Shown: positions 1-64,000 of the stretch, piece after piece
Numbering within the stretch: position 1 is the first letter of the stretch
How the letters are laid out: each line of letters opens with the position of its first letter
Translations under genes and position numbers: made by a program
From: a virus
Taxonomy: Duplodnaviria; Heunggongvirae; Uroviricota; Caudoviricetes
Virus record (IMG/VR): IMGVR_UViG_3300005660_000003
Span: 10,261 to 74,260 of that record
Length of the DNA stretch: 64,000 nucleotides
Direction: 5' to 3' (one strand)
Notes under the pieces: model-generated
Database searches by the model: none
What the model was told of the DNA's origin: nothing
What the model saw: the letters and a program-made list of their open reading frames with translations, nothing else

Positions 1-515
1 ATTTGATTTAAAAAATCCGCATTGTGCTCCTCTATATCCGAAATCAAAGATTTCGCATTTACTCCATCGCAGGCTTCCCAAATCCACGTCCTATATCTTG
101 CTTCACTTAAAAATTTGTCATCATAACTCACTTCTACGGAGTGATCTTTTAGAAAAAGCTCCTTCTTTTTAAAGTATCTGCCATATTGGGCAGATCTTAC
201 TAGATTTAGATTATGTTCATGGGCATTTTCTATAAAACAAGACTTAGAGCACCTATAATAAGACTTTTTAAAATCTTTGATTAAGCTTTCTTTGTACACT
301 TTGTGATGTATGAATAGATTGAAATCTTTCCCACTTTTTCTCTTTAATGGGAAATTTGTTAGGGCGTAATCTAACTTTATACGAAAAACATCATTCCACT
401 GAATACTTTCAAAACTTTTAGGAGATGACGCATAATTTACTATATTGCTTTCACAAGAAAGGATTCTAAAAGGTCCCTCTTTAACTTGTAGTATATCTTC
501 AAATTCGAAATGCAA
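1..515 (-). CDS. partial hypothetical protein (N-terminal part in window), third member of the local paralog family; probable TTG start preceded by AAGGAGG
   Basis: Hand translation gives an open frame from 515 to the window edge. It carries a G.YF...YDDK motif like the ORFs at 1125..2198 and 2195..3328. A strong RBS (aaggagg) lies 6 nt upstream of TTG. The frame has no ATG, so the start is uncertain. Confidence 0.4.
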   Translation of the reverse strand, partial: MHFEFEDILQVKEGPFRILSCESNIVNYASSPKSFESIQWNDVFRIKLDYALTNFPLKRKSGKDFNLFIHHKVYKESLIKDFKKSYYRCSKSCFIENAHEHNLNLVRSAQYGRYFKKKELFLKDHSVEVSYDDKFLSEARYRTWIWEACDGVNAKSLISDIEEHNADFLNQ

Positions 516-1128
516 GATTGTCCTCCTTATTGTTTTCAGGTAGGCTTATACTCACCTTTAGGTGACCTTTTGCAGCGGGTAAAATGTCGTACTCATTAAA
601 TACCATCTGTGAGAATTCCCAAAAAAGGGGCTTATTGTAGATTTTATTTAAGTTAATGTAATTTATTAAGGCTATAGAAGTTGCTGCTGTATAATACGGT
701 ATTGTTTGATTTACTAAATCAGACAATTTTTGAAACAAAGAATACATGGTAGAAAAAGAAGATTTTAAATTATGTTGAAGTATGCATGAGGTAAAATACT
801 GAACATCTATGTACTTACTAGCGTCTAAACCGTAAAGTATATCAATACCTAACTTACTACTTTTGTCATCCAGTGCTACGCATTGCTTAAAAACATTAAA
901 GATTTCACTTAAGGGAAGTTCCTTTTTACTGTGTAATGCCCGCCAAGCTTTTGTATATTGCAAATAATCCTTTTTCATATAGAAAGCATTATGTCCATTC
1001 TCACCAAATATGTGTTCAGGGTCACTAAGCACTTCAGTATGCCCGTTTACTTTCGCTAACTTTCTTATATCTTCAAAAACCCTTCTATTAAGTCCTTGTG
1101 CTGTTTCCTCAAATGCAAAGGTGCTCAT
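499..1128 (-). CDS. hypothetical protein
   Basis: 209-aa ORF in the minus-strand gene chain with a 4-nt overlap to the upstream gene. Confidence 0.5.
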   Translation of the reverse strand: MSTFAFEETAQGLNRRVFEDIRKLAKVNGHTEVLSDPEHIFGENGHNAFYMKKDYLQYTKAWRALHSKKELPLSEIFNVFKQCVALDDKSSKLGIDILYGLDASKYIDVQYFTSCILQHNLKSSFSTMYSLFQKLSDLVNQTIPYYTAATSIALINYINLNKIYNKPLFWEFSQMVFNEYDILPAAKGHLKVSISLPENNKEDNLAFRI

Positions 1129-2198
1129 ATCTTAAAATTCTCTATGTTTAACTCGCCACTACTTTTTGCGGTTGTAGTGGTGAGCACTTCAAACTTTATC
1201 TTAAATCTATTTGATTTTTTCATAAACAAGCCCTGAAAAGCATCACAGTTAATAATGCCCGCCACCATTTCAAGGTTTTTGCTTGAATATTTACCACTGT
1301 TAATTTTTTTAACCACATCATTTACAAAGCTAAAGATGGCGGTATTTCCATATTTACTATACCGAATAAGTTCCTCTGAATTAACTTTAACAAAATAACT
1401 CAACTTACTGGATTTCATTCTTGATCTTTGCCCGCACAAAGAGGCTATTATTAATTTTATTAACTTGTAGTCATCAGAATAGTTAAGAATAGTTTCCACG
1501 GCAGTTTTCTTAGTGGAAAGATTATTAGAAAGTGCCTGATTAACAAGAGTCAAACAAGTATCCATATCCATGTCGTTTATTATTAATTCTGATTCTTTTA
1601 AATTAATCAAGTCTTCAATTCTAATAAGTTTACCAGTTAGATTAGAAAAGTCTTTTATTTTGTACAATGTGAAATACTTGTGTTCAAGATTTGAACTAAT
1701 ATTTTTAAGATCTTTATCAATACAGTTCTTTAAAAAATCCACATCATCTCTATGGTTTAATACATATAAACACTTATCAAGCGTATAACAATAAGCCGCA
1801 ATATTTTTTATATCATACATTTTTTTCATAACGCCATAATCATCATAGATGACAAGATCGGCATTTTCAATTATTCTTGTATACACAAGGTCCGGATATA
1901 ATCTTTTAAAATACGCCCTATCAAACTTAGTTTGAGGGCAGAAATAATAGGTTTTAGCTTCTCCTATCTTTTTCTTGTTCAAGAATAACTTTTTATCAAG
2001 CTTTTTAATCTCATCTTTTAAACACCCAGAATTATAATAGTTGTTGTTTTTTTGTGTGTATCCGGTTATGTCAGTTTCTTTAAAAGTGAAGTCCGACCTA
2101 AGTATTGGGGTGCCTAATGTGAAAGTGGTTGCCGTGTTCCATCGTCCATAATTTTTTATACTATTTATTCCGGAATACTTAATTTCTATCATTTTCAT
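1125..2198 (-). CDS. hypothetical protein, tandem paralog (FDRAYFKRLYP...YDD motif)
   Basis: 357-aa ORF. It shares the FDR(A/S)YF(K/R)RLYP...(V/I)IYDD block with 2195..3328. Confidence 0.55.
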   Translation of the reverse strand: MKMIEIKYSGINSIKNYGRWNTATTFTLGTPILRSDFTFKETDITGYTQKNNNYYNSGCLKDEIKKLDKKLFLNKKKIGEAKTYYFCPQTKFDRAYFKRLYPDLVYTRIIENADLVIYDDYGVMKKMYDIKNIAAYCYTLDKCLYVLNHRDDVDFLKNCIDKDLKNISSNLEHKYFTLYKIKDFSNLTGKLIRIEDLINLKESELIINDMDMDTCLTLVNQALSNNLSTKKTAVETILNYSDDYKLIKLIIASLCGQRSRMKSSKLSYFVKVNSEELIRYSKYGNTAIFSFVNDVVKKINSGKYSSKNLEMVAGIINCDAFQGLFMKKSNRFKIKFEVLTTTTAKSSGELNIENFKI

Positions 2199-3328
2199 AA
2201 CATAAACTCCGAAGCGGCTGACGCCGTTGTAACAGGTGCTTGCACTTCCTTTAACTTAGGATGTTTGCAAGTAAAAGAAATGTGGTTAACATCAATATGC
2301 GGTATTATATAATGATTTAGTTTTTTAAATAGAGTGGGTTCGTTCATAAACTGTTTACAAATTTCCCAGTCTATATTATAATTTGATTTATCAAAATCAT
2401 CCACTATATTGACGAAAAGATTTAATACACTAATAAAGTCTGTTGGTAGTGTATACTTCTTAAACCCAAACACTTTAGTGCCCTCAACAGATTTTAAAAA
2501 GAGATCTAACTTAGTGGAATTCTTTTTTTGGTACATACAGGTATTTTTAGAAATGGTTAATAGATATAAAAAGTATTGTATTGGGGCAAATTTATCTGAA
2601 TTATACATGATTAATGAATCAAGGGCCGCACAAATTACAGAGTAATTCCCGCTTGTTAACTGCTCTATGTAAACTATTAAATCACTTATTGATAGATCGT
2701 CCTGCTTAGAGTTAGACGGTATTTTATTTAAAGCGTCATCACTTAGCATGTACGGCAATTTAGAAGATTCCAATTTGTCAAAGTAATCATTTTCCACTGA
2801 TAAATAGGCGTATTCTGATTCGATGGTTGGATCTAAAATTTGCCCAATAATTTTTGAATTATTCTTATCTAAGGATAAAAACTTATTATACACATTGTAT
2901 TCATAAGTACTGGGCCTAAAAGCCATTCTTAGTCTATTGAATTCATTGGGGTGAAAATAAATATCTGTGTTTTTAATCTTAAGACAACATGTGGGCTTTT
3001 TATCATTTTCAAATATGGCTTTATCGTCATAAATTATAACCTCTGCTAAATCTAAATTATTTCTAATATTTATGTTGGGGTACAATCTTCTAAAGTATGA
3101 TCTATCAAAATAGGTACCTTTTATAAAATGGACATTCTTAATTTTAGAAAAATCCCCGCTAAATCTATTGGATGTATTTAAGTTTTTTCCTTGTGGGGAT
3201 GCAATCTTTATGTTTTTTAAAGTGTTTTTTATTAAATGCCCATCTGATACTGCGGTTATTGGAATCGCAGCATTATATGGATTGGGCATTAAAAAGGTAG
3301 GGGATAGGCTGTAAAAATCAATATCCAA
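2195..3328 (-). CDS. hypothetical protein, tandem paralog
   Basis: 377-aa ORF paralogous to 1125..2198, with a 4-nt overlap. Confidence 0.55.
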   Translation of the reverse strand: MDIDFYSLSPTFLMPNPYNAAIPITAVSDGHLIKNTLKNIKIASPQGKNLNTSNRFSGDFSKIKNVHFIKGTYFDRSYFRRLYPNINIRNNLDLAEVIIYDDKAIFENDKKPTCCLKIKNTDIYFHPNEFNRLRMAFRPSTYEYNVYNKFLSLDKNNSKIIGQILDPTIESEYAYLSVENDYFDKLESSKLPYMLSDDALNKIPSNSKQDDLSISDLIVYIEQLTSGNYSVICAALDSLIMYNSDKFAPIQYFLYLLTISKNTCMYQKKNSTKLDLFLKSVEGTKVFGFKKYTLPTDFISVLNLFVNIVDDFDKSNYNIDWEICKQFMNEPTLFKKLNHYIIPHIDVNHISFTCKHPKLKEVQAPVTTASAASEFML

Positions 3329-3370
3329 GGTTCACCTCCGGTGGAAAGGAAAAGGGTGAGAAACAACACG

Positions 3371-3415
3371 GAATTTAGAAAAAGAAGCGAATATAGAGAA
3401 GTATAAGTAGAGTTT
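3371..3415 (+). promoter_or_regulatory. promoter-like cassette variant (tttagaaaaag...gagaagtataagtag) 26 nt upstream of HNH gene
   Basis: Shares the core with the motifs at 5431, 7757, 33407, 34213 and 16025 (minus). Confidence 0.45.
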
Positions 3416-3440
3416 AAATTTACATCTTGAAGGGAATAAC

Positions 3441-4250
3441 ATGGAAAAGAAGAATTGTACTAAGTGCGGTGAATTAAAAGAATTGGGATTATTTGATAAA
3501 CAGAAAGCTGGCAAATATGGTCGTACATCTAAGTGTAAGTCTTGTAAAAGTATTATTGCTAAAGAGTATGCAGCTAAGAATCCTGATAAAATCAAGGAGG
3601 CGACTTACAAACAGAGTATTATAAGAAAAGAAAGCGGATATTATAAGAAATATGAAGAAATCAATAAAGAAAAACTTAAAAAGTATAGAACTGAGTACGC
3701 CGAACAGAATAGGGCGTGGATCGTTGAAAAGAAAAGTGAACACTATTTTAAAAATAAAGAAAAACATTTAGAAATTAGTAAAAAGTTTGCACAAGAAAAC
3801 AAGGAAAAAGTTAATGGTTACAAAAAGAAATACAAACTTAATAACAAGGATAAATCAAATTTGCAAGTTAGAGAAAGACGAAAAGTAGATCATAATTTTA
3901 GAATAAAAAGTGCATTAAGATCTAGGGTTTATATAGCCTTAAAAGCACAAAATGCTAAAAAGGTAAAACACACTATGGAATTAATTGGGTGTTCCCCAAA
4001 GTTTCTTTATAAGTATATTGAATCAAAGTTTACACAGGGTATGACTTGGAAAAATCATAAGGTTGACGGATGGCACATAGACCATGTTATTCCCTGCTCA
4101 TCTTTTGATCTAACAGATCCTGCTCAACAACTTAAATGTTTTCACTACACAAATCTCCAACCACTCTGGTCCACGCGTGACATTGCTATGTCTTACGGCG
4201 AAGATCCAGAGTACGTTGGAAACCTTGAAAAGGCTGATAAAATTATTTAG
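3441..4250 (+). CDS. HNH homing endonuclease (N-terminal CxxC...CxxC zinc finger, Lys-rich NK(E/D)KI repeats, C-terminal HNH: GMTWKNH..GWHIDHV.PC...NLQPLW)
   Basis: The conserved C-terminal HNH module is shared with four other copies. It is a plus-strand insertion between minus-strand genes. Confidence 0.8.
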   Translation: MEKKNCTKCGELKELGLFDKQKAGKYGRTSKCKSCKSIIAKEYAAKNPDKIKEATYKQSIIRKESGYYKKYEEINKEKLKKYRTEYAEQNRAWIVEKKSEHYFKNKEKHLEISKKFAQENKEKVNGYKKKYKLNNKDKSNLQVRERRKVDHNFRIKSALRSRVYIALKAQNAKKVKHTMELIGCSPKFLYKYIESKFTQGMTWKNHKVDGWHIDHVIPCSSFDLTDPAQQLKCFHYTNLQPLWSTRDIAMSYGEDPEYVGNLEKADKII

Positions 4251-5412
4251 TGACAATACTAATTATTTCTTTATGTTCAATTAAAGCAGCAAATTGTTTC
4301 CTCATGTTAAGGCTCTTTATGAGATTATAGCTAATGTCACCAGAAAAGCATCCACTCTTAACAATTTCAGCAATTCTGTCAACATCCTTTTTCTTATTGA
4401 AGGTTTTTTCTTCAATTATTTTATCAGAATAGTTGATGAGTCTAGAAGATAAAACACTAGCAATATTCTGCTTGTAACCTGAGGTCTCTACTTTACCTAC
4501 TACGGCACTTATCTTGGCGATAGCAGCCTCATGGTCCTTAGCCTCAAAAATATCTTTTGGGGAAGGGACTCTATCTAACTTGTTATTAATGAATAAGGCA
4601 AAGCAGGCTGAGAATTCGGGGCCGACTGAACCCTCTCCTAAAAGCTGAATTAGGTTAAGGGTCTCTGGTGATCCGAAGTCTTCTAAGCTAGATATACTAT
4701 TAAAGTAGTCTGTGGCAAGTCTTGCGTTAGTTTTACCTTTAATCATTTCGGGATTTAACATGAGGAAGTTAATGCAGCGTGAATCTACTCCATCTCTTTC
4801 GGCCCAAGCCGCCCACTCATCAACCGCGAACTTCATTTCTAGTTTAATAAAGCGTGAGGATTGGGCGGAATCAAGATCACATACAATATACTCCCCATTG
4901 GATGGATTGCTAGTAAGGAATACGTGGCAGTCTGAAGGGAGTTTCCAACTGATGAACTCACCACGATCTATAAGCTCTAAGCAAGCCTGAATGACATGAG
5001 TGGCTCCGCGAGTCCAATCATCGAGCAAAAGAATCACTCCACTACCGTCTTTTGGAACCCAAGCTGGCGGTGAATATGAGGTTCTAGTGTTACCCGTCAA
5101 GGCAACAGTATTTTTATAACTATCTATTTGCTTACCTGATGCCCATGCAACACTGCTCCCTTCACTAGCAACATACTCATATTCTATGAAGGGAAACCCG
5201 CATAGATCACCAGCCTGTTCAATTTGGGCCAAGTTTATCTTAACCAAGCCTAATCCATTTTCCTTAGCTATCTGGCACATTAAGGAAGTTTTACCCAGTC
5301 CAGATTCACCCTCAATAAGAATAGAGTTCTTCTTTTTACCAACCTTTTCAAGGTGACGATTGTTATTAATCACGTGATTAAGCACACTTTTTACTTGAGA
5401 AATCTTAAGCAT
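4243..5412 (-). CDS. cobS: MoxR/CobS-like AAA+ ATPase
   Basis: Walker A GESGLGKTS and Walker B VILLLDDW. It has CbbQ/NorQ/CobS-like architecture and is paired with a VWA protein nearby. Confidence 0.7.
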   Translation of the reverse strand: MLKISQVKSVLNHVINNNRHLEKVGKKKNSILIEGESGLGKTSLMCQIAKENGLGLVKINLAQIEQAGDLCGFPFIEYEYVASEGSSVAWASGKQIDSYKNTVALTGNTRTSYSPPAWVPKDGSGVILLLDDWTRGATHVIQACLELIDRGEFISWKLPSDCHVFLTSNPSNGEYIVCDLDSAQSSRFIKLEMKFAVDEWAAWAERDGVDSRCINFLMLNPEMIKGKTNARLATDYFNSISSLEDFGSPETLNLIQLLGEGSVGPEFSACFALFINNKLDRVPSPKDIFEAKDHEAAIAKISAVVGKVETSGYKQNIASVLSSRLINYSDKIIEEKTFNKKKDVDRIAEIVKSGCFSGDISYNLIKSLNMRKQFAALIEHKEIISIVTK

Positions 5413-5430
5413 CTAAAAACTTTCTACGAA

Positions 5431-5473
5431 AAATAGAAAAAACATCAAATCTAGAGAAGTACTAGATAAGGGA
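5431..5473 (+). promoter_or_regulatory. promoter-like cassette aaatagaaaaaa-N8-tagagaagtactagataag, 28 nt upstream of HNH gene
   Basis: Conserved motif family (see findings). Confidence 0.5.
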
Positions 5474-5500
5474 TATGTAATTTACGCTAATTTAAACTGA

Positions 5501-6319
5501 ATGGGGAAATTTGTGAAAACTTGTAGAATTTGTAATATTATAAAGAGTTTTTCTGAATTTGATAAAAATAAAGACAGTAGGGATAAACTTAGGCACGAAT
5601 GTAAGATATGTCTTAAAAAACGCCGCTCAGAACGTTATTTTAAAAATAAAAAACCAAAAGATATTACAAATAAAAAGATTATTAGTGTTAATAAAAAATG
5701 TTGCAAGTGTAAAGAAACTAAGAACTTGGACATGTTTAGTAAAAATAAGAACAGATTTGATGGTGTAAACGGAATGTGTAAAAAGTGTTATGTTACATAT
5801 AAATCTCAATATCAAGTAGAAAATAAAGAAAAGATTAAGCAGTACAACGATATGTATACCGTTAAAAACAAAGTAGCTAGACAAAAATATAAAAAGAAAT
5901 ATAGTTTAGAAAATAAAGATAAAATAAATCAGACTAATAAAAAATATTATTCTAATAACCCGAGTGTTAAAATAGGTAGAAGTTTAAGTGGTAGAGTTAG
6001 AAGTGCTATAAAAAATTCTGGCGGGACAAAATCCCAATCTTCTTGCGAATTTCTTGGATGTACAAGAGATGAAGTCTGTAAGTATTTAGAATCTAAATTT
6101 ACAACAGGGATGACTTGGGAGAATCACGGATTATATGGTTGGCATATAGACCACATAAAGCCGTGCGATTCTTTTGATTTAACAAATCCTGAGCAGCAAA
6201 GAGTTTGCTTTCATTATACCAATCTCCAACCACTTTGGGCGACTCGTGACATAGCAATGAGTTACGGTGAAGGCCCGGATTATGTAGGTAATTTGGAAAA
6301 ACATAACAAGCTATTGTAA
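5501..6319 (+). CDS. HNH homing endonuclease (two CxxC zinc-finger modules plus Lys-rich repeats plus HNH)
   Basis: C-terminal 80 aa are about 80 percent identical to the copy at 7832..8524. Confidence 0.8.
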   Translation: MGKFVKTCRICNIIKSFSEFDKNKDSRDKLRHECKICLKKRRSERYFKNKKPKDITNKKIISVNKKCCKCKETKNLDMFSKNKNRFDGVNGMCKKCYVTYKSQYQVENKEKIKQYNDMYTVKNKVARQKYKKKYSLENKDKINQTNKKYYSNNPSVKIGRSLSGRVRSAIKNSGGTKSQSSCEFLGCTRDEVCKYLESKFTTGMTWENHGLYGWHIDHIKPCDSFDLTNPEQQRVCFHYTNLQPLWATRDIAMSYGEGPDYVGNLEKHNKLL

Positions 6320-6541
6320 TTCCCAAGCCCACGGGCTTTGTCTAAAATTAATGATGCTTTTGGCACTTATATCGTTTTCTTTGAAAAATTCTAATACCTC
6401 TTTTCTAACATCACCTAAGTAGTCTTCATTAAATGGTAAGCTTGTCCATATAATTTTGTGTCCATTATCTAGGGTAAAAATATCCAAGTAACAATAATCC
6501 TTATATAAATAGTCTTTTCTACAAGCAATATATCTTTTCAT
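6311..6541 (-). CDS. small hypothetical protein
   Basis: 76-aa ORF with a 4-nt overlap to the VWA gene. Confidence 0.35.
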   Translation of the reverse strand: MKRYIACRKDYLYKDYCYLDIFTLDNGHKIIWTSLPFNEDYLGDVRKEVLEFFKENDISAKSIINFRQSPWAWELQ

Positions 6542-7725
6542 TTTAGGCCCTCAGCTAGGATTTTTTTTCCGGGGAAATTAACCAATTTAGGGTCTCCCCC
6601 AGCGGTAACCACCCACAAAATTGGCCTAGATCTCATTAAGTACTTTCCCGAAACGTATCCATCGGTAAACATTATAAGGGCGTTATATTTATTGCCTTTA
6701 TTAAGTAACTGGATCACTTCAGTGGGGTCAGTACCGCCGCCGCCCTTTACCTGACTATTCTGCCATTTCTTTTTATTTGAAAAATCAAATTTATCTTGAA
6801 TTCCAAAGTCCCAAGTAACTATCTCTATTTCTACACCAGATTTATTCATATATGAAATTTGATTAAAGAATTCAGAGAGCTGACTAGGACTAATTGACCC
6901 GCTAACGTCTACCCCCACAAGCATTTTTCTTCTTTGGTTTAAGGTTATTGCTGCCTGATCTGGATACCTCTTATTGGGTTTATTTTGTGTAAACTTTATA
7001 ACCTGCTTATCACAAAAGGATTTAAACTGCCGCATAACCTGTCGCCAATCCAGTACTGGTGGAGTTTTAATGTAAAGATTTAGAATAAAATCCCTAAGGT
7101 GTCCGGGAACACTTCCGGGCTGTTTATTAAAGGTGTGCTCATACACCTCTTTCATTTGGTGTTCTATTTGGGCTTTTATAAGCTCCTTCATACCGTCAGG
7201 GATAGGCTCCCCATCTTCTGCTGAGTCCCACAATGGATGCCCGCACACAGTTTTGCCGCCCTGCTTCATGAAGTTGACTAAACCCTTCAACTTCGGGGAC
7301 TTATTGTTTTGATTAGCTTTACACAACTCGTCGTAGTAAAACTTAGTGTCTTTAAATGGTGGAAGATTTAATTCTGGGAAAGAGGTTGGAAGCATAGCGT
7401 TTGGCGGAAGGTAATCTGTTTCGATATATTGATTTATTACCATATCGGCAGCTATGTTATAAATCTCTTTCTCTGCGTAGTTATCCCAATAAATTAAATG
7501 AAACAAACATATATGACCTACTTCGTGTTCCATTAGTCCTATCTTTTGTTTGTCTGTAAGCTTATTAAAATATTCCTCATTAAACCACATATCGATCATC
7601 ATTCCATTAATTTGGCAGCAAGCAGTTGGAATATGATCTGAAAAAGCCTTTTGAATTCCAAGTGCGAGGTGCCCATAGTACGGTGACCGGTACAGAAGCC
7701 CTTTACTACATTGTACTAAATCCAA
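6538..7725 (-). CDS. VWA-domain protein with N-terminal HExxH metallopeptidase-like motif (CobT-like partner of the AAA ATPase)
   Basis: HEVGHICLFH zincin motif. MIDAS-type VGVDVSGSIS motif of the VWA fold. Confidence 0.65.
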   Translation of the reverse strand: MDLVQCSKGLLYRSPYYGHLALGIQKAFSDHIPTACCQINGMMIDMWFNEEYFNKLTDKQKIGLMEHEVGHICLFHLIYWDNYAEKEIYNIAADMVINQYIETDYLPPNAMLPTSFPELNLPPFKDTKFYYDELCKANQNNKSPKLKGLVNFMKQGGKTVCGHPLWDSAEDGEPIPDGMKELIKAQIEHQMKEVYEHTFNKQPGSVPGHLRDFILNLYIKTPPVLDWRQVMRQFKSFCDKQVIKFTQNKPNKRYPDQAAITLNQRRKMLVGVDVSGSISPSQLSEFFNQISYMNKSGVEIEIVTWDFGIQDKFDFSNKKKWQNSQVKGGGGTDPTEVIQLLNKGNKYNALIMFTDGYVSGKYLMRSRPILWVVTAGGDPKLVNFPGKKILAEGLK

Positions 7726-7756
7726 GGTGAACTCCTTTGTTTTAAATTAGGGGTGG

Positions 7757-7800
7757 AAAATAGAAAAAAAGAATAAAAAATGAGAAGTATACTATATGGG
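7757..7800 (+). promoter_or_regulatory. promoter-like cassette aaaatagaaaaaaag-N10-gagaagtatactatatggg, 32 nt upstream of HNH gene
   Basis: Conserved motif family. Confidence 0.5.
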
Positions 7801-7831
7801 CCGTATTTACTATAAATGAAATGAGAATTCA

Positions 7832-8524
7832 ATGGACAAAGACAAAATTAAACAATATAAAAGAGAACACTATCTAGCTAATAAGGAAAAATACCACGAA
7901 GATAATAAAAAATATAGGGAGGAAAACAAAGATAAAATCCGGGAATCAAAGAAACAGTATAATATAAACAATAAGGAAAAGATTAAAGAAAGACAGAAGA
8001 GGTACTACCTAAATAATCAAGATAAAATAAAAAGCTATAGATTCAACAACAAAGAGAAGATTAGTAGTGAAAATAAAGAATATTGTAGGGCAAATAGGGA
8101 TAAAATAAATGCTCAAATAAGACTTAGAAAAAAGACTAACCCTAAACCAATGTTATTAAATAATAGACTTAAGAATAATTTAAGAAGAAGAATTGTTCAT
8201 GTAATACGAGGTAATAATAAATCTGCGGTTACGATGAAACTAATTGGGTGTGATATAGATTTTCTTAAAACCCACTTATCTTCCAAGTTTACTACTGGAA
8301 TGACTTGGGAAAACTATGGTTTATACGGTTGGCACATTGATCATATTAAACCCTGTGCTTCCTTTGATCTTTCAAACCCTATCGAGCAGACTGCCTGCTT
8401 CCACTACACAAATCTCCAACCTTTATGGGCAACTAAAGAAATTGCTCTATCTTATGGAGAGGGACTGGACTACGTGGGAAACCTAGAGAAGGGTTCACTG
8501 AACTTTAGTTCAGCTTCAAGGTAG
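7832..8524 (+). CDS. HNH homing endonuclease (Lys-rich NK(E/D)KI repeats plus HNH, no obvious zinc finger)
   Basis: HNH block GMTWENYGLYGWHIDHIKPC...NLQPLWA. Confidence 0.8.
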   Translation: MDKDKIKQYKREHYLANKEKYHEDNKKYREENKDKIRESKKQYNINNKEKIKERQKRYYLNNQDKIKSYRFNNKEKISSENKEYCRANRDKINAQIRLRKKTNPKPMLLNNRLKNNLRRRIVHVIRGNNKSAVTMKLIGCDIDFLKTHLSSKFTTGMTWENYGLYGWHIDHIKPCASFDLSNPIEQTACFHYTNLQPLWATKEIALSYGEGLDYVGNLEKGSLNFSSASR

Positions 8525-8938
8525 GCTCTTTACGTGAAGAATCACGGCAACAATGAAAGGCACGCAAGCGTGATTATACATGGCTGCATTAAACCCCAGA
8601 AAGAGTGCTTTATGCGATAGCACATCCACTTTACCCAAAAGCTTCATACCTAGGGTCCTACTGGCTTCATCTTTTGAGTTTATCATCATTATAATGTTTT
8701 CTACTTGCTCAGTGGTGTACTCTACTTTGGGGATATACTTAAGGAAAAACTCAATGGGATTGACTATCGGAACCCCTTTCTCACCGTAAGGGCAGATTCT
8801 AGAGATCAACGTATTAGATACAATTACCTCTGCTTTATTTACGTCTTTAACTGTTTCAAAATAGCAAGCATAATCTCTTAGTAATTCCCAATAATAGTCA
8901 TAGCGGCTGTTCGTATAGAAGTGAATCTTAATGGGCAA
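8516..8938 (-). CDS. hypothetical protein (shares SKDEA..L...LLGK motif with 10042..10596)
   Basis: 140-aa ORF. Confidence 0.45.
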   Translation of the reverse strand: MPIKIHFYTNSRYDYYWELLRDYACYFETVKDVNKAEVIVSNTLISRICPYGEKGVPIVNPIEFFLKYIPKVEYTTEQVENIIMMINSKDEASRTLGMKLLGKVDVLSHKALFLGFNAAMYNHACVPFIVAVILHVKSLP

Positions 8939-8949
8939 AATCTTCTCCT

Positions 8950-10035
8950 TTATTCATAATTCCTAATACAAATCATAACTGGAAATCTTGGTATACCATC
9001 AGATGTCAATTCAAAATATCTTATGGTAGCATATAAACCAATTAGAGTATCTGCCTCTTCAAGATATCTAAGTCTTTCGTTATCTGTACCCTTAGGTACA
9101 GCTTCAAACGTTTTGCCATTATCCATTTCAAATTCAAATGTAGGAATTAATTCAAATCTTCCCTTGCCAACTTTCCACCCAATAATTTTGTATTCAAAAT
9201 CTGTGAAGTCTTTTAATTTTAAGAGATCACAACTTCTTTTATTGGGTTGATATAAAGAAGTAATATTTCTTATCATGGTTCCTTCGCTGCCAGAAGAAGC
9301 TAATTTCTTGTGCCAAGAGTATAGTTCTTCTTCTGTTTTTAATATTTTCCACGGTACAATTTTTGTATGCTTTAAACCAATAACAAGTAGATCTAGCTCT
9401 ACTACTCTTTCGTGGTAAGTTTTTTCATTAATAATATCAAAAGCATAGAAAAATATATCCTCCATTCGAGGGTCTGTTGATTTACTCTTGCGGACAATTG
9501 ATATGATCTCCTCAAAAGAATAGGTGTCACTATACAATTCCCCATCTAACACAACATCATCTTTATTAAGTCTAATCAATTCTTCTGTAATATGATTAAG
9601 GCCAACAAGCTCTTTTCCTGTTCGACTAACACATGTTGCAACTCCATCTTTAATGGTTATTATACAACGTATTCCGTCAATTTTAATAGATCCAATAGCT
9701 GGCCAAGAAATTTTATGAGTATAATCTTTATATTTATGGGCCAACATAGGCAGGTTAGGCTTCTCCTCTGGTATAACCTTACTATACCCTTTCCTATCTA
9801 TTTGTTTCTGATGTTTTGCATCAGCTTCCGCAATACACTGCTCCTCTGGGGTTGTCTCATTGCTTCTACCAATATTTTTCCCTTTTAATACATAAACCAC
9901 AGCTTCCTGCATAGCTCCACCCACGGAGCCGTGGGTGACTTTATAGAAGTGGCCCTTGGCATCTTTTCCGGTAGAAATTTCCCATTCTCTTATCTTATCT
10001 TTAGAATCTTTTTTATATAGTTTCAAGTTCTGCAA
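8950..10035 (-). CDS. ATP-dependent DNA ligase (T7-like size)
   Basis: Nucleotidyltransferase motif I KIDGIRC and motif DGELY. The 361-aa length is similar to minimal phage DNA ligases. Confidence 0.65.
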   Translation of the reverse strand: MQNLKLYKKDSKDKIREWEISTGKDAKGHFYKVTHGSVGGAMQEAVVYVLKGKNIGRSNETTPEEQCIAEADAKHQKQIDRKGYSKVIPEEKPNLPMLAHKYKDYTHKISWPAIGSIKIDGIRCIITIKDGVATCVSRTGKELVGLNHITEELIRLNKDDVVLDGELYSDTYSFEEIISIVRKSKSTDPRMEDIFFYAFDIINEKTYHERVVELDLLVIGLKHTKIVPWKILKTEEELYSWHKKLASSGSEGTMIRNITSLYQPNKRSCDLLKLKDFTDFEYKIIGWKVGKGRFELIPTFEFEMDNGKTFEAVPKGTDNERLRYLEEADTLIGLYATIRYFELTSDGIPRFPVMICIRNYE

Positions 10036-10041
10036 AGCTCC

Positions 10042-10596
10042 TTATGTATTTTTTTCCACTAATTTTTGAATATCCCCACAAGTGGAAATATTCTTCATAA
10101 TATATTTAAATCCTTTATACACTGAATCCTGATTTAAAATCTTCAACAATAAAAACTGCTCATATTTTGTAGCTAGCAGAAATACAAGTCCTGCCAATAT
10201 GGTGCGTTCTCTATTATGCACAGTAAATATATTATCTTCAAAATTCATTTTACCTAATAGGTCTTCTGCTAATTTTTTAGTAGCCTCATCTTTTGATATA
10301 AACATGTCCACAAGTGTTTTAGGATTTATTTCGTTAGAAAACGTAGTAAATTTTCTTTCATATGTACTTTTTATGCAGAAAAGATTTCCAACTGTAATTT
10401 TGGGATCATACTTTAGGGCGGTTGATATTAATGCGTTAGTAAAAGTTCTATCTACATAATATGTAAAACGCACATCAGGCTGATGATAATCAACTATCTT
10501 TATCTTTTCATTATATTTTTCTTCCATTAGATCTTCAATGTAAGTTTTTTCACCAGCACCCAAATTTATAAACGAACAAGCAAAGGCTTTACCCAA
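10042..10596 (-). CDS. hypothetical protein
   Basis: 184-aa ORF. Confidence 0.45.
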   Translation of the reverse strand: MGKAFACSFINLGAGEKTYIEDLMEEKYNEKIKIVDYHQPDVRFTYYVDRTFTNALISTALKYDPKITVGNLFCIKSTYERKFTTFSNEINPKTLVDMFISKDEATKKLAEDLLGKMNFEDNIFTVHNRERTILAGLVFLLATKYEQFLLLKILNQDSVYKGFKYIMKNISTCGDIQKLVEKNT

Positions 10597-11212
10597 GAAT
10601 TTTAACCTTTTTATAAAGTAGATTAGGGAAAAAGTGATCTAGTATCATTTGATAAAAGCCGTATTGTTCAGTGTTTTTAAATATTGGAAGAAAAGCACCT
10701 AGGAAATAGTGTTTTATATGCAAGAAGTGATAGATACTTACTAGATCAGAATCATTTTCATTATAACCATTAATAATTAAAAACTTTATAGCTGTAATAA
10801 ATTCTTTTATCATAGGTCCATTTGTATTAAAATATTGTGTAGCGTAGTAACCATTTGATAATACATACTGTGTTAACAGGTGTTTGCCCATTACAGCGGA
10901 AGAAATATCTTTACACAATGCCATTTTAAATACTTCAAACATTTGTTGTTTGTTAAATTTTTGACTAAAATTTTCATGTTTTCTATAAAGAATATGTTCT
11001 AAAGAATCAGAGTTTATATTCTTAAACTTATAGAGAGAGGTTGTGGCGGGATCAGCATCTAACGCTGTTAAGCAGATAAGCCCCTCCCACTCTCCTTCTT
11101 CCGCCCATCTATAATTATCTTCAATGTTTTCTTCAAAATAACGATATATCAACTCTTTTTTTGGCAGAAGAGACTCATCCAAATAGTAAATCTTGGTGCT
11201 TTCTATCCGCAT
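10589..11212 (-). CDS. hypothetical protein
   Basis: 207-aa ORF. Confidence 0.45.
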   Translation of the reverse strand: MRIESTKIYYLDESLLPKKELIYRYFEENIEDNYRWAEEGEWEGLICLTALDADPATTSLYKFKNINSDSLEHILYRKHENFSQKFNKQQMFEVFKMALCKDISSAVMGKHLLTQYVLSNGYYATQYFNTNGPMIKEFITAIKFLIINGYNENDSDLVSIYHFLHIKHYFLGAFLPIFKNTEQYGFYQMILDHFFPNLLYKKVKILG

Positions 11213-11216
11213 ATTA

Positions 11217-11426
11217 CTACGCCCTGATGGTTAGGTCCGTCAGAACCTCCTCTTTTATCTCTACAAAGTACGAAGAAGAGAGGGTAGTCCTTGGAACTAC
11301 GCTACCCTCTATAAAACTTTTATCATAAACATTTATGCGGTATCTGTCCACCCCTACTGAGGCGATTGTTACTTCAGAAGAATCTGAAATATTTAAAGAT
11401 TTCCTAACCATCTTTTTATGTTCCAA
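11217..11426 (-). CDS. small hypothetical protein
   Basis: 69-aa ORF. Confidence 0.3.
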   Translation of the reverse strand: MEHKKMVRKSLNISDSSEVTIASVGVDRYRINVYDKSFIEGSVVPRTTLSSSYFVEIKEEVLTDLTIRA

Positions 11427-11436
11427 AGGAATACTC

Positions 11437-11685
11437 CTAGTATTGTGGGCCTGTAGAAATGATTCGGTTTCCGAAGGGTCTAATGGTGGTGCGTTGACCA
11501 GTTGACCAACGTATTACCGTGTTCGTCCCGAAGGGACGCACTTGTCCAGTAACTGTACTATGCCCATTTTGTTTAACGGTTATTTTGCTACCATTTCCAA
11601 AACGTTGCGAACTACGAAAACCCCAACCTGCTAACGATGTTTCTGCAAAACATAACAAACAAATAATAAATACTAAAGTTTTCAA
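11437..11685 (-). CDS. small secreted protein (signal peptide, Gly/Thr/Arg-rich)
   Basis: N-terminal hydrophobic leader MKTLVFIICLLCFAETSLA. The locus is locally GC-richer. Confidence 0.4.
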   Translation of the reverse strand: MKTLVFIICLLCFAETSLAGWGFRSSQRFGNGSKITVKQNGHSTVTGQVRPFGTNTVIRWSTGQRTTIRPFGNRIISTGPQY

Positions 11686-11891
11686 ATTACCCTCCTAGGA
11701 TAAGGTGGCAATACCACCCTCAATTGATAAAACACCTTTCCGGCAATCACACAAAATGGTTGCCTTTTTCTATTTTTACTTTCTGTGGGAACTTTACAAA
11801 TAATCTTTTCCACGGAAGTACACTGCCCCATATAATGTAATGTTAATATGGGCTTCCCAGCGGCCTTAGACGCTGAACTTATTATACTTAC

Positions 11892-12335
11892 TCAAGGTTT
11901 TTTGCTTTCCAAAACAATATTATTATAAGTAAAAGGAATACTGCTAGCTATATACCCACTTGCACCAATATTTAAATTACTGTAATTGTACTGCCAATCC
12001 CAATAATCAACTGCGTTTTTAGCATTTATTGGTAAATCTGCCCGAACATATTTAACTAATATTTGCCTAATATGATCTAGAGTATTATAAATTTCTGAAC
12101 GTATTTGTAAAGCGGTCGGGCCTTTGTAGTCCGCTATTCCATGCAAAGTTAAAACTTTATCCACATCGTCTTCTGATAAGTAACTTACTAATGTAAGCCC
12201 CATAACAAAAGAACCAACATCGGCACTTGTAAGTAAAGTGTAGACTTCGTCTAGTCCTTTTTCTGTAAGACTTATACGATGTTTTAAGTTATGTTTTTTA
12301 TATTCTTCTATAAGAAAAACCTGTATTGAATTCAA
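11892..12335 (-). CDS. hypothetical protein
   Basis: 147-aa ORF. Confidence 0.45.
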   Translation of the reverse strand: MNSIQVFLIEEYKKHNLKHRISLTEKGLDEVYTLLTSADVGSFVMGLTLVSYLSEDDVDKVLTLHGIADYKGPTALQIRSEIYNTLDHIRQILVKYVRADLPINAKNAVDYWDWQYNYSNLNIGASGYIASSIPFTYNNIVLESKKP

Positions 12336-12338
12336 GTC

Positions 12339-13016
12339 TTATACTCCAAAAGCTTCTAGGGAATACTTAAAAGGGTTACCTTCTAGGGCTTTTACAAGAT
12401 CAAGCATTTCTTGAGCCACTTCTCTGGTTTCAGCTTGAGCGTCTGGCTTTAGTCTTAATCCCCACAAGTGAAGAAAAGACAATAGAGAGCCAGTCCAAAT
12501 AAAAGTAGTATTAAGACTTAAAGGTAAAACTGTGCGGGCCTGCTCTTTGGAAACCCCGAGATCAATTAGGTCCTGATAAGCTTGTTTGCAAAATTCTATT
12601 ACCTGTCGTTCAATAATAGAGCATGATTCTTGATATTCCACAAGACCCTCGCTACCCTGCTTAGAAGAAGTGGATTGTTTCCTCCACTCTTTAATAGTGG
12701 TGTAGGAATCACTAAAGTCTATATATCGCCCGGAAATGCTATTTATTGAACTGTTCGGCTCTGGAGAAGTTCCCACTTCCATTCCTATTTCATGTTTTCG
12801 AAGTTGCCTCTCTACATAAATCGGGCAAGAGATTCTAAACTGTAGCTGAGGATGTCTAAACACACTTATATGCTTATGTTCTTTTAGATACTTAAGTAAC
12901 TTCTCATCCCTTTGATCGAAGATGGACTTGTTCTTACCATAACTTACACGGGCGGCATTTACTACCATTAAATCATTACCAAAAACTTCTAAAAGTTCAA
13001 CCAAGTTACACCTCAC
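12339..13016 (-). CDS. thyX: flavin-dependent thymidylate synthase ThyX-like (diverged)
   Basis: SVFRHPQLQFRISCPIYVERQLRKH aligns to the ThyX block H.VF.F.I.G.SR....QLVRHR. The downstream ...S...RY is diverged and carries an insertion. Confidence 0.5.
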   Translation of the reverse strand: MRCNLVELLEVFGNDLMVVNAARVSYGKNKSIFDQRDEKLLKYLKEHKHISVFRHPQLQFRISCPIYVERQLRKHEIGMEVGTSPEPNSSINSISGRYIDFSDSYTTIKEWRKQSTSSKQGSEGLVEYQESCSIIERQVIEFCKQAYQDLIDLGVSKEQARTVLPLSLNTTFIWTGSLLSFLHLWGLRLKPDAQAETREVAQEMLDLVKALEGNPFKYSLEAFGV

Positions 13017-13175
13017 TCACGATTCTAATCTTATAACTATTCAAAACCCAAATGCCCTGCTTTTGTTTTCTAGTAATAACCATCCGTTCTGAAACCACCT
13101 CTTCTTTGATTTCATCAGTAGTTCTAAACTTTTCGGGCAGATTAAACTGTAATGTATCTTTAGACAAGTGGGACA

Positions 13176-14135
13176 TTAGAACTCCTCATCAGTCTGATTA
13201 CAGTCAAATACGAAAAGCCCTTCTTCTACCCACATGCGTTTTACACTTTTCCTATCATCGTAAACACCCACTACGTGGTACTTGGGTTTAATATATATTT
13301 CGTATAATTCTTTTTTAATAATGGTGTCTTTTCTATTATCTTTTAATTCCCGCATAAAGAATAAGTCATAAGAAATTCTATTAGTTTCTAACCAGTCAAG
13401 TGTTTCATCTTTGCAAATACCATCTCGCCCAGTCATTATAATAATTACATGACCGGCTGCTTTATGGGCCAGAAGAGCCTCTACAACTGGTTCATTAGAT
13501 AAGTCAGTGCCAACCTTATTCCAATTAAAGGGGCTGCGTCCGTTCATAAGGGCCAAAGTCCCGTCAATATCAAATATACAAGCAGCCTGTTTATTTTCAC
13601 ACTCAGCAACAGCTTCACGTTCAATGCTTGTTCTTTTGGGTATTACTTTATTCAGATCAAAAGTTGTCTTAACGGCAACAAGGCCCTTAGCCATTCTATT
13701 AATGATCTCGGGTCCCACCTTTTTATCTCGCACGGCATCCCTTTGGATGCAGGTTGCCGTAGGCACATCAAAGACTTGAAAAGTCACTTCATCAAAAGCT
13801 GTACAGAATTTAATGAGTTTTTTCAAGAACTCGACAGAGCAATTCGTCTGATCTATAACAAGATCCTTATCACCTTTATTGGCAATAGCCTGCTCTATCA
13901 TCTTTGTTACTATCTTTTCCCCACGAGGATCTAAGAATGGGGCGTTTCCTAGCATCGCTCGAAGATCATCCCGACATAATCGTAGAGTATTTGGATTCTT
14001 CTGAATCCAGCTTTTTGCCCACGTACTTTTCCCAGATCCGGGAACACCAACTGCTAGATATATCAAGTTTTTACTCCTGTTAATTCTGAGGTATCCTAGA
14101 TACCGAGGAACTTCTTCTTGTAGGTAATGGTCCAA
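13176..14135 (-). CDS. pnk: polynucleotide 5'-kinase/3'-phosphatase (T4 Pnk-like)
   Basis: N-terminal P-loop GVPGSGKST. C-terminal HAD phosphatase motif IFDIDGTLA. Confidence 0.8.
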   Translation of the reverse strand: MDHYLQEEVPRYLGYLRINRSKNLIYLAVGVPGSGKSTWAKSWIQKNPNTLRLCRDDLRAMLGNAPFLDPRGEKIVTKMIEQAIANKGDKDLVIDQTNCSVEFLKKLIKFCTAFDEVTFQVFDVPTATCIQRDAVRDKKVGPEIINRMAKGLVAVKTTFDLNKVIPKRTSIEREAVAECENKQAACIFDIDGTLALMNGRSPFNWNKVGTDLSNEPVVEALLAHKAAGHVIIIMTGRDGICKDETLDWLETNRISYDLFFMRELKDNRKDTIIKKELYEIYIKPKYHVVGVYDDRKSVKRMWVEEGLFVFDCNQTDEEF

Positions 14136-14593
14136 TCATATACAAAATTATATGCATATTCTAAAGCATCTCCTAGAACAAACCTTAAGATACTAATGGG
14201 CCAGCAAATGATACGGTCACAAAAAGTGTTGAAAGAAGGTTCAGTTCTATATATGTAGAGATGCTCACTATCTAAATTGTGTTTCTTAAAAGATTCGCCG
14301 GTTAAATTGTTGGCACGTAAGTATTTACGTAACTTCCAAAGCTTTAAGTTAAAGATAGAAAACCACCACACTATGCCAACTATTAGATAGTTAAGTACCC
14401 ACAACCAACTTAAGCTACTAACTACTGTAGGTACATTAGTAAAACTTACTAAGAAAATGGTCAAAATAATTAGTGGAATTGTGCCATAATAATCTTCTTC
14501 ACCAAGAAAATAATAGCACCAAAAAAGAAAAGGCAAACAAATTGCCCAAAAGATGATTGAATTGAAAAGGACTAGTTCAAAAAGCAAAGTCAT
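14096..14593 (-). CDS. membrane protein (multiple TM helices)
   Basis: Hydrophobic 165-aa ORF. Confidence 0.45.
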   Translation of the reverse strand: MTLLFELVLFNSIIFWAICLPFLFWCYYFLGEEDYYGTIPLIILTIFLVSFTNVPTVVSSLSWLWVLNYLIVGIVWWFSIFNLKLWKLRKYLRANNLTGESFKKHNLDSEHLYIYRTEPSFNTFCDRIICWPISILRFVLGDALEYAYNFVYDWTITYKKKFLGI

Positions 14594-14859
14594 TTCTCCA
14601 AGTAATTTTGATATTCTGGTGGTAATTTATCAACTGTGTAATACTTACTAATTCTACCTAATCTAAAGTTTAAGGTAAAAAATGGTATTTTTATATTTTT
14701 AGGTGGATTTATATGATATCCAATATTTATAAAATACTTTATCTGACCTAATGGTAAATTTCTTGATTTAGCTTTAGAATAAGCTAAGTGTTTTAAAAAT
14801 GCATAAAGTTCATCTTTATAATATCTATTAACTAAAATAGAATAGGTGTTTATCTTCAA
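14590..14859 (-). CDS. hypothetical protein
   Basis: 89-aa ORF with a 4-nt overlap. Confidence 0.4.
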   Translation of the reverse strand: MKINTYSILVNRYYKDELYAFLKHLAYSKAKSRNLPLGQIKYFINIGYHINPPKNIKIPFFTLNFRLGRISKYYTVDKLPPEYQNYLEK

Positions 14860-14862
14860 GTT

Positions 14863-15228
14863 TTAATCCTTCAGTTGTTTAAAAAAGGCCAAATATAAAG
14901 CATATTCCTCAAGAGAAAGAAGTTTAACATGCTTTTCAATAGTAGACTCATAAGGTGAATCAAAGCCATAACTGATAACATTTTCATAAACTTCAGTACC
15001 ATAAGATACCAATAACCAATCTGGATCGTCATCTTCTGGCAGGCATTCACATTCTATCTCTACATCAAATCCGGGGAAAAGTTTATCTAGGCCCACGCAG
15101 AAGTCCGCATCCCCAAGAACTATTAATATTTTATTTTCTGTGCGATGTATGTAAGACTGCCCATAGTCTCCTCCATGTTCTTGTAAATCGAGCTTATTTT
15201 TTATCATGAACAATGTATAGCGATTCAT
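14863..15228 (-). CDS. hypothetical protein
   Basis: 121-aa acidic ORF. Confidence 0.45.
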   Translation of the reverse strand: MNRYTLFMIKNKLDLQEHGGDYGQSYIHRTENKILIVLGDADFCVGLDKLFPGFDVEIECECLPEDDDPDWLLVSYGTEVYENVISYGFDSPYESTIEKHVKLLSLEEYALYLAFFKQLKD

Positions 15229-15313
15229 TTTATATCCTTTTCCTTATTTTGCCCAAGAAACTGTAATATTGCTTTTTTCATAGTTAAGGCCGTAAGGCCA
15301 TTTGTCTTTTATG

Positions 15314-15372
15314 GTTAGAGTTCTAAACTCCTTTCACAATGCTAATCGCATTGTTCATCCCGTTTAGAACTC
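15314..15372. other. nested hairpin element (11-bp outer stem gagttctaaac/gtttagaactc enclosing 7-bp inner stem caatgc/gcattg) in a 420-bp non-coding gap
   Basis: Inverted repeats read directly from the sequence. Possible ncRNA or terminator-like element. Confidence 0.4.
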
Positions 15373-15647
15373 ATTTTAACTCTTTATAGCAGAAGTCAGT
15401 GCATACCTTCCCCCTTTGAGCGGACCATGTAAATAAAAATTTACACAGATACATACTAAGGAAGGTTAATTAAAATCCTTCAAATGCTGGTAAGGGGAAT
15501 TACTACACCCAGCCGAAGCTCATATTTCATCCCATTATTTTTTCTGGGAAATAGTAGGTTGTATTAGGTTCGTATGCCGAATTGCTAATTTGTTTATGAA
15601 GCCCTACGTGCTCCATGATAGTTGTGACTATTAAATTATACAAAATA

Positions 15648-15923
15648 TTATTGTAGTATTTTGTTAGCTTTTTCTTTTAGTTTTTCTTTATTCTTCTTTT
15701 TGTATTTTTCTAAATATCCAGATTCTTTTTGTTTTTGGTATGACTTTTTAGATCTTATTTTAATCTTATCTTTATTTTCTAAACGGTATTTTTTATTAAT
15801 TAAACTCATACACAATTTGCATTTAACTCTATACCCACCCTTACACTTTTTATGTTTGGAGAAAAGATTAATATTTTTCATTTCTTTACAGTTTGGACAA
15901 ATCTTTTCCATTTTTTCTCTCAT
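15648..15923 (-). CDS. stand-alone N-terminal module of the HNH family (CxxC...CxxC zinc finger plus Lys-rich repeats, no HNH domain)
   Basis: CPNCKEMKNINLFSKHKKCKGGYRVKCKLC resembles the N-termini of the 3441 and 5501 HNH genes. It is preceded by the same promoter cassette in minus orientation. Confidence 0.55.
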   Translation of the reverse strand: MREKMEKICPNCKEMKNINLFSKHKKCKGGYRVKCKLCMSLINKKYRLENKDKIKIRSKKSYQKQKESGYLEKYKKKNKEKLKEKANKILQ

Positions 15924-16024
15924 TAAATTACATCAAATACCAGATAGAGGTTACGCTCCACTTGCCGACTACCTATCTTAATGCGGCACCCATTTTACAG
16001 ACGGGCGATAGGATTATCTGGTGC

Positions 16025-16066
16025 TTATATACTATACTTCTCTAGATTCTTCTTTTTTTCTAAAAA
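16025..16066 (-). promoter_or_regulatory. promoter-like cassette (minus orientation: tagaaaaaaagaagaatctagagaagtatagtatataag)
   Basis: Reverse complement of the plus sequence matches the cassette. It lies about 100 nt upstream of the 15923 start. Confidence 0.45.
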
Positions 16067-16193
16067 ACGTACTCAAATTATTCACTTTATTTTTTTTCTC
16101 AATGTTTTGAAGGGGATTGCCAACAAAATTACACTCCCCTTATCAAATCCCGCTTTTTCAATCCGAGGCCCGCACAGGGCCTCCTGTGCGATT

Positions 16194-16862
16194 CTAGGGT
16201 ACTTCCAGCTCACAACTCTCTAACTCTGCTAAGCACCTAAAGTTGACTCCGTCAATGTTTGTTGTGAAGCTCTTATGCATATGTCCGCAGTACCAAGCTT
16301 TGGGTTTGTGGATTTTAAGAAGTTGATCCCCCAAGCGGGCTGTATTTTCCTTAAATCCTACATGGAATTTGTATTTCTGCAAAATGGAGTGTTTTCCACA
16401 TACTATTTTATCCCCAAAAGAAGCTGGTGGAACATGGGAAATTACTATCTCAGGCAAAGCCTGAGCGTACAGCCGCATACATTCCATCATTTCATCAAGG
16501 TTTAATTCCTCTTGGGACCAGTAAGTTTTGGGAGATCCTCCCAGTTCGTCACCTATTCTGTAGACTCTATCTATAGAGAGACCACCTCTAATAAAAAAGA
16601 AGTTGGCTCCGCCAAGCGTGGCTTCGCCAAAATCTCCCAATGAGTGGGCTTTGTGCGGACTTTCGTATGAACAATGATTCCCCTTGAGCACTTTATGTTT
16701 CTTTGGATCTAAGTCACTATAATGAAGCTTATTGTAAGCTGAGCCAAATCCAAAATCTCCAACCTGTACTGTGTATTCAGATTTTGATGCTATTTCGTAA
16801 TATTCGTTGTATTTTCCGTGGCAGTCTCCTATTAGGGTAATTGACATAATAATTTTGTCCAA
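16194..16862 (-). CDS. calcineurin-like metallophosphoesterase
   Basis: GDCHG...GDFGFG...GNHC/GHMH motif series. Confidence 0.7.
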   Translation of the reverse strand: MDKIIMSITLIGDCHGKYNEYYEIASKSEYTVQVGDFGFGSAYNKLHYSDLDPKKHKVLKGNHCSYESPHKAHSLGDFGEATLGGANFFFIRGGLSIDRVYRIGDELGGSPKTYWSQEELNLDEMMECMRLYAQALPEIVISHVPPASFGDKIVCGKHSILQKYKFHVGFKENTARLGDQLLKIHKPKAWYCGHMHKSFTTNIDGVNFRCLAELESCELEVP

Positions 16863-16950
16863 ATTAAAGTAATGAAAAAAGTAAATTTAAAGAAACCTGA
16901 TGCCTTTTGCGGACAAGTGTTTTACCATACTCAACATTTGGTCTAGTTAC

Positions 16951-17151
16951 TTATTCGGGGCTATCATTTTGTCCTTCTTCCCTTAGCTTCTTATTAAAAA
17001 ACATCATCTTGTCTTCAATTGCCCCAAGTAATTCATATTTACAAACAGTGGTCACAGTTGTATCTTCATTAATAGAAAAATCATAAGATCTACAGTCTAG
17101 TATAATCTCTTTTAATAGTTTTAAAATTTCTACCTTAGCGTCATTGTTCAA
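16951..17151 (-). CDS. small hypothetical protein
   Basis: 66-aa ORF. Confidence 0.35.
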   Translation of the reverse strand: MNNDAKVEILKLLKEIILDCRSYDFSINEDTTVTTVCKYELLGAIEDKMMFFNKKLREEGQNDSPE

Positions 17152-17301
17152 GAGTCTTTTCCTTTACATGAGTGGTAATTTGTTAGTAATTCCAATGAAT
17201 TTTCTATTTAGGCGATATATTTTATAAATATAAACTAATTGGATCCTCCCAGATTAAGGGTATAAATTAGAAAAATTATAAGAAAAAGAGAAGAATATAA
17301 T

Positions 17302-17613
17302 ATGAAGTTATCTGGTGTTAAAAAATCTAATTCGTGTTCAATTTTATTAGGTTGCTCTCCAGATTTTTTTAAATCTTACATAGAAGAAAAGTTTACAACC
17401 GGGATGACTTGGGAAAATCATGGGGTATATGGATGGCACCTAGATCATATAAAACCTTGTAATTCTTTCGATTTATCAAATCCAGAACAACAAAAAGAGT
17501 GTTTTCATTATACTAATATACGTCCCTTGTGGGCTACAACCGATATAGCGATGAGCTACGGAGAAGGCCCGGACTACATTGGGAATTTAGAGAAAGGAAA
17601 GACTGTCACATAA
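17302..17613 (+). pseudogene. 5'-truncated HNH endonuclease copy (HNH domain only, 103 aa)
   Basis: Retains GMTWENHGVYGWHLDHIKPC...NIRPLWA but lacks the zinc-finger/repeat N-terminus. The promoter cassette abuts the ATG. Confidence 0.6.
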
Positions 17614-17980
17614 GTTTTAAATGATCTGTTATACCAATAAATTTTTCTGAAAAATCTGGTCCTATAGCTACCACTGTATTCGTTGGTATATTTTTAAATT
17701 CAGTTTTTCCAGAATCTGTAATTAAATTAGTTATTAATCCTGCTTTTTTTGCTTTATTATAAACTTCCAATAGTTCTTTCTCTGTGTCAACGTACACTAC
17801 TACTTTTGTAGTACCTGTATTAAGCCACTCTAATTCGCTTTCCGAAAAACGTAAACTGTCTAGTTTTTTTAGTAAAAAGGCCATACTTCCGTGGCAAATT
17901 TGCGCGGCCATCTTGCCGGTTCTTATAGTCTTTGTTTCCACCCCTTCTTCATCGGGAAAATATCTGCGCATCACTATCAC
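17606..17980 (-). CDS. PTH2-family peptidyl-tRNA hydrolase-like protein
   Basis: GKMAAQICHGSMAF matches the PTH2 signature GK.AAQ..HA. Confidence 0.6.
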   Translation of the reverse strand: MIVMRRYFPDEEGVETKTIRTGKMAAQICHGSMAFLLKKLDSLRFSESELEWLNTGTTKVVVYVDTEKELLEVYNKAKKAGLITNLITDSGKTEFKNIPTNTVVAIGPDFSEKFIGITDHLKLM

Positions 17981-18182
17981 TTGTTTTGTTGAAATTGCTG
18001 TTTCTCCCTTGCTTTATTGTCTTCTATTTTTTTTGCAACACCATATGCACCTATACCACCTATTAAAATGCCAGTGATAAAAATTATTATTACAATTTTA
18101 AAAATAGAAGATAATAAGTCTTCACCCATTTTATGTACCGCATCACTATCCAAGATTATCTCCTTTGTTAACTACAAAATAA

Positions 18183-18431
18183 TCAACATTCTATATTAAC
18201 GCAATCAACAGTAACCATAATTCCAAAGTTCCAATTACAGCGACCCGCAACCTTGTCAATCATCTCTTCTGTATCTTTGAATAGGCGTTTGGGGTTTCTT
18301 ATATTATAATTTAAAATGATTTGATCCATCTTACGATCTGCTGAATCGCGGTCACGATAGAAAAATTCGCTCCATGTTTTTCCAATCATACCACCATCAC
18401 AGCTAAGTGTACGGCATCTCCAAATAATCAT
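18183..18431 (-). CDS. hypothetical protein
   Basis: 82-aa ORF. Confidence 0.35.
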   Translation of the reverse strand: MIIWRCRTLSCDGGMIGKTWSEFFYRDRDSADRKMDQIILNYNIRNPKRLFKDTEEMIDKVAGRCNWNFGIMVTVDCVNIEC

Positions 18432-18465
18432 TATAAATATCCCATAAGTAGTTTAAAATAAAGAT

Positions 18466-18538
18466 TGCGGCACACGGGATTTGAACCCGCAACCTCCGGT
18501 TTGGAAAACCAGTACTCTGCCAATTGAGTTAATGTCGC
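18466..18538 (-). tRNA. tRNA, probable Gly (anticodon UCC)
   Basis: Hand-folded cloverleaf: acceptor 7 bp with one A-C mismatch; D arm actc/aattggcag/gagt; anticodon stem ctggt/accgg; loop tttccaa; T arm gcggg-ttcaaat-cccgt. No encoded CCA. Confidence 0.55.
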
Positions 18539-18649
18539 ATAAATAGTTAGATGGTTCCTTAAGTGGACTTGTCTCGAATGATCTAGGCCGGTATCCAGAT
18601 CACCGTCTATATCTAACTAAGTATAAACCTCAGAATCATTCTTCGGTTT

Positions 18650-18958
18650 TTATCCGATAGGCACTAATTTTCGCCCGCCATTTACATCTTCTTCCACTTT
18701 AATACCGGGGACATAAGTGATGGCCTCTGCAACATGATCACCCTGCTGTGTAGTCACTTGAACCACACACCCGCCGACAACCTCCATAGCCTTACAAGAC
18801 TTCATCCACCTTTGTTCTTTGGAAGATGCTTTACAAAGGAGCTGGAACATGTTGCTGTTGCCGACAACTACAACGTCTGATACTTTTGCTTTTGTGTCTT
18901 CGACACTAATTACGTCCAATGACTTTTCCATTTGTTTATCTTTCTTTTTAAAATACAC
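18650..18958 (-). CDS. hypothetical protein
   Basis: 102-aa ORF between tRNA genes. Confidence 0.4.
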   Translation of the reverse strand: MYFKKKDKQMEKSLDVISVEDTKAKVSDVVVVGNSNMFQLLCKASSKEQRWMKSCKAMEVVGGCVVQVTTQQGDHVAEAITYVPGIKVEEDVNGGRKLVPIG

Positions 18959-18985
18959 ATATTTATCTTTACCGCGTCAGCGGAT

Positions 18986-19096
18986 TGAGTCCGGCAGGAT
19001 TCGAACCTACAATCTACTAATCCCCGAGCACTTCTTGTTTACGGGAAAATTCGAAGCACAGTATAGTGTGCCGCGTTTGCATTTCGCCACAGACTC
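18986..19096 (-). ncRNA. tRNA-like element of atypical length (111 nt): good acceptor stem and T arm (gtagg-ttcgaat-cctgc) but oversized interior with extra hairpins
   Basis: Acceptor gagtctg/cggactc pairs over 7 bp. The interior contains hairpins gcaca-ctatac-tgtgc and cccg-N15-cggg. It cannot be folded by hand into a canonical cloverleaf. Confidence 0.3.
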
Positions 19097-19100
19097 ATTT

Positions 19101-19319
19101 TCACCAATATTTTTCTACTGACTCTTTTAATGTTTTGCAACCTCCGGGGAGAGTAGAAAGTACGCACTCTTGGACAATCCACTTATTAACTTTTTCAGCA
19201 TATCTAAATTCTTCAATAGTTTCACATTCAAGCTCGTATGCCGCCGCCTCGATAGAGTCAGCCATACATATTACATTATCCCAACCATTTTGGGGTTGAA
19301 TTACTTTAATAATTTTCAT
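19101..19319 (-). CDS. hypothetical protein
   Basis: 72-aa ORF. Confidence 0.35.
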   Translation of the reverse strand: MKIIKVIQPQNGWDNVICMADSIEAAAYELECETIEEFRYAEKVNKWIVQECVLSTLPGGCKTLKESVEKYW

Positions 19320-19752
19320 TTACCTCTTTCCTTCCGTGTGTAAGAGTTACAATTACTGGGCCATTCTCAGAGGGCCTAGCTTCTTGCCAAGTAGCGGACC
19401 AAGGACCGCGAAAAGTTAAAGCCCAAGAATCTCCTTTGGAGGTTACTTTATGAAAGCAGTCTCGTTTAGTAATTTTAGGTACTAATGAAGGCCAAAAGTA
19501 TTTGATGTTACGTAATGGATAGTGTTGCTCTATAATAAAACCTCGTAACCACCAAGTGCATGCCCAAAAGGCATGACTGTGGTAACTTTCACGAGAACCA
19601 TTTTTAAAATGAAGTAATCCAATTGAGAATAGAGGCTTAAACTCTATAAGCATGTATCCTGTTACTCCAGAAGTTGGCCCACCATCACACTTCTTAAAGA
19701 AGAATCTTGGACACCAAGGATGAAGATAAATCTTTTTAAACCACTTCAACAT
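19306..19752 (-). CDS. hypothetical protein
   Basis: 148-aa ORF overlapping the dCMP deaminase gene by 17 nt. Confidence 0.45.
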   Translation of the reverse strand: MLKWFKKIYLHPWCPRFFFKKCDGGPTSGVTGYMLIEFKPLFSIGLLHFKNGSRESYHSHAFWACTWWLRGFIIEQHYPLRNIKYFWPSLVPKITKRDCFHKVTSKGDSWALTFRGPWSATWQEARPSENGPVIVTLTHGRKEVNENY

Positions 19753-20203
19753 ACTCTATTCCCGCTTCTTTTAATAATTCTTCTGATAGTCTTAAACTTT
19801 CCGCCCATTTGGTTGGTATACTTTTCTTTGGATAACTTATAATTTTCTTTATACCCGATTGTATAATGTGTTTGCAACATTGGTCACATGGTGCCCCGCC
19901 CCAAATTTTCCCTGAAGAATCTGTTGCACAAATATACATTGTATAGCCATCTATTTTAATTCCTATTCGGGCAGCGAACAACATAGAGTTAAGCTCTGCG
20001 TGAACAACAAGCCTAAGTTTTTCCTCCCTATTATTCAGTCTCTCTTTAGTATCTTCAATCCCCCGTGGAAATCCATTAAAACCAGTAGAAACAAGTTGGT
20101 TATCAGGAGTTACTATAACAGAGCCCACGCCCGTCGAAGGATCTTTTGATAAACCCGCTGTAAGCAAAGCTACGTCTAGGAAGTATTTATCCCATTTATT
20201 CAA
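19736..20203 (-). CDS. cd: dCMP deaminase
   Basis: Zinc-binding HAE...PCDQC cytidine/dCMP deaminase motifs. Confidence 0.8.
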   Translation of the reverse strand: MNKWDKYFLDVALLTAGLSKDPSTGVGSVIVTPDNQLVSTGFNGFPRGIEDTKERLNNREEKLRLVVHAELNSMLFAARIGIKIDGYTMYICATDSSGKIWGGAPCDQCCKHIIQSGIKKIISYPKKSIPTKWAESLRLSEELLKEAGIEYVEVV

Positions 20204-20478
20204 GAGCTTCGCTCCTTATTGATTCTTACTAGGATACACATACCGTTGTATTGTGATACCTTTATTACATGTTCTGACTTTTTTAATTTGTTAATAATTA
20301 GGTCTATCATATCTTGTCTTAGGCTACAAAATGGGTTATATAAATAATTATCTTCACCTCTTAATATAGCCTTAATAATTTTTTTCTTAATGTATTCAAT
20401 GTGTTCATCAACCTCTGAATTGATTGTAAGCACTCTTTTTTCTTTGGCTTTACTTATTTTTTTATCGAATTCACTCAT
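20200..20478 (-). CDS. hypothetical protein
   Basis: 92-aa ORF. Confidence 0.4.
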   Translation of the reverse strand: MSEFDKKISKAKEKRVLTINSEVDEHIEYIKKKIIKAILRGEDNYLYNPFCSLRQDMIDLIINKLKKSEHVIKVSQYNGMCILVRINKERSS

Positions 20479-20484
20479 CTAACC

Positions 20485-20937
20485 TCACTTCTGTGCTATT
20501 CCATAACAACTAAAAAAATGACACCTAAGGTTTTTATTGTAACAAGCATTCTTGTTTTCTTTACAAAATTCAGTAGCGTTAATCCACTTATCTAGTTCGT
20601 CTTCATATTCGACAATTATTAAATTCACCTTATGGTATCTCTTTAGTAAGCCCCACAAATTCCATATGGTACGCGGAGCCTTATCATCCTGTAGGTAAAT
20701 ATATAAAATAACTGTATCATTTCCCCACCCAAAATAATAGTTATATGGTTCTTTTACTTTGTAATTTTCACATAGATTATTTATAAGTTCTCTGTGATCT
20801 GACGTAGTCAGCACAAAATCCCAATCGGAAGAGGGGCGTTCCACGCCTATTGCCCTAGAACCAGTGAAGTGTGGGTTGACACCAAAAGAAGCTAGATCCG
20901 CTAGGAGCTTTTGTATGACAATAGGGAAAGTATCCAA
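20485..20937 (-). CDS. minimal nucleotidyltransferase (Pol-beta superfamily) -like protein
   Basis: GS...DxD signature: TGSRAIGVERPSSDWDFVL. Confidence 0.45.
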   Translation of the reverse strand: MDTFPIVIQKLLADLASFGVNPHFTGSRAIGVERPSSDWDFVLTTSDHRELINNLCENYKVKEPYNYYFGWGNDTVILYIYLQDDKAPRTIWNLWGLLKRYHKVNLIIVEYEDELDKWINATEFCKENKNACYNKNLRCHFFSCYGIAQK

Positions 20938-20944
20938 GTTTTAT

Positions 20945-21022
20945 TACCCCTCCGTGGATTTGAACCACGACTATGATAATGACAATCAAAGTGTCATGCA
21001 CTAAAAAGACCAGTAGCCTATC
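20945..21022 (-). tRNA. tRNA-like, Gln (UUG) anticodon arm and canonical T arm; acceptor stem not convincingly foldable (possible pseudo-tRNA)
   Basis: Anticodon arm tgaca-ctTTGat-tgtca and T arm cgtgg-ttcaaat-ccacg read on the minus strand. Confidence 0.3.
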
Positions 21023-21405
21023 ACGGTTTTGGGCGGGCTACTCCGCTTTCGTTATACGCTCATTCCACGGGTTAATGCCCGGATTTCCAACCGCCCCATT
21101 ATTTCTAATATCTGCCCAACTCCAAGATTCCGCCCCGTCAACATGAAGTAGGAAATTTATCTCCCCCTTGGGTAGTTCCGGGTGATCAGTATCTCTTAAG
21201 ATTTGCTGTACGGCGGCTGATATTGCTCTTTTTTGTTCTAGTGAAAAGATGGTATTCTCCTACTTGTTAAACTTTTTCCAAAGACTTTTTGTGTCTTCTT
21301 TTATAATTTTAAAAATTTCTACCGGGAGTATAAAGATACAAAAGAGTATAGCTAAGATGAGTGTTCTAAAGAATTTATTCAGGTTCGTGATCGATATAGC
21401 CATAA

Positions 21406-21639
21406 TTAATCTAACCCATTTCCGTCTGAGCAATCTCCACATTCCTCTTCGTCCATCCTAAAGTCTTCAAGAATATTTAGCACATCATGATAATCTGTAT
21501 ATTCGCCCTCTTGGTTAATCTCCATACGTGTATCATATTTTTCGTAAGAGTATCTAGTCAGATTACACTTCATTGCTACCCTAATCTCATCCAGCAACTC
21601 ATTAATTATTTGGTTTGCTTCTATTTCTTTCAAGTTCAT
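21406..21639 (-). CDS. small acidic hypothetical protein
   Basis: 77-aa ORF. Confidence 0.35.
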   Translation of the reverse strand: MNLKEIEANQIINELLDEIRVAMKCNLTRYSYEKYDTRMEINQEGEYTDYHDVLNILEDFRMDEEECGDCSDGNGLD

Positions 21640-21847
21640 TTCTCCATACTTTTACCAATAAATACCAATAAAACGTTTGCTATAGAATAGCACAAAAAGA
21701 GAAGGGCTACAAGATAGTTACCCTTCTTAAATTCATATATGGTTGCGGCCGTTTGAACAATAGCTTGTATTATCATAAATGGATTCAAGTTTTCTACCCC
21801 TTTAATTCCTGCTGAGCTTATCCGAGTTTCTAGAATTTAATCTATTC

Positions 21848-21925
21848 AGGGGTACAGGATTTGAACCTTATAAGATTAGTATATATCACTCGCTTAATAT
21901 ACCTGTTCGACCATTAAGAATAAAA
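21848..21925 (-). tRNA. tRNA-like fragment (T-loop/3' acceptor-like ggttcaaatcctgtacccct) without a foldable full cloverleaf
   Basis: Only the 3' third resembles a tRNA. Confidence 0.2.
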
Positions 21926-21986
21926 TCTGCATACGTTACAGATAAGATTATGCCGCTCATTTAAATCTTATAATAGCTCCGAAAAA

Positions 21987-22070
21987 TCCGCAAGACAGGA
22001 GTCGAACCTGCACGGGTTGTTAACCCAATAGCTTCTAACGCTACCGTGACTACCATTTCACCACTCGCGG
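21987..22070 (-). tRNA. tRNA-Leu (anticodon UAG), type II with long variable arm
   Basis: Hand fold: acceptor ccgcgag/cttgcgg; D arm gtga-aatggtag-tcac; anticodon stem gtagc/gctat with loop gtTAGaa; variable arm gggtt-aac-aaccc; T arm gcagg-ttcgact-cctgt. Length 84 nt. Confidence 0.6.
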
Positions 22071-22236
22071 GATAACGAACACACCTGCTAAGGCCAATCC
22101 CACTAAGTCTGGGTTGTTGTGTATTTTAGGACTCGGTTCATCCTGTTACTTTATACGAAAGTAACCAAACGAATAGATCATAGCTGCAGCTAAACCATCT
22201 ATTAGGGTAATGGCGGGATAAACCACTACCATGTTT

Positions 22237-22464
22237 TCAAATAAGAGCTCTACGAGACAGAGCTTTTCGGGCCACATCTCTAGCTCTATCAGATCCATCT
22301 GACGTAACTAGAGTACGAAAAGTTCCCGCGTGTTTTGTATTTTTTAGAATACTTTCTATTCCACGCCTGCTAAGTTCTCCTTTAACAAACTTAATGTAGG
22401 CAGCTTGCACGGTGGGGTTATCCAATTCTTTAGACCATTCAATTCTCGTTCTTTTGCTTTTCAA
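22237..22464 (-). CDS. hypothetical protein
   Basis: 75-aa basic ORF. Confidence 0.35.
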   Translation of the reverse strand: MKSKRTRIEWSKELDNPTVQAAYIKFVKGELSRRGIESILKNTKHAGTFRTLVTSDGSDRARDVARKALSRRALI

Positions 22465-22699
22465 GTTTCTTTTCCTTTAAAATATTACACTTCGTAATTC
22501 TTTTCAATATCACACCACTTTTGGACCCAACTATCTTTTAGGTTAGGTTCCCCATTTTCTTCATTACAAACCACAACAGAAGGCTCTGTTACTTCATAAG
22601 AGATCCGGCCATCTAAAGTATCCAATACCACAGTTCCTTCTGTTACTTCTTTAAGTATATAGATGGGATATTTATCAAAAGATCCACTCTTTGAAGAAG

Positions 22700-23250
22700 G
22701 AACCCAGCCGACTGGAGCGGTTTTATCATCGTTTGGCTGTACTAGATGACTTACGCCTTTTGGCGTTACCTTTTAAAAAGCTCCATTCGGAGCACTCTGA
22801 AAATTATCTTCAGCCCCGCCCCAAGATGCTCGTTTGTCTATTGTTATTTGCGATCTTCCTGCCCGTTTACATAGTTCATCGCCGAGTGCAGACTGTTCCT
22901 TGTAGCCTGCACTCGCATCAGCACTGTCGAACAAAACTTGACGAGACTTTCTTCTCCGAATTCTTTGTCGAATTCCGCCGGAGTGGAGAAATTCATCGCT
23001 CCGGAAATCCTCCACAGCATCGACTGCTCTTGCTTCGATAGATCGCAAATCAACACGCCACACCTCGCAAATAACAAAAAAATGCACAAGAGCCGCGATG
23101 GTCAGTTTTCACACATGGACGCTGGGCTCGTCGCGGCCATGTGATTTTTGGCGTTATTGGGTCTTCACACCAAATGAAGGGAACATTACGTTGTTTGCTT
23201 AATACTTTCTTCAAGATTCTTCTCCTAATACCAAAAATATTTAGAAGCAT
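22700..23250. other. GC-rich compositional island (about 50 percent GC in a one-third-GC genome) with only short, mutually overlapping ORFs on both strands
   Basis: Visible base-composition shift. No ORF product has recognisable motifs. One minus-strand frame is open from 23087 to about 22487 except for a single TAA at 22771-22773. Confidence 0.4.
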
Positions 23251-23437
23251 CATCTACAGACGATAGTTCTTCGGGCTCAAACACATGGGCGTCCTGCATA
23301 TTGCACTCACCATGTTTATATACAAGACATTTACCTGATCTGGTATAGTAACCAAATTCAAACAAAAAAGAGAAAGGCTTTTTAATAACTTTGTTAAAGC
23401 CATATGTAGCTAACACCGCTTGTTCTCTTTTAAACAT
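23225..23437 (-). CDS. small hypothetical protein
   Basis: 70-aa ORF downstream of nrdB. Confidence 0.35.
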   Translation of the reverse strand: MFKREQAVLATYGFNKVIKKPFSFLFEFGYYTRSGKCLVYKHGECNMQDAHVFEPEELSSVDDASKYFWY

Positions 23438-23444
23438 ATGACCC

Positions 23445-24503
23445 TCAATTCAAAAAGTCAAAATTCATAGTATCAACATCATTTACAGAAGCCCCAATTT
23501 TATAGGCATTATCAAGTTCTGTTTCTTGAGGGGCTTGTTGCGTAGAACTTGGGTTCATCCAATTGTTTACCCAACCACCTATAGGATTTTTAGTATTAAA
23601 CTCTTTCTCAAATCCAATATTCGTTAATCTGCTGTCTGTCAGCCACTCAATATACCCATGAAGAATGTGCTCATTTAGTCCAATAATCGCCCCATTTTTA
23701 AATAAGTGGGTCGCCCAATCCTTTTCTTGTTGGGCCGCCTCAATAAACATTAGTCTAGATTCCCCAGCTAGATCTTTAGCCACTTCTACAAAGCCCTCGT
23801 CTTTTTCTTTTTGTAGAATATCTATAATAGACTTTGTAATGGTTAAGTGAATAGCCTCATCTGCCCGAATCTTACTAATAATCTTAGCATTACCGATCAT
23901 CTTTTTGTTTTCAGCAAACGCAAAAGAACAAACAAAAGACACATAAAACCTAAGGGCTTCTAAAACATTAACACTTATTAGGGTCAAGTATATTTGTTCT
24001 TTTATATCTCTTGTGCCAAACTTAAGATTATCATACTGTTGAGACGCTACTTCTGCCCTTTTCATAATCTCTACATTTTGTAATATCCCGTCAAAAATTT
24101 CACTTGAACTCGGATAAACAGCCTGTATTACGGTTGAATATGATTTTGAGTGTATATTTTCATAAAATGCCCACGCACTCATACAGGTTTCTAGTTCGGT
24201 ATTTGTAACATGGTCCATTAGAATAGGAACACCCCTACTAATTACAGAGTCTAGTAAAGTTTGATATTGTAAGTTAGATGTAAAAATAAACCGTTCATTT
24301 TCATTCATATTCTTAAAATCTGTTTTATCTTGGGCCAAATTAAATTCATTCGGGGTCCAAAATAAGTCGGTTTGTTTGTCGAATAGGGATACGAATATTG
24401 GGTACTTGGGATCGTCATATCTTTGAATTGATAGATCTTCCCCTAGGAAAAGTGGCTGTGTTTTATTGTCTACTAAATTTCTATTTAAAATAGTTTTTTT
24501 CAT
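23445..24503 (-). CDS. nrdB: ribonucleotide reductase class Ia beta subunit
   Basis: Di-iron ligand pattern (E..H twice) and 352 aa. Immediately downstream of nrdA. Confidence 0.8.
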   Translation of the reverse strand: MKKTILNRNLVDNKTQPLFLGEDLSIQRYDDPKYPIFVSLFDKQTDLFWTPNEFNLAQDKTDFKNMNENERFIFTSNLQYQTLLDSVISRGVPILMDHVTNTELETCMSAWAFYENIHSKSYSTVIQAVYPSSSEIFDGILQNVEIMKRAEVASQQYDNLKFGTRDIKEQIYLTLISVNVLEALRFYVSFVCSFAFAENKKMIGNAKIISKIRADEAIHLTITKSIIDILQKEKDEGFVEVAKDLAGESRLMFIEAAQQEKDWATHLFKNGAIIGLNEHILHGYIEWLTDSRLTNIGFEKEFNTKNPIGGWVNNWMNPSSTQQAPQETELDNAYKIGASVNDVDTMNFDFLN

Positions 24504-24512
24504 TTGTTTTTT

Positions 24513-27500
24513 CTAAATTGAACAGGCCCCACCAGAACACCCTGACTCAACAGTCATATCGTCGGTGCCGTCTGGGGTTACTAAGTAATACAGGTTTTTA
24601 ATACCCAATTTGTGTGAGTATATCATTTGTTTAATTATTTCAGATAGTGGAATTTTACCATTAGGATAATTATTATAATCCATAAAAAGATTTAGAGATA
24701 TACTCATACATATCCATCTTTGCATTGATGCATAGATTTTAATATGATGGAGCTGATCTACCATTTCAAATGCTGTTGTGTAATAATTCTTATTTTTAGG
24801 CCAAGACGGAGGAATAACCTTAATTGCCCCAGAGCCAGATTTTTTAGTAGTCAAAAAACTACGTATTGCATCTACCCCATTTGTAGAATTTTGCACAACC
24901 GAAGACGATTCTACCGGCATTTCTGCAAGTAATGTAGAATTCATAAGACCGAACTCTAATATTCTTCCACGTAATTTTTCCCAATCCATTTTAGGTTTAT
25001 CTAAAAACTTTAACTCTTTAGCTGTGTCAATTGGTAAAATTCCATCTGCCCATTTAGTTTTTTCAAACCAAGGCATTCTTTCACCCAACTCTTCTGCTAT
25101 TTTACAAGAGGCACTTATCATATAATAGGAAACTTTTTCAAAAATATCAGAGGTTTCCTGCAGTACTTCTTGAGATGTAAGCTTTATCTTTTTGCTAGCC
25201 ATATAGGCCGCATAATTAGTGATTCCTATCCCTAGCGACCTATAGTTCTTACAAAAGTTTTCTGCTGCCGGGAATCTATACTCTTGAGAATCTATGACTT
25301 CGTGCAATATTCTAGATATAATATAGCACACACTTTCATACTCTTCTTCTTTTGTTGTAAGAACATTAACAGCAGATAGCACGCACACACCAATTAATCC
25401 ATCAGGGTCCTGTAGGTGTTGTACTGGTTTAAGTGGGTGAACGACCTCTTGGCAATTTCCAGTTAAAATCCCATTAAATACAGCTTTATGTTCTAACGGC
25501 TCATTTAAACAATACGTATCATCTTTTCTACCGTCGTCCGTTATATTGGCTACCGTAATAAATTGAGATGCCTCTCTCTGTGGTAATCTTTGATTAAATT
25601 TTAATCTATTTGTTTTAAACCCCATCAATGAAAGCTTATATAAATCATTTGAATTTATTAATAGTCTTTTTGTTTCCTTGCATGAGAATAATTTATACCC
25701 GCCACGACCATCTGGTAAAAGTCTGTCTCCAGTTTCTACTCCATTTACAATTTTACTATTTATACCAAGGGTTTGAAGCATTAATTGTAATTCATAAATA
25801 AATTCTTGCTCTATAGAAGAAACCTGTATTGACTCATTTGTTCCATTTCTAGCTATAGTTCCATCTCCATCTAAATAACCAGCTAACCAAGCGAGTTTTA
25901 TTTTAACCGAAGAGTTAGTTGGTATTTTAAATTTCATAGGCATATCTTCATGCATTACAACATTTCTTCTACCAGAGGTGTCTTCTCCTCTATCTTTTTT
26001 AATATCTAGAAACTTAACAAGATTTTTCTTTTCTCCATATAGAGATATTCTTCTTGCCGATCCAGTCTCATGTGTTCCGTCAGCACAAAATAGTCCGTGG
26101 GTATATGGATATTTAAAATCTTCTGATCCATCTACAATAGGTAGATCAAATTTACATAGCTTGTCACCCACCTTAAGATCTTTAGTTTCTTTAATGGTTA
26201 ACTTACCCTTAACTTGATCTGCATATGACTCAACAATATACCACTTGTGGTATGGTGTGCATTCTAAATATTTACCATCTGAAAGTATAACTTTAACAAG
26301 TTTTTTATTAACCCCAGTTTTTACAACTTGCGTTTTTGACCATTGTTTACCATTCCAAACAGATACAATTTCATTTTCTAGTTCACGTATTGGAATGTGA
26401 CCATCTTTCGTTAGTAACAATGTCTCTGGAGCAACACACAAATTACTAGTAGTAACTCTTTCTTTAAAAGTACTGTGCTCATTCACATTATCTATGTGCA
26501 TAATATATATACGGCCAGTTTCAAGTCTTTCTTTTGCTATTTGGTTTAATAACTCAGATGCCTTTATTCTCTTTGAGAACTTTCCCCCTTTTTCTTCTGC
26601 TCTTGTGTAGATCTCATCAAATTCGGGTAGTCCAAAACTATTATAAACCTCGGGAAATTCATGATAACTCATTAAGGTAACGTCCTCACCCTTCATAAAT
26701 CTATTATAAAGAATTCCACTAATCTGTATACAATAATCCATCCATCTTACCTTATTTTCATCCGCCCCCTTATTATTCTTATAAGTGAGAATATCCTCTA
26801 TCTCTGGATGAAAGAATGGGAAATTTATTGTAGCAGAACCTTTTCTAATTCCTCCTTGTGAGGTTGAATTAACAGAACTTTCAAGTAGCTTTGCAAACGG
26901 GCGAATACCTGTATGTTTAACTTCCCCGTTTCTAATAGGGGCATTTCTAGCCCGGATAGATCCCATGTCTAAGCCAATTCCAGACCTATCTGCTACATAC
27001 TGCCCGACTATATGACTAGACGAAAAGATGGAGTTTAATGTATCATCAATTTTAATTAATATACAGCTTGAGTAATTCTTTAGTTTAGTTCTTACGCCAG
27101 CTAAAATGGGGGTAGGGAGATTTATTTTAAACAAAGAAAGATAATCATAAGTTTTCTTTATTAAGTCTAATCTATTCTCGTAACTCTTAAATAAAACCAT
27201 TGGAATTAATATAAAAGCGAATTGGGGAGTTTCATATATTTTCCCCGTTGATCTATCCTTAATTAGATACTTATCACACATTTGCTGAATACCAGCGTGG
27301 GTAAACATAAAGTCTCTATCATGTTTAACCATTTTATTTATTTTGTGTATTTCAGACTCTGAGTATTCCTTTAGTATGTCCTCATTGTAAATAGTCTTAT
27401 TTTTTCTAAGATGGTCATACAACCTAGGTGGGTCACTTTCTCCCCAGACTTGTTTTCTTAGGGCGTATGTCCGCAGCCTCCCGGCAACATATTGATAATT

Positions 27501-27719
27501 AGGATTATCTAATGTTATTAGGTCATACGCCGATCTTACTAATATCTCTTGTATATCAGAGGTTTTCATCTTATTTGATATTGAAATCTTAGCGTTCATG
27601 GCTACATCACTAGCTGATACGTCACTTAAATCGCTACATGCCCACTCAAGGACTTTGTTAATTTTTTCAGCATTAAATTCTTCTAATTTACCATTTCTCT
27701 TTTTTATTTGTAAAGTCAC
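24513..27719 (-). CDS. nrdA: ribonucleotide reductase class Ia alpha subunit containing an intein
   Basis: N-terminal ATP-cone, then SNL-C...N-CQEV. The extein is about 740 aa. The 328-aa insert has Hint blocks and LAGLIDADG motifs. Confidence 0.9.
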   Translation of the reverse strand: MTLQIKKRNGKLEEFNAEKINKVLEWACSDLSDVSASDVAMNAKISISNKMKTSDIQEILVRSAYDLITLDNPNYQYVAGRLRTYALRKQVWGESDPPRLYDHLRKNKTIYNEDILKEYSESEIHKINKMVKHDRDFMFTHAGIQQMCDKYLIKDRSTGKIYETPQFAFILIPMVLFKSYENRLDLIKKTYDYLSLFKINLPTPILAGVRTKLKNYSSCILIKIDDTLNSIFSSSHIVGQYVADRSGIGLDMGSIRARNAPIRNGEVKHTGIRPFAKLLESSVNSTSQGGIRKGSATINFPFFHPEIEDILTYKNNKGADENKVRWMDYCIQISGILYNRFMKGEDVTLMSYHEFPEVYNSFGLPEFDEIYTRAEEKGGKFSKRIKASELLNQIAKERLETGRIYIMHIDNVNEHSTFKERVTTSNLCVAPETLLLTKDGHIPIRELENEIVSVWNGKQWSKTQVVKTGVNKKLVKVILSDGKYLECTPYHKWYIVESYADQVKGKLTIKETKDLKVGDKLCKFDLPIVDGSEDFKYPYTHGLFCADGTHETGSARRISLYGEKKNLVKFLDIKKDRGEDTSGRRNVVMHEDMPMKFKIPTNSSVKIKLAWLAGYLDGDGTIARNGTNESIQVSSIEQEFIYELQLMLQTLGINSKIVNGVETGDRLLPDGRGGYKLFSCKETKRLLINSNDLYKLSLMGFKTNRLKFNQRLPQREASQFITVANITDDGRKDDTYCLNEPLEHKAVFNGILTGNCQEVVHPLKPVQHLQDPDGLIGVCVLSAVNVLTTKEEEYESVCYIISRILHEVIDSQEYRFPAAENFCKNYRSLGIGITNYAAYMASKKIKLTSQEVLQETSDIFEKVSYYMISASCKIAEELGERMPWFEKTKWADGILPIDTAKELKFLDKPKMDWEKLRGRILEFGLMNSTLLAEMPVESSSVVQNSTNGVDAIRSFLTTKKSGSGAIKVIPPSWPKNKNYYTTAFEMVDQLHHIKIYASMQRWICMSISLNLFMDYNNYPNGKIPLSEIIKQMIYSHKLGIKNLYYLVTPDGTDDMTVESGCSGGACSI
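25455..26438 (-). mobile_element. intein (residues 428-755 of NrdA) with LAGLIDADG homing-endonuclease domain, inserted at the thiyl-radical Cys (SNL|C)
   Basis: Starts CVAPETLLLTKDG (block A). TPYH (block B). HGLFCADGT and LAGYLDGDGT motifs. Ends ...TGN followed by +1 Cys. Confidence 0.8.
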
Positions 27720-27819
27720 TATCGTTCTTTCATGTACTAAATTCTCCTGTAATTAAAAGTTAAAACCGAAAATATTACTTAAAAATCTTTGTGGGCAACA
27801 AGCCCGTACTACATATGTC

Positions 27820-28173
27820 TCACCAGTCGTAGGTAAAGCTCCATATAAACTTATCTAATATTTCTTCTTTAAGCTGGTCAATATTTATTTTGGGATAAGT
27901 TTCCCCATTATCAAGCTCTATGCTATTGATAACATTTATTAATTTTACTGTTTCGTACCTACTCACTGAATAATCCCCGTCGTATGATATAAAGTTTTTG
28001 GGTAATGATTTAAATTTTTCTACATAAACTTTATTTACACCAACTAGATGTCCGCACATTTCAAATATTTCCCACCGTAATTTTAGTGGTATATTCTTGT
28101 CCTGACAATAAGACTTAACTGTATCACCAAGGCCCGCTAATGTTTTTAGTATAGCCTCTATTGTTTCTTTCAA
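27820..28173 (-). CDS. hypothetical protein
   Basis: 117-aa ORF. Confidence 0.4.
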   Translation of the reverse strand: MKETIEAILKTLAGLGDTVKSYCQDKNIPLKLRWEIFEMCGHLVGVNKVYVEKFKSLPKNFISYDGDYSVSRYETVKLINVINSIELDNGETYPKINIDQLKEEILDKFIWSFTYDW

Positions 28174-28350
28174 GTTATAATCTCCTGCCTAATTCATTTA
28201 GCCTAATGGCAACTTCATACTGTTTTATTTCATCGTCTACATTGAGCTTTAGAGATGGGTGACAATGCTCATCTATTTCTTTTTGATCGCACCCTAATAT
28301 CTTCATCCATTCTGCCCTAATTTCGTGGGCGGTTTTACCGATCACGCTTT

Positions 28351-28623
28351 TCAAGATCTTGGCTCCTTCTTTATGTATTCTTCAACATTCATCTCTTTTA
28401 ATTGATAAAACCTAAAGCCTCGTTCATCGCCCCAAAAGCCATTCCCTTTAATATAAAATACAAAAGAGGTTCGACCTAAGAACAATTGCTCAAATTCTTC
28501 ACCCTTATATTTAGTTTTTAAGTCTCTAAACTGTGGGAAGATATCTTCAAAGGTTCCGCAGTCAATCACAACCCTATCAATGTTATCAAAATCTTCAACA
28601 AAGAGCTCTAGTACCCAATTCAT
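28351..28623 (-). CDS. hypothetical protein
   Basis: 90-aa ORF. Confidence 0.4.
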   Translation of the reverse strand: MNWVLELFVEDFDNIDRVVIDCGTFEDIFPQFRDLKTKYKGEEFEQLFLGRTSFVFYIKGNGFWGDERGFRFYQLKEMNVEEYIKKEPRS

Positions 28624-28641
28624 AAGGACAGCCTTTCAAAG

Positions 28642-28860
28642 TTACATCTTTCTTCCAGTTGGTTCAGTTAGTGGGGTATTACCCCACTCACACTCTTGGA
28701 GATACGTAGATTTTAAATTATGTGTTTCATTTTCCTCATTTATGTCTACGAGTAGTGTTTTACCAGAGTAATATATTTTAACTATCTCTGTTACTTCATT
28801 ATTCCATTTAACCCAATAATATCCGGGTCTGCTTGGCTTTGTTTTGGTCCAGTATTGCAA
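28642..28860 (-). CDS. hypothetical protein
   Basis: 72-aa ORF. Confidence 0.35.
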   Translation of the reverse strand: MQYWTKTKPSRPGYYWVKWNNEVTEIVKIYYSGKTLLVDINEENETHNLKSTYLQECEWGNTPLTEPTGRKM

Positions 28861-28872
28861 GATTATGATCCT

Positions 28873-30102
28873 TTAAGAACGTAAAATTTTTGCTTGTAAA
28901 TCAGATTGTGATACAGGAAAGGTTAAGGTATCAAGTAAATATAACTTAGATACATCTATGAACTCTATCATTGCTTTAGCCATACATTTGTCCGCAGCCC
29001 CCATCTCTACCCTTATATCAAAACGCCCAGATCTAGTAAGAGCCTCATCTAGAATTTCTAAATTGTTAGTAGTGGCAAATACGACGGAACCCTCGGGAAG
29101 ATCAACACCGTCTAACATGCGTAGAATAAGAGATAGATCGGAAGACTTTTCATTTTCTTCTGTTCTTTTATGTAAACATTTATGACAATCTATATCTTCT
29201 AGTACAATAAATGGGCAATCTTTTAATTTTGCCAAATTTTTAAGGACCGAAGTTAGGTTTTTATTATTTTCACTAAAATCAACGTACAAAATGTTCTTGT
29301 TGTATTTGGTCGCTAATGCTTGTATAAGCGAACTTTTTCCGGTACCGGGTGGCCCATGAAGCAATATTCCTAAATTTTTATTTTGCCCAAGCTTTGTAAA
29401 TCTTACATCTTCGTGAAAAGAAGACTCTATGGCGTGGTCTATGGTCAACAGGTCTACCTTATCCATAAAAATAGAGTCAATAGATCTTGGTTTTATTTCT
29501 CTTATTTTGTATTCATCACCGTAATCGCCCATTTTATAATAACTTGGCTTTTTGGTATTTAGTTCATGAAAAGAAGTGAATTCTTCGTAAAAATTGTTAC
29601 GGTTCTGCCTAGGAGAAACCCCCATAAAGTATACACTAATAGTTTCTGTTTTGTCTTGTGTGTGGTTAGAAGAATCTTGAGAGACAGCAACTTTAACTAC
29701 CGTGTGCCAGTTATAAATAAACCAATGGGCCCCAAAACCTATTTGGTGTAGTGAGTTTAATCTATTGGGTCTTTTGGGCGTTATATTTTTATGTGTTCTT
29801 GTCCCATCTAAACTAAAATTTACACGGTACGCTTCACTTTTTTTACCAACATACTCTTCTGTTATTTTAATGCTTTTAGGGTTTTTAATAAATCGTGAAA
29901 TAAAAGAACTAAAGCTATTATAGTAGTCAACTTCTCTATGGGAAGATATTGTAATTTCTCTAATAAAGAAACTTCTAAAGATACTCCAAGCAAACATAAA
30001 CCAATTTTTGGCATATGCTAAAATAGTAAAGCTAAGACTACCACCTATGGCTCCAGATAAGAATTGATTTGTTTTAACTTGGTCTAAGATCCAATCGTAC
30101 AT
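28873..30102 (-). CDS. AAA ATPase, BCS1-like (N-terminal membrane anchor)
   Basis: Walker A GPPGTGKSS. Walker B FIVLEDID. SRH ...TTNNLEILDEALTRSGRFD. Confidence 0.65.
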   Translation of the reverse strand: MYDWILDQVKTNQFLSGAIGGSLSFTILAYAKNWFMFAWSIFRSFFIREITISSHREVDYYNSFSSFISRFIKNPKSIKITEEYVGKKSEAYRVNFSLDGTRTHKNITPKRPNRLNSLHQIGFGAHWFIYNWHTVVKVAVSQDSSNHTQDKTETISVYFMGVSPRQNRNNFYEEFTSFHELNTKKPSYYKMGDYGDEYKIREIKPRSIDSIFMDKVDLLTIDHAIESSFHEDVRFTKLGQNKNLGILLHGPPGTGKSSLIQALATKYNKNILYVDFSENNKNLTSVLKNLAKLKDCPFIVLEDIDCHKCLHKRTEENEKSSDLSLILRMLDGVDLPEGSVVFATTNNLEILDEALTRSGRFDIRVEMGAADKCMAKAMIEFIDVSKLYLLDTLTFPVSQSDLQAKILRS

Positions 30103-30116
30103 AATAATACTTATCC

Positions 30117-30332
30117 TTATTTGGTTCTAAAACTTCTTGTAAACAAATGTGTTAAAATACAACCATCTCTTACGTCACGCCCCTCTGCGTCTAAATCTCT
30201 GGGAGATTCGACTCTAGTGCTCATTGGAACATAATTCATACACTCCATGTATTTATCATATTCCCACTCTGTAACACTCTTTTCTATTTCTAGGGCTAAG
30301 TCTATATCTTCTTGCGGCGTTTCAAATTTCAC
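30117..30332 (-). CDS. small hypothetical protein
   Basis: 71-aa ORF. Confidence 0.3.
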   Translation of the reverse strand: MKFETPQEDIDLALEIEKSVTEWEYDKYMECMNYVPMSTRVESPRDLDAEGRDVRDGCILTHLFTRSFRTK

Positions 30333-30337
30333 AATTA

Positions 30338-30955
30338 TTAATCCTTTAGAAATTCCACTATATATTTAGCTGGCACGAAATGTGCTTCATTTTCCCCATT
30401 AATTCTAGAAGATAAAACCCCCACAAGTTTTCCGTTCCTAATCAGTGGACCTCCGCTCATTCCAAGTTCAACAGATCCTCGTGTAACCATGAATTGGGCC
30501 TTCGTACTACCAACAAACATATTATAGCTTTCTACTACCACATATCTGCTATCATAGTTACCGCCCAAAGGAAAACCGCAAGATAAACATCTAGTGCCCG
30601 GTTCTACAAATTTAGGATCAACAACAAAGGGTCGGCAAATTATATGAGTGTTTTCTGCTGAAAGCAGCATTAAGTCTTGGTCTCTGTTAATTGTTTTAAC
30701 CATCATAGGTAAGGTTGCGGACACTTGCGTAGTATTGAAGATACGAAATTCGGCATCCACAACATCTCCCTCACCACCTTCACCTATACCGTGAGCACAA
30801 GTTAGAATTAATATTTCTTCTTTACATTTAATTATAGTGCCAGAAAATTTTTCTTTGGAGTTATAAATAAGCTTGACATGGGGGCTGTAGCTGTATTCTT
30901 GAGCATGGATTGTGGTTGAAAAGAGTAAAAATATAAAGGTAAAGATTTTTAACAC
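30338..30955 (-). CDS. secreted trypsin-like (S1) serine protease
   Basis: Signal peptide. TCAHG (His) and GMSGGP (Ser) catalytic motifs. Confidence 0.7.
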   Translation of the reverse strand: MLKIFTFIFLLFSTTIHAQEYSYSPHVKLIYNSKEKFSGTIIKCKEEILILTCAHGIGEGGEGDVVDAEFRIFNTTQVSATLPMMVKTINRDQDLMLLSAENTHIICRPFVVDPKFVEPGTRCLSCGFPLGGNYDSRYVVVESYNMFVGSTKAQFMVTRGSVELGMSGGPLIRNGKLVGVLSSRINGENEAHFVPAKYIVEFLKD

Positions 30956-31125
30956 GTTAATCCTTCAGGTTCTGATAATGGTTCATTACTATACAAGTAT
31001 ATTCCATAAGAAGGGTTTTTATTAAATGGGCGGAAATCCCCATCTTCATATAGAAATCCCAACACTTCGTCTTCCTCAACCAATATCCCGGCCTATTAGG
31101 AAAATCATACGTCCAATGTAAAGGT

Positions 31126-31716
31126 TTATTCATTTAGATCACCAAACTGCTTATAATACTCGGGCAAATCGTGTCCTTTACGGACACTCAATATTCCGTT
31201 AATCTCTTCTTCTGAAAAGATTCCGAATTCTCCGAAATGCTTCTTATAGGATTCGGGGCTAACATCTAGGCTTCTCATTTCTGGCTCTAACTGATTCATG
31301 TAATCTGTACGCTGGGAGTGCACATGTCCGAAAAGGTGGTAAGATCCGTGGTGTGACTTATTCCAGTACAAGATTGGATAGTGAAAAAGAATAGTTGGAA
31401 CGCCGCACACTTTTGTTTCGTAAGTTATGCGAAACCTGTATCCAAAAACTTCTTGGCAAATGGAAATTGCTGGTTCATGATTGCCGACGATTAACCATAC
31501 ATCCTTAATCTGTATTAATTGTCGATATTTCATGAACTCTTTTCTTTGCCCAAAAGCAAAATCTCCCAAAATATATAATCTATCATGTTTAGTTAATTTC
31601 TCATTTATTATACTTGATGTATGATCAATCCAACTTTGTACAGTAAAACCTTTTCTTCCCGGAAAATTTATAGCTCTTTCGTGACCCCAATGAAGATCGG
31701 CTGTAAAATAATTCAA
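31126..31716 (-). CDS. metallophosphoesterase (phage Ser/Thr phosphatase-like)
   Basis: DLHWGH...GDFAFG...GNHE motifs. Confidence 0.7.
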   Translation of the reverse strand: MNYFTADLHWGHERAINFPGRKGFTVQSWIDHTSSIINEKLTKHDRLYILGDFAFGQRKEFMKYRQLIQIKDVWLIVGNHEPAISICQEVFGYRFRITYETKVCGVPTILFHYPILYWNKSHHGSYHLFGHVHSQRTDYMNQLEPEMRSLDVSPESYKKHFGEFGIFSEEEINGILSVRKGHDLPEYYKQFGDLNE

Positions 31717-31726
31717 GTTTAAACCT

Positions 31727-32257
31727 TTATTTTTCTGTGTTACTAAGTAAGCTTATTGCTGTTGTTTTTATAAAGCTATTAAGGCGAATATACTCTGTTT
31801 CAATTCCTAGAAATTCCGCATCTACAGTTATTAATTCAGTAAGCTCATTGTCTATAGTTTCAGAGTGTTGAATTTCTTCAAACGTCATACCTCTAAGTTT
31901 TTTACATAAAACCGCCGAAATTAATTCAGCTAATGCTAAATCTGAATCATAATTTTCAACAAGATACGCTATTGGGTCTGTTATATAATATGTTATAGAA
32001 CAATCTACCGCACAACTTATTCCGTCTTTTGTTGTTAATTGTATTGTAGAAATATCTAATGGTTGTCTAACCTTTGTTAAGATTACTATTTCAGTCAAGA
32101 ATGGGTAATGCCAACGAAGGCCAGAGCCAACTTCTAAAACAGATCCGTCGTATTTAAATTTTACCATACAATCAGTTGCTTTAACAATTGTACGTCTTGG
32201 TATAAAGAGACCCAATGTCTCCATTACCTCTTTGATCCAACTAAATGCTGATTCCAA
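31727..32257 (-). CDS. hypothetical protein
   Basis: 176-aa ORF. Confidence 0.4.
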   Translation of the reverse strand: MESAFSWIKEVMETLGLFIPRRTIVKATDCMVKFKYDGSVLEVGSGLRWHYPFLTEIVILTKVRQPLDISTIQLTTKDGISCAVDCSITYYITDPIAYLVENYDSDLALAELISAVLCKKLRGMTFEEIQHSETIDNELTELITVDAEFLGIETEYIRLNSFIKTTAISLLSNTEK

Positions 32258-32272
32258 GATAATGCTCCAATT

Positions 32273-32557
32273 TTATAAAAAGATACATTTGGTCCCATAT
32301 AGATCAATGGTGTTAATCTCTATTCCGTCTTTTGTGTATTTCCCATTTTTTAATCTATATTCAACATACACACCTCTTCCTTTATCAAGATACTGCGTTA
32401 TTTGTTCCGCAAGTTTTCCAGAATAAAAGACATCAACATATAGGGTCTCATCGCTGGTCTCGTTTTCCGCCACACGAATTTTTGTCCAAGGCCCATTGGC
32501 CCCCTTGTTTAAAATGGGCTTTTTAACAAGATTTCCAATTATAGAATTATTTTGCAA
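32273..32557 (-). CDS. hypothetical protein
   Basis: 94-aa ORF. Confidence 0.35.
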   Translation of the reverse strand: MQNNSIIGNLVKKPILNKGANGPWTKIRVAENETSDETLYVDVFYSGKLAEQITQYLDKGRGVYVEYRLKNGKYTKDGIEINTIDLYGTKCIFL

Positions 32558-32603
32558 TATTACACTCCCGATAAAGGTACTTCTCTATTTTTTGATTTTA
32601 AAT

Positions 32604-32864
32604 TTATAAGCGAACTACGTTCGAAGCATAAAGAATTGGATTCTTTGAATAAGCACGGCGTCTATTGGTTTTTTGTACACAAATTTCGACTTTGTCTGGA
32701 TCAAAATATATCTTACATTGTTTAGATTTAAGAATTTTAACTATTTCCCCGACTGAATATTCTGTGCCCGCCCCTGTCTTTATGCTAAAAAGAACCATAT
32801 CTCCTACTGAGATTGGGCATTTAAATGCGTCTCTAGTCATGTAGTTTCTACTTCTTCTAACCAA
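32604..32864 (-). CDS. hypothetical protein
   Basis: 86-aa ORF. Confidence 0.35.
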   Translation of the reverse strand: MVRRSRNYMTRDAFKCPISVGDMVLFSIKTGAGTEYSVGEIVKILKSKQCKIYFDPDKVEICVQKTNRRRAYSKNPILYASNVVRL

Positions 32865-33083
32865 CTTATGGCGTGGGCAATTGTCCGCAAATAATCCTCT
32901 TCACTAAAGTCCTTTAGGTTTTTCCCCACTGGGTAATACCTATCATCTAAACTTGCCCCGTTTGTCCAGCCAATATTGTTTAATTGCATGCCAAATAACC
33001 CAGTAGATTGCCCAAACAAGTAAGTTAGGTCTTAAGTTATATATTGCAATCTAGCTAATTCTGTATCTTTCAAGAGGTGTTCC

Positions 33084-33380
33084 TTATAACTGCTTTATTT
33101 TAGTTTTGATGTATTTTTGCCATCTGTCTTCTAAATCTCCATAAGTAAATAACCACAATCTTTCATCTTCTTTGTCTACCAAAAGGTAAGCATTTTCTCC
33201 ACCATTAGTACTTCTACCAGCTTTAAAATAATCGAACTGATATCCACGATATTCGTAAGAATCTGTGGATTCAATATATTTAATTTCTGGATACATTTTA
33301 CATAGCACTATTTGAGCTTCTTGCTTATCGCTTGGTAAAGATGAACCGGGTATTGTTAATTCTTGTGTTTTATTAGCCAT
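33084..33380 (-). CDS. hypothetical protein
   Basis: 98-aa ORF. Confidence 0.4.
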   Translation of the reverse strand: MANKTQELTIPGSSLPSDKQEAQIVLCKMYPEIKYIESTDSYEYRGYQFDYFKAGRSTNGGENAYLLVDKEDERLWLFTYGDLEDRWQKYIKTKIKQL

Positions 33381-33406
33381 ATTTTATGCCTCATCTAGCG
33401 TAGATA

Positions 33407-33446
33407 AATAGAAAAAAAGAAGAAAAAAGAGAAGTATTATATAGGA
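33407..33446 (+). promoter_or_regulatory. promoter-like cassette aaatagaaaaaaagaagaaaaaagagaagtattatatagg
   Basis: It lies 34 nt upstream of the Met at 33480 (signal-peptide start). This implies that 33480 is the real start rather than the ORF-track start at 33450. Confidence 0.5.
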
Positions 33447-33479
33447 AAGATGAATCTTTTAATTATTGGAGAAAGAAAT

Positions 33480-34172
33480 ATGGGAAAAATCCTAAGAATA
33501 TTTATCATTTTATTGTTATTTTGTTCAGTTTCTGTGGGCGACCTAATACCACGTTACCTAAACATTCCACCTTACGGAAGGATAGATTTACAAACATACT
33601 CTAGACAATACAGAGACGGATCAGCTTGTCAGTGTGACATGTGCCTTTCAATATATCCTTATCAAAACACTTATTTCGCACAACAGAATCAGCCTCAAAT
33701 TAAAGCTTCTGAGGAATTACCACTTAACGTGGGGCAAGAAGCCACACCTATGGAGCTAGTTAATGCTGGAATTAAAGTCGCCAGACTAAAGTCTAGCGAT
33801 ACCTTTTGTGACATTGGTGCTGGGGATGCCCGTTGGGTAATAGCTGCAGTAAAAAGTTCTGGGTGTACAGGTATAGGTGTAGAATACGATAAAAGATTAG
33901 TAAAATTAGCCCGTAAAAATGTGGAAGATGCTGGCTTATCTGGTAAGATCACCATTATTGAAGGAGATGCTCGCAAATACGATTACTCAAAAATTACTGT
34001 AATATCCGTGCATTTATATGATGATCTACTCAATGAACTAAAAAACTTAGGGGCTTTTAATTATGCACAAACCATTATAGCTCCATACCATGACATACAA
34101 GGATTAGACATGAAGCAGGTTGATGGTATCTGGATTTATAATCGGCCAACAAAGGCAAATGCCCGCATATAA
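33480..34172 (+). CDS. secreted class I SAM-dependent methyltransferase
   Basis: Signal peptide MGKILRIFIILLLFCSVSVG. SAM-binding DIGAGDARW...GIGVEYD...IEGDARK. Confidence 0.6.
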   Translation: MGKILRIFIILLLFCSVSVGDLIPRYLNIPPYGRIDLQTYSRQYRDGSACQCDMCLSIYPYQNTYFAQQNQPQIKASEELPLNVGQEATPMELVNAGIKVARLKSSDTFCDIGAGDARWVIAAVKSSGCTGIGVEYDKRLVKLARKNVEDAGLSGKITIIEGDARKYDYSKITVISVHLYDDLLNELKNLGAFNYAQTIIAPYHDIQGLDMKQVDGIWIYNRPTKANARI

Positions 34173-34212
34173 ATGCGGGCAAAAGTCCGAGAAAAAAATA
34201 AAAATGATATGA

Positions 34213-34254
34213 AAAATAGAAAAAAACAAGAAAAAAGAGAAGTATATAATAGGG
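34213..34254 (+). promoter_or_regulatory. promoter-like cassette aaaatagaaaaaaacaagaaaaaagagaagtatataataggg (contains TATAAT)
   Basis: 40 nt upstream of the 34295 ATG. Confidence 0.5.
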
Positions 34255-34294
34255 CGATATTCTTTTTAACACTTAAATAAAGGTAATTATAATA

Positions 34295-34813
34295 ATGGCA
34301 ACATTTTCTCGTGGTACGTACGGAACATCCGATAATGGTGGTGGTGGAGTAACTCTTGGTAATGGTACAGTAAGTGCAATACAAGGGCAGTCAGCAATTG
34401 CTGGAGAAGCTGGCACTTCTGTTTTACCTTCTGGGAGCACGAACAAAACCTATTCTTCTGGTACACTTGATTACAATAGAACCGGTGGCTTTGTTCAGCA
34501 TTCAGTTTTGGTCGAAGACGTAAACGGAGTTGCTGCTAATGATTTCTATATGACTAACAATGGGTCAATTGCTGATGAACAACACTCAAGTAAGTATGCT
34601 GTCAAACGATCTATTACTAGCTATGATCAGTACGGGCGACCAACTTATGGTGCTACTGACGGTACGCGTTATGGTCTTTACACAACTAGCGGAACCCCAG
34701 TAGATAAGCCAATTGACGCCGCAAAAGATCCATATGGAACACCGGCGACATTTGTTACCCTTGATGGATTAGCACCAGTGGTTCATTCATTTTCAGCACT
34801 AACTTCTTACTAG
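34295..34813 (+). CDS. Gly/Thr/Ser-rich hypothetical protein (possible structural or surface protein)
   Basis: 172-aa ORF of low-complexity composition. Confidence 0.45.
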   Translation: MATFSRGTYGTSDNGGGGVTLGNGTVSAIQGQSAIAGEAGTSVLPSGSTNKTYSSGTLDYNRTGGFVQHSVLVEDVNGVAANDFYMTNNGSIADEQHSSKYAVKRSITSYDQYGRPTYGATDGTRYGLYTTSGTPVDKPIDAAKDPYGTPATFVTLDGLAPVVHSFSALTSY

Positions 34814-34822
34814 GATAAGACT

Positions 34823-35071
34823 ATGAACTTTTTAACAAAACTTACAAGTGTATTTACAAAAAATGTACCAGATACTTCGGATTCTGGCAAAGTAGACACA
34901 ACGGATGTAGCAAAAGTATTGCGGACATCTGTCTTCATTGCTCTATCTTCTGGTCTAGCTTACTTATTAAACGCTATAGACCCAACCGTTTTTGGAAGCT
35001 ACAGTCCACTTGTTGTTGTAGCTGGAACAGCATTAATGGAATTTTTCACAAAATTGTCAAAGGGAAACTAA
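34823..35071 (+). CDS. small membrane protein
   Basis: 82 aa with a C-terminal TM segment. Confidence 0.4.
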   Translation: MNFLTKLTSVFTKNVPDTSDSGKVDTTDVAKVLRTSVFIALSSGLAYLLNAIDPTVFGSYSPLVVVAGTALMEFFTKLSKGN

Positions 35072-35395
35072 ATGTTAGAACCGCTTAGTCAGTATTGGAT
35101 TATACCAATTGGAATAGTAATATTGCTTGGGCCGAAAGTTTATAGCTATTTTAAAGATAGTGTATCAAATATTAAACTACCTTCTTTTGCAAAGGGTAAA
35201 GTGGAAAGCGTGGATCAAGTTGGTGTAGTTAATAAAGATGTTGAAGCCGTACAATGGTTGGCAAATCGTGCCGTAGACGTTGGTGATAAAGACCTAATTT
35301 TGGAGTTAGAAAATGTTAATAAGAAATTTTTTCATATTCACTGCGATATGCGTAAGCCAAATATTAGTAATAGCTCAAACGAGCCCGCAAAGTAA
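35072..35395 (+). CDS. small membrane protein
   Basis: 107 aa with an N-terminal TM segment. Confidence 0.4.
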   Translation: MLEPLSQYWIIPIGIVILLGPKVYSYFKDSVSNIKLPSFAKGKVESVDQVGVVNKDVEAVQWLANRAVDVGDKDLILELENVNKKFFHIHCDMRKPNISNSSNEPAK

Positions 35396-35741
35396 CATAG
35401 CTGACTCTATAAAAAATGTTGCTAACACTGAGAATATAAGTAATATTGAGCTTGAAAAGGCTTACATTGCTTACATGGGTGCGTATCAATATGGAAAACT
35501 ACTTGACTTTGAAGGCTGTGAAGACTTCGCTGAATTATTTGACAAGATGCGGCTCGTTACCACTCGCCTACAATATGTTAGGAATGCTAAACTGAGTGAT
35601 GCGGCCTATGCAGAATTAAAAGAATTCGAAAAAGATGATAAGGGAAACCCCATTCCTTTTGATTCCGAGCATCAGGCTGCCTTTATGGAGAAGGCTTATC
35701 AAGTAGCGGAAGGTCTAAAGGCAGCAATTGAACGTGAATAA
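35313..35741 (+). CDS. secreted hypothetical protein (start uncertain, overlaps upstream ORF)
   Basis: Signal-peptide-like N-terminus. 142 aa. Confidence 0.35.
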   Translation: MLIRNFFIFTAICVSQILVIAQTSPQSNIADSIKNVANTENISNIELEKAYIAYMGAYQYGKLLDFEGCEDFAELFDKMRLVTTRLQYVRNAKLSDAAYAELKEFEKDDKGNPIPFDSEHQAAFMEKAYQVAEGLKAAIERE

Positions 35742-36798
35742 AACAAGGCATTATGTTTATAAAATAACAAATAAGATTAATGGTAAGTTTTATATTGGTA
35801 TTAAATCTTCTAGGCTTAACTTTTTAGATACTAATTATTATGGAAGTGGGAGGTTAATTAAAGCTTCTATTAAAAAACACGGTAAAGAAAATTTCTTAAG
35901 AGAAGTTCTTTTTGAATTTAGAACTCGTGAAGAAGTCTTAAGTAAAGAAAAAGAATTGGTTACCAAAGATTTAGTTAGTAGCCATAATTGTTACAATATA
36001 ACAGTTGGTGGTGGAGGATTTACCAATCTCAATTATCGTTCACTTCCTATAAAGAGTCTTGATTTTATGGGTAAAATAACTTACTATAAGTCTATGCTTG
36101 ATGCCTCACTTTTAGTTAAGGGATGTAATAGAACTGGCGTGCGTAATGCTATTATTGGTAAAGCAAATACCCATAATAATTTATATTGGTCTAAAGCTGA
36201 TAAAGACTTTTTAATCAAGAAAAATAGAAACTCTATTACCCCGTGCTTTTCACTAGATGAAAATAGTAGTAAAATTTACTATAATTCATTTTCAGAAGCC
36301 TCAAAGGCTACAGGGGTAGCTTGTAGTATAATCAGGAGATGTGTGGTTTCTGGTAAGGGCACTGGTGGCGGATTTAATTGGTATAAAACTACATCAAAAT
36401 TAGACTCATCTAGTTTCCGTGGAAAAAATTATTTAACTAGAAAACCTTGTATTTCTATAGATAAGACTGGTGCAAAGAAATATTATTCTTCTATTACTGA
36501 AGCTAGTAAGCAAACTGGTATTTGTAATACAAATATTTGTTTATGCTTAAAATTAAAAGCACGTTCTGCTGGTGGATTATCTTGGTATTATACCGATTCT
36601 GAAACAAATAAATTTAATGGAGTCGGTCCCCGCACCAAGTGTTACGAAAGTACAGATTCTAGAGGAAATAAAAAACGTTATAAATCCTTAAAAGAAGCTG
36701 CAAAAAGCAACAATTACAGTGTAGATTATATCTCTAAAGCTGCTAAAAATAATTTATTAGTTGCTGGATTAAAATGGGAGAGAATAAATGCTAAATAA
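35728..36798 (+). CDS. GIY-YIG homing endonuclease with C-terminal repeated helix-turn-helix (NUMOD/IENR-like) DNA-binding modules
   Basis: HYVYKITNKINGKFYIGIKS is GIY-(10)-YIG. Repeats YY(N/S)S(F/I)(S/T)EASK.TG. Overlaps the intein-containing gene start by 11 nt. Confidence 0.8.
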   Translation: MNVNKTRHYVYKITNKINGKFYIGIKSSRLNFLDTNYYGSGRLIKASIKKHGKENFLREVLFEFRTREEVLSKEKELVTKDLVSSHNCYNITVGGGGFTNLNYRSLPIKSLDFMGKITYYKSMLDASLLVKGCNRTGVRNAIIGKANTHNNLYWSKADKDFLIKKNRNSITPCFSLDENSSKIYYNSFSEASKATGVACSIIRRCVVSGKGTGGGFNWYKTTSKLDSSSFRGKNYLTRKPCISIDKTGAKKYYSSITEASKQTGICNTNICLCLKLKARSAGGLSWYYTDSETNKFNGVGPRTKCYESTDSRGNKKRYKSLKEAAKSNNYSVDYISKAAKNNLLVAGLKWERINAK

Positions 36799-38773
36799 TA
36801 CTGAGGGGTGGATTCACGACCCACGAGCCATAGAAGAGGTGATGTCTTCTCTTGAGCAACCATTCTTTTTTCAAGCGGCTGACGTTTTACAAGCTACTGG
36901 TAAGGGTAAATCAGCTTACCTTTATGAGAATTTTAAAAAGTTAAATATTCCATATCCCAAGCCACTCCAAGCTGGCGAAGGAGACTGTTTTAATCCGTCT
37001 TCATTAGTTACTATGGCTGACGGCTCTAAGAAATCTATCATTGATATTAAGGTTGGTGATTTAGTAATTTCTGCAATTGGTAATATTAAAAAGGTTTTAT
37101 CGGTATTTAATAAACCGTTTACTGGTAAAATGATTAAAATAACTACTCAGAGTTACCATAAACCATTGATTTGCACACCTGACCATAAATTAGTTCAATG
37201 TGTTAGTAAAAATACCACTAGATGGAATCGAGCGGATCTATTAGATCTTAAAGATTATATTCTAGTTTCAAAAATGCCTAACATAAATAATGAAAAAATA
37301 TACGATTTATCACAAATTTGTCCGAAGTCTGAGAACGTAGGTACTGATCAAATTAAAGCAATTAGATCTAATAAATTAGCTAACAGATTTATTAAGAATT
37401 CAGAAAAATTATTTTGGTTATTCGGTATGTATTTAGCTGAGGGAAGTTGTGACTTAGGTGGTGACAAATTACCAAAAAGAATTACATTTAACCTATCTAA
37501 TGATGAAATTTTAATAGCTGAAAAAATTAAACAATACATTAAAGATGTTTTTAATCTTGATGCTATTATTTGTAGTGTCCCATCGAAACCAAGTGTTTTG
37601 TACGTAAGAATTGGTAGTTATTTATTTGCTAATTTTGTTAAACATTTTTGTACCGGAAACGTTTATTCTAAATCATTTAGTGATGACTTTAAAATAGAAT
37701 CATTTTCTAATAAGTTAGCATTGCTTGAGGGATGGATGGATGGTGATGGATGGGAAGATAGAAAAGGCGTAACCGTAAGTGAAAATTTAGCTTATAATTT
37801 TTTTGATATAGCTAATTCTTTGGGCATGAATGTTAGAATTGATCATCGTAAAGCATACAAACAAAGTAAAAAAAGTTATTCGGTCGATATTAATTGTAGT
37901 GTTAAAACTTATGAAAAAGCTAAAGTTTTTACGAAAACTAGACTAAGTTATAATTTTATCACTAAGGTAGGTAAAGCTGCTAAAATAAAAAATGTAGAAT
38001 ATATTGAGCCAGAAACTGACAAGGTTTATTGTATTGAGGTAGAGGGTGATAACTCATTTATCTGTGACGGTTATGGTGTTCATAACTGCGTCTCTCACGC
38101 CACATCTTTGGCACTCGACACTTTATCTGTTACTGAAATTGTAAATGGCGATAGAGAAGTTTGGGTTGCAAGATCCGCTAGCGAATACGTTTATCATGTT
38201 TCTAGGATGGTAATCGGTAAAGGTAGATTTGGCTCCGGCGGAGGGTCCGTGAATGCTTATGCCGCTAAGGGTCTTCAGGAATATGGTAGTTTACGACGAA
38301 CCCAATATAACTCTGTAGATTTAACTAAATACTCTGAGAAAAGAGCGTATTCTTGGGGTCGTGGTTCTATTCCTAAAGATCTTTATGACATAGCTAAGGC
38401 CCAGAATATTGGTAAATTTGCAGCTATTAAAAATTTTAGTGATGCGTGCGACAGTCTTTATAATGGATATCCAATTGTTGTTGCGTCAAGCCAAGGGTTT
38501 TCTTCTACGAGAGATAAGGATGGTTTTTGTAGACCTCAGGGTAGCTGGATGCATTCCATGAGTGTACTTGGATATAAAGACGGTAGTCGTCCCGGTGTTG
38601 CAATTTGTAATTCTTGGCCCAGCTTTTTACCCGGAGAAAATGAGTTTGGGTTACCACCATCGTGTTTCTTCTGCGATGCTTCTGTCTTTGATAATATGTG
38701 TAAAATGGGTGACACTTTTTCATTAGCCGGATTTAACGGTTTTAAACCACGTGCCGACGCTCGTGTAATTTAA
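36788..38773 (+). CDS. papain-like (C1 family) cysteine peptidase interrupted by an intein
   Basis: The 294-aa extein has Q-x5-C (QAGEGD|C), ...HSMSVLGYKDGS... and NSWP...GENEFG, matching papain Q19/C25/H159/N175 plus NSWG...GENGY. Confidence 0.7.
   Translation: MLNNTEGWIHDPRAIEEVMSSLEQPFFFQAADVLQATGKGKSAYLYENFKKLNIPYPKPLQAGEGDCFNPSSLVTMADGSKKSIIDIKVGDLVISAIGNIKKVLSVFNKPFTGKMIKITTQSYHKPLICTPDHKLVQCVSKNTTRWNRADLLDLKDYILVSKMPNINNEKIYDLSQICPKSENVGTDQIKAIRSNKLANRFIKNSEKLFWLFGMYLAEGSCDLGGDKLPKRITFNLSNDEILIAEKIKQYIKDVFNLDAIICSVPSKPSVLYVRIGSYLFANFVKHFCTGNVYSKSFSDDFKIESFSNKLALLEGWMDGDGWEDRKGVTVSENLAYNFFDIANSLGMNVRIDHRKAYKQSKKSYSVDINCSVKTYEKAKVFTKTRLSYNFITKVGKAAKIKNVEYIEPETDKVYCIEVEGDNSFICDGYGVHNCVSHATSLALDTLSVTEIVNGDREVWVARSASEYVYHVSRMVIGKGRFGSGGGSVNAYAAKGLQEYGSLRRTQYNSVDLTKYSEKRAYSWGRGSIPKDLYDIAKAQNIGKFAAIKNFSDACDSLYNGYPIVVASSQGFSSTRDKDGFCRPQGSWMHSMSVLGYKDGSRPGVAICNSWPSFLPGENEFGLPPSCFFCDASVFDNMCKMGDTFSLAGFNGFKPRADARVI
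36986..38086 (+). mobile_element. intein (367 aa) with LAGLIDADG endonuclease domain, inserted immediately before the catalytic Cys of the peptidase
   Basis: CFNPSSLVTMADG (block A). CTPDH (block B). LFGMYLAEGS and LLEGWMDGDGW. Ends GVHN|C. Confidence 0.8.
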
Positions 38774-38785
38774 GGATAAATCTTC

Positions 38786-39379
38786 ATGAAGTATAGAATT
38801 GTAATCTTGTTAGTTCTTTTTTTTGTTTGGCAAAATATGGGTGGCCTTGGACCTCTAAGTCCCCCATTTATTGCTGATCTATCCGCCCAAGAATTAGAAG
38901 CTAAAGTTATAGCTGCTCTTTTGGTTTTATCTGATGATGGGCCTACGCCCATCCCCGTAGTTATACCAGAAGTTAAAATTATTACACCTCTGGAAGAGCC
39001 TAGAGAGGTAGTCGAGATCGAAGATCTCGCCACTATTCCCGGTCGCAGGCCAAGGGTAATTTTACTTACAGACACTAAGCGTTGTTCTCCATGTGTGCTT
39101 ATGGATAGAACAATAGTTAATGTCCTTAAGCAAGATAACTTTAAATCCGCTGGGTGGACAGTTGGCAGGGATAATATTAACACTTTAGAAGTAGTAGACA
39201 TAAATAAAGACAAAGAAAAGTTTTGGGAGTATTCTACCCTACTCTCTAATAGTAATTTGAACTATAACTCTACTATTCCAGTTTTTGTTAGAGTAAATAA
39301 AAAGGGAGTTATAGATAAGATTAGCGGACCCATGACACTAGAACAATTTATCACCTTTAGTACAAAGTTTGAAGAGTAA
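38786..39379 (+). CDS. secreted thioredoxin-fold protein (CSPC motif)
   Basis: Signal peptide. C-x-x-C and a thioredoxin-like beta-alpha-beta context. Confidence 0.5.
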   Translation: MKYRIVILLVLFFVWQNMGGLGPLSPPFIADLSAQELEAKVIAALLVLSDDGPTPIPVVIPEVKIITPLEEPREVVEIEDLATIPGRRPRVILLTDTKRCSPCVLMDRTIVNVLKQDNFKSAGWTVGRDNINTLEVVDINKDKEKFWEYSTLLSNSNLNYNSTIPVFVRVNKKGVIDKISGPMTLEQFITFSTKFEE

Positions 39380-39671
39380 CATGGAATTTGGAATAAATTC
39401 AATCACCGAACTAATAATAAAAAAAGAACTTATAATTGAAGACGGTGTCAAAATTATTTGTGGCGATAAGGTGCGGCCAATATTCTTTTCAGATGGGGAG
39501 AATATAGTTATTGATTTTGAGGCCCCTTTTGTCTACTTGATTATCAGCAAGTTGGGCCCAGTTACTATATTTGAAATTAAAAGAAAAATTAATAAGATTA
39601 TAATCGGGCCCAAAACCTACACGATAGATATCGCAGACTTCCCTAATATAACTAGGAATATAAAAACATGA
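39369..39671 (+). CDS. hypothetical protein
   Basis: 100-aa ORF. Confidence 0.4.
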   Translation: MKSNMEFGINSITELIIKKELIIEDGVKIICGDKVRPIFFSDGENIVIDFEAPFVYLIISKLGPVTIFEIKRKINKIIIGPKTYTIDIADFPNITRNIKT

Positions 39672-39958
39672 TGGGCGAACTATTATATTCTGAATATACT
39701 CAAGAAAACCCGACTATTGTTGGTGCTAAGGGTGAAATTAAAAGAAGATTGCGACCCGGTCTAAGGCGTGAAAAATTCATAAGTATCGGCAACACCGCCT
39801 ATGGCGAAGGGCTACCCATTTCTAAGGGTAGAGATGCTTGTGAGCGAGAGATGCTTAATCGCGTTAGTGGGTCTCTTGGGTTCATTGAGTATTTCTTACT
39901 AAAGGCAATAATCATGTGGATTATTCGTAAGATACTTGACTGGAAGTTTCCAACGTAA
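39668..39958 (+). CDS. hypothetical protein
   Basis: 96-aa ORF. Confidence 0.4.
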   Translation: MMGELLYSEYTQENPTIVGAKGEIKRRLRPGLRREKFISIGNTAYGEGLPISKGRDACEREMLNRVSGSLGFIEYFLLKAIIMWIIRKILDWKFPT

Positions 39959-40283
39959 ACATAATTGCTTCGTCATTTTCATCTAAATCGGCCATCTCTA
40001 GATGGCTTTTTTTCGTATATGACACATTGTCAATGATCTGAAACTCAAAAGAACGCTTAGCTTTAATAGCAAAAATTTTTCTACTAAAATTAGAGTATAT
40101 AGATTTATAAAGATATGAATTGAAATTCCCTCGATCTTTATCAAAATTCTTATTGCACACTAATGCCGTGTAGCAAATATCAGACAAGATCTCATCTTCT
40201 TCAATATTCAGGCCCTTTAGGGCTTGCACTTGTTTAGAGAATCTTTTCATCAGTGATTCGGTCTCTATTTTACCAATCTTCAT
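39921..40283 (-). CDS. hypothetical protein
   Basis: 120-aa ORF. Confidence 0.4.
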   Translation of the reverse strand: MKIGKIETESLMKRFSKQVQALKGLNIEEDEILSDICYTALVCNKNFDKDRGNFNSYLYKSIYSNFSRKIFAIKAKRSFEFQIIDNVSYTKKSHLEMADLDENDEAIMFTLETSSQVSYE

Positions 40284-40963
40284 TTTACAACTCCATTTTC
40301 TATAACAATAGAATCTTTAATCTTGCTTTGAATATCAGCCATTTCTATAATTTTTTCAGCATAGTCGGGGTCTGTGGGTAGTGTTATTGCTGTTTTCCCA
40401 TTGGGGAATATTATAGCAACATAATTATTGATATTTTTTTCATTAACCTCTTGTATAAATTTCTCTACCGCGACATTTACAGTGGGGGATTTTTCGACTT
40501 CTTCCTGAATAAGTAATTTATCGTCTATATTTTTTGCTACTTCTTCCCAAGTATATAATCTAGCCTTACCTACAATAAAGCAATATGGATCGAGAGCCTT
40601 CCATAGAGCAACGCCCTCTACACCATCCATTACATCAACAAATTTTGGTATTGTAAATGAAGAGAATCCCCGGAAGTGGGCAATCTTAAGACTGTAAAAA
40701 TTAAATGGGGCAAATTTATTATCTATTTGGAACTGACCCCAAGGGGTAGATACTAATTCTCCGGTAAACATAGTTTGGGGCATACCGATAATCATTTTAC
40801 CCATTCTAATCGTATCTATCTCTTGCATTTCATCTTCGTCAAAATCCTCAAAGTCATCTTCTTCTATTTCATTATTTACCTCTGACTTTTCATAATCTTT
40901 ATCAACATAATTAGCCTTATAATCCTCCCAAAGAATTGATCTATTCATTAGAGTAAACCTCAC
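40280..40963 (-). CDS. hypothetical protein (acidic N-terminal region)
   Basis: 227-aa ORF. Confidence 0.45.
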   Translation of the reverse strand: MRFTLMNRSILWEDYKANYVDKDYEKSEVNNEIEEDDFEDFDEDEMQEIDTIRMGKMIIGMPQTMFTGELVSTPWGQFQIDNKFAPFNFYSLKIAHFRGFSSFTIPKFVDVMDGVEGVALWKALDPYCFIVGKARLYTWEEVAKNIDDKLLIQEEVEKSPTVNVAVEKFIQEVNEKNINNYVAIIFPNGKTAITLPTDPDYAEKIIEMADIQSKIKDSIVIENGVVK

Positions 40964-41237
40964 TAGCTTTTATTAAGCGATTAACTTTATTATTGTCTTT
41001 TAACGTTATTATACCTTTGACTACCTCTTCATATCCGTCTTCAATTAGAATTTCGTTTAGTATATCAAAGAGTTGATCATCTGTAGACATTAGGCTTATT
41101 GTGGCGATATATTGAACATCGGAGTATATTATTTCATCAGAACTAATAAGGATATAATCGTAAAGAGGATTGAATCTCTTGTACAATTTCAAAAGGAAGG
41201 TCGCTAGTTTGATTAATATACTTGATAGTATTTTCAT
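40941..41237 (-). CDS. hypothetical protein
   Basis: 98-aa ORF. Confidence 0.35.
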   Translation of the reverse strand: MKILSSILIKLATFLLKLYKRFNPLYDYILISSDEIIYSDVQYIATISLMSTDDQLFDILNEILIEDGYEEVVKGIITLKDNNKVNRLIKASEVYSNE

Positions 41238-41452
41238 TTATAAATCCTAAAGGGACAAAAGAAGAATAAAATATCGCAAGTTCCCCATCAATTATAGTAG
41301 TAGATACATGGCGGATATCAAGCCATTGATATACTAAATTATAATAGTCTTTTAAATAATTTGTTGTCTGTGTTATCAATGAAGAAGTGGAGTGTGCCAA
41401 AAAGTTTGGTAAAGTATTTTCTACATCATTATGACATATCATTTTAATTGAT

Positions 41453-42244
41453 TTATTCGTCATTACTTTTAACACTAAGTAAATTCGCACATTCATTTTT
41501 AAAGTACCCCTCTTTAAAAGAGTCTAAAAAATTACCCAATAATTCTAGTGGTTTTTTTCTAAATTGTTTGGGGGTTCTTGATATATTTGTTGCGTGCCAT
41601 AAGTATTTACACACTGGTAAGTTAATATATTTAAAATTTCCATAATCAGCAAAAGAAGAATATAATTCCCAGTCACATGCATTAATGGAAAAGTTTGGTT
41701 TTACATGATCGTACACTTCTGCTTTATATAAAAATTGCCCATTATCTATACCAACACTCTTTTTATGAGACTCATACTGAGGGCAGCTTACTGTTCGGTA
41801 ATAATGAAAATCTCCATTTGTATCTGCTGAATATTCTTCACGATCCCCATAAACTAATATGGTGCTGGCCTCTTTTAGCTCCTCTGAAATAATGAACTTC
41901 CTTTTCTTTGGCAAGCAGTCGTCGTCTGTATGGGATAGTATTGCCCCATTGGCGTAGGATATTCCTATATTCCTTGGTATCGTTACTGTGCCCGAATTAA
42001 TGTTTAACCTAACATACTGTATATTTGCCCAGTTTTTAGACAAAGAATTAAGTAAAGATACATTACTTGAGCTTGTAAATTCGTCTGAACCATCTTCTAC
42101 AACTATAATTTCTAGTTTTTTACCCAACTCACACTTAGCAAGTGAGTGCAGTGCTGCAGATAAAAAATTATGTCTATTATAAGTTGGAATTATCACGGTG
42201 ATAATATCCCTATCCAGTGATTCTATCCAAGTTTTTATTTCCAT
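41453..42244 (-). CDS. glycosyltransferase family 2
   Basis: N-terminal ITVIIPTYNRHNFL...VVEDGSDE (GT-A DxD). Confidence 0.7.
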   Translation of the reverse strand: MEIKTWIESLDRDIITVIIPTYNRHNFLSAALHSLAKCELGKKLEIIVVEDGSDEFTSSSNVSLLNSLSKNWANIQYVRLNINSGTVTIPRNIGISYANGAILSHTDDDCLPKKRKFIISEELKEASTILVYGDREEYSADTNGDFHYYRTVSCPQYESHKKSVGIDNGQFLYKAEVYDHVKPNFSINACDWELYSSFADYGNFKYINLPVCKYLWHATNISRTPKQFRKKPLELLGNFLDSFKEGYFKNECANLLSVKSNDE

Positions 42245-42247
42245 TTA

Positions 42248-42505
42248 TTAATTGCTCTCCCTAATTCTTTTTTCGTATTTTTCTTTTAGTATAACGCACA
42301 TTAAAATTACTGAGTGTCTCAAAAGACTATCTATTAACACTGGTGCGTCTGGTTCACCTAAAACTTGTACAGGGGTCAAATTACTTGATGACATCAAAAG
42401 CTCCTCCAAGTTTTCAATACTCATTTCATTAATTTTATTAAACAATTTACTTGAACACAACTCTTGTTTTATGTTGTCATAATTAATTATATTATGCATA
42501 TTCAT
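42248..42505 (-). CDS. hypothetical protein
   Basis: 85-aa ORF. Confidence 0.35.
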   Translation of the reverse strand: MNMHNIINYDNIKQELCSSKLFNKINEMSIENLEELLMSSSNLTPVQVLGEPDAPVLIDSLLRHSVILMCVILKEKYEKRIRESN

Positions 42506-43190
42506 CTATCCTTAGAAAGGTAAGAGTGTTACCCTCAACAAAGTTGCAAATTTTATCAAATTGATCGTAAATACTATTACCACAACTTAAGGAAGGGATC
42601 TGGGATGTGTGGCCATGCGACACTAGCGTGTCACTCTGAAGGGGATTTTCTAAGACGCCATAGGTATCCTTTAGGTTCCAATTGTAGTATACTACCGTAA
42701 TCTTATCTTTGTAAACCTCATTAAGTTTTTTAAAGTTAGTGTGTGAATAAATATGGGTGTAGCCCAAGTCACAAAGTGCGTCCATATTATGTTGGTTAAT
42801 GGTCCACTGAGGGGCCCTAAAAACCCTAACAAAAGGGAGCTTGGCAGCTCTAAAAATATTCTCAGAAAGTTTAATTTTATCAACGCTTTGTGTATAGTTG
42901 TAATATTTGTACTCTTCAGAAGAGTGATATGTGCCGTGTACACCTAAGCATACGTTTCCTGCGGAAATTAATGATCGTAACTTATCACACCAAGTTTTAT
43001 TAGCATAAAGAGGAACGTTGTTGTAGCACGGTGGAACAAAGAAATTAATGATTAAGTTTGGGAAAGTTTTAATTAATTCTTCAGCTACTGGTAGACAGTC
43101 TACATCTGGGTTGTGGTGTAGGTCATCAAACTCTAGTATTACCTTCAAGTGTTTTCTCCGTGTGCATATAAGTTTGAAAATTGCCCGCAA
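42492..43190 (-). CDS. hypothetical protein (possible carbohydrate esterase/deacetylase-like)
   Basis: 232-aa ORF with His-rich motifs. Assignment is weak. Confidence 0.3.
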   Translation of the reverse strand: MRAIFKLICTRRKHLKVILEFDDLHHNPDVDCLPVAEELIKTFPNLIINFFVPPCYNNVPLYANKTWCDKLRSLISAGNVCLGVHGTYHSSEEYKYYNYTQSVDKIKLSENIFRAAKLPFVRVFRAPQWTINQHNMDALCDLGYTHIYSHTNFKKLNEVYKDKITVVYYNWNLKDTYGVLENPLQSDTLVSHGHTSQIPSLSCGNSIYDQFDKICNFVEGNTLTFLRIDEYA

Positions 43191-43405
43191 GGAGAAAAGA
43201 TTTCAAAAAGTGTAACTTTGTTACACTTCCACCCTTTAGTTTCCTTGAGCAATGCTTCTTTGGATCGCTGATTATCTTTTGTGTCCAATGGAATAGTGTT
43301 AAATGACCAAGGAAATTTAGCAAATGATGTGAATAACTAACAGCACTTTGTGCCAGAATCTAAAAATTTAAATTTTTCATATGTTATAACTTTGTCTTTT
43401 CTTAA

Positions 43406-44149
43406 TTAAATCTTTATAAAAGGGTCTTCACCTTTTGGTAAGAGGTAGGAACCTAGTGGTATTGCATAAAACTTCTTCTTAACATATTCAAATCCTTCTA
43501 TTGTCCATTGTAAATAAGCTTCGTGATCATCACTGTAGTGTCCACAAGCGTAGGGATCATGACTCTCCACTAGAGCTATTACTCCAGTGTCCAATCTACC
43601 GAAGTCTACAGCTCCGCAGAAATCTTCTGGCCACGCAATATCCAGCTCTGGAGCTGGCTCCTCCTCGTCATCCCCATCATACCACCCAGTAGTTAAAACC
43701 TTACCATTGGAAACGTAATATCTCCATTCTTGGGTAAAGCTTACAGGGTCTACATAATAATTTATACCGTTTGGGCGTTTTTCACCCACTTTATAAATCC
43801 TAGAAACATTATGCTTGTAAGAGGTTGAATCTTTGATAAATACGTCGGTTGATATTGGTTTATCTTTTAACTCTGAAAAACCCTTACGATTTAAGTCAAT
43901 AATGTAAAAATGTCTAAACATTAGATGGCATAAAAATTCTGGGTAAAAATCTGGCACTGGCTTACTTATTCCCAGCCCGAGCAGGGCTGCTTCACAGTAT
44001 TCCACATCACCTATTGGTATACAGTTTTCTGTAAAGTCTTTCGGGTGCTTAACGCGCCACTCAAGATTCAAGGTTCTACAGGCTTGGGCGGCTTTAATTA
44101 CCTCTCGGCCATTGTAACCGGGCTGAAAACAAACAACGTAGTCGTTCAC
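43406..44149 (-). CDS. hypothetical protein
   Basis: 247-aa ORF. Confidence 0.45.
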   Translation of the reverse strand: MNDYVVCFQPGYNGREVIKAAQACRTLNLEWRVKHPKDFTENCIPIGDVEYCEAALLGLGISKPVPDFYPEFLCHLMFRHFYIIDLNRKGFSELKDKPISTDVFIKDSTSYKHNVSRIYKVGEKRPNGINYYVDPVSFTQEWRYYVSNGKVLTTGWYDGDDEEEPAPELDIAWPEDFCGAVDFGRLDTGVIALVESHDPYACGHYSDDHEAYLQWTIEGFEYVKKKFYAIPLGSYLLPKGEDPFIKI

Positions 44150-44613
44150 TTAAATTCCTTATAAAGTGCAGATACGGTAGCAAAGCCACCGCTCCAATCC
44201 CAAACATCTCTTACAAAACATTGAAACTCAGCGTGGGTTAGCTCTATAGTATCTCTTATATCCCAACTCATCATGTCGATTGCCGCATCATAATCATCTG
44301 AAAAATTATGAGGTACTTCAAGTTTAATACCAATTTGATCTACTAAGACTATATAACCACTAGTATTTTCTGGGGCGGCAGGATCAAAGGTTTCAATCTT
44401 TTTCATTGCTGCTTCGGCTCTCTCATCTAATCTAATGCTAGCTTTTTCATAAGCGTCCTTTAATCTTCCTTGAGCTACAACTTTATACCCCGTAAGGGCT
44501 TCTTCATATTCTGCAATATGCTTTACTTTATTAGCCTTAAGTTTTTCTAATAAGTCTTCTCGTTTTACTTCTACTACTCTTTTCTTTTGGTCATTCATTG
44601 CTTGTTGGGCCAA
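44146..44613 (-). CDS. hypothetical protein
   Basis: 155-aa ORF. Confidence 0.45.
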   Translation of the reverse strand: MAQQAMNDQKKRVVEVKREDLLEKLKANKVKHIAEYEEALTGYKVVAQGRLKDAYEKASIRLDERAEAAMKKIETFDPAAPENTSGYIVLVDQIGIKLEVPHNFSDDYDAAIDMMSWDIRDTIELTHAEFQCFVRDVWDWSGGFATVSALYKEFK

Positions 44614-44797
44614 GTGTGTGCTCCTTTTGCGGACTATTGTGTGGAATTAGTAAAATGTTTTTCTTCAGCCAATGCTAATAAATACGCTGCTTGAGCTACA
44701 TCTTTTGCAGCTTTAGCATAATGAGCAGAATTTTCTGCGGTAGATGCATTTCTAGACAAAGTAATTAATTTGTTTATTGCTTCATTGTATTCTTGGT

Positions 44798-45097
44798 TCA
44801 TTTATTTTCTCTATTATCTTTAAGTGATTCATACATTAAGAATTCTTCATATTCTTTTAATTCTCTTATGGTTTTCTTAAATTCTTTATACGATATTATT
44901 CCATCTGCCATGAGACTATTAATACGAAGTGCCATAAACTCAGGATATTTAATCTTATTTTCATTGAGTATTGATAATTCTGCTAGTGATATTTTCTGGT
45001 TTTCAACTATTGTTGGTAATTCAACAGTTGAATAATATAGTACGTAAATACTAAAAGAGGCAAGTAAAATACATGAAATTTTTTCTATAGTTTTCAA
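44798..45097 (-). CDS. membrane-anchored hypothetical protein
   Basis: 99 aa with an N-terminal TM segment. Confidence 0.4.
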   Translation of the reverse strand: MKTIEKISCILLASFSIYVLYYSTVELPTIVENQKISLAELSILNENKIKYPEFMALRINSLMADGIISYKEFKKTIRELKEYEEFLMYESLKDNRENK

Positions 45098-45339
45098 GTT
45101 ATTTTCTCCAATATATTAAAGTCACTTACGTTAAAATAAGTGGGGTCATAAAACCAATTTGCTTCTATAGTTTCTAGGCGGAAGTTGTTATACTTAAAAA
45201 CTATTCTATATTTTCCTGCGGCCTTTTTACGTAATATTTCATCTGGAATATTGTCAGCGGCAGATATGTAAACACCTACTATATCCCCCTCAAAAAGAGG
45301 TTCACCATTTCTATCTTTGCAATACGTATCTCTGTTCAT
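45094..45339 (-). CDS. hypothetical protein
   Basis: 81-aa ORF. Confidence 0.35.
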   Translation of the reverse strand: MNRDTYCKDRNGEPLFEGDIVGVYISAADNIPDEILRKKAAGKYRIVFKYNNFRLETIEANWFYDPTYFNVSDFNILEKIT

Positions 45340-45538
45340 TAAAGTCTTCTAAAGATACCATCTCAAAGAAACAGCCCTTAACGCTGCCCATCCTATCAAA
45401 ATCATTCATAATAAAACCAGTTAATACAAGTGGGAACTTAAGTGGTTTAATTAAATCTGCAAATTTAATATCGCTCTTAATTATATCTCTATCTTCATCT
45501 TCCCATTTCTCAAGCTCTTCTTCTAATTCTAGGCCCAT
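45311..45538 (-). CDS. hypothetical protein
   Basis: 75-aa ORF. Confidence 0.3.
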   Translation of the reverse strand: MGLELEEELEKWEDEDRDIIKSDIKFADLIKPLKFPLVLTGFIMNDFDRMGSVKGCFFEMVSLEDFNEQRYVLQR

Positions 45539-45802
45539 CCCTTCAAATATATCATGGATATTATTACCATAAAGAGCATCTCTTAATTCGATATATTTAT
45601 CTGCATAATTTTTCCTACATTCCTGATAAAAATCAAATGAAACCTTTACTTCTTCTGGCCATGTATCATATCTATTTATATTTTTAGACCATTGAAACCA
45701 CGGCTCTAATTGGGCCCTATCCTCTTCTTTCTTCTAAAACTAAAGGTTAAAGTCGCATTTCATGCGAGTAATTCATTCAATCTTCTTCTTCGCTCAATCT
45801 TT

Positions 45803-46384
45803 TTAGTTGAGTTCATACACCACATCCTCTGGGCCAAAATAGGTACGTTTATATCCTATTTCTTCCAATTTGCTAACCACTGCCGCAAATTCTTCAGGGC
45901 TTATATGGATGTGCTCAAATTGTATCTTCTTTATTGTTAGTCCAGTAAAATCACACCCCAATAAAACCTTAGCGTCATAACCTTCAGTGTCAATTTGTAA
46001 TATGTCCACTACTGACTCGTGGAAAAACTCATGGAGCGGATAACAAGTGACTCGGCGAGTCGATATTACTTGATCAGAATGACCGAGCTTATGTAGGTGG
46101 GACCTGTTCATAGATGCGTGTTGAGATCCTTCGTTTCCGGGAACGTCATTATCAATGAAAAGATCTAACTCTTCATGCGTGTCAGATATGCCGCAACAAA
46201 AAACAACAACATTAGTGAATCCAGCAACTCTGTAATTTTCTCTACAGATTTCTACAGCTTTTGGATTTGGTTCAATTAGATCAATTTTCCAATCTAAAGA
46301 GGCAGGCATGTTTTCTTGACATAGTTTCCAAACGGGATCATTGTCTGTATTACCTTTATTTGCACCAACTTGTATAATATGCAC
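45803..46384 (-). CDS. FkbM-family-like methyltransferase
   Basis: HIIQVGANKGNTDNDP...IDLIEPNP resembles the FkbM MTase N-terminal motif. Confidence 0.45.
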   Translation of the reverse strand: MHIIQVGANKGNTDNDPVWKLCQENMPASLDWKIDLIEPNPKAVEICRENYRVAGFTNVVVFCCGISDTHEELDLFIDNDVPGNEGSQHASMNRSHLHKLGHSDQVISTRRVTCYPLHEFFHESVVDILQIDTEGYDAKVLLGCDFTGLTIKKIQFEHIHISPEEFAAVVSKLEEIGYKRTYFGPEDVVYELN

Positions 46385-46396
46385 TGCGTGGCTCCC

Positions 46397-46606
46397 TTAA
46401 TTTTTTGTAAATTTTTTACTAATCCATTCTATCGTATCGTATAAAATTAGACCATACCTAATATTGTATCCATAATATATTAACATCCATAGTAAAAGTC
46501 CCGGCCAAAACCAAGGTAAAATTAATGTTGTACTTGCATCATTGATGTCAAAAAATATTAACACAAGAAACACAATAATAGCCATGTAAATTAGTACGTA
46601 TATCAT
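46397..46606 (-). CDS. small membrane protein
   Basis: 69 aa with two TM segments. Confidence 0.4.
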   Translation of the reverse strand: MIYVLIYMAIIVFLVLIFFDINDASTTLILPWFWPGLLLWMLIYYGYNIRYGLILYDTIEWISKKFTKN

Positions 46607-46616
46607 TATATATTTT

Positions 46617-47303
46617 CTAAACTAAAAAATCACCAAGTAATTTGCCGGGTATTAAAAATTTGGTGTGGGACTCTTTGTTTTTATCATTTAGATAAGACAA
46701 ATGATCTATGCCAGTTCCATAATGCATGGCAAAAAAGTCCCTTTTCTTTACTGCTGGGTAAAAATATTCCATTTCTTGCCACTCGGTGTCTTTCCTAGAT
46801 AATGGGCGTGGCCAATCATCTAATACTAATTCTTTTCTTATGCAAAAGTAAGAAGATTTTATAACAAAGGTATACTTCTTACCAAAGCCAATGTGCGGGC
46901 AAATTAATCCAATGGACTTATTCCCCTGAAACATATCGTTATATTCTTTTAGCCAGCCACCTCTTTTAGAAACCGCCATTTCTGCTATGAAAAAATAATA
47001 TTGATAATCACTCTTTAATACTTCTAAGTAACCTGCTCTATATGCTCCAATATCTTCACCGACATTTTGTCTTTCAAAGTATTTTATATTACTATATCTT
47101 TTGTCTAGGGCAATTCCCATTTTAGAAATGGTGTCAATTTCTTCCCGACTTCTTGATCTTCTATTTTGTATGTTTGTTTCAAACTTATTGTGAATTATAA
47201 ATATGTCGTGATCAAAACCTAAGTCAAAACTAAGTAAAGATTTAAGACATCGAGATACTCTATTGTAGTGAAAAGCTGGAACTATTAAACAAAATTTATT
47301 CAA
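46617..47303 (-). CDS. putative glycosyltransferase (GT-A-like)
   Basis: N-terminus CLIVPAFHYNRVSRCLKSL resembles the GT2 start. Confidence 0.4.
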   Translation of the reverse strand: MNKFCLIVPAFHYNRVSRCLKSLLSFDLGFDHDIFIIHNKFETNIQNRRSRSREEIDTISKMGIALDKRYSNIKYFERQNVGEDIGAYRAGYLEVLKSDYQYYFFIAEMAVSKRGGWLKEYNDMFQGNKSIGLICPHIGFGKKYTFVIKSSYFCIRKELVLDDWPRPLSRKDTEWQEMEYFYPAVKKRDFFAMHYGTGIDHLSYLNDKNKESHTKFLIPGKLLGDFLV

Positions 47304-47310
47304 GGTGATC

Positions 47311-47856
47311 TCATTTTTTTCTTAGTAAGCAGGAAGTATTTGCGTCTGTAGAAATGATTTTAACAATTTCGAAATCGAATCCAAATAAGTAAGTGAAAGC
47401 ATCCTTACTTAATCTCCAGTAGTCTCCAAAGCTTCCTGCTTCCCCATGATAATCTGGTGCCTTGGGACCCCAAGGTGAATCGACTATAACATATCCACCC
47501 CTATTTAATAAAGCATCAAAAGCTTCTGATAGCTCAGTAATGTGTGGTATATGTTCTATTACTTGAGTGATGTGGATTAGGTCGTAAGTAATTCCATTAG
47601 ACCAGTCGGTTGGTTCTACAATATTCCCAACAATATCTGGCTCCCATTTTTTATCAAAATCTAAAGTGGTTAGTGTATACCTACTAAATAGACGGGGATT
47701 GTCTAAGCCCGGCTTACCTTTATGGGTTCGCGGATTACCAGCGGTCCCTACCATTAACATGGTAGGATTTAATAAAGTTACATTGTTTAGATTGATAATA
47801 GCGGCAAAATCCGCTTCAGCGGCTTCGCAGTCTTGTCTCGTTTGGCTTTTACTCAT
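47311..47856 (-). CDS. putative methyltransferase-like protein
   Basis: 181-aa ORF. Weak class I MTase-like features. Confidence 0.35.
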   Translation of the reverse strand: MSKSQTRQDCEAAEADFAAIINLNNVTLLNPTMLMVGTAGNPRTHKGKPGLDNPRLFSRYTLTTLDFDKKWEPDIVGNIVEPTDWSNGITYDLIHITQVIEHIPHITELSEAFDALLNRGGYVIVDSPWGPKAPDYHGEAGSFGDYWRLSKDAFTYLFGFDFEIVKIISTDANTSCLLRKK

Positions 47857-48425
47857 TTATATATTTTTCCCCAGATTTCTGAACAATGTCTATATTTTTC
47901 TATTAGGCAATATTTATATCCAATGTTATCTAGTATTTTAATCAATTGTTCTTTATCTTTTATTGGTGATGTGTGGGAAGGGTTATATTTTTCAACCTCT
48001 TCTTTTGTTTCACCAATTGGCACAATAAAGAATAAGACTTTACGAACAACATTAATAAGAGTTTTCAGGGCCACTTCTAGGTCTAGGGCGTGTTCTAAAG
48101 TATGAGAACAAAATATATAATCAATGGATCCTTCTTCAAATTCACACAGTGTATGAAAATCTGAATTCAAAACTATGTGTCCACGCTCCTTAGCCTTGGC
48201 CAACTTTTCATCTGATAAATCTACACCAATTATATTGATAAATCCCATATCTTTGAGAGCATCTAAACCTCTACCTTCACCACATCCCACGTCTAATACG
48301 TGGGCTTCACGATCTATATCTTTGAAGGTTTCTCGTATTGCGGCTTCTATTGAGTCTCCCCAAGGTGATCCATATGACCAAGCAGATCCAGACACTTGGA
48401 TATCTATGTATTCTTTATCTAACAA
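47853..48425 (-). CDS. class I SAM-dependent methyltransferase
   Basis: [11 protein letters not shown]...GVDLS...[10 protein letters not shown] (Methyltransf_11-like). Confidence 0.7.
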
Positions 48426-48711
48426 GGTGATTCCTTATTCCATTGAGGGTATTAAAATTAACAAGGAAAATAGAAAATTTAAGAGAAAAGGTATGACTTG
48501 GGAAAACCGTGGAAAGGGCGGCTGGCATATTGATCATGTTCTTCCGTATGCAAGTTTCGATCTTTCAGACCCTGAACAACAGAAGATTTGTTTCCATTAC
48601 ACAAACCTACAACCATTATGGGCTACTACCGCGATTGCAATGAGCTACGGGGAAGGGTCAGAATATGTTGGAAACATTGAAAATCTGATAAACCCTATCC
48701 TCTTAATTTAA
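48406..48711 (+). pseudogene. HNH endonuclease remnant (HNH domain only)
   Basis: [46 protein letters not shown] with no N-terminal DNA-binding modules. The ORF-track frame overlaps the opposite-strand MTase. Confidence 0.5.
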
Positions 48712-49504
48712 AATAATCTTTATACCTTAAAGTTTGCGAAAGCGTGCCCTCGTTATGCTCAACGTAAATAGCTGTATCTAAATAATACATAGGGATGCTA
48801 TTATGTTGAGCGTACGTAGACAAATCCCCATCCTCTGTGCCAGAAATTCTACCACTTTTATCTAGATCGTTTGGAAATGTAAACCCTTCATAAATTTCTC
48901 TACGGGCAAATCTACATATTCCACCGACATGATGTACCCTGCGTAACTGGTAATATGAATCATTTTCTTCGTCATGTATAGAGGAGTGAGCATACCCCTT
49001 AACACCACAAAGATTATTCTGTAAGCCCCCAACCATTGGTGCCCAAATACTTTTACCCAACACGCTATCAAGAAACATACAATGACTAAAGAAATCCTTG
49101 CTAATAATCTTGCAGTCATCGTCAAACTTAAGGGTTAATTTTCCGGACAAATGCGGGACAATATAATTTATTCCCGCCCCTATGCCAATATTTTGTGGTA
49201 ATTCGTGGGCAATTACGTCAAAGTTCTTAAGCCCTAGGTCATATAGATTATTTTTGCAACCTTGGAAAATGACGTGATGTTCAATTGTAATGGGGTTTTC
49301 AGTGTGGATTGACAACATTTCTGCTTCATAGGTGGCTTGCCCAACCGAAGACACGCAGTCTCGTAAGTACTTATCCCGCCCGCCCAAAGTCATTGTAAAG
49401 ATAGATATATCCAAATTACCTTTTCCTTTTTCCAAGTTTCTCGTATGGGATTGTATGATGACATTCTCTACTATGTTGATAACAGTGGTCTCCACAAGAA
49501 TCAT
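48695..49504 (-). CDS. hypothetical protein (possibly glycan-modifying)
   Basis: 269-aa ORF in the glycosyltransferase island. Confidence 0.4.
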
Positions 49505-49751
49505 TCCAGTACCTTATACTAGAAGATCCGCAGTATAAACAAAGTCTACCAACAACCTTATATAGATTTGCAAATATAATTTCATCTAACTCTTGTTGGG
49601 TAAATAAAGAGTATGATTTTGCCCGCACATCTGATGCCGTTATCATCTCAAAAACCGCAGAAGTCATGTCGTCAGATTTGGGTGAATTTGGATATAAATA
49701 TTTACTATTCAAGTCTTTATCCCTTATCCAAAACCTTATCACACGCAACAC
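49416..49751 (-). CDS. Cys/His-rich hypothetical protein
   Basis: 111 aa. CxxC...C..HC...H..ECHH. Confidence 0.35.
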   Translation of the reverse strand: MLRVIRFWIRDKDLNSKYLYPNSPKSDDMTSAVFEMITASDVRAKSYSLFTQQELDEIIFANLYKVVGRLCLYCGSSSIRYWNDSCGDHCYQHSRECHHTIPYEKLGKRKR

Positions 49752-49877
49752 AAAACTCTACCCAATCACCATTTATCCCAAAAATCAACTCTTTATCTTT
49801 TTCTATATACTGGTAGGATGCCAGCCTAATGATTTGTTTTATTTGAGCACACCTTCTAGCTATGCTCACTTCGTGAT

Positions 49878-50117
49878 TCAAGATTGTATCCTTTTTGTTG
49901 ATTTATCAACAGCTTCAAAACAATCTGCCTCGTGGAGTTCTCCAGTAATACTAACTAACCATCGATTAGTTAAAGCTGACCATACTATGTTATCTATCGT
50001 ATAATTATGACCAGCGATACACTTACAATTCCCATTTTCTATTCCATTTATGCATACTTCTATCGCATCCTTTATACAAAATATCTTTTCACCTATACCA
50101 AAGGGCTGAGATTGCAT
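49878..50117 (-). CDS. hypothetical protein
   Basis: 79-aa ORF. Confidence 0.3.
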   Translation of the reverse strand: MQSQPFGIGEKIFCIKDAIEVCINGIENGNCKCIAGHNYTIDNIVWSALTNRWLVSITGELHEADCFEAVDKSTKRIQS

Positions 50118-50422
50118 TAAAACACCACCCCTAATTTTTCTAATTCTTCCTTATTCTCTTTGACTTTTTCGTTATTTATTCTTCTTTTCTGGTTGATTAT
50201 GGTAACTATTGTTGGGCACCCAATTTGTATTAGAGCGGGACAAATAAAGGATATGGACGAAACCTGAAGAAATGATTTACTGATAATACATGAAATAAAG
50301 AAAAAACAAATTTGTAAAAGGGTTATATTAAACCACGCTTCATATAAATCTATTTCTAATTTAGGCTTTGGCAAGCTGTAAGAATAGCATTTTAATGGAA
50401 GTGGATGGTAAGGATTATGCAT
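50117..50422 (-). CDS. hypothetical membrane protein
   Basis: 101-aa ORF. Confidence 0.3.
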   Translation of the reverse strand: MHNPYHPLPLKCYSYSLPKPKLEIDLYEAWFNITLLQICFFFISCIISKSFLQVSSISFICPALIQIGCPTIVTIINQKRRINNEKVKENKEELEKLGVVF

Positions 50423-50611
50423 ACAATATGATCTCTATAAAACACACTGGAACATTTTTAGAAAAAGGTGTAGCTGAAGCCACATAGATCACTTCTATCG
50501 AAGAATCTTGTTCACAAGTATCAGTAGAAATGTATACAAAATATTTATTCTCTTGTAGCCAAACCCCATAAATTGACACGGTCAGCATCAAATTTCGTGC
50601 AAGTGCGGGGT

Positions 50612-51319
50612 TCATACCCCGCTCCAATCAACAAAAGGAGATAGGAAGGGCTCATGGCAATGTGTTGAGGCACCCAACATGGGAGTAAAAAGCACTACGT
50701 GATTCTTACGAAGAAAACGAAACAATTCCCTATCTTGTAGCCCAAAAGACTTCGCTAACTTATACACCTTATCTAGATACAACCCTTGGGAAATTGCCCA
50801 CGTACAAGTGGTGCTTTCGGCAGTTCTCCAATATTTAAGATTTCCAAGTCTAATTAAAGTTTGGTGAAAATCTATGTCGTCGGTTCTTAGTAGTCTATCT
50901 AAATGATCATAAAGACTTATAACATTATCTTTATTTATGGCGTCAGCCACCTCAAATCCCTCTTTAAGTACTGCAAATGCGTCGTCAGTATGTAGGTAAT
51001 CATCTTCAACAAAATAAATAACATCTGTTTGTGGCAATTTTGCGGCAAAGTCTAAGCAATACTGAAGAGATCCGGCGTTAGAATTCAAATTTATTTTTTC
51101 AATATTAATGTCACAAAAATCTAGATGGGTATGCAGTTGTCCTTTTTCACCGTCGTGAACAGCAGTAAGAATAATTTCATCTTCTTTTGTAATTCCTTGT
51201 GGGTCATATTTAAAAACACCCAGTAAATTATCTAAACACTTTAGCTTAGAGAACCACCTTGGTCTAGCGTCCAGCTTTGTATCTAGTTCGCAACACCTGT
51301 AAATTACGTGTAGTTTCAT
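50612..51319 (-). CDS. hypothetical protein (possible GT-A glycosyltransferase, EDDY motif)
   Basis: 235-aa ORF. Confidence 0.35.
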   Translation of the reverse strand: MKLHVIYRCCELDTKLDARPRWFSKLKCLDNLLGVFKYDPQGITKEDEIILTAVHDGEKGQLHTHLDFCDINIEKINLNSNAGSLQYCLDFAAKLPQTDVIYFVEDDYLHTDDAFAVLKEGFEVADAINKDNVISLYDHLDRLLRTDDIDFHQTLIRLGNLKYWRTAESTTCTWAISQGLYLDKVYKLAKSFGLQDRELFRFLRKNHVVLFTPMLGASTHCHEPFLSPFVDWSGV

Positions 51320-51634
51320 ATAAATGTTTTACTTTTTTCCTGTGTTAAGTTCATTAATAAACAAAATTAAGATAAAACCGAAAATAAATAAATTTAAAAA
51401 TGGTATTAAACACCAAATTGATCCCCAGAAAGCGTTTGATACTGACGGATAATCTTTTATAAATGAATTATATATTTCGCCCAAAGACAATGCTGCGAAC
51501 GAGATAAGTAATGATACAAATTTCTATACTCATATTGGTAGCCCTACAGTTATTTTTTTAAATCATTCAAGCCATTCCTTAAACTTTGGTATGTAGTGGG
51601 CGGGTACATTGATATTGTAGGTGATCTACTACGT

Positions 51635-51979
51635 TCATTTTAATTCCAACTTAATCTTTACTTTTGCCTTAATCTTTTTAACAAAAATGTGATTATTAAA
51701 AGATTCTAGGTCATTTCCGCTCTCAACTGACATTCTATATGTAGAATTCTCTTCATCATACCACAAAGATACAGGAAACTCATTACAGCCACACCCAATA
51801 AAGTACGTAGGATTCGGGTCGTCTTCTCTTTGTGTATTAACCATTTGGAAAATAGTTCCCTGTTTTGCCCCATACATTTGCATTGGGCGAAGCAACTTTA
51901 TCTTTTTATCACTATCTTCTTTTTTTACTATTTTAATTTTCAAAATTATTTCTCCTAAGGTGTGTAAGCTCTTGCCCAC
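51635..51979 (-). CDS. hypothetical protein
   Basis: 114-aa ORF. Confidence 0.4.
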   Translation of the reverse strand: MGKSLHTLGEIILKIKIVKKEDSDKKIKLLRPMQMYGAKQGTIFQMVNTQREDDPNPTYFIGCGCNEFPVSLWYDEENSTYRMSVESGNDLESFNNHIFVKKIKAKVKIKLELK

Positions 51980-52081
51980 TTAATAAGTTCTCGTCCAGAA
52001 ACTTCTTTCTCTTTCATGTGTGAAAAAGTGGGGTAGGTTATTACAAATTTCTTTCTACTCAACTTTTCTACTTTACAACCT

Positions 52082-52333
52082 CTATCCTGTAGTATCTTCA
52101 TAGCTTTCTTGGTTTTCAAAGTCTGCACTCCCTACGTAGTGGGCACCAACAATTTCCGTTAAAGCTTCTATGCTGTAATTTATACTGGCGTTTGCACAAA
52201 GTAACACCTCCATATCTTTATTAAAATCTCTAAACACAGCGATATCTAGCCTAGACTTATTAAGGCTATCTTGTATTTGTTGGATTTCTTTGTTTGAATA
52301 ATCGGCAGTGTCTACAATGATTGAACGCCTCAT
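52082..52333 (-). CDS. hypothetical protein
   Basis: 83-aa ORF with a 4-nt overlap. Confidence 0.35.
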   Translation of the reverse strand: MRRSIIVDTADYSNKEIQQIQDSLNKSRLDIAVFRDFNKDMEVLLCANASINYSIEALTEIVGAHYVGSADFENQESYEDTTG

Positions 52334-53040
52334 GAAAATAGCTCCTTGTGCTTTTCGTCTATATATGCCATTGCTGAAAAATTAAAACTACCGTGGAACA
52401 TAAAAGATTTATAAGTACTTAGATCCCCATATTCATGAGGATCTTCTTTAATTGGACGCTCCACACTAAATCTACGGGCTAATTCAATACTAGGAAATTT
52501 AATACCCTTATTATTTTCTAAAAACTTTCTTGCTGTGACAGAAATAAACCAGTCTTCATTACTTATTATAAATCCACTCTGAGGTATTAAATCAGCCATT
52601 TGGGATGAGGCTTCTAGTAGCTTTTTTGATCGCAGACAAGCACCACCGTTAAAACCCGTGTGTTCATTATCCCAACAGGCCCCAATGTAATCATACAACA
52701 AGAACTCCTCAATCCAAAGATCTGGATTTATTATACAAGAATCCCATTGTTGAACTAGGCAAAAATCCGTATCAATAAAGTTAACAAGGTGTTTTAAAAT
52801 CCAATAAGAATAGGTCCCGTCGGCTTTGTATTCTGCCCATTTAATTACGGGATGGGTAAACTCTTGCGGACATATGATGAGGGCTTTTTCAAAAGAAAAG
52901 GACGCGAGCGACACCTCCATAGCCTTTATGGTTTGCTCTAAAAAATCTTGCGTATGGATTATTGATACTAGTGTTATTAATTTAGAAGGCATTCTACTCC
53001 TCCTCCTCGTCGTTGTCCTCTTCCTCTTCTTCGGTCTCAA
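52330..53040 (-). CDS. hypothetical protein
   Basis: 236-aa ORF. Confidence 0.45.
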   Translation of the reverse strand: MRPKKRKRTTTRRRSRMPSKLITLVSIIHTQDFLEQTIKAMEVSLASFSFEKALIICPQEFTHPVIKWAEYKADGTYSYWILKHLVNFIDTDFCLVQQWDSCIINPDLWIEEFLLYDYIGACWDNEHTGFNGGACLRSKKLLEASSQMADLIPQSGFIISNEDWFISVTARKFLENNKGIKFPSIELARRFSVERPIKEDPHEYGDLSTYKSFMFHGSFNFSAMAYIDEKHKELFS

Positions 53041-53347
53041 AATTATCTAGATCGCATACAAAATTGAGATTTGTCATACGAACAAACTCCTGCAATAAAT
53101 CATACATCTTATTGTGCTTATCGCTAGTGTAAAAATTAAGGCGTCCATTATAATTTGTTAAGGATTGCTGACTTAGACCTCTTTCACCATTAATAAGTTC
53201 TTGGAAAATAAAAGGTGAGTTACTTATATCATTTATTATTTCAATAGCTATTTGAAATGCTTCTAGTAGTGACTCCTTAGTATTCATGGTCACTAATTCG
53301 GCAAATCTTTTTGATAAATCTACAGTTTCTTTGTTTGCTATGATCAA
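52994..53347 (-). CDS. hypothetical protein with poly-Glu/Asp C-terminal tail
   Basis: 117 aa ending EEEEEDNDEEEE. Confidence 0.4.
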   Translation of the reverse strand: MIIANKETVDLSKRFAELVTMNTKESLLEAFQIAIEIINDISNSPFIFQELINGERGLSQQSLTNYNGRLNFYTSDKHNKMYDLLQEFVRMTNLNFVCDLDNFETEEEEEDNDEEEE

Positions 53348-54366
53348 GAGAGTAATTCCTTAAAAATGCGTGCTGTATTTTCCCAAGAGAACATCTTTGA
53401 AATTTGTATTCCTGTAATATTAACCTTATAGCCATTCTTATAGGAGGCTCTAAGGGCTTCAACAAGGTGATTTATGTCGAAGACGCCCCAATTTCCTTGT
53501 CCGAAAAACCACTTGTCATCAAATGCAGGTGTAAGACTAGTAACAGGAATAAGCGTCGAGTTATGTCCATTACAAAATTCTGTGTGCCCAGCATAGTCAG
53601 TAACAATTACTTCCTTGCCACACGCCATCATTTCTAAGGTTTCTAATCCCCACCCCTCAGCTTTAGAAGGGAAAACGCCGCAACTAACAGTGTTCATTAT
53701 TCGGGCTAAATCTTGCTGGGTTTTAAATGGGCCAACAAACTTTATCTTTTTAGCCTTACCCATTGGGGTATTCATGTATTTGTATCTAATACGGCCCATG
53801 AATTCTGTATCATGGAAAATGTTATTCATAGACATCCATAGCTCAACATTGTCCGTAGGTTTAAACGCAAGATTAAAAGCTTCTACTATTTCATCCTGAG
53901 ATTTTCTTATTTCCCACTTACCAGCAGAAAAGAAGATGTGTACATTTGGTGTGTGTTCTACCTCGTGAAATATATCGCGATCAACACCAAGTGGAACCAC
54001 TTTAACAGGAGTAGTAATACCGTTGTTTTTTACAACCCCTTTTGCCCACTCAGTACACACCCATATCTCATCAACACTAGATAGGTGGGCTTTTTCAATA
54101 TTGTTAAACGTATCTAATTCAAAAATGGTATAACCTATACGTTTATTTTTGCCCACCATCATAAGGTCAAACTGATGGAATAATCTAACTGTTGGTAAAG
54201 ATAGATCGTAAGGTTTGCTTCCTATGAATTTGTTAGTAATAGATTGCGGCAATCCGAAGGATGGTTGCCCTATTGGTATAATATTACAATCTAAATGTTT
54301 TGCAATATTTAGGGCAACCAATCCATATGAAGTTATATTACTTATAGGAGCGTTAAAATTAAACAA
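53344..54366 (-). CDS. glycosyltransferase family 1 (GT-B)
   Basis: EGWGLETLEMMACGKEVIVTD matches the GT1/GT4 E-x7-E motif. Confidence 0.7.
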   Translation of the reverse strand: MFNFNAPISNITSYGLVALNIAKHLDCNIIPIGQPSFGLPQSITNKFIGSKPYDLSLPTVRLFHQFDLMMVGKNKRIGYTIFELDTFNNIEKAHLSSVDEIWVCTEWAKGVVKNNGITTPVKVVPLGVDRDIFHEVEHTPNVHIFFSAGKWEIRKSQDEIVEAFNLAFKPTDNVELWMSMNNIFHDTEFMGRIRYKYMNTPMGKAKKIKFVGPFKTQQDLARIMNTVSCGVFPSKAEGWGLETLEMMACGKEVIVTDYAGHTEFCNGHNSTLIPVTSLTPAFDDKWFFGQGNWGVFDINHLVEALRASYKNGYKVNITGIQISKMFSWENTARIFKELLS

Positions 54367-54754
54367 GGTCTAAACTTGCTAGACGACTTTGCAGGTCGTT
54401 AATTTTTCTTGCTCTAGCTGGCAACATAGCATTAATAACCTCTCTTATTTTTATTGCCTCTGGAGATTTACCGCCTTCTTGTGACCAAATTTCTTTTGTT
54501 CTAGCATCGGTTGTGCTAAATTTTTGTTTGGTAAGGTGATTCCTTAATGGATGAAGTACGTCGTTTCTAAATTTTTGTGACGCAACAAGATCCTTCTTTT
54601 CATCTTCATCGGTGTATCCTAAATACTTCCTGCAGTCTAATAGAGTACCCGCTGAACTCTTTGCCACTTCTCTTACAAACTTAATCTTTCGAAGATCTGC
54701 GTCTGTAACAGATACACAAACAGTTTCAAAAATTTCTTTCAATTTGTCATTCAT
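54359..54754 (-). CDS. hypothetical protein
   Basis: 131-aa ORF. Confidence 0.4.
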   Translation of the reverse strand: MNDKLKEIFETVCVSVTDADLRKIKFVREVAKSSAGTLLDCRKYLGYTDEDEKKDLVASQKFRNDVLHPLRNHLTKQKFSTTDARTKEIWSQEGGKSPEAIKIREVINAMLPARARKINDLQSRLASLDLV

Positions 54755-55355
54755 CTTTTAATTTTCCTTTATAAACAAAAGAGTTTTTATTGTATGACCA
54801 GACACAATTTTCTGGATCATATAAATAATCTGCTTCAAGATAATACCCATTTTTATCTACTATTGGGCAACAACAACCGTTTTCTAATTTGTAGTTTGGG
54901 GTCATTTTTTTACACAACACACAAGGCTTAAGATCAGTTTCTTCATCTTCTGGGTGCCAATATCCACTATCACTATACTCAGATATTACACTATGCAGTA
55001 TTTGGGGAAAGATGGGAAGTGTTTTACTGTTGTGTAATGTACTGTATAAACCCCCTGTGCAAAATTTATTGTAGCACTCACCACTAAATCTAACTGAACA
55101 ACCAATATCAACATTGGGGTGGTGATAATTAAAGTAAAGACGTAACTCGTGTGAAGGTTCTACTAACATTCTTGGTTTTTCAAAACTGAAAAAACGATCA
55201 CAACTTGACTCACCATCTTCATCTTCATCTTTTGTGGCTACACAGGTTATTGGTTTAAATTCATATAGAGTGTAATTATTATTACTCTGCTTAATCTTCC
55301 TAGGTTTTTTTAACAATACATCCAACATAAAATTCCCCAAAAGGTATATTAACAC
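54747..55355 (-). CDS. Cys-rich hypothetical protein immediately downstream of the E1-like gene
   Basis: 202 aa with multiple Cys clusters (CVLCKK...GCCCP). Confidence 0.4.
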   Translation of the reverse strand: MLIYLLGNFMLDVLLKKPRKIKQSNNNYTLYEFKPITCVATKDEDEDGESSCDRFFSFEKPRMLVEPSHELRLYFNYHHPNVDIGCSVRFSGECYNKFCTGGLYSTLHNSKTLPIFPQILHSVISEYSDSGYWHPEDEETDLKPCVLCKKMTPNYKLENGCCCPIVDKNGYYLEADYLYDPENCVWSYNKNSFVYKGKLKDE

Positions 55356-55441
55356 CGTAGTAATTTTGTAATATATGTGTGTCCCTTGCAGTACAAGTCT
55401 TTAAGAAATCTAGTAGATCTTTGTCCGCACACACATTTATA

Positions 55442-56164
55442 TTACTTCTGTTCGTTGTTATTGTTACAGTTACCAAAGTACTCATCTGGGTTCTCCGGAG
55501 ATAAAACAGAATTAATAGAACAAAAACTCAACATCCTGTGAACGGGCCAACCTTTTCCACCCATCAAATTGGCGAATTGATTAACGCTGGTCCCAGCTGC
55601 AATGTTGGCTATATAGTTACTCATTGGTTGAACGCACCCAAAACTTGCTGATTCACTTGATGGGAAAATGGTTTTGAGATACCAATCATTAGTAGTCTCC
55701 ATGTCTTTTACAGTAAGAATTTGAGCAACAGAAGCCCCGATTCTAACATCAAAGAAATATTTGCACTTATCCCTGTAGTAGTTATACAGGAGTTTCCTTA
55801 TATCAATGTTGTCTACGGTACTCCATACTGCGTCATAGGTGGTGTTTTTCCCCACTATTCTAGGGGCCCATTTATTAGGGTAAGCACTTACTTTAATGGC
55901 TTCGCCCATTTGGGAAACAATTTCTTCAGCTAGAACTTCTACCTTTGTCTTGCCACAATCACCCTGTGACCAATTCTGAGGAATTATATTGTGCGCTTCT
56001 ACAATGTCATTATCAACTAAATCAATAGACTTGACTCCAAGTCTAGCTACACAACTCGCTACGTTTCTACCTATAGCCCCACATCCGACAATTAAGACCC
56101 GTACTTCTTCTAGGTTTTTAGCAGGGCAGAAGTACTCTTGGCGAGAATAGAAAGCCGCGCTCAT
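55442..56164 (-). CDS. E1-like (ThiF/MoeB/UBA superfamily) adenylating enzyme
   Basis: Rossmann motif VLIVGCGAIGRNVASCVARLGVKSIDLVDNDIVE. 4-nt overlap with the JAB gene. Confidence 0.7.
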   Translation of the reverse strand: MSAAFYSRQEYFCPAKNLEEVRVLIVGCGAIGRNVASCVARLGVKSIDLVDNDIVEAHNIIPQNWSQGDCGKTKVEVLAEEIVSQMGEAIKVSAYPNKWAPRIVGKNTTYDAVWSTVDNIDIRKLLYNYYRDKCKYFFDVRIGASVAQILTVKDMETTNDWYLKTIFPSSESASFGCVQPMSNYIANIAAGTSVNQFANLMGGKGWPVHRMLSFCSINSVLSPENPDEYFGNCNNNNEQK

Positions 56165-57285
56165 TTGAAATCTCCTGTATTAATTTTACTTGCTGTATCT
56201 TTAAATTGTGGATACTTTAATCCCGCTGTATTAATGGCTTTTACTCTGTCAAGTTTATTATTACTTTTATAGGCTATCTGGAAATCTTTTTCTAACAAAT
56301 CCCCGTGTATAGCTCCGAGAATAACAGATATTCCATCCATTGGATTATAAGGGTTGTCAAACTCAAATATTCTTTCCATGCTCTGCAAGGATGTAATATC
56401 CTCTATGTCTGCGAATGCAGCTTTCATTCTTTGTAGCTCGTTGTCAGTCATCACCCTAAATGATTCTCGGTGCTCTCCTAACTCGAGTAGCATTTCTGGG
56501 ATTATTTCCGGGGACGCACTTTTTTTAAAACTATTTTTAGCGGGTTGGTAATGACTATGGTTTCCACCATATCCTTGATACCCGCTTCTTATTACTGTGT
56601 AAGTATCTGGGCTAACTAATTTGTCATATTCAGTAATCAGTTCGTTAAATTCTGGGAAAATTTCAATTAGTGAAACATGTGGGAGGAGTGACTTCTTAGC
56701 TTTTTCCATACCCAATTTATCTACAGCCCTTTCCCCAAAAATATTTTTTAAACCTGTTAAAATTTTAGCATCGTATCCTTCATCTTTAATAATTTCAACA
56801 GGTATCTCTTTTTCTACTTCATACGGATGATCTAGCCCGTTTACTGATGTGCTAAGATTACCTCTAACTCTCAGTTTACAGGTAATTTGTCCTGTCTTTG
56901 ACAGGATCATCATTACCATAAAATTTTTCATAGCGTTATCTTGGTCGTTCCAAGTGCTCATATCTTTACCAGAGGGATTAGCTGAACTATCTCCAGTCAT
57001 TGGGTGAGTATGACACCAAACTCTTTCACAGTTAATAGGTGGTATTCCCGCCATAGCGTTAGTTTCTATATATTCCGCCATATACTCGGGGCAACAATCG
57101 GAACTAGTTGAATTTACTTTTTGTTTTACGATCCTGAAATCATAAACATGAAGTGGGTTTTCTTTGTGGGTGATTCCAAACATTGTAATTTCTGAGTCTT
57201 TGTGGTCTCTCATAAATACAAACTTATCAAATGCATACGCATCAATTTTAAGTGTAAGTTCTTTTTTGGGTGTAGTTGTGTTCAT
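56161..57285 (-). CDS. JAB/JAMM (MPN+) metallopeptidase with C-terminal extension (deconjugating/processing enzyme)
   Basis: E...HTHPMTGDSSANPSGKD fits E-x(n)-H-x-H-x(10)-S-x2-D. Confidence 0.65.
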   Translation of the reverse strand: MNTTTPKKELTLKIDAYAFDKFVFMRDHKDSEITMFGITHKENPLHVYDFRIVKQKVNSTSSDCCPEYMAEYIETNAMAGIPPINCERVWCHTHPMTGDSSANPSGKDMSTWNDQDNAMKNFMVMMILSKTGQITCKLRVRGNLSTSVNGLDHPYEVEKEIPVEIIKDEGYDAKILTGLKNIFGERAVDKLGMEKAKKSLLPHVSLIEIFPEFNELITEYDKLVSPDTYTVIRSGYQGYGGNHSHYQPAKNSFKKSASPEIIPEMLLELGEHRESFRVMTDNELQRMKAAFADIEDITSLQSMERIFEFDNPYNPMDGISVILGAIHGDLLEKDFQIAYKSNNKLDRVKAINTAGLKYPQFKDTASKINTGDFK

Positions 57286-58196
57286 ACTTTAATCTCTTCC
57301 TTTTCTTGACAAACTTCACAGATTGCCTTGTTGTTTATGGTAAAGTAATACGGGGTGGTTTTTTCACAAACTGAACACTTTTTAATGCAATTTAGGGAAT
57401 AAAATTTCCCATCAATTTCTTCAGAACAATCCTTGTGTATAATTGCTTTTGTTTTTTCACAACTAATTTGTTCTCCGTCAAATTGGTAGCAAACAGAGCA
57501 CTTTTGTCCTACCCAATTATCTATGTACGCCCCGCTCCAATTAAGTGAGTTAGCATTATACCTACATAGTAATCCACAGACATTGTACAAAATTGACATT
57601 ATATCAAATTTTTGGGTATCTGCTCCCGATAGACGCGGATTTAGATATCCTCCTAGGCACAGCCCTCCATTTGGTCCTATGTGTGGGTGAAAACAACTTT
57701 TACCCCCAATGTTTCGCGGGTTATTTTCTCCACTTGGAGTACTTACTGCAGATAGACCTACTGAACGTGGAGAACTACTAACGTAATCGTCGAAATATAA
57801 TCTTGTTTTAAATAGTCCTAGGTCTACTGTTAGGTTAGTATTTGTTTGGTGGTTTTTTTCTGATATTACGGCTCTAGATTCAAACATAATTGTTGATACA
57901 TACTCATCCATTTCTAGCATTGTAAAATCGTGCTTTTTAACTAATCCATCATAAAGGCTATCGAAGCCTTCTCTACTTACAGCCTTTAAGGGTTCGCGAT
58001 AGTATGTATCGCCATAGTTGGCCAATGTATTTACCGCAGAAGAAAGTTCTCGGATTGTTCTACTTCTAGCTTTTTCTAGTGTTTTGTAGCTTGTGTCTAT
58101 TACTGGAAGATGTTCATTCTCCCATTTTTTTCTTCTCGAACACCCAATAGTGTATTGTCCATAGAATTTTTCTTTAGTTAACATCACACGCTCCAC
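57282..58196 (-). CDS. E2-like (UBC-fold) conjugating enzyme with C-terminal Cys-rich zinc-ribbon domain
   Basis: CFHPHIGPNGGLCLGGYL matches the UBC active-site motif FHPNI...G.ICLDIL, with a candidate catalytic Cys. Confidence 0.65.
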   Translation of the reverse strand: MERVMLTKEKFYGQYTIGCSRRKKWENEHLPVIDTSYKTLEKARSRTIRELSSAVNTLANYGDTYYREPLKAVSREGFDSLYDGLVKKHDFTMLEMDEYVSTIMFESRAVISEKNHQTNTNLTVDLGLFKTRLYFDDYVSSSPRSVGLSAVSTPSGENNPRNIGGKSCFHPHIGPNGGLCLGGYLNPRLSGADTQKFDIMSILYNVCGLLCRYNANSLNWSGAYIDNWVGQKCSVCYQFDGEQISCEKTKAIIHKDCSEEIDGKFYSLNCIKKCSVCEKTTPYYFTINNKAICEVCQEKEEIKV

Positions 58197-59061
58197 ATAT
58201 TACTACATCAGATTTAATAATCCAATCCACTTTATCTTTTTTGCACACATAGCATTCTTTAACCATTGCTGGATTGTAAATAGTCCCATTTATTACCTTA
58301 CCACAGTTTGCGTGTAGGATCATGCCGGTTTTAGGGCAGGTAATCATGTTCTTCTTGGAGTATTCCTCGCATACGCAACATTTTCTACCAATAAAATTTT
58401 CCATTGAACTAGCAATGTATGACGAATTAAACACCGATAACTGTTTTATAATGTTATCAATTATATCATAAAAGAACTTGTTTGTATCAAATGCTTTTGT
58501 AAAAATGGCATAATGTATGAACTCTCCGTATATATCAAAATATGGATGTTTTATTTTTCCATCAGTTTTTAATTTAATTATTCTTGGATGTAAAATATTT
58601 TCTTTACTAGTAAAAGTAACATGAATTGGGAAATTTTCAAATTGTAGGGTCCAAAACTCACCTGTCTTTATATTTTTATTATGTAAATTTAAATCAACAC
58701 TAAAATATAAACTTTGGTTACCGGAATGTTTTATAAATTTTATGCTTGGGTACTTTTCTTCTAGTTCTTTTATTTGAGAATCTAGTGTGGCAGGGTTGAA
58801 TTCTTCAAAAGAATTTAAGTAATCCAAATCTATGTCTGAATATTTCGACATATTATCTCGTATCTCTGGATACTTTCTTTTTTCAATATATTCGTCAATT
58901 TTGTTTTTTTCTTTATGTAATCTGATTATCTTTGAAAGTAGGAGGTCGTATACATGTTGTAAGGCATGGTTTTCTTTAAGCGTATTTATTTGCTCAAGAA
59001 AAGCCTCTGTGTATACACTCTTATCTAGTGCGGGTTTTTTTGTTGGCATTGCTGTTACCAA
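58174..59061 (-). CDS. E2-like paralog lacking the catalytic Cys (UEV-like?), same C-terminal Cys-rich zinc-ribbon domain
   Basis: Same two-domain architecture as 57282..58196. The HP-containing loop ILHPRIIKLKTDGKIKHP has no Cys. Confidence 0.45.
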   Translation of the reverse strand: MVTAMPTKKPALDKSVYTEAFLEQINTLKENHALQHVYDLLLSKIIRLHKEKNKIDEYIEKRKYPEIRDNMSKYSDIDLDYLNSFEEFNPATLDSQIKELEEKYPSIKFIKHSGNQSLYFSVDLNLHNKNIKTGEFWTLQFENFPIHVTFTSKENILHPRIIKLKTDGKIKHPYFDIYGEFIHYAIFTKAFDTNKFFYDIIDNIIKQLSVFNSSYIASSMENFIGRKCCVCEEYSKKNMITCPKTGMILHANCGKVINGTIYNPAMVKECYVCKKDKVDWIIKSDVVICGACDVN

Positions 59062-59221
59062 GAGATTACTCCGTAAGAAAATTTTTAAATAATTAAAGTA
59101 GGTGGAGCGTTTCCACGAAGATGGTTATTGTTCCGAGTATAAAGTTTGCGCAAGTATTACAAACAAAGTAAAAGGGGTGGAATTAAATTCCACCCCTTTA
59201 TCCTTAAGCGGTCAGACTATT

Positions 59222-59437
59222 TTAGCCTGCATCGACCTTGCCCAAGCTCACAGTCAAAATATCGCCGTCACCAAGAGGCGTTTCTGTGTTTGCCTGCATT
59301 CCGTTCACGCGATATACAGATCCGCTTGGAGCCCCAACTCGTGAGCCAGCAGCCCCCGCAGTAGAGCCGTGAGACAGGGTTACTGATACCTGATTGCCGT
59401 CTGAAAAAGCCTTGATAACGTTTACTGTAATGTTCAA
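59222..59437 (-). CDS. ubiquitin-like beta-grasp protein (ThiS/MoaD-like), C-terminus ...GKVDAG
   Basis: 71 aa. PLGDGDILTVSLGKVDAG resembles the ThiS/MoaD C-terminal ...DGD.I....V.GG. First gene of the E2-E2-JAB-E1 chain. Confidence 0.6.
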   Translation of the reverse strand: MNITVNVIKAFSDGNQVSVTLSHGSTAGAAGSRVGAPSGSVYRVNGMQANTETPLGDGDILTVSLGKVDAG

Positions 59438-59528
59438 GTGATTACTCCAACTAAAAAACCAAAAAGATGTGGGTGGCCAACATTAACCACCCACTGAAAA
59501 CTAATCTCGGACTTTCGTCCTTCAAATA

Positions 59529-59942
59529 CTACTCAGCTTTTGGAGCTGGCACTGACCAAATCAGGTCGTCGTTTGTTGGAACAAGCAATCCCGCACACTG
59601 TGCGAACTGAATAGCAGACTGCTTAGCTCCAACCGCAGCAGCCAAGCAGAATATGTTCTGCGTTGACTGAGCGTGCGCAGCGGCCACATTGATTCTGTCA
59701 ATTTCTTTATGCACACTTGCCAACTCATCCTCAAGGTTCTTCTTGGCCCGAGCCAACGCTGTGGAACGGTTTTGAGCTGATGTAAGAACACCAACAGTAA
59801 ACCCTTCCAATTTTTCAAGAGCAGCAGCCTGCTTCTTTGCCAAAGCCTTACCAATTACGTCTGAACCAAACGTAGATGGGGCAATAACATCCGCAACAGT
59901 CAAAGTTGACAACGGATTCACAACACTCGTACTTTCACTCAT
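59529..59942 (-). CDS. Ala-rich hypothetical protein (start assigned to the internal Met with RBS; ORF-track start at 60011 is less likely)
   Basis: agggaag lies 8 nt upstream of the ATG at 59942. Coiled-coil-like Ala/Lys/Glu-rich sequence. GC-rich. Confidence 0.4.
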   Translation of the reverse strand: MSESTSVVNPLSTLTVADVIAPSTFGSDVIGKALAKKQAAALEKLEGFTVGVLTSAQNRSTALARAKKNLEDELASVHKEIDRINVAAAHAQSTQNIFCLAAAVGAKQSAIQFAQCAGLLVPTNDDLIWSVPAPKAE

Positions 59943-60010
59943 AAAACTTCCCTTTGCAAAGGAAACTATAAAATGGGAGCAACTACATATTACCCCCGGT
60001 AAACTACACA

Positions 60011-60583
60011 CTAATCACCAAAGCCATCATTAAGTAAAAATGGCCTTTGTGGACTCGAATCAGAAATTGTCCAACTAATTTCTGGACTTCTTAATTGATT
60101 TTTGTTTTTAACTACACCTATAATCTTCCTGTCGAAATTAGGTAAAAGCATTTCTATCTTATTGTTATTATTTATCGACAATTCAAAATCTTGGAAAGCG
60201 AAACTTTTTGAGTCTTTATCATACGGTATGTTTTTCGTATAATATAGAAATGAAAAGTTTGTTTTGTCTTCGGTTTCTTTTAACCCTGTAATCACGCAGG
60301 AGAATATATGGTCGCACGCCAATGAAATCGCATATGGAAAACCATCTATCGTACGTTGGAATTTAGTGTGCCCAGTAAATCTTACTGAAGATCCATCGTA
60401 AATATTAATTACCTCGGCGTATCCTTCTGGGGTAATTTGTACGTATACCCTTCTACCATCTGGATTTTTCTTATTCGTAAAGAAATGTAGATCATTGCTA
60501 TATGTTTTTCCAACATATGTATGGTCAAACATTCTTCCCCATTTATGAAGTAGTGGGTGACTTTTATACTGTAATTGCGTCAT
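60011..60583 (-). CDS. hypothetical protein
   Basis: 190-aa ORF. Confidence 0.45.
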   Translation of the reverse strand: MTQLQYKSHPLLHKWGRMFDHTYVGKTYSNDLHFFTNKKNPDGRRVYVQITPEGYAEVINIYDGSSVRFTGHTKFQRTIDGFPYAISLACDHIFSCVITGLKETEDKTNFSFLYYTKNIPYDKDSKSFAFQDFELSINNNNKIEMLLPNFDRKIIGVVKNKNQLRSPEISWTISDSSPQRPFLLNDGFGD

Positions 60584-60606
60584 AAAAACTTTCTAAGAAA
60601 AGGGTG

Positions 60607-61029
60607 TTATGTTTGAAGAGACAATCTCTTCTTTATTTCACTAAAAGTAGAAGAGTTGCAGGATGCTCCGTTAAGAAAGATGGAGGTCAACTCTCCCTCT
60701 TTTTCCTGCTCCGGTGAACAATCATTAAGTAACACAAGGACTCCATTGTCTCTTTTGATTACTGAAAGTAATCCTTTTGCGGACTTCTTCATGCCATCGC
60801 CAGTTTTTGGATCTTTAAAGATGCTCTTGGCTACGCCAGAGATTTGGACCCAAGTAGCCTTGCAGGCAATAGAATATGTATCACGGGTAACATATTGGTA
60901 TGTGTAAGACCCAATACCAAACACTACATTAGTGGAAGCAAAACCCTTGTCGGCTAGTAATTTGCAAATTTGTTCACACCTATAGATGATTGGTGTGAAT
61001 AAATAAGCATTCAGGGATACCAGAAGCAT
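60607..61029 (-). pseudogene. nadV: C-terminal remnant (about 140 aa) of nicotinamide phosphoribosyltransferase NadV/NAMPT
   Basis: GIGS...QYVTRDTYSIACKATWVQISGVAKSIFKDPKTGDGMKKSAKGLLSV...TFSEIKKRL aligns by eye to the NAMPT C-terminus (GSGGG...LTRDLLNCSFK......VFKDP...KRSKKGRLSL...SFDEIRKN). The N-terminal ~350 aa are absent. Confidence 0.5.
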
Positions 61030-61357
61030 CCATTTCTACATCATCTAATATTAAGATCTTACCACTAACTGGGTTGCTTGCGATCCAGCTCTTGATCTCA
61101 TCTATTCTCCAACTACCCTCTATATCTGTACAGGGCAATATTGGCGTATGATCAAAGATAGTAAGCCCCGCCCACAATAACTCACTTCTTACGCGGGTTA
61201 TTGAGGCTGGGTGTCTACGCTAATCAGAAGAAAGAACTATCTTAGAACTGGTGCTCTCTACGAGAAATTTCAACAGTAGCAACTTGTCATTCTCAAAAGG
61301 TGTTTCGCTTATTGAGCGATTAAGAACACCATCCACGTCTAAGAAAATAATGTTCAC
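60980..61357 (-). pseudogene. small HAD-superfamily phosphatase with an in-frame TAG at codon 46 (probable TGG to TAG in the conserved SSDWR motif); GTG start overlapping upstream stop (GTGA)
   Basis: Hand translation: VNIIFLDVDGVLN...KIVLSSD*RRH...KILILDD.... HAD motifs I (DxDGxL) and IV (DD) are present. The ORF track shows only the post-stop part (60980..61177). Confidence 0.5.
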
Positions 61358-61602
61358 GCCGTTTTCCCACCAATTCCAAATTTTCTAACATCTTCTCTTG
61401 GGTTTACTACCCTAATCTTTTCGACTAGAATATTATCAATACTATCTATCAATTCTTCCGTTAGTTTTCCCAAATTTTTCCTTTCGGCAACGCTTGGGAT
61501 TCCCTCAACGGTAATTGAAAAATCTGTATTTTGATAACTACCAGAAGATATTTTAACTGATCTTGTTACAGTTACACTTTTGATTATCATGAAAATGCCC
61601 AA
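61354..61602 (-). CDS. hypothetical protein
   Basis: 82-aa ORF. Confidence 0.4.
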   Translation of the reverse strand: MGIFMIIKSVTVTRSVKISSGSYQNTDFSITVEGIPSVAERKNLGKLTEELIDSIDNILVEKIRVVNPREDVRKFGIGGKTA

Positions 61603-62696
61603 TGTTTAGTTTGGATTTCGTTTACAAACACATCAGCTTTTATGTGTTTCTCTGGAGCTGGATTTGATTTAATCCATTCTTCATAAATTACTTCTGTGTC
61701 TTTGTTATTAACTTCATCCCAAGCTTCATCCCAAGCTTTATATGCAGGATTTACCATAGTAACCATGAAGGTTTTTTCACCAGTTATACTAATTAAACAT
61801 ATAACATGGTTGCCGCCCTTATCATAAATCCAAGATCCGGGTGGTGAAAACCTTGTAAATGGTTCACATAGTTCAAGTTTTTCATGATATATTGTACCAT
61901 CTTTTGCATCTACTATTTGGTAGTTATATGAATATTTTTTGCCAACGCTTCTATTGCAGTTTAAAATACTAATAAATGCAGATGGCTTTTCATCATATAA
62001 ATTTGATTCATCTATTATTTCTATCACCGAATCTATAGAAATAGTATCCATTTTTGAAATTACTTCAATTGTGTCATCAGTAAATGCCACATTTTTAAGT
62101 CTATCTTGTACGATCTCTGTGATGGTGTCCTTGGTTAGATCTCCGTATTCTTTAACATATCTAATTCTACTTAGTCTATTAAGCAGATTTTCATTAACAA
62201 ACATGTGATTTGTTGTCAGAAGATACAAACACTTTTGCTTAGGAACTTGTACTCCATCCATACAGGATAGCAACACACCCCTAGTGTCCTGAGTGAAAAC
62301 CTTTTCATATTCATCAACAAGAATTACACAATCGAAATCTATCGTGTTAATGAATTCTGGTATTCCGGGTAGATTTTCACTAATCATAATTACGGGCAAT
62401 TTTAGCTCATTACATATAATTTTTGCCGTAAATGTTTTACCAGAACCCTTCATTCCATTTAGTAAAACGCCCAAATTTCTTTTTGATTGATTAAAGCTTT
62501 TTACAATCCTATCAATTAAGGTTTTGTCCACATCGTAGATCTTTTCTGGAAGCTTAAAAGACTCTCCTACGTGACTTAAATATAAGCCAATGCGTGGACT
62601 AAGACATAGTTGATACATTCCAGCTTCAATTTTTACTGGAACGTGTGGATCTGTAGAGTAAATACACCCGCTACTATTAACCCAAATTTTAGACAA
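61587..62696 (-). CDS. AAA ATPase
   Basis: Walker A GMKGSGKT. Walker B ILVDEYEK. LLSCMDGV (sensor region). Confidence 0.65.
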   Translation of the reverse strand: MSKIWVNSSGCIYSTDPHVPVKIEAGMYQLCLSPRIGLYLSHVGESFKLPEKIYDVDKTLIDRIVKSFNQSKRNLGVLLNGMKGSGKTFTAKIICNELKLPVIMISENLPGIPEFINTIDFDCVILVDEYEKVFTQDTRGVLLSCMDGVQVPKQKCLYLLTTNHMFVNENLLNRLSRIRYVKEYGDLTKDTITEIVQDRLKNVAFTDDTIEVISKMDTISIDSVIEIIDESNLYDEKPSAFISILNCNRSVGKKYSYNYQIVDAKDGTIYHEKLELCEPFTRFSPPGSWIYDKGGNHVICLISITGEKTFMVTMVNPAYKAWDEAWDEVNNKDTEVIYEEWIKSNPAPEKHIKADVFVNEIQTKHWAFS

Positions 62697-63011
62697 GGTT
62701 TTCTCCGTAAGTAAAAGATGAAAAGCTAGACTCTGAAGAAGGCTTCAGCTTCTGAAAGTGAAAGAGGGATAATTGACCCTTTGGGGCTGGTCAGAGTAAC
62801 ACTCTTAGTGCTAATATTTATTACGGTATAACCGTCTTTAGTGGTGCCAATTCCAATAGTAGGTGTTTGTTGTGTTTCGCTCAAGAGTCTTCTCCTAAAA
62901 GGTTTTTAACTTTTTCAAGTATTTCCGAAGTGGTTTCGCCGCCATCTATGTGACTTGCTTCATCTGTGATACTATGATAAAGGTCGTTTAGAGTACCACA
63001 TAGATCATCAA

Positions 63012-63620
63012 TTAAACATTTTTCCAAATCTTAATTCTATTTTTAGGACTCCACACATCGTCATCCTCATAATCTACATCTGGCTCAACCCCTTTAATAC
63101 CAAGAGGGACACAGCATTCCATTGTGATTAAATGTCTTACAGGTGCCTTTATGTAGGGCAGAGTATTTTCTATTCTAGCGTGAGAGTGTACGCACACAAT
63201 AACACAAGGTTTATTAAAGCTAAGCCAACAGTCTTCTATTTTGAATCTGTGTGTTGTAAGCCTTTCAATATTCCACTCCTTGTCCCTCATTTTGGGATCT
63301 ACTGAGTGACACTCCCATTTTGACATAAAGGCAAACGAGGCGGCTGTTCTTGGAGCGTGTCCATCGCCCACACAAACCACAGTAATATCCTCATTCCATT
63401 CTACTGGTAGGTGTCTGCAGGCTTCTACGGCTGCAAAACTTTCAGTGATTTCCTTAGCGTTTGGAAATAGGCCGCGTATGAGTAGGTCAGAGGCGGCCTT
63501 CATACCCATGAAGCGGTTAATATAACGGCCAGCATACCTTTTGTTATTGCCTTTTAGTTTGGAGTTTTTGAATTCAGTTGTCAATATTCTGCTCCTCTTC
63601 GCAATCTGAATAATTTTCAT
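63012..63620 (-). CDS. hypothetical protein
   Basis: 202-aa ORF. Confidence 0.45.
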   Translation of the reverse strand: MKIIQIAKRSRILTTEFKNSKLKGNNKRYAGRYINRFMGMKAASDLLIRGLFPNAKEITESFAAVEACRHLPVEWNEDITVVCVGDGHAPRTAASFAFMSKWECHSVDPKMRDKEWNIERLTTHRFKIEDCWLSFNKPCVIVCVHSHARIENTLPYIKAPVRHLITMECCVPLGIKGVEPDVDYEDDDVWSPKNRIKIWKNV

Positions 63621-63816
63621 CCTCTTTAGCGATTCCGGCCAAAATTTTGTACAACCAGCTCTTGTTTTTAAAGCATCGCCACCTGCTTCCGTTAATTCTT
63701 AAGCAGGTGCCTTCCATAGGGTGGCGTTTATCTATTGGGTCCGGACCATCGAAGGAGTCTACTCTCTTAAGTAAAGCATCGTAATCTCCATCAAATACGA
63801 ATCTATCTAATTCCAA
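63574..63816 (-). CDS. hypothetical acidic protein
   Basis: 80-aa ORF overlapping the downstream gene. Confidence 0.35.
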   Translation of the reverse strand: MELDRFVFDGDYDALLKRVDSFDGPDPIDKRHPMEGTCLRINGSRWRCFKNKSWLYKILAGIAKEDENYSDCEEEQNIDN

Positions 63817-64000
63817 GACATGTGGTATAGAGTGTAATATGCACCAATCTTTGACTTCATCCCAAGTTAGGTCTAACTCCTTACCGGAGGGTAATACATA
63901 AGAAATTCTGTAAACATATACTCCGAAATCCCCGTCGGCATGCCCATAAGAATAAGTGATAGTTTCGGGGTATAGTTTCTTATATTCCTTTTCTTTTACT

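Follow-up and report, generated by a model that had tools for sequence, protein, structure and literature searches.

A phage locus that probably encodes a ubiquitin-like protein-conjugation cascade

Described conjugation systems and the phage locus

In the bacterial Bil systems (BilABCD, types I and II; Millman 2022, Chambers 2024, Hor 2024), the genes follow the order Ubl-E2-DUB-E1 (Ubl, ubiquitin-like protein), and BilA is trimmed at Gly97-Ala98 by BilC (PMC10557695). The Bub systems use serine/oxyester chemistry and a peptidase-E1 fusion. The operons of Caldiarchaeum subterraneum and other archaea (Nunoura 2011, PMC3082918; Hennell James 2017; Fuchs 2018) are compact and combine a Ubl processed by a JAMM (Rpn11-like) peptidase with a small E1, a UBC E2, and a RING-type zinc finger, whereas sampylation (SAMP1/2, UbaA, JAMM1) and the Thermus TtuB/TtuC system operate without an E2 and double as sulfur carriers. 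In phages lambda and T1, TAPI (a Ubl) and TAPK (JAB plus NlpC/P60) place a beta-grasp protein with a conserved C-terminal Gly beside a JAB domain, and Ubl-X fusions are presumably cut after that Gly (Iyer 2006, PMC1779556).

The locus described here lies in a window of 64,000 nucleotides, the whole stretch of DNA that was analyzed, taken from the IMG/VR virus record IMGVR_UViG_3300005660_000003; all features given below with coordinates are on the minus strand. The preliminary description had reported five consecutive ORFs for a Ubl, an E2-like protein, an E2, a JAB/JAMM metallopeptidase, and an E1, and had interpreted them as a phage-encoded Ubl conjugation operon. The ORFs are confirmed at 55442-59437, and they are not a chance observation, as homologs of each product occur in syntenic loci of independent metagenomes. 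The motifs quoted for the E2 (FHPHIGPNGGLCL), the JAB protein (HTHPMTGDSSANPSGKD), and the E1 (VLIVGCGAIGRN...LVDNDIVE) are present, the five component assignments hold, and the tests named as able to overturn the interpretation, namely unrelated folds of the E2 and JAB proteins, a small protein that is not beta-grasp, or a simple sulfur-carrier pair in which only the E1 and a ThiS-like protein are real, were all run without any of them overturning it. It is likely, on sequence and structure analysis, that a large, uncultured phage encodes a genuine ubiquitin-like protein-conjugation cascade.

Of the "Bil/Bub-type" gene order originally proposed, the Bil part stands, as the phage order is Ubl-E2-JAB(DUB)-E1, and the Bub part is rejected because of the different chemistry and fusion of that system. 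Cysteine-based chemistry is also common to Bil and the phage locus, as is a reactive Gly exposed by trimming of a short tail, with distant phage Ubls ending in G-A(x), comparable to BilA; the architectures of the phage E1 and E2, however, differ. With the Caldiarchaeum-type operons the locus shares the compact prokaryotic arrangement and each of the components listed above; the model of the window's Ubl superimposes on Caldiarchaeum ubiquitin with a TM of 0.76, and an Rpn11-like protein is among the matches of the JAB profile. The likeness to sampylation and TtuB lies in the SAMP2-like Ubl, the MoeB-like minimal E1, and the JAMM peptidase, but the phage loci always contain UBC-like proteins and no sulfur-transfer partners. 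Lambda, in contrast, has no E1 or E2 and no conjugation cascade, and its genes sit in the tail gene cluster.

Components of the putative cascade

The 71-aa Ubl (59222..59437) is a beta-grasp modifier of the ThiS/MoaD/SAMP type, on which the AF2 model (pLDDT 92.8, bb-a-bb-b topology, floppy tail at residues 65-71), the Foldseek matches of this model (MoaD at 3.3e-4, as well as SUMO, NEDD8, and ISG15, in addition to Caldiarchaeum ubiquitin), and the match of the family profile to SAMP2 (1.4e-4) agree. Some homologs carry the JGI label "sulfur carrier protein ThiS". The gene, with a G+C content of 53-59% versus approximately 35% in the surroundings, starts at a TTG preceded by GGAG 7 nt upstream and has a 14-nt translation-initiation motif in common with the E2-like gene; it was missed by the gene caller in a near-identical contig (L001) and called in others. 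The protein ends in ...GKVDAG, with a single Gly preceded by Ala, and has no conserved internal Lys except K67 in the tail. A K-x-x-x-G motif is conserved in 25 Ubl homologs and is followed by 0-6 extra residues; the 1-6 residues found past the conserved Gly in relatives are characteristic of a Ubl that is trimmed and conjugated.

The coupling of all five genes that had been proposed fails for the Ubl gene, which lies 160 nt apart from the E2-like gene and between two terminator-like hairpins, the strongest in the region, one (59469..59494, 11 pairs and a T-run) between it and the upstream p137 gene, which it follows on the 3' side, and the other (59171..59199, 13 pairs and a T-run) immediately 3' of the Ubl stop codon. 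A related contig (L003) has hairpins at both matching positions, before and after the Ubl gene. This arrangement hints, in terms of stoichiometry, at a separately terminated and possibly abundant Ubl. Translational coupling is limited to the four enzyme genes, with an 11-nt E2-like/E2 overlap (GGAG 6 nt 5' of the ATG) and ATGA overlaps at both the E2/JAB and JAB/E1 junctions.

The E1 (240 aa, 55442..56164) consists of a single ThiF-type adenylation domain, and the assignment as ThiF/E1-like is borne out by Pfam ThiF (3.8e-26, 92.1 bits against a cut-off of 28.1) and by matches to MccB (3e-9) and Uba1 (2e-6). Its invariant residues comprise GxGxxG, D51, D53, N59, Q63, K74, D118, R123, D139, R141, and C177 (codon 55634-55636). 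It is minimal, without an inactive adenylation domain, an inserted CYS domain, or a UFD, whereas canonical and Bil E1s charge their E2s via the latter two, and this counts against the conjugation reading.

The E2 (304 aa, 57282..58196, or 300 aa from an alternative ATG at 58184) begins with a helical hairpin, continues with a UBC core, and ends in a cross-brace two-zinc finger (ligands C233 C236 / H254 C257 / C274 C277 / C293 C296) that is FYVE/RING-like. The UBC fold carries an invariant HPH...Cys site (HPH at residues 170-172, Cys180 at codon 57657-57659), the catalytic Cys being kept in 7/7 orthologs; that the motif is HPH and not the canonical HPN likewise counts against the conjugation reading. 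The E2-like protein (295 aa, 58174..59061) is its paralog: the BLASTP alignment of the two (5e-14, 26% identity, 189 aa) runs through both the UBC core and the Zn domain. Its C-terminal zinc finger weakly matches zf-RING_16. The protein had correctly been described as lacking the catalytic Cys: in 6/6 orthologs the active-site column has no Cys and HPY is retained, as in a UEV-like pseudo-E2. An active E2 beside a Cys-less UBC-fold paralog that has lost its Cys in all orthologs recalls Ubc13-Mms2/Uev1, and by this analogy the two may form such a pair, although the phage Ubl has K67 as its only conserved internal Lys and some relatives (L002, L007) lack the pseudo-E2 gene.

The JAB/JAMM metallopeptidase (374 aa, 56161..57285) comprises an N-terminal MPN+ domain of approximately 150 aa and a 220-aa C-terminal extension. 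The call is supported by a complete E..HxH..S..D site, in which E32, H92, H94, and D108 are invariant and S105 nearly so across 10 relatives, by profile matches to Rpn11 (1.8e-4), PSMD14, CSN5, BRCC36, AMSH, and AfJAMM, and by Pfam Prok-JAB, matched by 8/10 family members (best 5.6e-6).

Extent and conservation of the module

The five ORFs do lie within 55442-59437, but the module is larger than these bounds on both sides. Upstream, p137 (137 aa, 59529..59942) is an Ala-rich, coiled-coil-like protein with K107 of a "G.K" motif and the C-terminal VP..D...W among its invariant residues, and it has no relative in Pfam, PHROG, NCBIfam, or PDB. Its gene is directly upstream of the Ubl gene in L003, L004/L005, L008, and L010, and in L002 p137 is fused C-terminally to the Ubl domain, with a G|A junction. 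Judged by adjacency and this one fusion, p137 is the best single candidate for a substrate or cofactor. Downstream, the 61-aa p61 (55300..55485) overlaps the 3' end of the E1 gene by 44 nt and the 5' end of the E2c gene by 29 nt, and is conserved in L003, L004/L005, L008, and L009 (phmmer 1e-5 to 1e-11); by eye only, an 86-aa counterpart was seen after the E1 gene in L002. E2c (approximately 193 aa, 54747..55328) is probably a third UBC-like protein, as suggested by one profile-profile match to the E2 family (hhalign, 79.5% probability, E 1.5e-5) that covers the stretch between the Cys and the first CxxC, helix 2 included; it has HHPN, a 17-residue loop, and then a Cys in FCTGG, with P69, C88, and G90 invariant in 5 orthologs. 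The assignment is provisional because E2c has no direct PDB or Pfam match. The p131 gene (54359-54754) and a family-1 glycosyltransferase gene (GT, 53344-54366) follow, translationally coupled and syntenic in relatives; L003 and L008 retain the order E2c-p131-GT, and L002 also has the GT gene.

The block recurs in related metagenomic contigs of 156-169 kb. L003 and L008 preserve the 11-gene order p190-p137-Ubl-E2like-E2-JAB-E1-p61-E2c-p131-GT (protein identity 45-72%), and L004/L005 and L010 preserve it in part; the core Ubl-E2(ZnF)-JAB-E1 is also present in phage-like contigs that are more distant (L012, L015/L021, L017/L023). Such a conserved order argues that the block is a selected unit. 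Searches of IMG/VR, GTDB genomes, and deposited phages gave no close relatives, and no paper on this system was found in the literature. The phage-like setting is clear from the nearby genes for Pnk, endonuclease VII, homing endonucleases, RNR, DNA ligase, and tRNAs, to which RNA ligase, NAD salvage, and a TilS-like PP-loop protein can be added; the label "T4-like" is not supported, since single proteins of the nearest deposited phages reach no more than 38% identity and there is no match at the DNA level.

Alternative readings and proposed role

The alternative that survives best, though unlikely, is a Bil-like accessory defence cassette that would tag the structural proteins of competing phages (superinfection exclusion) and would not serve infection by the phage itself. 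Defence genes are common in phages, and the gene order is that of Bil, which tags phage tail proteins; the E1 and E2 architectures, however, are unlike Bil, the Ubl and E2s match no PADLOC model, and a scan of 185,579 bacterial and archaeal genomes, which detects fairly close relatives only, gave none. The core cassette in otherwise unrelated phage-like contigs suggests mobility, but the position and neighbours of the block, including the lineage-specific p137, p61, and E2c, are constant among relatives that have diverged down to 45% (E2) or 27-29% (L002) identity, and the block therefore behaves as a core module and not as an island.

Quite improbable is a counter-defence role, in which the JAB protein would strip host Ubl or CD-NTase conjugates of Bil or type II CBASS and the Ubl, E1, and E2 would serve as decoys or competitors. 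The E1 does resemble CBASS Cap2 E1 modules (PADLOC, 3e-16), and Pnk, RNA ligase, the TilS-like protein, and NAD salvage may be neighbours of an anti-host-defence kind, but deconjugation needs only a lone peptidase, the JAB match to PADLOC JAB models is weak (0.016), and active conjugation is indicated by the conserved E1 and E2 catalytic residues and by a dedicated Ubl whose tail is processed.

That the E1 instead adenylates and thiocarboxylates a ThiS-like Ubl to thiolate tRNA, a cofactor, or DNA, with the UBC-like and JAB proteins as accessories as in the dual-function TtuB/Urm1/SAMP systems, is highly improbable: SAMP2, MoaD, and ThiS are the best sequence relatives of the Ubl, the E1 is a minimal MoeB/ThiF-type domain with ThiF models as its best NCBIfam matches, and the phage encodes tRNAs, but the E1 falls below every NCBIfam equivalog cut-off (and far below those of ThiF and MoeB, 65.8 versus 159 bits), the locus and its relatives have no rhodanese, cysteine desulfurase, ThiG/ThiH, MoaE, or TtuA/NcsA, the sole PP-loop gene nearby, 9 kb off, is TilS-like, the Ubl has a single Gly where carriers typically have GG, and 2-3 UBC-like genes, their catalytic Cys conserved, always accompany the others. 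These UBC-like genes, the variable Ubl tails, and the Ubl-p137 fusion speak for conjugation.

The model that we infer for the conjugation cascade includes predicted thioesters, isopeptide conjugates, and targets. The E1, which is probably homodimeric as are MoeB, ThiF, and UbaA, would adenylate Gly71 of the Ubl, which would pass to Cys177 or, as the adenylate, straight to the E2; Cys180 of the E2 would then hold it as a thioester for transfer to a target lysine, with the zinc finger as a built-in E3 or substrate-binding module and the E2-like protein as a UEV-like partner, comparable to Mms2 for Ubc13. The JAB protein would trim Ubl precursors in relatives with 1-6 residues or a whole p137 domain past the Gly, a step unneeded for the window's own Ubl, which ends at Gly, and would probably also reverse conjugation, while E2c, the second UBC-like protein with a Cys, may act on a different class of targets. 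As the genes lie among nucleotide-metabolism, RNA-repair, and other non-structural genes, an intracellular role in infection, by modification of phage or host proteins, is favored over one in virion assembly. A phage would carry a complete ubiquitin-type set, something investigated to date solely in eukaryotes or as an anti-phage defence of bacteria.

Organization of the Ubl gene and the enzyme operon

A series of genes that all lie on the minus strand occupies 53.3-60.0 kb of the window, and within it the five open reading frames named in the preliminary description were found again with their quoted motifs, namely those for Ubl (59222-59437, 71 aa), the E2-like protein (58174-59061), E2 (57282-58196), JAB (56161-57285), and E1 (55442-56164). 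All five had been described as translationally coupled, which holds for the four enzyme genes with their overlapping junctions but not for the Ubl gene, which a gap of 160 nt separates from the E2-like gene. The last 11 nt of the E2-like gene overlap the E2 gene from its ATG on, with a GGAG 6 nt before this start, while E2 with JAB and JAB with E1 are joined through ATGA overlaps, both following a purine-rich stretch that resembles a Shine-Dalgarno sequence. The coupled operon then runs on through a 61-aa ORF (p61), the probable third UBC-like gene (E2c, 54747-55328), a 131-aa ORF (p131, 54359-54754), and a family-1 glycosyltransferase gene (GT). The p61 ORF (55300-55485, minus strand), read in a different frame from E1, shares 44 nt with the 3' end of that gene and 29 nt with the start of E2c; four of the related loci conserve it (phmmer values of 1e-5 to 1e-11), and a fifth (L002) has a counterpart by eye. 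The GT gene (53344-54366, minus strand), whose translation is coupled to the Ubl module upstream of it and which is syntenic in the related contigs L002, L003, and L008, is followed by a DUF5672-type gene (52330-53040, minus strand).

The Ubl gene is flanked by the two strongest terminator-like hairpins of the region, one of 13 pairs immediately 3' of its stop codon and one of 11 pairs 3' of the upstream gene, p137 (59529-59942), in a scan that returned 14 terminator-like sites versus 5.0 +/- 2.2 in shuffled sequences. Its G+C content is 53-59%, as opposed to ~35% in the surroundings, and the relative L003 has hairpins at the equivalent positions around its own Ubl gene. Given this bracketing, the contrast in G+C content, and the hairpins in L003, the Ubl gene looks like a transcription unit of its own, which is probably highly expressed. 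A sigma-70 promoter scan of the region performed no better than chance (19 found versus 22.5 expected from shuffles), and an Rfam and direct-repeat scan of the region returned nothing relevant. The Ubl and E2-like genes have in common a 14-nt translation-initiation region, GGAGTAATC[A/T]CTTG (59435-59448 and 59059-59072, minus strand), which occurs at these two places and nowhere else in the window (0.05 matches expected) and which may reflect common translational control. Both genes begin with TTG, a start that is not kept in L003.

Protein components of the cassette

The 71-aa protein had been taken for a member of the β-grasp fold, and its AF2 model (pLDDT 92.8) is indeed that of a β-grasp domain with a disordered tail, for which Foldseek returned MoaD, Caldiarchaeum ubiquitin, SUMO, NEDD8, and ISG15 (probability 1.00, TM 0.6-0.76). 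The single sequence gave nothing significant, just a weak TGS match at 0.2, while the family profile (A8, 24 homologs) matches SAMP2 (5lda_B) at 1.4e-4, PF1061 at 2.5e-4, and MoaD at 0.0095. The window protein ends in ...GKVDAG, its tail residues being of low pLDDT, and a K-x-x-x-G tail is common to 25 homologs. In the subgroup of the window the DAG end is followed by nothing or by C, R, SV, or SI, and in a more distant subgroup xG is followed by A, AV, AVA, ASIL, AR, or AHRRAA, such that the family has a flexible C-terminal tail with the Gly at the very end or capped by an extension that could be removed. Variable residues after a conserved Gly are the pattern of Ubl precursors that need trimming by a DUB, and by this analogy the tails would bear a hallmark of conjugation. 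They match the situation of BilA, the Gly97-Ala98 junction of which was experimentally shown to be trimmed by BilC (PMC10557695).

In one related 156-kb contig (L002) the Ubl domain is fused to a homolog of p137 via a junction in which ...KG is followed directly by AD..., an arrangement reminiscent of the fusions of ubiquitin to ribosomal proteins. No relative of p137 was found in Pfam, PHROGs, NCBIfam, or the PDB. The p137 gene lies next to that of the Ubl and matches it in the arrangement of terminators, the two proteins are naturally fused in L002, and p137 has an invariant Lys107; it is for these reasons the best candidate for a substrate or cofactor, on what is as yet thin ground.

The E2 protein (300/304 aa) has no match in Pfam, PHROG, PADLOC, or NCBIfam, and on its own yields weak matches in the PDB (E about 0.3-0.5), all of which are to UBE2D enzymes and are aligned at the active site. 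Because word-indexed protein searches with E2 or the E2 family alignment recovered the query itself and one distant member only, an exhaustive HMMER search was needed to define the family, which is rare, comprising 41 proteins among 1.84 billion representatives. None of the 25 orthologs deviates at H170, P171, H172, or C180, which align with the HPN...C of UBE2D2, the third position of the motif being His and not Asn (HPH versus HPN) and the catalytic Cys following at the usual distance of about 7-8 residues. The elements of the UBC fold (α1, four-stranded sheet, active-site loop, and helix 2) are present, and the family profile matches UBE2D2 (0.013) and dozens of other E2s across the HPN-Cys-helix 2 stretch. 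The C-terminal 70 residues contain four zinc-ligand pairs that are invariant in the 25 orthologs, and these eight conserved ligands, together with fold similarity, identify a cross-brace binuclear zinc finger of the RING/PHD/FYVE kind.

The E2-like protein (295 aa) is a paralog of E2, as evidenced by a BLASTP match of 5e-14 that extends across the UBC core and the finger. The active-site Cys is absent in all six of its orthologs and kept in all seven E2 orthologs compared, so that the protein is a conserved pseudo-E2 rather than a decayed copy. In E2c, encoded after E1 and p61, an invariant Pro, Cys, and Gly occur in an HPN...C.G context, and hhalign matches it to the E2 family from the Cys via helix 2 to the first CxxC (79.5% probability, E 1.5e-5). 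A PDB search with E2c found no relative, and with the hhalign match to the E2 family standing by itself, E2c is graded as a probable third UBC-like protein.

The JAB protein (374 aa) has E32, H92, H94, and D108 invariant and S105 nearly so, which together make up the E...HxH...S..D zinc site, with a spacer of 10 residues from HxH to Ser versus the usual 7. When restricted to the N-terminal 150 residues, the profile matches Rpn11 at 1.8e-4, as well as PSMD14, CSN5, BRCC36, AMSH, and AfJAMM, and Pfam Prok-JAB is matched by eight of the ten family members (best 5.6e-6). The window protein alone reaches CSN5 at 0.008 and falls below Pfam detection. A profile of the full-length protein produced only spurious alanine racemase matches in the PDB, which was remedied by trimming to the MPN domain and by including distant members. 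No relative is known for the C-terminal extension of 220 residues.

The E1 protein (240 aa) scores 92.1 bits against Pfam ThiF (cut-off 28.1) over a single ThiF domain, residues 16-202, and matches the adenylation domains of MccB and Uba1. The GxGxxG motif (G27, G29, and G32), D51, D53, K74, D118, and R123 are invariant in ten relatives, as is Cys177, a candidate catalytic Cys that may occupy the position of the Cys of ThiF and MoeB; an inserted CYS domain is absent. The protein lies far below all NCBIfam equivalog cut-offs, those for ThiF (65.8 versus 159), MoeB (41.3 versus 266), UbaA, and Cap2. With the E2 profile leading to UBE2D2 and the JAB profile to Rpn11 and CSN5, these two profiles do not point to unrelated folds, and E2, the E2-like protein, and JAB are supported as well as E1 and the Ubl, so that the locus amounts to more than the E1 and ThiS-like pair to which the original assignment might have been reduced.

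Relatives and genomic setting

When the proteins of the window were mapped with phmmer onto 17 related loci, the 11-gene order p190-p137-Ubl-E2like-E2-JAB-E1-p61-E2c-p131-GT was found in the window, in a Logan contig that is 99.9% identical to window 47276-60983 (L001), and in L003 and the 169-kb contig L008, with partial versions in L004/L005 and L010. Identity of the relatives' proteins to those of the window is 72% for E1, 56% for Ubl, about 51% for p137, 50% for JAB, and 45% for E2. Two of the relatives (L002 and L007) are without the pseudo-E2, and L002 retains E2-JAB-E1 and GT. A core cassette of Ubl, large E2, JAB, and E1 is also present in distant phage-like contigs of higher G+C content (L012, L015/L021, L016, and L017/L023), in which the E2 is 361-523 aa long with multiple zinc fingers and an 'HPH...LC.GD' motif, and the neighbors encode a D5-type primase, AAA_24, RNA ligase, Ro60/TROVE, and ClpP. 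Pattern scans with a reach limited to fairly close relatives returned none, either from IMG/VR (with E2 and with the JAB alignment) or from GTDB genomes (with the JAB alignment).

The window is phage-like, as judged from a T4-type polynucleotide kinase, endonuclease VII-like genes, and several homing endonucleases; it also encodes a class I RNR with an interrupted large subunit, an ATP-dependent DNA ligase, AAA ATPases, and two or three tRNAs. The T4-like setting that had been proposed for it could not be demonstrated, since the locus has no blastn match among 50,697 deposited phages and the nearest proteins, at most 38% identical, come from unrelated phages; tblastn of E2 against the same set found no match either. 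No structural genes were seen among the window ORFs scanned, and the Ubl module belongs to a metabolic, non-structural part of the genome, as do the distant cassettes. An origin from a eukaryotic giant virus, suggested by the eukaryote-like E2, was rejected on account of the Shine-Dalgarno sequences, ATGA overlaps, intrinsic terminators, and phage-type neighbors.

Several other features of the window were observed in passing. The ORF of the RNR large subunit (24513-27719, minus strand, 1068 aa) has a PHROG match in two parts (residues 2-435 and 674-1065), and the insertion of roughly 240 residues between them is probably an intein or homing-endonuclease domain. A third tRNA-like element (18986-19096, minus strand, 111 nt; Rfam 39.2 bits) is absent from the ARAGORN output and is possibly a tRNA with an intron or some other atypical feature. 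Endonuclease VII-like, HNH, and homing-endonuclease genes are unusually dense (3441-4250, 5501-6319, 6538-7725, and 35728-36798), with two on the plus strand that break an otherwise minus-strand array. Window 60607-61593 and L001 6587-7202 diverge abruptly, with about 600 nt unmatched before identity resumes at 89%. A NAPRTase-like gene of 306 aa in L001 corresponds to a 140-aa C-terminal fragment only in the window (60607-61029), and a HAD-like gene of the window (FLDVDGVLN motif) is seemingly in two pieces (61220-61357 and 60980-61177) owing to a stop codon in frame, such that the divergent stretch looks like a recombination mosaic or pseudogene.

Among deposited phages, unannotated genes beside a 'thiamine biosynthesis protein ThiF' look like analogous cassettes. 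In Xanthomonas jumbo phage PhiXhv-15 (L018, PV764602.1, 763-4642) these encode a protein of 141 aa that ends in ...ASGG and one of 892 aa that contains 'IHPH...SLCLGSF' and has a Cys-rich tail. In the crAss-like bajarodcaudo virus 1 (L019, PQ006092.1, 538-4669) and in Flavobacterium phage FpV4 (L020, KT876724.1, 619-4630) there is a Ubl-like N-terminal domain ending in KSG(G) and fused to an extension, along with a JAB-like protein; the JAB-like proteins of crAss-like phages and of FpV4 match Pfam Prok-JAB at 2e-4 and 0.0076. The family HMMs gave no hmmsearch matches to these ThiF neighbors and reach them weakly with hhalign (E2 7e-4 at 26% probability, JAB 0.0078, and Ubl 0.41), and for that reason the cassettes are treated as leads and not as findings.

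Mechanism, alternatives, and relation to known systems

Folds, catalytic motifs, paralogy, tail pattern, operon structure, and synteny could all be read directly, and taken together they make it likely that the locus encodes a bona fide protein-conjugation cascade, the individual steps of which we infer from the workings of the families named. In such a cascade the E1, which like MoeB, ThiF, and UbaA is probably a homodimer, would adenylate Gly71 of the Ubl, which would then be transferred to Cys180 of E2 as a thioester, possibly via Cys177 of E1, and passed by E2 to target lysines. The cross-brace finger fused to E2 could serve as a built-in E3 or substrate-binding module and the pseudo-E2 as a UEV-like partner, E2 and the pseudo-E2 together resembling the Ubc13-Mms2 pair. 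JAB would trim the Ubl precursors in the relatives and probably also deconjugate; the window Ubl would need no trimming because it already ends in Gly.

The cascade is a biochemical claim, and it overlaps in part with three other readings, two of which concern its biological role. One of these two, that the phage carries Bil-like defense cargo, we consider unlikely, and the other, that the locus acts as a counter-defense decoy or deconjugase, less probable again. Of the preliminary assignment of the locus to a Bil/Bub type, the Bil gene order stood. The order Ubl-E2-JAB-E1 is that of Bil operons (PMC10557695), with the E2-like gene added between Ubl and E2, and this likeness is joined by that of the Ubl tail. 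The window nevertheless departs from Bil in that its E1 has one ThiF domain, whereas the E1 BilD combines an inactive and an active adenylation domain with an inserted CYS domain (PMC10557695), in that its Ubl and E2 have no detectable kinship with BilA and BilB, and in its location in a phage-like genome instead of a bacterial defense island. The remaining reading, a sulfur-carrier system of the ThiS-ThiF or MoaD-MoeB kind, is the least probable of all, given that E1 scores below the equivalog cut-offs, that genes for sulfur-transfer or synthase partners are absent from the locus and from its relatives, and that the sole nearby PP-loop gene, 9 kb off and outside the window, is TilS-like and not TtuA/NcsA-like.

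Of the other known systems, Bub operons ('6E/DUF6527') are excluded by their serine/oxyester chemistry, peptidase-E1 fusion, and serine protease, features that the window locus does not share, so that the Bub half of the earlier assignment falls away. Cap2/Cap3 of type II CBASS are likewise excluded, since E1 and E2 are separate genes here and a CD-NTase is missing from the locus and its relatives alike; the PADLOC E1-E2 models match E1 over the adenylation domain only (3e-16). Phage lambda TAPI/TAPK are a precedent for a phage-borne Ubl beside a JAB peptidase but are without an E1 or E2. The nearest composition is that of the archaeal Caldiarchaeum-type E1/E2/RING/Rpn11 operon, from which the window differs in having the finger fused to E2. 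As it lacks membership features of each of Bil, Bub, and Cap2/3, the locus is filed as a Bil- or archaeal-ubiquitination-like cascade outside all three.

A broader reading, to which we give somewhat better than even chances, is that an uncultured lineage of large phages possesses its own eukaryote-like ubiquitination pathway, made up of a trimmed Ubl, a minimal E1, an E2-E3 in one polypeptide with a RING/FYVE-type finger, a UEV-like pseudo-E2, and an Rpn11-like peptidase, with which it would tag phage or host proteins in infection; analogous cassettes, at a greater distance, may exist in crAss-like, Flavobacterium, and Xanthomonas jumbo phages. The literature searched, which was not exhaustive, contained no account of a phage encoding a complete Ubl-E2-JAB-E1 system, the nearest item being ThiF/E1 homologs alone in Asgard archaeal viruses. 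To our knowledge, the complete Ubl-E1-E2-DUB cascades of the prokaryotic world have so far been characterized either as bacterial anti-phage weapons (Bil, Bub, and CBASS Cap2/3) or as archaeal relatives of the eukaryotic system, and a cascade conserved in a phage's own genome would reverse the expected direction, with the virus doing the tagging. In deposited phages, genes labeled 'thiamine biosynthesis protein ThiF' beside 'hypothetical proteins' are possible members of similar cassettes.

The system is small and tractable, its five core proteins comprising ~1,280 residues, and lets one ask how a minimal E1 without CYS and UFD domains would charge a canonical-looking E2, what the role of the E2-RING/FYVE fusion is, and what the pseudo-E2 contributes. 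Its nearest solved relatives are eukaryotic (UbcH7, Pex4, UBE2S, Rpn11, and CSN5) or archaeal (SAMP2 and Caldiarchaeum ubiquitin) and not Bil or Bub proteins, and this gives the family relevance for the question of where the eukaryotic ubiquitin toolkit originated. If phages do run ubiquitination of this kind, ubiquitin-type tagging would be a weapon on both sides of the conflict between phages and bacteria, and viruses would constitute a reservoir of E2/RING/JAMM combinations bearing on how the eukaryotic system was assembled.

What the first reader, a model, noticed from the sequence alone, without database searches (positions are those of the whole stretch)
57282..59061. Tandem E2-like paralogs: one with and one without the catalytic cysteine
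Genes 58174..59061 and 57282..58196 share a two-domain architecture: an about 200-aa N-terminal domain followed by a C-terminal Cys-rich zinc-ribbon (CxxC...C..C...CxxC...CxxC). Only the downstream copy has the HP(H/N)...G.(L/I)C active-site loop. The upstream copy has ILHPRIIKLKTDGKIKHP with no Cys. This is reminiscent of catalytically inactive UEV partners that direct chain type or target choice.
Basis: partly seen in the sequence, partly recalled or inferred. Interest (0 to 1): 0.55.

Follow-up and report, generated by a model that had tools for sequence, protein, structure and literature searches.

The report
Phage ubiquitin-like cassette with pseudo-E2
A large bacteriophage carries its own ubiquitin-like tagging operon, in which the tag-transfer enzyme (E2, fused to a zinc finger) was duplicated and one copy lost its catalytic cysteine but has been kept as a working gene in many related phages.

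The parts
59529..59942 (-). Protein X: 137 aa, Ala-rich and helical, function unknown, with one invariant Lys (K107). It is always the gene before the Ubl, and in locus L010 it is fused to the Ubl.
   Evidence: Conserved in L008, L009, L011 and L013. Alignment. Ubl-X fusion in L010. GC is 48% in a 35% GC window.
59469..59494 (-). Terminator-like hairpin (11 bp stem plus T-run) directly after gene X.
   Evidence: A hairpin sits at the same position in L008 and L013.
59222..59437 (-). Candidate ubiquitin-like modifier (Ubl): 71 aa, ending ...GKVDAG.
   Evidence: The C-terminal Ala-Gly is invariant, with extensions of 1-2 residues (SV, SI, R) in 3 of 5 lineages. Weak ThiS/TGS matches (E 0.06-0.2). 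The same position in L012 holds a triple ThiS protein (Pfam 4.7e-13). The beta-grasp fold itself was not tested.
59171..59199 (-). Terminator-like hairpin (13 bp stem plus T-run) between the Ubl and the enzyme genes.
   Evidence: A 14-bp hairpin sits at the same position in L008.
58174..59061 (-). Pseudo-E2 (E2i): helical N-terminal extension, Cys-less UBC-fold core and zinc module.
58402..58746 (-). E2i UBC-like core (about aa 106-220). It keeps H172-P173, with Ile182/His183 (58513-58518) in place of the catalytic Cys.
58177..58401 (-). E2i zinc module (aa 221-295). It is the best-conserved part of the Cys-less subfamily: C228, C242, Y262, P264, C270, C273, W280, C289 and C292 are invariant.
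57282..58196 (-). Active E2 (E2a): helical N-terminal extension, UBC core with HPH...Cys180, and zinc module.
57657..57689 (-). E2a active-site loop, H170-P171-H172 to Cys180 (Cys codon 57657-57659). The His-to-Cys spacing of 10 matches UbcH5 H75-C85.
   Evidence: Cys180 is invariant in all 32 Cys-bearing members. In register with UbcH5 YHPNINSNGSICLD.
57285..57521 (-). E2a zinc module (aa 226-304): C233, C236, C246, H254, C257, C274, C277, C293, C296.
56161..57285 (-). JAMM/JAB metallopeptidase (374 aa) with a C-terminal helical domain. Motif H92-x-H94-x10-S105-x2-D108 lies at 56962-57012.
   Evidence: Motif invariant in 3 lineages. Weak PADLOC JAB match, E 0.016. The L012 counterpart has a weak Prok-JAB match, E 0.024. 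ATGA overlap with both neighbouring genes.
55442..56164 (-). Minimal ThiF-type E1 (240 aa) with GxGxxG and an invariant Cys177 (55634-55636).
   Evidence: Pfam ThiF 3.8e-26. PDB matches to MccB, Uba1 and Cap2. Invariant residues.
55300..55485 (-). p61: small conserved ORF overlapping the end of the E1 gene and the start of p202. Function unknown.
   Evidence: Called in all contigs. Homologues in L008, L009, L013 and L010.
54747..55355 (-). p202: conserved Cys-rich protein with NYHHPN...MCLG and a C-terminal CxxC...CxxC. Possibly a third, very divergent UBC-like protein (speculative).
   Evidence: hhalign against the E2 core gives only 9.8% probability.

Best explanation
The two genes are the E2 pair of a phage-encoded ubiquitin-like (Ubl) conjugation cassette: X, Ubl, pseudo-E2 (E2i), E2 (E2a), JAMM peptidase, ThiF-type E1.

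Inferred mechanism:
1. The JAMM peptidase trims the Ubl to its terminal Gly.
2. The E1 adenylates the Ubl and takes it onto Cys177.
3. The Ubl passes to Cys180 of E2a.
4. E2a transfers the Ubl to a target. Its fused PHD/RING-like zinc module stands in for a separate E3 or substrate adaptor.

E2i arose by one ancient tandem duplication of this E2-zinc-finger gene. It lost the nucleophile and most of the active-site loop, but kept the UBC fold and the zinc module. I propose that it works as a non-catalytic subunit made together with E2a. In this it would resemble a UEV such as Mms2, or the E2-fold-plus-RING ligase FANCL. Its role would be to bind the Ubl, the target or E2a, and so set target or linkage choice.

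What is shown: paralogy, predicted folds, motif presence and absence, operon conservation, monophyly of the Cys-less copies, and purifying selection. What is inferred: thioester chemistry, complex formation, and the biological target.

The cassette sits among phage counter-defence and takeover genes (NAMPT, Pnk, RNA and DNA ligases). Host-protein or rival-phage tagging is therefore a plausible purpose, but it is unproven.
For: Paralogy:
- BLASTP E=5e-14.

Fold:
- Models have pLDDT 95.5 (pTM 0.87) and pLDDT 89.0 (pTM 0.80).
- The core profile finds only E2s among the 60 PDB matches listed, best E 0.008. It aligns YHPhI..G.lClG to UbcH5 YHPNINSNGSICLD.
- Seven members have sub-threshold UQ_con matches.

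Catalytic residue:
- Cys180 is invariant in 32 Cys-bearing representatives and absent from all Cys-less ones.
- E2i has no Cys in residues 1-227.

Operon components:
- ThiF E1, Pfam 3.8e-26, with an invariant Cys177.
- Invariant JAMM motif.
- The Ubl ends in Gly, with variable 1-2 residue extensions.
- Gene order equals BilABCD Ubl-E2-DUB-E1 (PMC10557695, read).

Conservation:
- The pair occurs in 7 lineages, always Cys-less first and always overlapping.
- A single Cys-bearing copy occurs in 4 lineages.

History and selection:
- The NJ tree puts all Cys-less copies in one clade.
- dN/dS between L009 and L013 is 0.144 for E2i and 0.142 for E2a.

Subfunctionalisation hint:
- A Trp in the zinc module is invariant in the 20 aligned Cys-less copies.
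- Across the loci it is present in 6 of 7 upstream copies, 3 of 4 single copies and 0 of 7 paired active copies.

Stoichiometry hint:
- Terminator-like hairpins follow X and the Ubl, ahead of the enzyme genes, in both the window and L008.
Against: - Nothing here shows a physical E2i-E2a complex, and no multimer prediction was available.
- The Ubl's beta-grasp fold rests on position, size and terminal Gly only. Its profile finds nothing in the PDB.
- The third residue of the HPN motif is His or Tyr, not Asn.
- The Bub pathway shows that E2s once called inactive for lack of Cys can work through oxyesters (PMC11601596).
- E2i evolves fastest of all cassette genes: 24-26% identity between lineages where E1 keeps 73-79%. 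That also fits an arms-race decoy.
- About half of the E2i copies have lost three ligands of the first zinc site.
- The target is unknown.
Confidence: 0.55

Rival explanations
1. E2i is a decoy or inhibitor rather than a partner. On this view it is a pseudo-enzyme that the phage uses to soak up a host Ubl, E1 or E2 of a Bil/Bub/CBASS-type defence, or to restrain its own E2a, and it acts independently of E2a catalysis.
For: E2i is the fastest-evolving gene of the cassette (24-26% identity between lineages). Its first zinc site decays repeatedly. The surrounding genes are counter-defence-like: NAMPT, Pnk and ligases. Bil systems are anti-phage Ubl pathways (PMC11601596).
Against: E2i is always translationally coupled to E2a and never occurs alone in the 11 loci read. 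It derives from the phage's own E2, not from a host E2. Its dN/dS equals that of E2a.
Confidence: 0.13
2. The whole cassette is a Bil-like exclusion or defence system carried by the phage. It would tag structural proteins of competing phages, as BilABCD tags tail fibres. On this view E2i is merely an accessory specificity subunit.
For: The gene order is the same as BilABCD. [quoted passage not shown] Phages often carry defence systems.
Confidence: 0.12
3. E2i is catalytically active through a non-cysteine nucleophile, forming an oxyester as in Bub E2s. The operon would then have two working E2s.
For: There is precedent: Bub E1 and E2 lack Cys yet conjugate via oxyesters (PMC11601596).
Against: In 20 Cys-less members, nothing but His-Pro is conserved in the core. 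The position aligned to Cys180 varies (I/H, G, S, K, A, F, R, Y, M or a gap), and the loop is often deleted. The E1 keeps an invariant Cys.
Confidence: 0.05
4. The cassette is a sulfur-carrier (ThiS/MoaD-type) or peptide-modification system, not a protein-tagging system. The UBC-like proteins would then be scaffolds.
For: The E1 is a minimal ThiF/MoeB-size enzyme whose best PDB matches are MccB and ThiF-like proteins. The Ubl shows only faint ThiS similarity.
Against: An invariant HPH...Cys E2 active site under purifying selection has no role in sulfur transfer. No sulfurtransferase or cofactor genes lie nearby. The Ubl has processed-type C-terminal extensions.
Confidence: 0.07
5. E2i is a decaying duplicate with no function.
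For: It has lost the catalytic Cys, the loop and, in many copies, three zinc ligands.
Against: The ORF is intact in 7 lineages and 20 representatives at 50% clustering. The copies form one ancient clade. dN/dS is 0.14. The fold is predicted confidently. The second half of the zinc module has invariant residues.
Confidence: 0.03

Closest known systems
BilABCD (type I/II bacterial ISG15-like/ubiquitination operons: Ubl BilA, E2 BilB, JAB BilC, E1 BilD)
   Same: It has the same four activities in the same order, Ubl-E2-JAB-E1 (PMC10557695). No separate E3 gene is present. A JAB peptidase is expected to expose the Ubl's terminal Gly.
UEV-E2 pairs (Mms2 or Uev1a with Ubc13)
   Different: E2i is a paralogue of its neighbouring phage E2, so it arose independently of eukaryotic UEVs. 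It also carries a zinc module and a long N-terminal helix. Heterodimer formation and acceptor-Ubl binding are untested.
FANCL-type ligases (Cys-less E2-like/RWD folds followed by a PHD/RING finger)
   Different: There is no detectable sequence relationship. E2 binding by the E2i zinc finger is not shown. The active E2 here carries the same finger.
Archaeal/bacterial eukaryote-like operon: Ub, E1, E2, small RING finger protein (srfp), Rpn11 (Caldiarchaeum subterraneum; PMC5654768)
   Same: [quoted passage not shown]
   Different: Here the zinc module is fused to the E2 and looks PHD/C1-like, with ligand 4 missing. The modifier is not recognisably ubiquitin and ends in Ala-Gly rather than Gly-Gly. 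The host is a phage. A pseudo-E2 is present.
Bub / '6E' operons and the inactive RWD-like E2 folds of Iyer et al. 2006
   Different: Bub has no Cys-bearing E2 or E1 at all and works through oxyesters. Here a Cys-bearing E1 and E2 coexist with the Cys-less paralogue. Bub's DUF6527 protease is absent.

Membership tests
UBC/E2 superfamily (E2a, 57282-58196) | UBC alpha/beta fold | tested here: met
UBC/E2 superfamily (E2a) | HPN-type motif about 10 residues before an invariant catalytic Cys | tested here: met
   H170-P171-H172...C180 has the same spacing as UbcH5 H75...C85 and aligns in register. Cys is invariant in 32 members. The third residue is His or Tyr, not Asn.
UBC/E2 superfamily (E2a) | Match to Pfam UQ_con or Prok-E2_A-E at the curated threshold | tested here: not met
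   The window protein has no Pfam match. UQ_con is matched only below threshold in 7 of 47 members, best E 0.003. No Prok-E2 family is among the 25 most-matched families listed.
UBC/E2 superfamily (E2a) | Forms a thioester with the Ubl, loaded by the E1 | not testable with these tools
   This needs biochemistry.
UEV / pseudo-E2 (E2i, 58174-59061) | UBC fold lacking the catalytic Cys | tested here: met
UEV / pseudo-E2 (E2i) | Stable complex with a cognate active E2, and non-covalent Ub/Ubl binding | not testable with these tools
   Only indirect evidence exists: conserved gene overlap and co-occurrence in 7 of 7 lineages that have E2i.
UEV / pseudo-E2 (E2i) | Orthology to eukaryotic Mms2/Uev1/Tsg101 | tested here: not met
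   Its closest relative is the adjacent phage E2. The NJ tree shows a phage-internal duplication.
RING/PHD/C1 binuclear treble-clef zinc fingers (C-terminal module of both proteins) | Eight Cys/His ligands with cross-brace spacing | tested here: inconclusive
   Nine conserved ligands are present. The spacing C-x2-C-x9-C-x2-[T]-x4-H-x2-C-x16-C-x2-C fits a PHD finger, but ligand 4 is Thr and an extra CxxC follows.
RING/PHD/C1 binuclear treble-clef zinc fingers | Significant similarity to known members | tested here: met
RING/PHD/C1 binuclear treble-clef zinc fingers | E3 activity (binds E2~Ubl and stimulates discharge) | not testable with these tools
   This needs biochemistry.
BilABCD operon | Ubl-E2-JAB-E1 gene set and order | tested here: met
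   compared with PMC10557695. There is one extra E2 paralogue.
BilABCD operon | [quoted passage not shown] | tested here: not met
   The E1 is 240 aa with one ThiF domain (residues 16-202). Bil E1 architecture is taken from PMC11601596.
BilABCD operon | BilB-type E2 | tested here: not met
JAMM/JAB metallopeptidase (56161-57285) | E...HxH-x(7-10)-S-x2-D zinc-binding motif | tested here: met
   H92-T-H94-x10-S105-x2-D108 is invariant in 3 lineages. Family models match only weakly: PADLOC JAB E 0.016, no Pfam or PDB sequence match.
E1/ThiF/MoeB adenylating enzymes (55442-56164) | ThiF Rossmann domain with a GxGxxG motif and a conserved Cys for thioester formation | tested here: met
   Pfam ThiF 3.8e-26, above the cut-off. 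G27xG29xxG32, D118 and C177 are invariant in 8 homologues. That Cys177 is the catalytic residue is inferred.
Ubiquitin-like beta-grasp modifier (59222-59437) | Beta-grasp fold with a C-terminal Gly exposed by processing | tested here: inconclusive
   The terminal Ala-Gly is invariant and extensions vary. ThiS/TGS matches are only faint. The profile finds no PDB sequence match.

The most novel reading that the evidence does not exclude
A virus of bacteria carries a complete, eukaryote-like tagging cascade. It comprises a Ubl, a minimal E1, a UBC-type E2 fused to a PHD/RING-like finger, and a JAMM protease. Duplication of the E2-finger fusion would have turned one copy into a FANCL/UEV-like E3 or specificity subunit. 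That would make it a natural, datable example of an E3-like adaptor being born from an E2. The phage would use the system to tag host or rival-phage proteins during infection.
Probability: 0.25. Interest if true: 0.85.

Novelty: new variant of a known kind. Interest (0 to 1): 0.66.

Why it matters
Ubiquitin-like conjugation in bacteria (CBASS Cap2, Bil, Bub) is so far known as a host weapon against phages. A conserved cassette on the phage side would show that viruses of bacteria also use protein tagging, as eukaryotic viruses do.

The E2-zinc-finger fusion and its Cys-less paralogue give a compact system of about 5 kb in which three questions can be tested directly:
- How do pseudo-E2s (UEVs, FANCL-type folds) arise from active E2s?
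- Can a fused PHD/RING-like finger replace an E3?
- How does a 240-aa E1 serve a UBC-type E2?

Lineages with one copy and lineages with two copies both exist. This provides natural before-and-after states for studying subfunctionalisation.

Tried and rejected
Searches that found nothing:
- blastn of 54000-60000 and tblastn of E2a and the JAB protein against 50,697 GenBank phages gave no match.
- Word-indexed protein searches returned only self or a few close copies. Relatives appeared only with the exhaustive HMMER search.
- Pattern scans gave nothing in IMG/VR, nothing in GTDB genomes and two loci in JGI metagenomes.
- Foldseek against viral structures (BFVD) found no full-length analogue.
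- PDB sequence searches for the JAB protein, the Ubl and p202 found nothing useful.
- PHROGs and PADLOC gave nothing for either E2 or for X, p61, p131, p190 or p202.

Resources that were unavailable:
- The afdb50 fold library was not on the machine.
- Burroughs et al. 2011 on prokaryotic RING fingers is not held.
- Full-text searches found no paper on a phage-encoded E1/E2/Ubl cassette. That library is incomplete, so this is not proof of absence.

Analyses that gave no answer:
- Six near-identical contigs of the same phage carry almost no substitutions, so they were useless for selection analysis. I used L009 against L013 instead.
- The idea that p202 is a third UBC-like protein got only 9.8% hhalign probability, so I keep it as a lead only.

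Readings considered and rejected:
- A displaced catalytic Cys in E2i (none exists).
- A conserved Ser/Thr nucleophile in E2i (none).
- E2i as a dead pseudogene.
Full report
**Context.** The window has 35% GC. It encodes typical large-phage replication and takeover genes:
- ribonucleotide reductase with an intein, DNA ligase and AAA ATPases;
- polynucleotide kinase, homing endonucleases and endonuclease VII;
- tRNAs.

Identical copies of the region occur on metagenomic contigs of up to 118 kb. More distant relatives lie on contigs of 164-173 kb. One source labels a copy as a Chitinophagaceae MAG protein.

**The observation.** Both ORFs are present on the minus strand at the stated coordinates.
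- They are paralogues: BLASTP E=5e-14, 26% identity over 189 aa.
- The downstream copy (E2a) reads CFHPHIGPNGGLCLGGY.
- The upstream copy (E2i) reads KHPYFDIYGEFIHY at the aligned position, with Ile182/His183 in place of Cys.
- E2i has no cysteine in its first 227 residues.
- The genes overlap. E2a probably starts at ATG 58184, behind a GGAG that lies inside the end of E2i.

**Fold.** With an alignment of 47-50 family members, AlphaFold2 gives pLDDT 95.5 and pTM 0.87 for E2a, and pLDDT 89.0 and pTM 0.80 for E2i.
- UEVs (Mms2, Tsg101), FANCL, BubB and BilB appear lower in the lists.
- Independently of any model, a sequence profile of the core of the Cys-bearing members finds only E2 enzymes among the 60 PDB matches listed (best E 0.008). 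It aligns YHPhI..G.lClG with UbcH5 YHPNINSNGSICLD, with the same His-to-Cys spacing.
- Pfam UQ_con is matched below threshold by seven members, and no Prok-E2 family is among the 25 most-matched families listed.
- Each protein therefore has a helical N-terminal extension of about 90-105 aa, a UBC core, and a zinc module.

**The zinc module.** Nine ligand positions are conserved: C233, C236, C246, H254, C257, C274, C277, C293 and C296 in E2a numbering.
- Its profile matches a PHD finger (1wev, E 1.8e-5) and PKC C1 domains (3.5e-4). The last two CxxC pairs match the eS27 zinc ribbon.
- Pfam Prok-RING_1, C1_1 and zf-RING-like are matched below threshold.
- The spacing is PHD-like, but ligand 4 is Thr and an extra CxxC follows. 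I could not read the model coordinates, so the zinc topology is unresolved.

**The operon.** On the minus strand the order is X (137 aa), Ubl (71 aa), E2i, E2a, JAMM peptidase (374 aa), ThiF E1 (240 aa), p61, p202, p131 and a GT4 glycosyltransferase.
- The E1 is a clear ThiF domain (3.8e-26). It has invariant GxGxxG, D118 and Cys177.
- The peptidase has an invariant HxH-x10-S-x2-D motif.
- The Ubl ends in an invariant Ala-Gly, followed in three of five lineages by one or two extra residues. This is the signature of a processed modifier.
- In a distant relative (L012), the same slot holds a triple ThiS protein. It sits next to a 714-aa protein that still reads FHPHVFDHGDICLG and carries the same finger.
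- The order Ubl-E2-JAB-E1 is that of BilABCD (PMC10557695).
- E2i/E2a, E2a/JAB and JAB/E1 overlap, which implies translational coupling.
- Strong terminator-like hairpins follow X and the Ubl in the window and in L008. This suggests that X and the Ubl are made in excess over the enzymes.
- In L010 the Ubl is fused to the N-terminus of X. This links X functionally to the Ubl, as a substrate, partner or pro-peptide.

**Family and history.** An exhaustive HMMER search found 52 representatives, almost all of them 250-350 aa.
- Of the 47 aligned, thirty-two have the catalytic Cys and fifteen lack it. The Cys-less set rises to 20 with extra loci and close copies.
- In eleven independent lineages read from contigs, seven have the tandem pair. 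It is always Cys-less first, Cys-bearing second, and overlapping.
- The other four lineages have a single Cys-bearing gene.
- A neighbour-joining tree puts all Cys-less copies in one clade, so the duplication was single and old.
- Between L009 and L013, dN/dS is 0.144 for E2i and 0.142 for E2a, against 0.024 for E1. E2i is therefore a maintained gene.
- Within the Cys-less subfamily, the only conserved positions in the core are His-Pro. The invariant residues all lie in the zinc module. No alternative nucleophile is conserved, which argues against a Bub-like oxyester mechanism (PMC11601596).
- A Trp in the zinc module is invariant in the 20 aligned Cys-less copies. Across the loci it is kept in six of seven upstream copies and three of four single-copy E2s, but in none of the seven paired active copies. 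This pattern suggests subfunctionalisation: E2a kept catalysis, and E2i kept an ancestral binding function of the finger.

**Most likely mechanism.** The JAMM peptidase matures the Ubl. The E1 adenylates it and carries it on Cys177. E2a receives it on Cys180 and transfers it to a target, with the fused finger standing in for an E3. E2i is a non-catalytic subunit of the same pathway, in the manner of a UEV or of FANCL (an E2-like fold plus a RING/PHD finger). The chemistry, the complex and the target are inferences.

**Rivals.**
- E2i is an arms-race decoy. It is the fastest-evolving cassette gene.
- The cassette is a Bil-like exclusion system carried by the phage.
- E2i is active through an oxyester.
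- The cassette is a sulfur-carrier system.
- E2i is a dead duplicate.

The last three are poorly supported.

**Comparison and novelty.** Cys-less E2-like folds and zinc-finger proteins in prokaryotic Ubl operons were noted in 2006 (PMC1779556). Bil, Bub, CBASS and the archaeal Ub-E1-E2-srfp-Rpn11 operon are characterised. New here are:
- the phage location;
- the UBC-type E2 fused to a PHD/RING-like finger;
- the minimal E1;
- the conserved pseudo-E2 paralogue.

No homologue was found in GenBank phages (tblastn), or by pattern scans of IMG/VR and GTDB genomes. No curated family model is passed. I found no paper describing it, although that library is incomplete. I rate it a new variant of a known kind, of clear interest to the bacterial-ubiquitination and phage-host conflict fields.

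Noticed in passing
window 54747-55355 (-): p202 always lies just after the E1 gene. It has a conserved NYHHPN...(13 residues)...MCLG.LY stretch at the position where a canonical E2 has HPN...Cys, and it ends with CxxC...CCxxC. It may be a third, very divergent UBC-like protein with a small zinc ribbon. hhalign against the E2 core aligns the MCLG and the following helix in register, but with only 9.8% probability.
   Followed up: partly
window 59222-59942 (-), hairpins 59469-59494 and 59171-59199: Genes X and Ubl are 48% and 51% GC in a 35% GC genome, whereas E2i is 30%. Each is followed by a strong terminator-like hairpin. The hairpins recur at the same positions, with different sequences, in L008. 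The Ubl start and the E2i start share the context GGAGTAATC(A/T)C-TTG.
   Followed up: partly
L010 308-922: In one single-copy lineage, the Ubl and protein X are fused into a single 204-aa protein, with the Ubl at the N-terminus. Elsewhere X is a separate gene upstream of the Ubl. X has a single invariant lysine (K107 in the 137-aa numbering).
   Followed up: partly
Zinc modules, window 57285-57521 and 58177-58401; alignment A10: About half of the Cys-less copies have lost C236, H254 and C257 of the first site. Even so, C233 and C246 stay invariant, along with the four Cys of the last two CxxC pairs. Six invariant Cys do not fit two ordinary four-ligand sites, so the zinc topology is unexplained.
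   Followed up: partly
L012 1-16145 (164-kb contig): This is a distant, enlarged version of the system. It has a triple-ThiS poly-Ubl (226 aa), a 714-aa protein containing FHPHVFDHGDICLG plus the same zinc finger, an 897-aa protein with a JAB-like region, and two ThiF genes. These lie among SMC-like and helicase genes.
   Followed up: partly
window 60607-61029 (-): Only the C-terminal 120 residues or so of a nicotinamide phosphoribosyltransferase (NAMPT) remain here. Related phages have 531-539 aa (L008, L011), and a near-identical contig (L001) has 306 aa. The gene therefore appears truncated or decaying in this strain.
   Followed up: partly
window 24513-27719 (-) and 36788-38773 (+): The ribonucleotide reductase large subunit carries an intein with a LAGLIDADG endonuclease. 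A second intein (Hint plus LAGLIDADG) sits in a helicase-like protein. A free-standing homing endonuclease lies at 35728-36798.
   Followed up: no
window 18986-19096 (-): Rfam reports a third tRNA match (39 bits, 111 nt) that ARAGORN did not call. Its length suggests an intron or insertion.
   Followed up: no
window 55300-55485 (-): p61 is a small ORF that overlaps the 3' end of the E1 gene by 44 nt and the start of p202. It is nevertheless conserved at protein level in L008, L009, L013 and, weakly, L010. It is therefore probably a real overlapping gene.
   Followed up: partly
window 13176-14135, 8950-10035; neighbours in L001/L011: A T4-type polynucleotide kinase, a DNA ligase, an RNA ligase (in the flanking contigs) and NAMPT surround the cassette. 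These are functions known from phage tRNA-repair and NAD-salvage counter-defence. That is the only contextual hint to the cassette's purpose.
   Followed up: no

Follow-up and report, generated by a model that had tools for sequence, protein, structure and literature searches.

A candidate ubiquitin-like conjugation module around a β-grasp protein with an Ala-Gly tail on an uncultivated phage genome

Described Ubl systems and the phage locus

The conjugation of ubiquitin-like proteins (Ubls) in prokaryotes has so far been described in cells, mostly as an activity directed against phages (Bil, Bub and Cap2 of CBASS), or as archaeal sampylation. In type I Bil systems most BilA proteins end exactly at the glycine and BilC is kept (10.1101/2023.09.04.556158), and in type II systems BilA carries one to nine residues behind the glycine, which are removed by BilC (10.1101/2023.09.04.556158; 10.1101/2023.09.26.559546). 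For the BilA of E. aridi, the cut made by the JAB enzyme BilC has been located between Gly97 and Ala98 (10.1101/2023.09.26.559546). The Bil systems of hosts act against phages by conjugating the Ubl to their tails (10.1101/2023.09.04.556158). The Bub system makes a BubAB fusion precursor that is cut by a JAB enzyme right after a conserved glycine, and its E1 has no catalytic-cysteine domain (10.1101/2024.11.21.623953). For the Asgard virus Nidhogg only E1-like genes are described in the literature, and a literature search returned no description of a phage-encoded module of Ubl, E1, E2 and JAB.

The locus analyzed here lies in a stretch of 64,000 nucleotides (the window) from the IMG/VR record IMGVR_UViG_3300005660_000003 (Caudoviricetes; positions 10,261 to 74,260 of the record). 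The window is phage-like; its genes are small and co-directional, and it encodes two tRNAs, ribonucleotide reductase, DNA ligase, AAA ATPases, homing endonucleases, ThyX and PNKP. A preliminary description, made from the letters alone, had placed a JAB enzyme and an E1 in one operon with a Ubl gene, and both were indeed found downstream of it on the same strand. In the direction of transcription, the genes of the module are the following:

59529..59942, minus strand: Ala-rich helical or coiled-coil protein, 137 aa, upstream of the Ubl gene and conserved in relatives
59222..59437, minus strand: Ubl gene, 71 aa, TTG start, ending in K-V-D-A-G followed by TAA, with Gly71 exposed
58174..59061, minus strand: inactive E2 paralogue (UEV-like), 295 aa, HPY and no active-site Cys, C-terminal zinc ribbon
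57282..58196, minus strand: E2-like conjugating enzyme, 304 aa, H170-P171-H172 ... C180-x-G (from alignment and hhalign), C-terminal zinc fingers
56161..57285, minus strand: JAB/JAMM metalloprotease, 374 aa, with E32, H92-x-H94, S105 and D108 invariant and a C-terminal extension of about 200 aa
55442..56164, minus strand: minimal E1 adenylating enzyme with a ThiF fold, 240 aa (Pfam ThiF, 3.8e-26)
54747..55355, minus strand: short E2-like protein, 202 aa, HPN ... FY..xC-x-G followed by CxxC...C; tentatively assigned as a third E2-family protein

The same arrangement was found on ten syntenic contigs, which share the order of a protein of about 185 aa, the Ala-rich protein (127–142 aa), the Ubl, one or two proteins of about 300 aa, the JAB (331–401 aa), the E1 (225–244 aa), a small ORF and one or two Cys-rich proteins of about 200 aa. 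The Ala-rich gene immediately precedes the Ubl gene in every relative in which that flank is present; the preliminary description had called it downstream, which is incorrect once the strand is taken into account. An E2-like protein with an HPH...Cys active site is encoded at least once in every relative, several of which carry up to four E2-family genes; the short E2-like gene occurs in one or two copies in all of them, and the inactive paralogue in seven of the ten syntenic contigs. Sequence identity is 38–61%, and all relatives of the module were found on phage-like contigs, where NAMPT, RNA ligase, PNKP and a Ro-like DUF2828 protein were observed in the neighborhood.

The phage module resembles Bil in its set of parts, that is, a Ubl whose reactive C-terminal glycine is conserved, an E2 with a predicted catalytic cysteine, a JAB/JAMM enzyme and an E1, and also in lacking a separate E3, and the phage Ubl family mixes capped and uncapped tails as the BilA proteins of types I and II do. 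However, the module is phage-borne, whereas Bil belongs to bacterial defence islands. The phage E1 consists of one adenylation domain (225–244 aa in the relatives), whereas BilD has an IAD and a mobile CYS domain, and the phage E2, unlike BilB, is of about 300 aa with an N-terminal extension and zinc fingers and comes in two to four paralogues, one kind of which lacks the Cys. The JAB of 374 aa and the single β-grasp Ubl of 71 aa, paired with a coiled-coil protein, also set the module apart from Bil. With Bub it shares an E1 without a Cys domain and, in two relatives (L033 and L035), a fusion precursor. In Bub, by contrast, the Ubl is fused to the E2 and the JAB to the E1, whereas the phage genes are separate and, where the Ubl is fused, it is joined to a coiled-coil protein; moreover, Bub uses serine oxyesters and the phage E2 keeps an invariant Cys. 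None of the components matched the PADLOC or NCBIfam models of Bil, Bub and CBASS beyond a generic E1 and JAB similarity, and the DUF6527 serine protease of Bub was absent from the family matches listed for the window.

The SAMP/UbaA/JAMM1 and ThiS/MoaD systems likewise combine a small single-domain β-grasp protein with a minimal ThiF-type E1 and a JAMM protease, but their carriers end in Gly-Gly, work with no E2 and double as sulfur carriers, whereas the phage protein ends in Ala-Gly and is always accompanied by E2-like genes. Among eukaryotic proteins, UBA52 and RPS27A are fusions of ubiquitin to ribosomal proteins, and some of the phage relatives similarly make the Ubl as an N-terminal fusion from which the partner would be cleaved off after the glycine; here the partner is a phage coiled-coil protein, without sequence relationship. 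Tails with a single glycine are also found in UFM1 (Val-Gly), Atg8 (Phe-Gly) and Atg12. The phage family is like UFM1 and Atg8 in that only the last glycine of the tail is conserved, again with no sequence relationship.

The Ubl, its C-terminal tail and its Ala-rich partner

The Ubl ORF runs from 59437 to 59222, with the TTG start seven bases after GGAG, and encodes the 71-aa protein MNITVNVIKAFSDGNQVSVTLSHGSTAGAAGSRVGAPSGSVYRVNGMQANTETPLGDGDILTVSLGKVDAG, with a TAA directly behind the last glycine. This confirmed the earlier observation that the frame stops straight after ...GKVDAG. Three further assemblies of independent metagenomic origin, from ENA and Logan (L002–L004), encode exactly this protein, a JGI contig (L001) encodes a variant with 97% identity and the tail …VDVG, and the start and stop positions of the orthologues coincide in the alignment. 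Since independent assemblies encode the same protein and the orthologues end at the same position, the stop codon is real, and a sequencing error that shifts it, the caveat attached to the preliminary description, was ruled out.

The identification of the protein as a Ubl was borne out by its predicted structure and by profile comparison. A HMMER search with the Ubl against 1.84 billion representatives returned only 18 matches, 13 of which are proteins of 70–78 aa, and one of which is a tandem ThiS-like di-Ubl with a KGG end (E 3e-4). The AlphaFold (AF2) model built with this family alignment is a β-grasp with a pLDDT of 90.2, and the best fold matches obtained with Foldseek against the PDB were MoaD (6jbz_B, the top match), Caldiarchaeum ubiquitin, SUMO and NEDD8. 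At the sequence level, the best PDB match of the family profile was archaeal SAMP2 (E=0.01). No model of Pfam, PHROG, PADLOC or NCBIfam matched the window Ubl, including Pfam ThiS (PF02597), to which 3 of 15 family members gave sub-threshold matches (best E 0.0082); a few members reached Pfam ThiS and TGS below threshold only. The gene at 59222..59437 encodes a genuine β-grasp Ubl of a previously unnamed family, with the conserved tail K-[V/Y/F]-D-A-G.

The tail was analyzed in 23 distinct Ubls of the close family, the window protein included, and the pattern K-x-[D/E/A]-[A/V]-G was present in all of them. The glycine of this terminal motif and the lysine at -4 are invariant, and Ala precedes the glycine in 22 proteins and Val in one. 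Nothing follows the glycine in nine of the 23, among them the window Ubl, and exactly one residue follows it in the remaining 14 (Cys in 11, Arg in two and Phe in one). In more distant relatives, found in metagenomes through the JAB profile, the tail reads …K-I-x-G and is followed by one to five residues (A, AA, AVTA or ARLVA). Ala-Gly and the absent extension are thus normal variants in a family whose single constant is the glycine, and the Ala-Gly end is not the anomaly for which it had been taken. When the alignment was anchored on the GD motif, the phage tail was one residue longer than that of GG-type Ubls and its DAG fell on the EGA of the distant relatives, which leaves a slight possibility that trimming would make Ala70 the activated residue instead of Gly71.

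The window Ubl is, as had been noted, encoded ready for activation without processing, with the reactive Gly71 already at the C-terminus. The presence of a JAB gene beside it had seemed paradoxical, but this paradox dissolves because the caps and fusions in relatives give the JAB processing work: 14 of the 23 relatives are capped, and the distant ones carry one to five residues behind the glycine or a fusion. The JAB likely trims these caps and fusions in the relatives and probably acts as a deconjugase in the phage of the window. A pairing of capped tails with single-E2 systems and of uncapped tails with two-E2 systems held at nine of nine loci and was then broken by L019, in which both E2 paralogues are present and the Ubl bears a Cys cap.

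The fusions were found on two independent contigs (L033 and L035), in which a single ORF encodes the Ubl domain, the junction …NLKG/A… and the complete Ala-rich protein in frame. Such in-frame fusions are a Rosetta-stone link and point to joint action of the two proteins, either as a complex or as a tag with its principal substrate. The Ala-rich protein itself gave only coiled-coil-type matches (bZIP proteins) in the PDB. Its Lys107 is invariant across the family, the L033 and L035 fusions included, and one might speculate that this residue is the acceptor of the Ubl.

Composition, codon usage and terminators of the two GC-rich genes

The preliminary description had reported a local island of roughly 55% GC, formed by the Ubl and Ala-rich genes, in a genome of about one-third GC. 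The whole 64-kb window has 35.4% GC, and at lengths of 216, 414 and 721 nt no other part of it is as GC-rich as this region, with the Ubl and Ala-rich genes in places one and two among 60 genes. The figure of 55% was not reached, as the Ubl gene has 51.4% GC, the Ala-rich ORF 48.1%, the pair (59222..59942) 48.0% and the best 216-nt window 53.7%.

The expected GC content was calculated by recoding each protein with the codon usage of the window itself, leaving out start and stop codons. The Ubl gene would then have 45.6% GC from its amino acids, compared with 52.4% observed, and the Ala-rich gene 43.8%, compared with 48.3% observed, so amino-acid composition accounts for about 60% of the excess, in agreement with the earlier suggestion that the excess is partly compositional. 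Gly, Ala, Pro and Arg together make up 31% of the Ubl and 28% of the Ala-rich protein, compared with 18% overall. The synonymous remainder is a shift from A to G in third positions, with AAG, CAG and TTG favored, and GC3 was 0.47 in the Ubl gene (0.29 expected, z = 3.4) and 0.42 in the Ala-rich gene (0.28 expected), with z of about 3.4–3.6. Two causes therefore account for the GC richness, namely, proteins rich in Gly, Ala, Val and Ser and a preference for G-ending over A-ending codons.

The pattern recurs in the relatives. The Ubl and Ala-rich genes have 43–51% GC in all ten syntenic contigs, against backgrounds of 31–39%. In the two genes, A is depleted in third positions at all eight syntenic loci examined, and G rises there about two-fold at seven of these loci and least in L006. 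The reading of the pair as a recently acquired foreign island, with the truncated Ubl tail as a by-product, would account for the highest-GC segment of the window and for a GC3 well above that of the neighboring genes. However, since both genes are GC-rich at the same place in every relative (10 of 10 syntenic contigs) and share the same third-position shift, the excess is not a foreign insertion but an old property of the two genes. Identities of 38–61% further speak for a long vertical descent together with the enzymes, and composition alone predicts 45.6% GC. The island proposed in the preliminary description did not survive this comparison, and a recent foreign origin is considered very improbable.

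A terminator scan of the window gave its top three matches around these two genes:

59171..59199, minus strand: terminator-like hairpin with T-run just behind the Ubl stop, 13 bp stem, top match of the scan
59469..59494, minus strand: terminator-like hairpin with T-run between the Ala-rich and Ubl genes (terminator scan and folding)
59975..59997, minus strand: terminator-like hairpin ahead of the Ala-rich gene, where the p190 gene ends

The hairpin behind the Ubl gene folds with -25.6 kcal/mol (z -3.7), and in seven relatives a hairpin with a T-run but a different sequence stands at the same place. A hairpin at the position of the second one was also found in L005, L008, L009, L011 and L014, and hairpins analogous to the third one were present in relatives, so that across the family the position of the terminators is conserved and their sequence is not. 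A scan for sigma-70 promoters returned fewer sites than shuffled controls, and no promoter was identified with it. From the codon bias and the terminator that each gene has of its own, we infer abundant expression of the Ubl and Ala-rich genes as units of their own, with the enzyme genes behind them reached by read-through at a low level. The pattern of GC content, codons and terminators would fit high expression and not gene transfer.

The enzymes and the possible role of the module

The E2-like protein at 57282..58196 carries the motif H-P-H-I…C-x-G, and H170-P171-H172 and C180 are invariant in ten sequences. Its hhalign comparison with human UBE2D2 gave a probability of 95% (E 4e-8, 91 columns) and placed C180 on the catalytic Cys85, and the 38 PDB matches of the family profile were nearly all E2 enzymes (best E 0.0025). 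The AF2 model, made from an alignment of four sequences, had a pLDDT of 36 and did not confirm the fold; the E2 assignment comes from the profile comparisons. The true start of the gene is probably the ATG at 58184, and an identical product of 300 aa is encoded on P0027. Behind the E2 region, nine Cys and His residues are invariant as zinc ligands (C233, C236, C246, H254, C257, C274, C277, C293 and C296).

The adjacent paralogue matched the E2 family by hhalign with a probability of 99.7% (E 1.4e-26). In its alignment the His-Pro pair is kept and the Cys is gone; some relatives have also lost the first zinc site. A weak Pfam zf-RING_16 match was obtained for this protein, but the spacing of the zinc ligands, and a first site that has decayed on its own in the paralogue, would fit better with two sequential zinc modules than with a cross-braced RING. 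The short protein at 54747..55355, with P80, C99, G101 and C145 invariant in the alignments, matched the E2 family with a probability of 76% (E 2e-5) and had no direct hhalign match to UBE2D2; it is tentatively proposed as a third E2-family member.

The E1 profile matched the active adenylation domain of UBA6/UBA1 best among PDB entries (1e-15), followed by MccB, BubCD (1.6e-9), ThiF and MoeB, and the adenylation motifs are invariant in the family alignment. The protein has neither a second adenylation domain nor a CYS or rhodanese domain, and CxxC zinc sites are absent. Of its internal Cys residues C177 alone is invariant, and the region around it did not align to solved E1s. No NCBIfam model reached its cut-off for this protein, the best matches being ThiF models, all below it. 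The JAB protein matched CSN5 (E 0.008) with the metalloprotease motif aligned, and PADLOC JAB models at 0.016.

Taken together, the Ubl is probably the tag of a phage-encoded conjugation cascade, with Gly71 as its mature end, the JAB as deconjugase, the Ala-rich protein as partner or substrate, and an abundantly expressed Ubl/Ala-rich pair; we have reasonable confidence in this reading. By homology, the minimal ThiF-type E1 would adenylate Gly71, and the Ubl would then pass as a thioester to Cys180 of the zinc-finger E2, possibly aided by the UEV-like paralogue and the short E2-like protein, before being joined to lysines of its targets. In relatives, single-residue caps or the fusion partner would be taken off by the JAB, which would probably deconjugate in the phage of the window. 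The Ala-rich protein may be a stoichiometric partner or the main substrate of the Ubl.

We read the Ubl as a conjugated tag rather than as a sulfur carrier, and the thioester route is deduced from the sequences of the enzymes. In the alternative, the Ubl would be thiocarboxylated by the ThiF-like E1 for the modification of a cofactor, tRNA or DNA, and the JAB would edit adducts as in CysO/Mec+ and TtuB/TtuD. A minimal ThiF/MoeB-like E1 with its best NCBIfam matches, below cut-off, among ThiF models would suit such a relay, as would the SAMP2 match of the Ubl, which is ThiS-type, the sub-threshold Pfam ThiS matches of three relatives and a PP-loop ATPase (PF01171) encoded about 7 kb away in L009. 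However, sulfur relays need no E2, whereas every relative has at least one HPH...Cys E2-like protein, and some have up to four. The E1 is without a rhodanese domain, and no ThiG, MoaE, CysM, TtuA, PP-loop or rhodanese protein was found among the 25 listed of the 28 families matched by 42 other long ORFs of the window. The tail is moreover Ala-Gly and not Gly-Gly, and the partner of the Ubl, encoded beside it or fused to it, is a coiled-coil protein rather than a synthase. The conjugated tag is favored because the E2-type active site is conserved, E2-like genes are many, a sulfur acceptor is missing from the listed families, the tail is not Gly-Gly and the Ubl is coupled to a coiled coil; a sulfur carrier is considered unlikely.

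A role in counter-defence without any conjugate being built is, in our judgment, just as improbable as a sulfur carrier. The Ubl would here be a mimic that soaks up host enzymes, or the JAB would strip the conjugates made by host Bil, Bub or type II CBASS. The neighborhood of the relatives, rich in genes often linked to counter-defence or repair such as those noted above, would be compatible with this, and so would the conjugation of a Ubl to phage tails by host Bil (10.1101/2023.09.04.556158). Nevertheless, an E1 of its own, two to four E2-like genes whose catalytic residues are conserved and a conserved partner would be superfluous for a decoy or editor, and the resemblance of the components to Bil, Bub and CBASS models goes no further than generic E1 and JAB similarity.

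If the reading as a conjugated tag is extended to the whole module, this may be the first complete Ubl conjugation cascade of a prokaryotic virus, consisting of a highly expressed Ubl, a minimal E1, a UEV-like/E2 pair with extra E2-like zinc-finger fusions that would unite E2 and E3 in a single chain, and a large JAB. Such a cascade would tag the coiled-coil partner or host proteins, and would make its Ubl as a polyprotein in some lineages. This wider proposal is put forward tentatively, as something a little less than probable. If it is true, phages use the chemistry that bacteria turn against them, and a clade of uncultivated large phages has a compact predicted cascade of its own. With its six to seven genes, the module would be a tractable test of how a Ubl is handed over from an E1 without a Cys domain to an E2, and it could reveal the role of a Cys-less E2 paralogue outside eukaryotes and what a phage gains from tagging proteins. 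The points on the tail and on GC content are unsurprising once explained, and the interest lies in the module around the Ubl.

The region, the Ubl, the JAB and the E2 were unmatched in megablast and tblastn searches of 50,697 deposited phage genomes (INPHARED), the JAB had no match in IMG/VR either as a single protein or as a profile, and JAB-specific patterns and the JAB profile found nothing in 185,579 GTDB species genomes. In PHROG, Pfam and NCBIfam, the Ubl, the JAB and the Ala-rich protein belong to no family, and the E2s gave nothing beyond the weak zf-RING_16 match. ThiF-like genes of crAss-like, Flavobacterium and Xanthomonas phages were considered as counterparts and rejected, with identities of 25–31% and other gene contexts. 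Separately, the replication region of the crAss-like phage cr106_1 was observed to encode a β-grasp protein ending in …SG/KF, a protein with a JAMM motif and a protein with an E1 domain. Sets of Ubl, JAB and E1 without a recognizable E2 may be commoner in phages than their annotation suggests.

Third-position composition and neighbours of the Ubl module

Only the Ubl and Ala-rich genes (window 59222-59942) showed a depletion of A and an about two-fold enrichment of G at codon position 3. This shift was clade-wide, being found in the window and in the related phage-like contigs L005-L014, and the G enrichment was smallest in L006. The following genes flank the module in the window:

60011-60583 (-), conserved protein of ~163-248 aa, the constant gene ahead of the Ala-rich gene
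54359-54754 (-), conserved 131-137-aa protein with an LGY..DEKKD motif
53344-54366 (-), GT1 glycosyltransferase
52330-53040 (-), DUF5672 protein

The first of these may belong to the Ubl module. The other three come after the module in the relatives with two long E2 genes; in L011 and L013, which are single-E2 loci, an RNA ligase stands in their place. The DUF5672 gene is retained in L006.

Ubl loci in distant relatives and a candidate set in a crAss-like phage

In two distant relatives, the Ubl domain (...NLKG|A..., the bar marking the point after the conserved Gly) and a complete Ala-rich protein were encoded in frame in one ORF, followed by the E2, JAB and E1 genes:

L033, 1945-2691, Ubl-Ala-rich fusion ORF
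L035, 1671-2321, Ubl-Ala-rich fusion ORF

Such an ORF is a precursor of the ubiquitin-fusion style. Distant Ubl-JAB-E1 loci were also observed in five GC-rich metagenome contigs (L021, L023, L024, L025 and L029), with Ubl tails of G|A, G|AA, G|AVTA and G|ARLVA, and one Ubl ending in IANA without Gly. A gene of 350-410 aa lies between Ubl and JAB in these contigs, and it was matched by the E2 profile in L024 only.

In the crAss-like phage cr106_1 (L037, NC_055871.1), three genes were found in this order:

698-976, gp074, 92-aa β-grasp protein matched structurally by the Ubl model, ending in ...KKIKSG|KF
3237-4454, gp070, carrying a JAMM-like HSHNNMSTFFSGTD motif
4458-5669, gp069, with an E1 domain (5.9e-25)

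No E2 was seen beside these candidates. Together, they may form a Ubl-JAB-E1 set that has escaped annotation within the replication module of Crassvirales.

Apparent gene remnants and a putative intein in the window

Two further regions of the window were recorded:

60607-61029 (-), NAPRTase/NAMPT C-terminal fragment, 140 aa
60980-61177 and 61220-61357, small ORFs flanking this fragment
24513-27719 (-), ribonucleotide reductase (RNR) large subunit, 1068 aa

A full NAMPT of 529-531 aa is encoded in L009, L010 and L011, whereas only the C-terminal fragment occupies the corresponding place in the window; the two small ORFs look like gene remnants. Since the RNR-family matches of the large subunit fall in two blocks (residues 2-435 and 674-1065), this protein would contain an insertion of ~240 aa, which is probably an intein.
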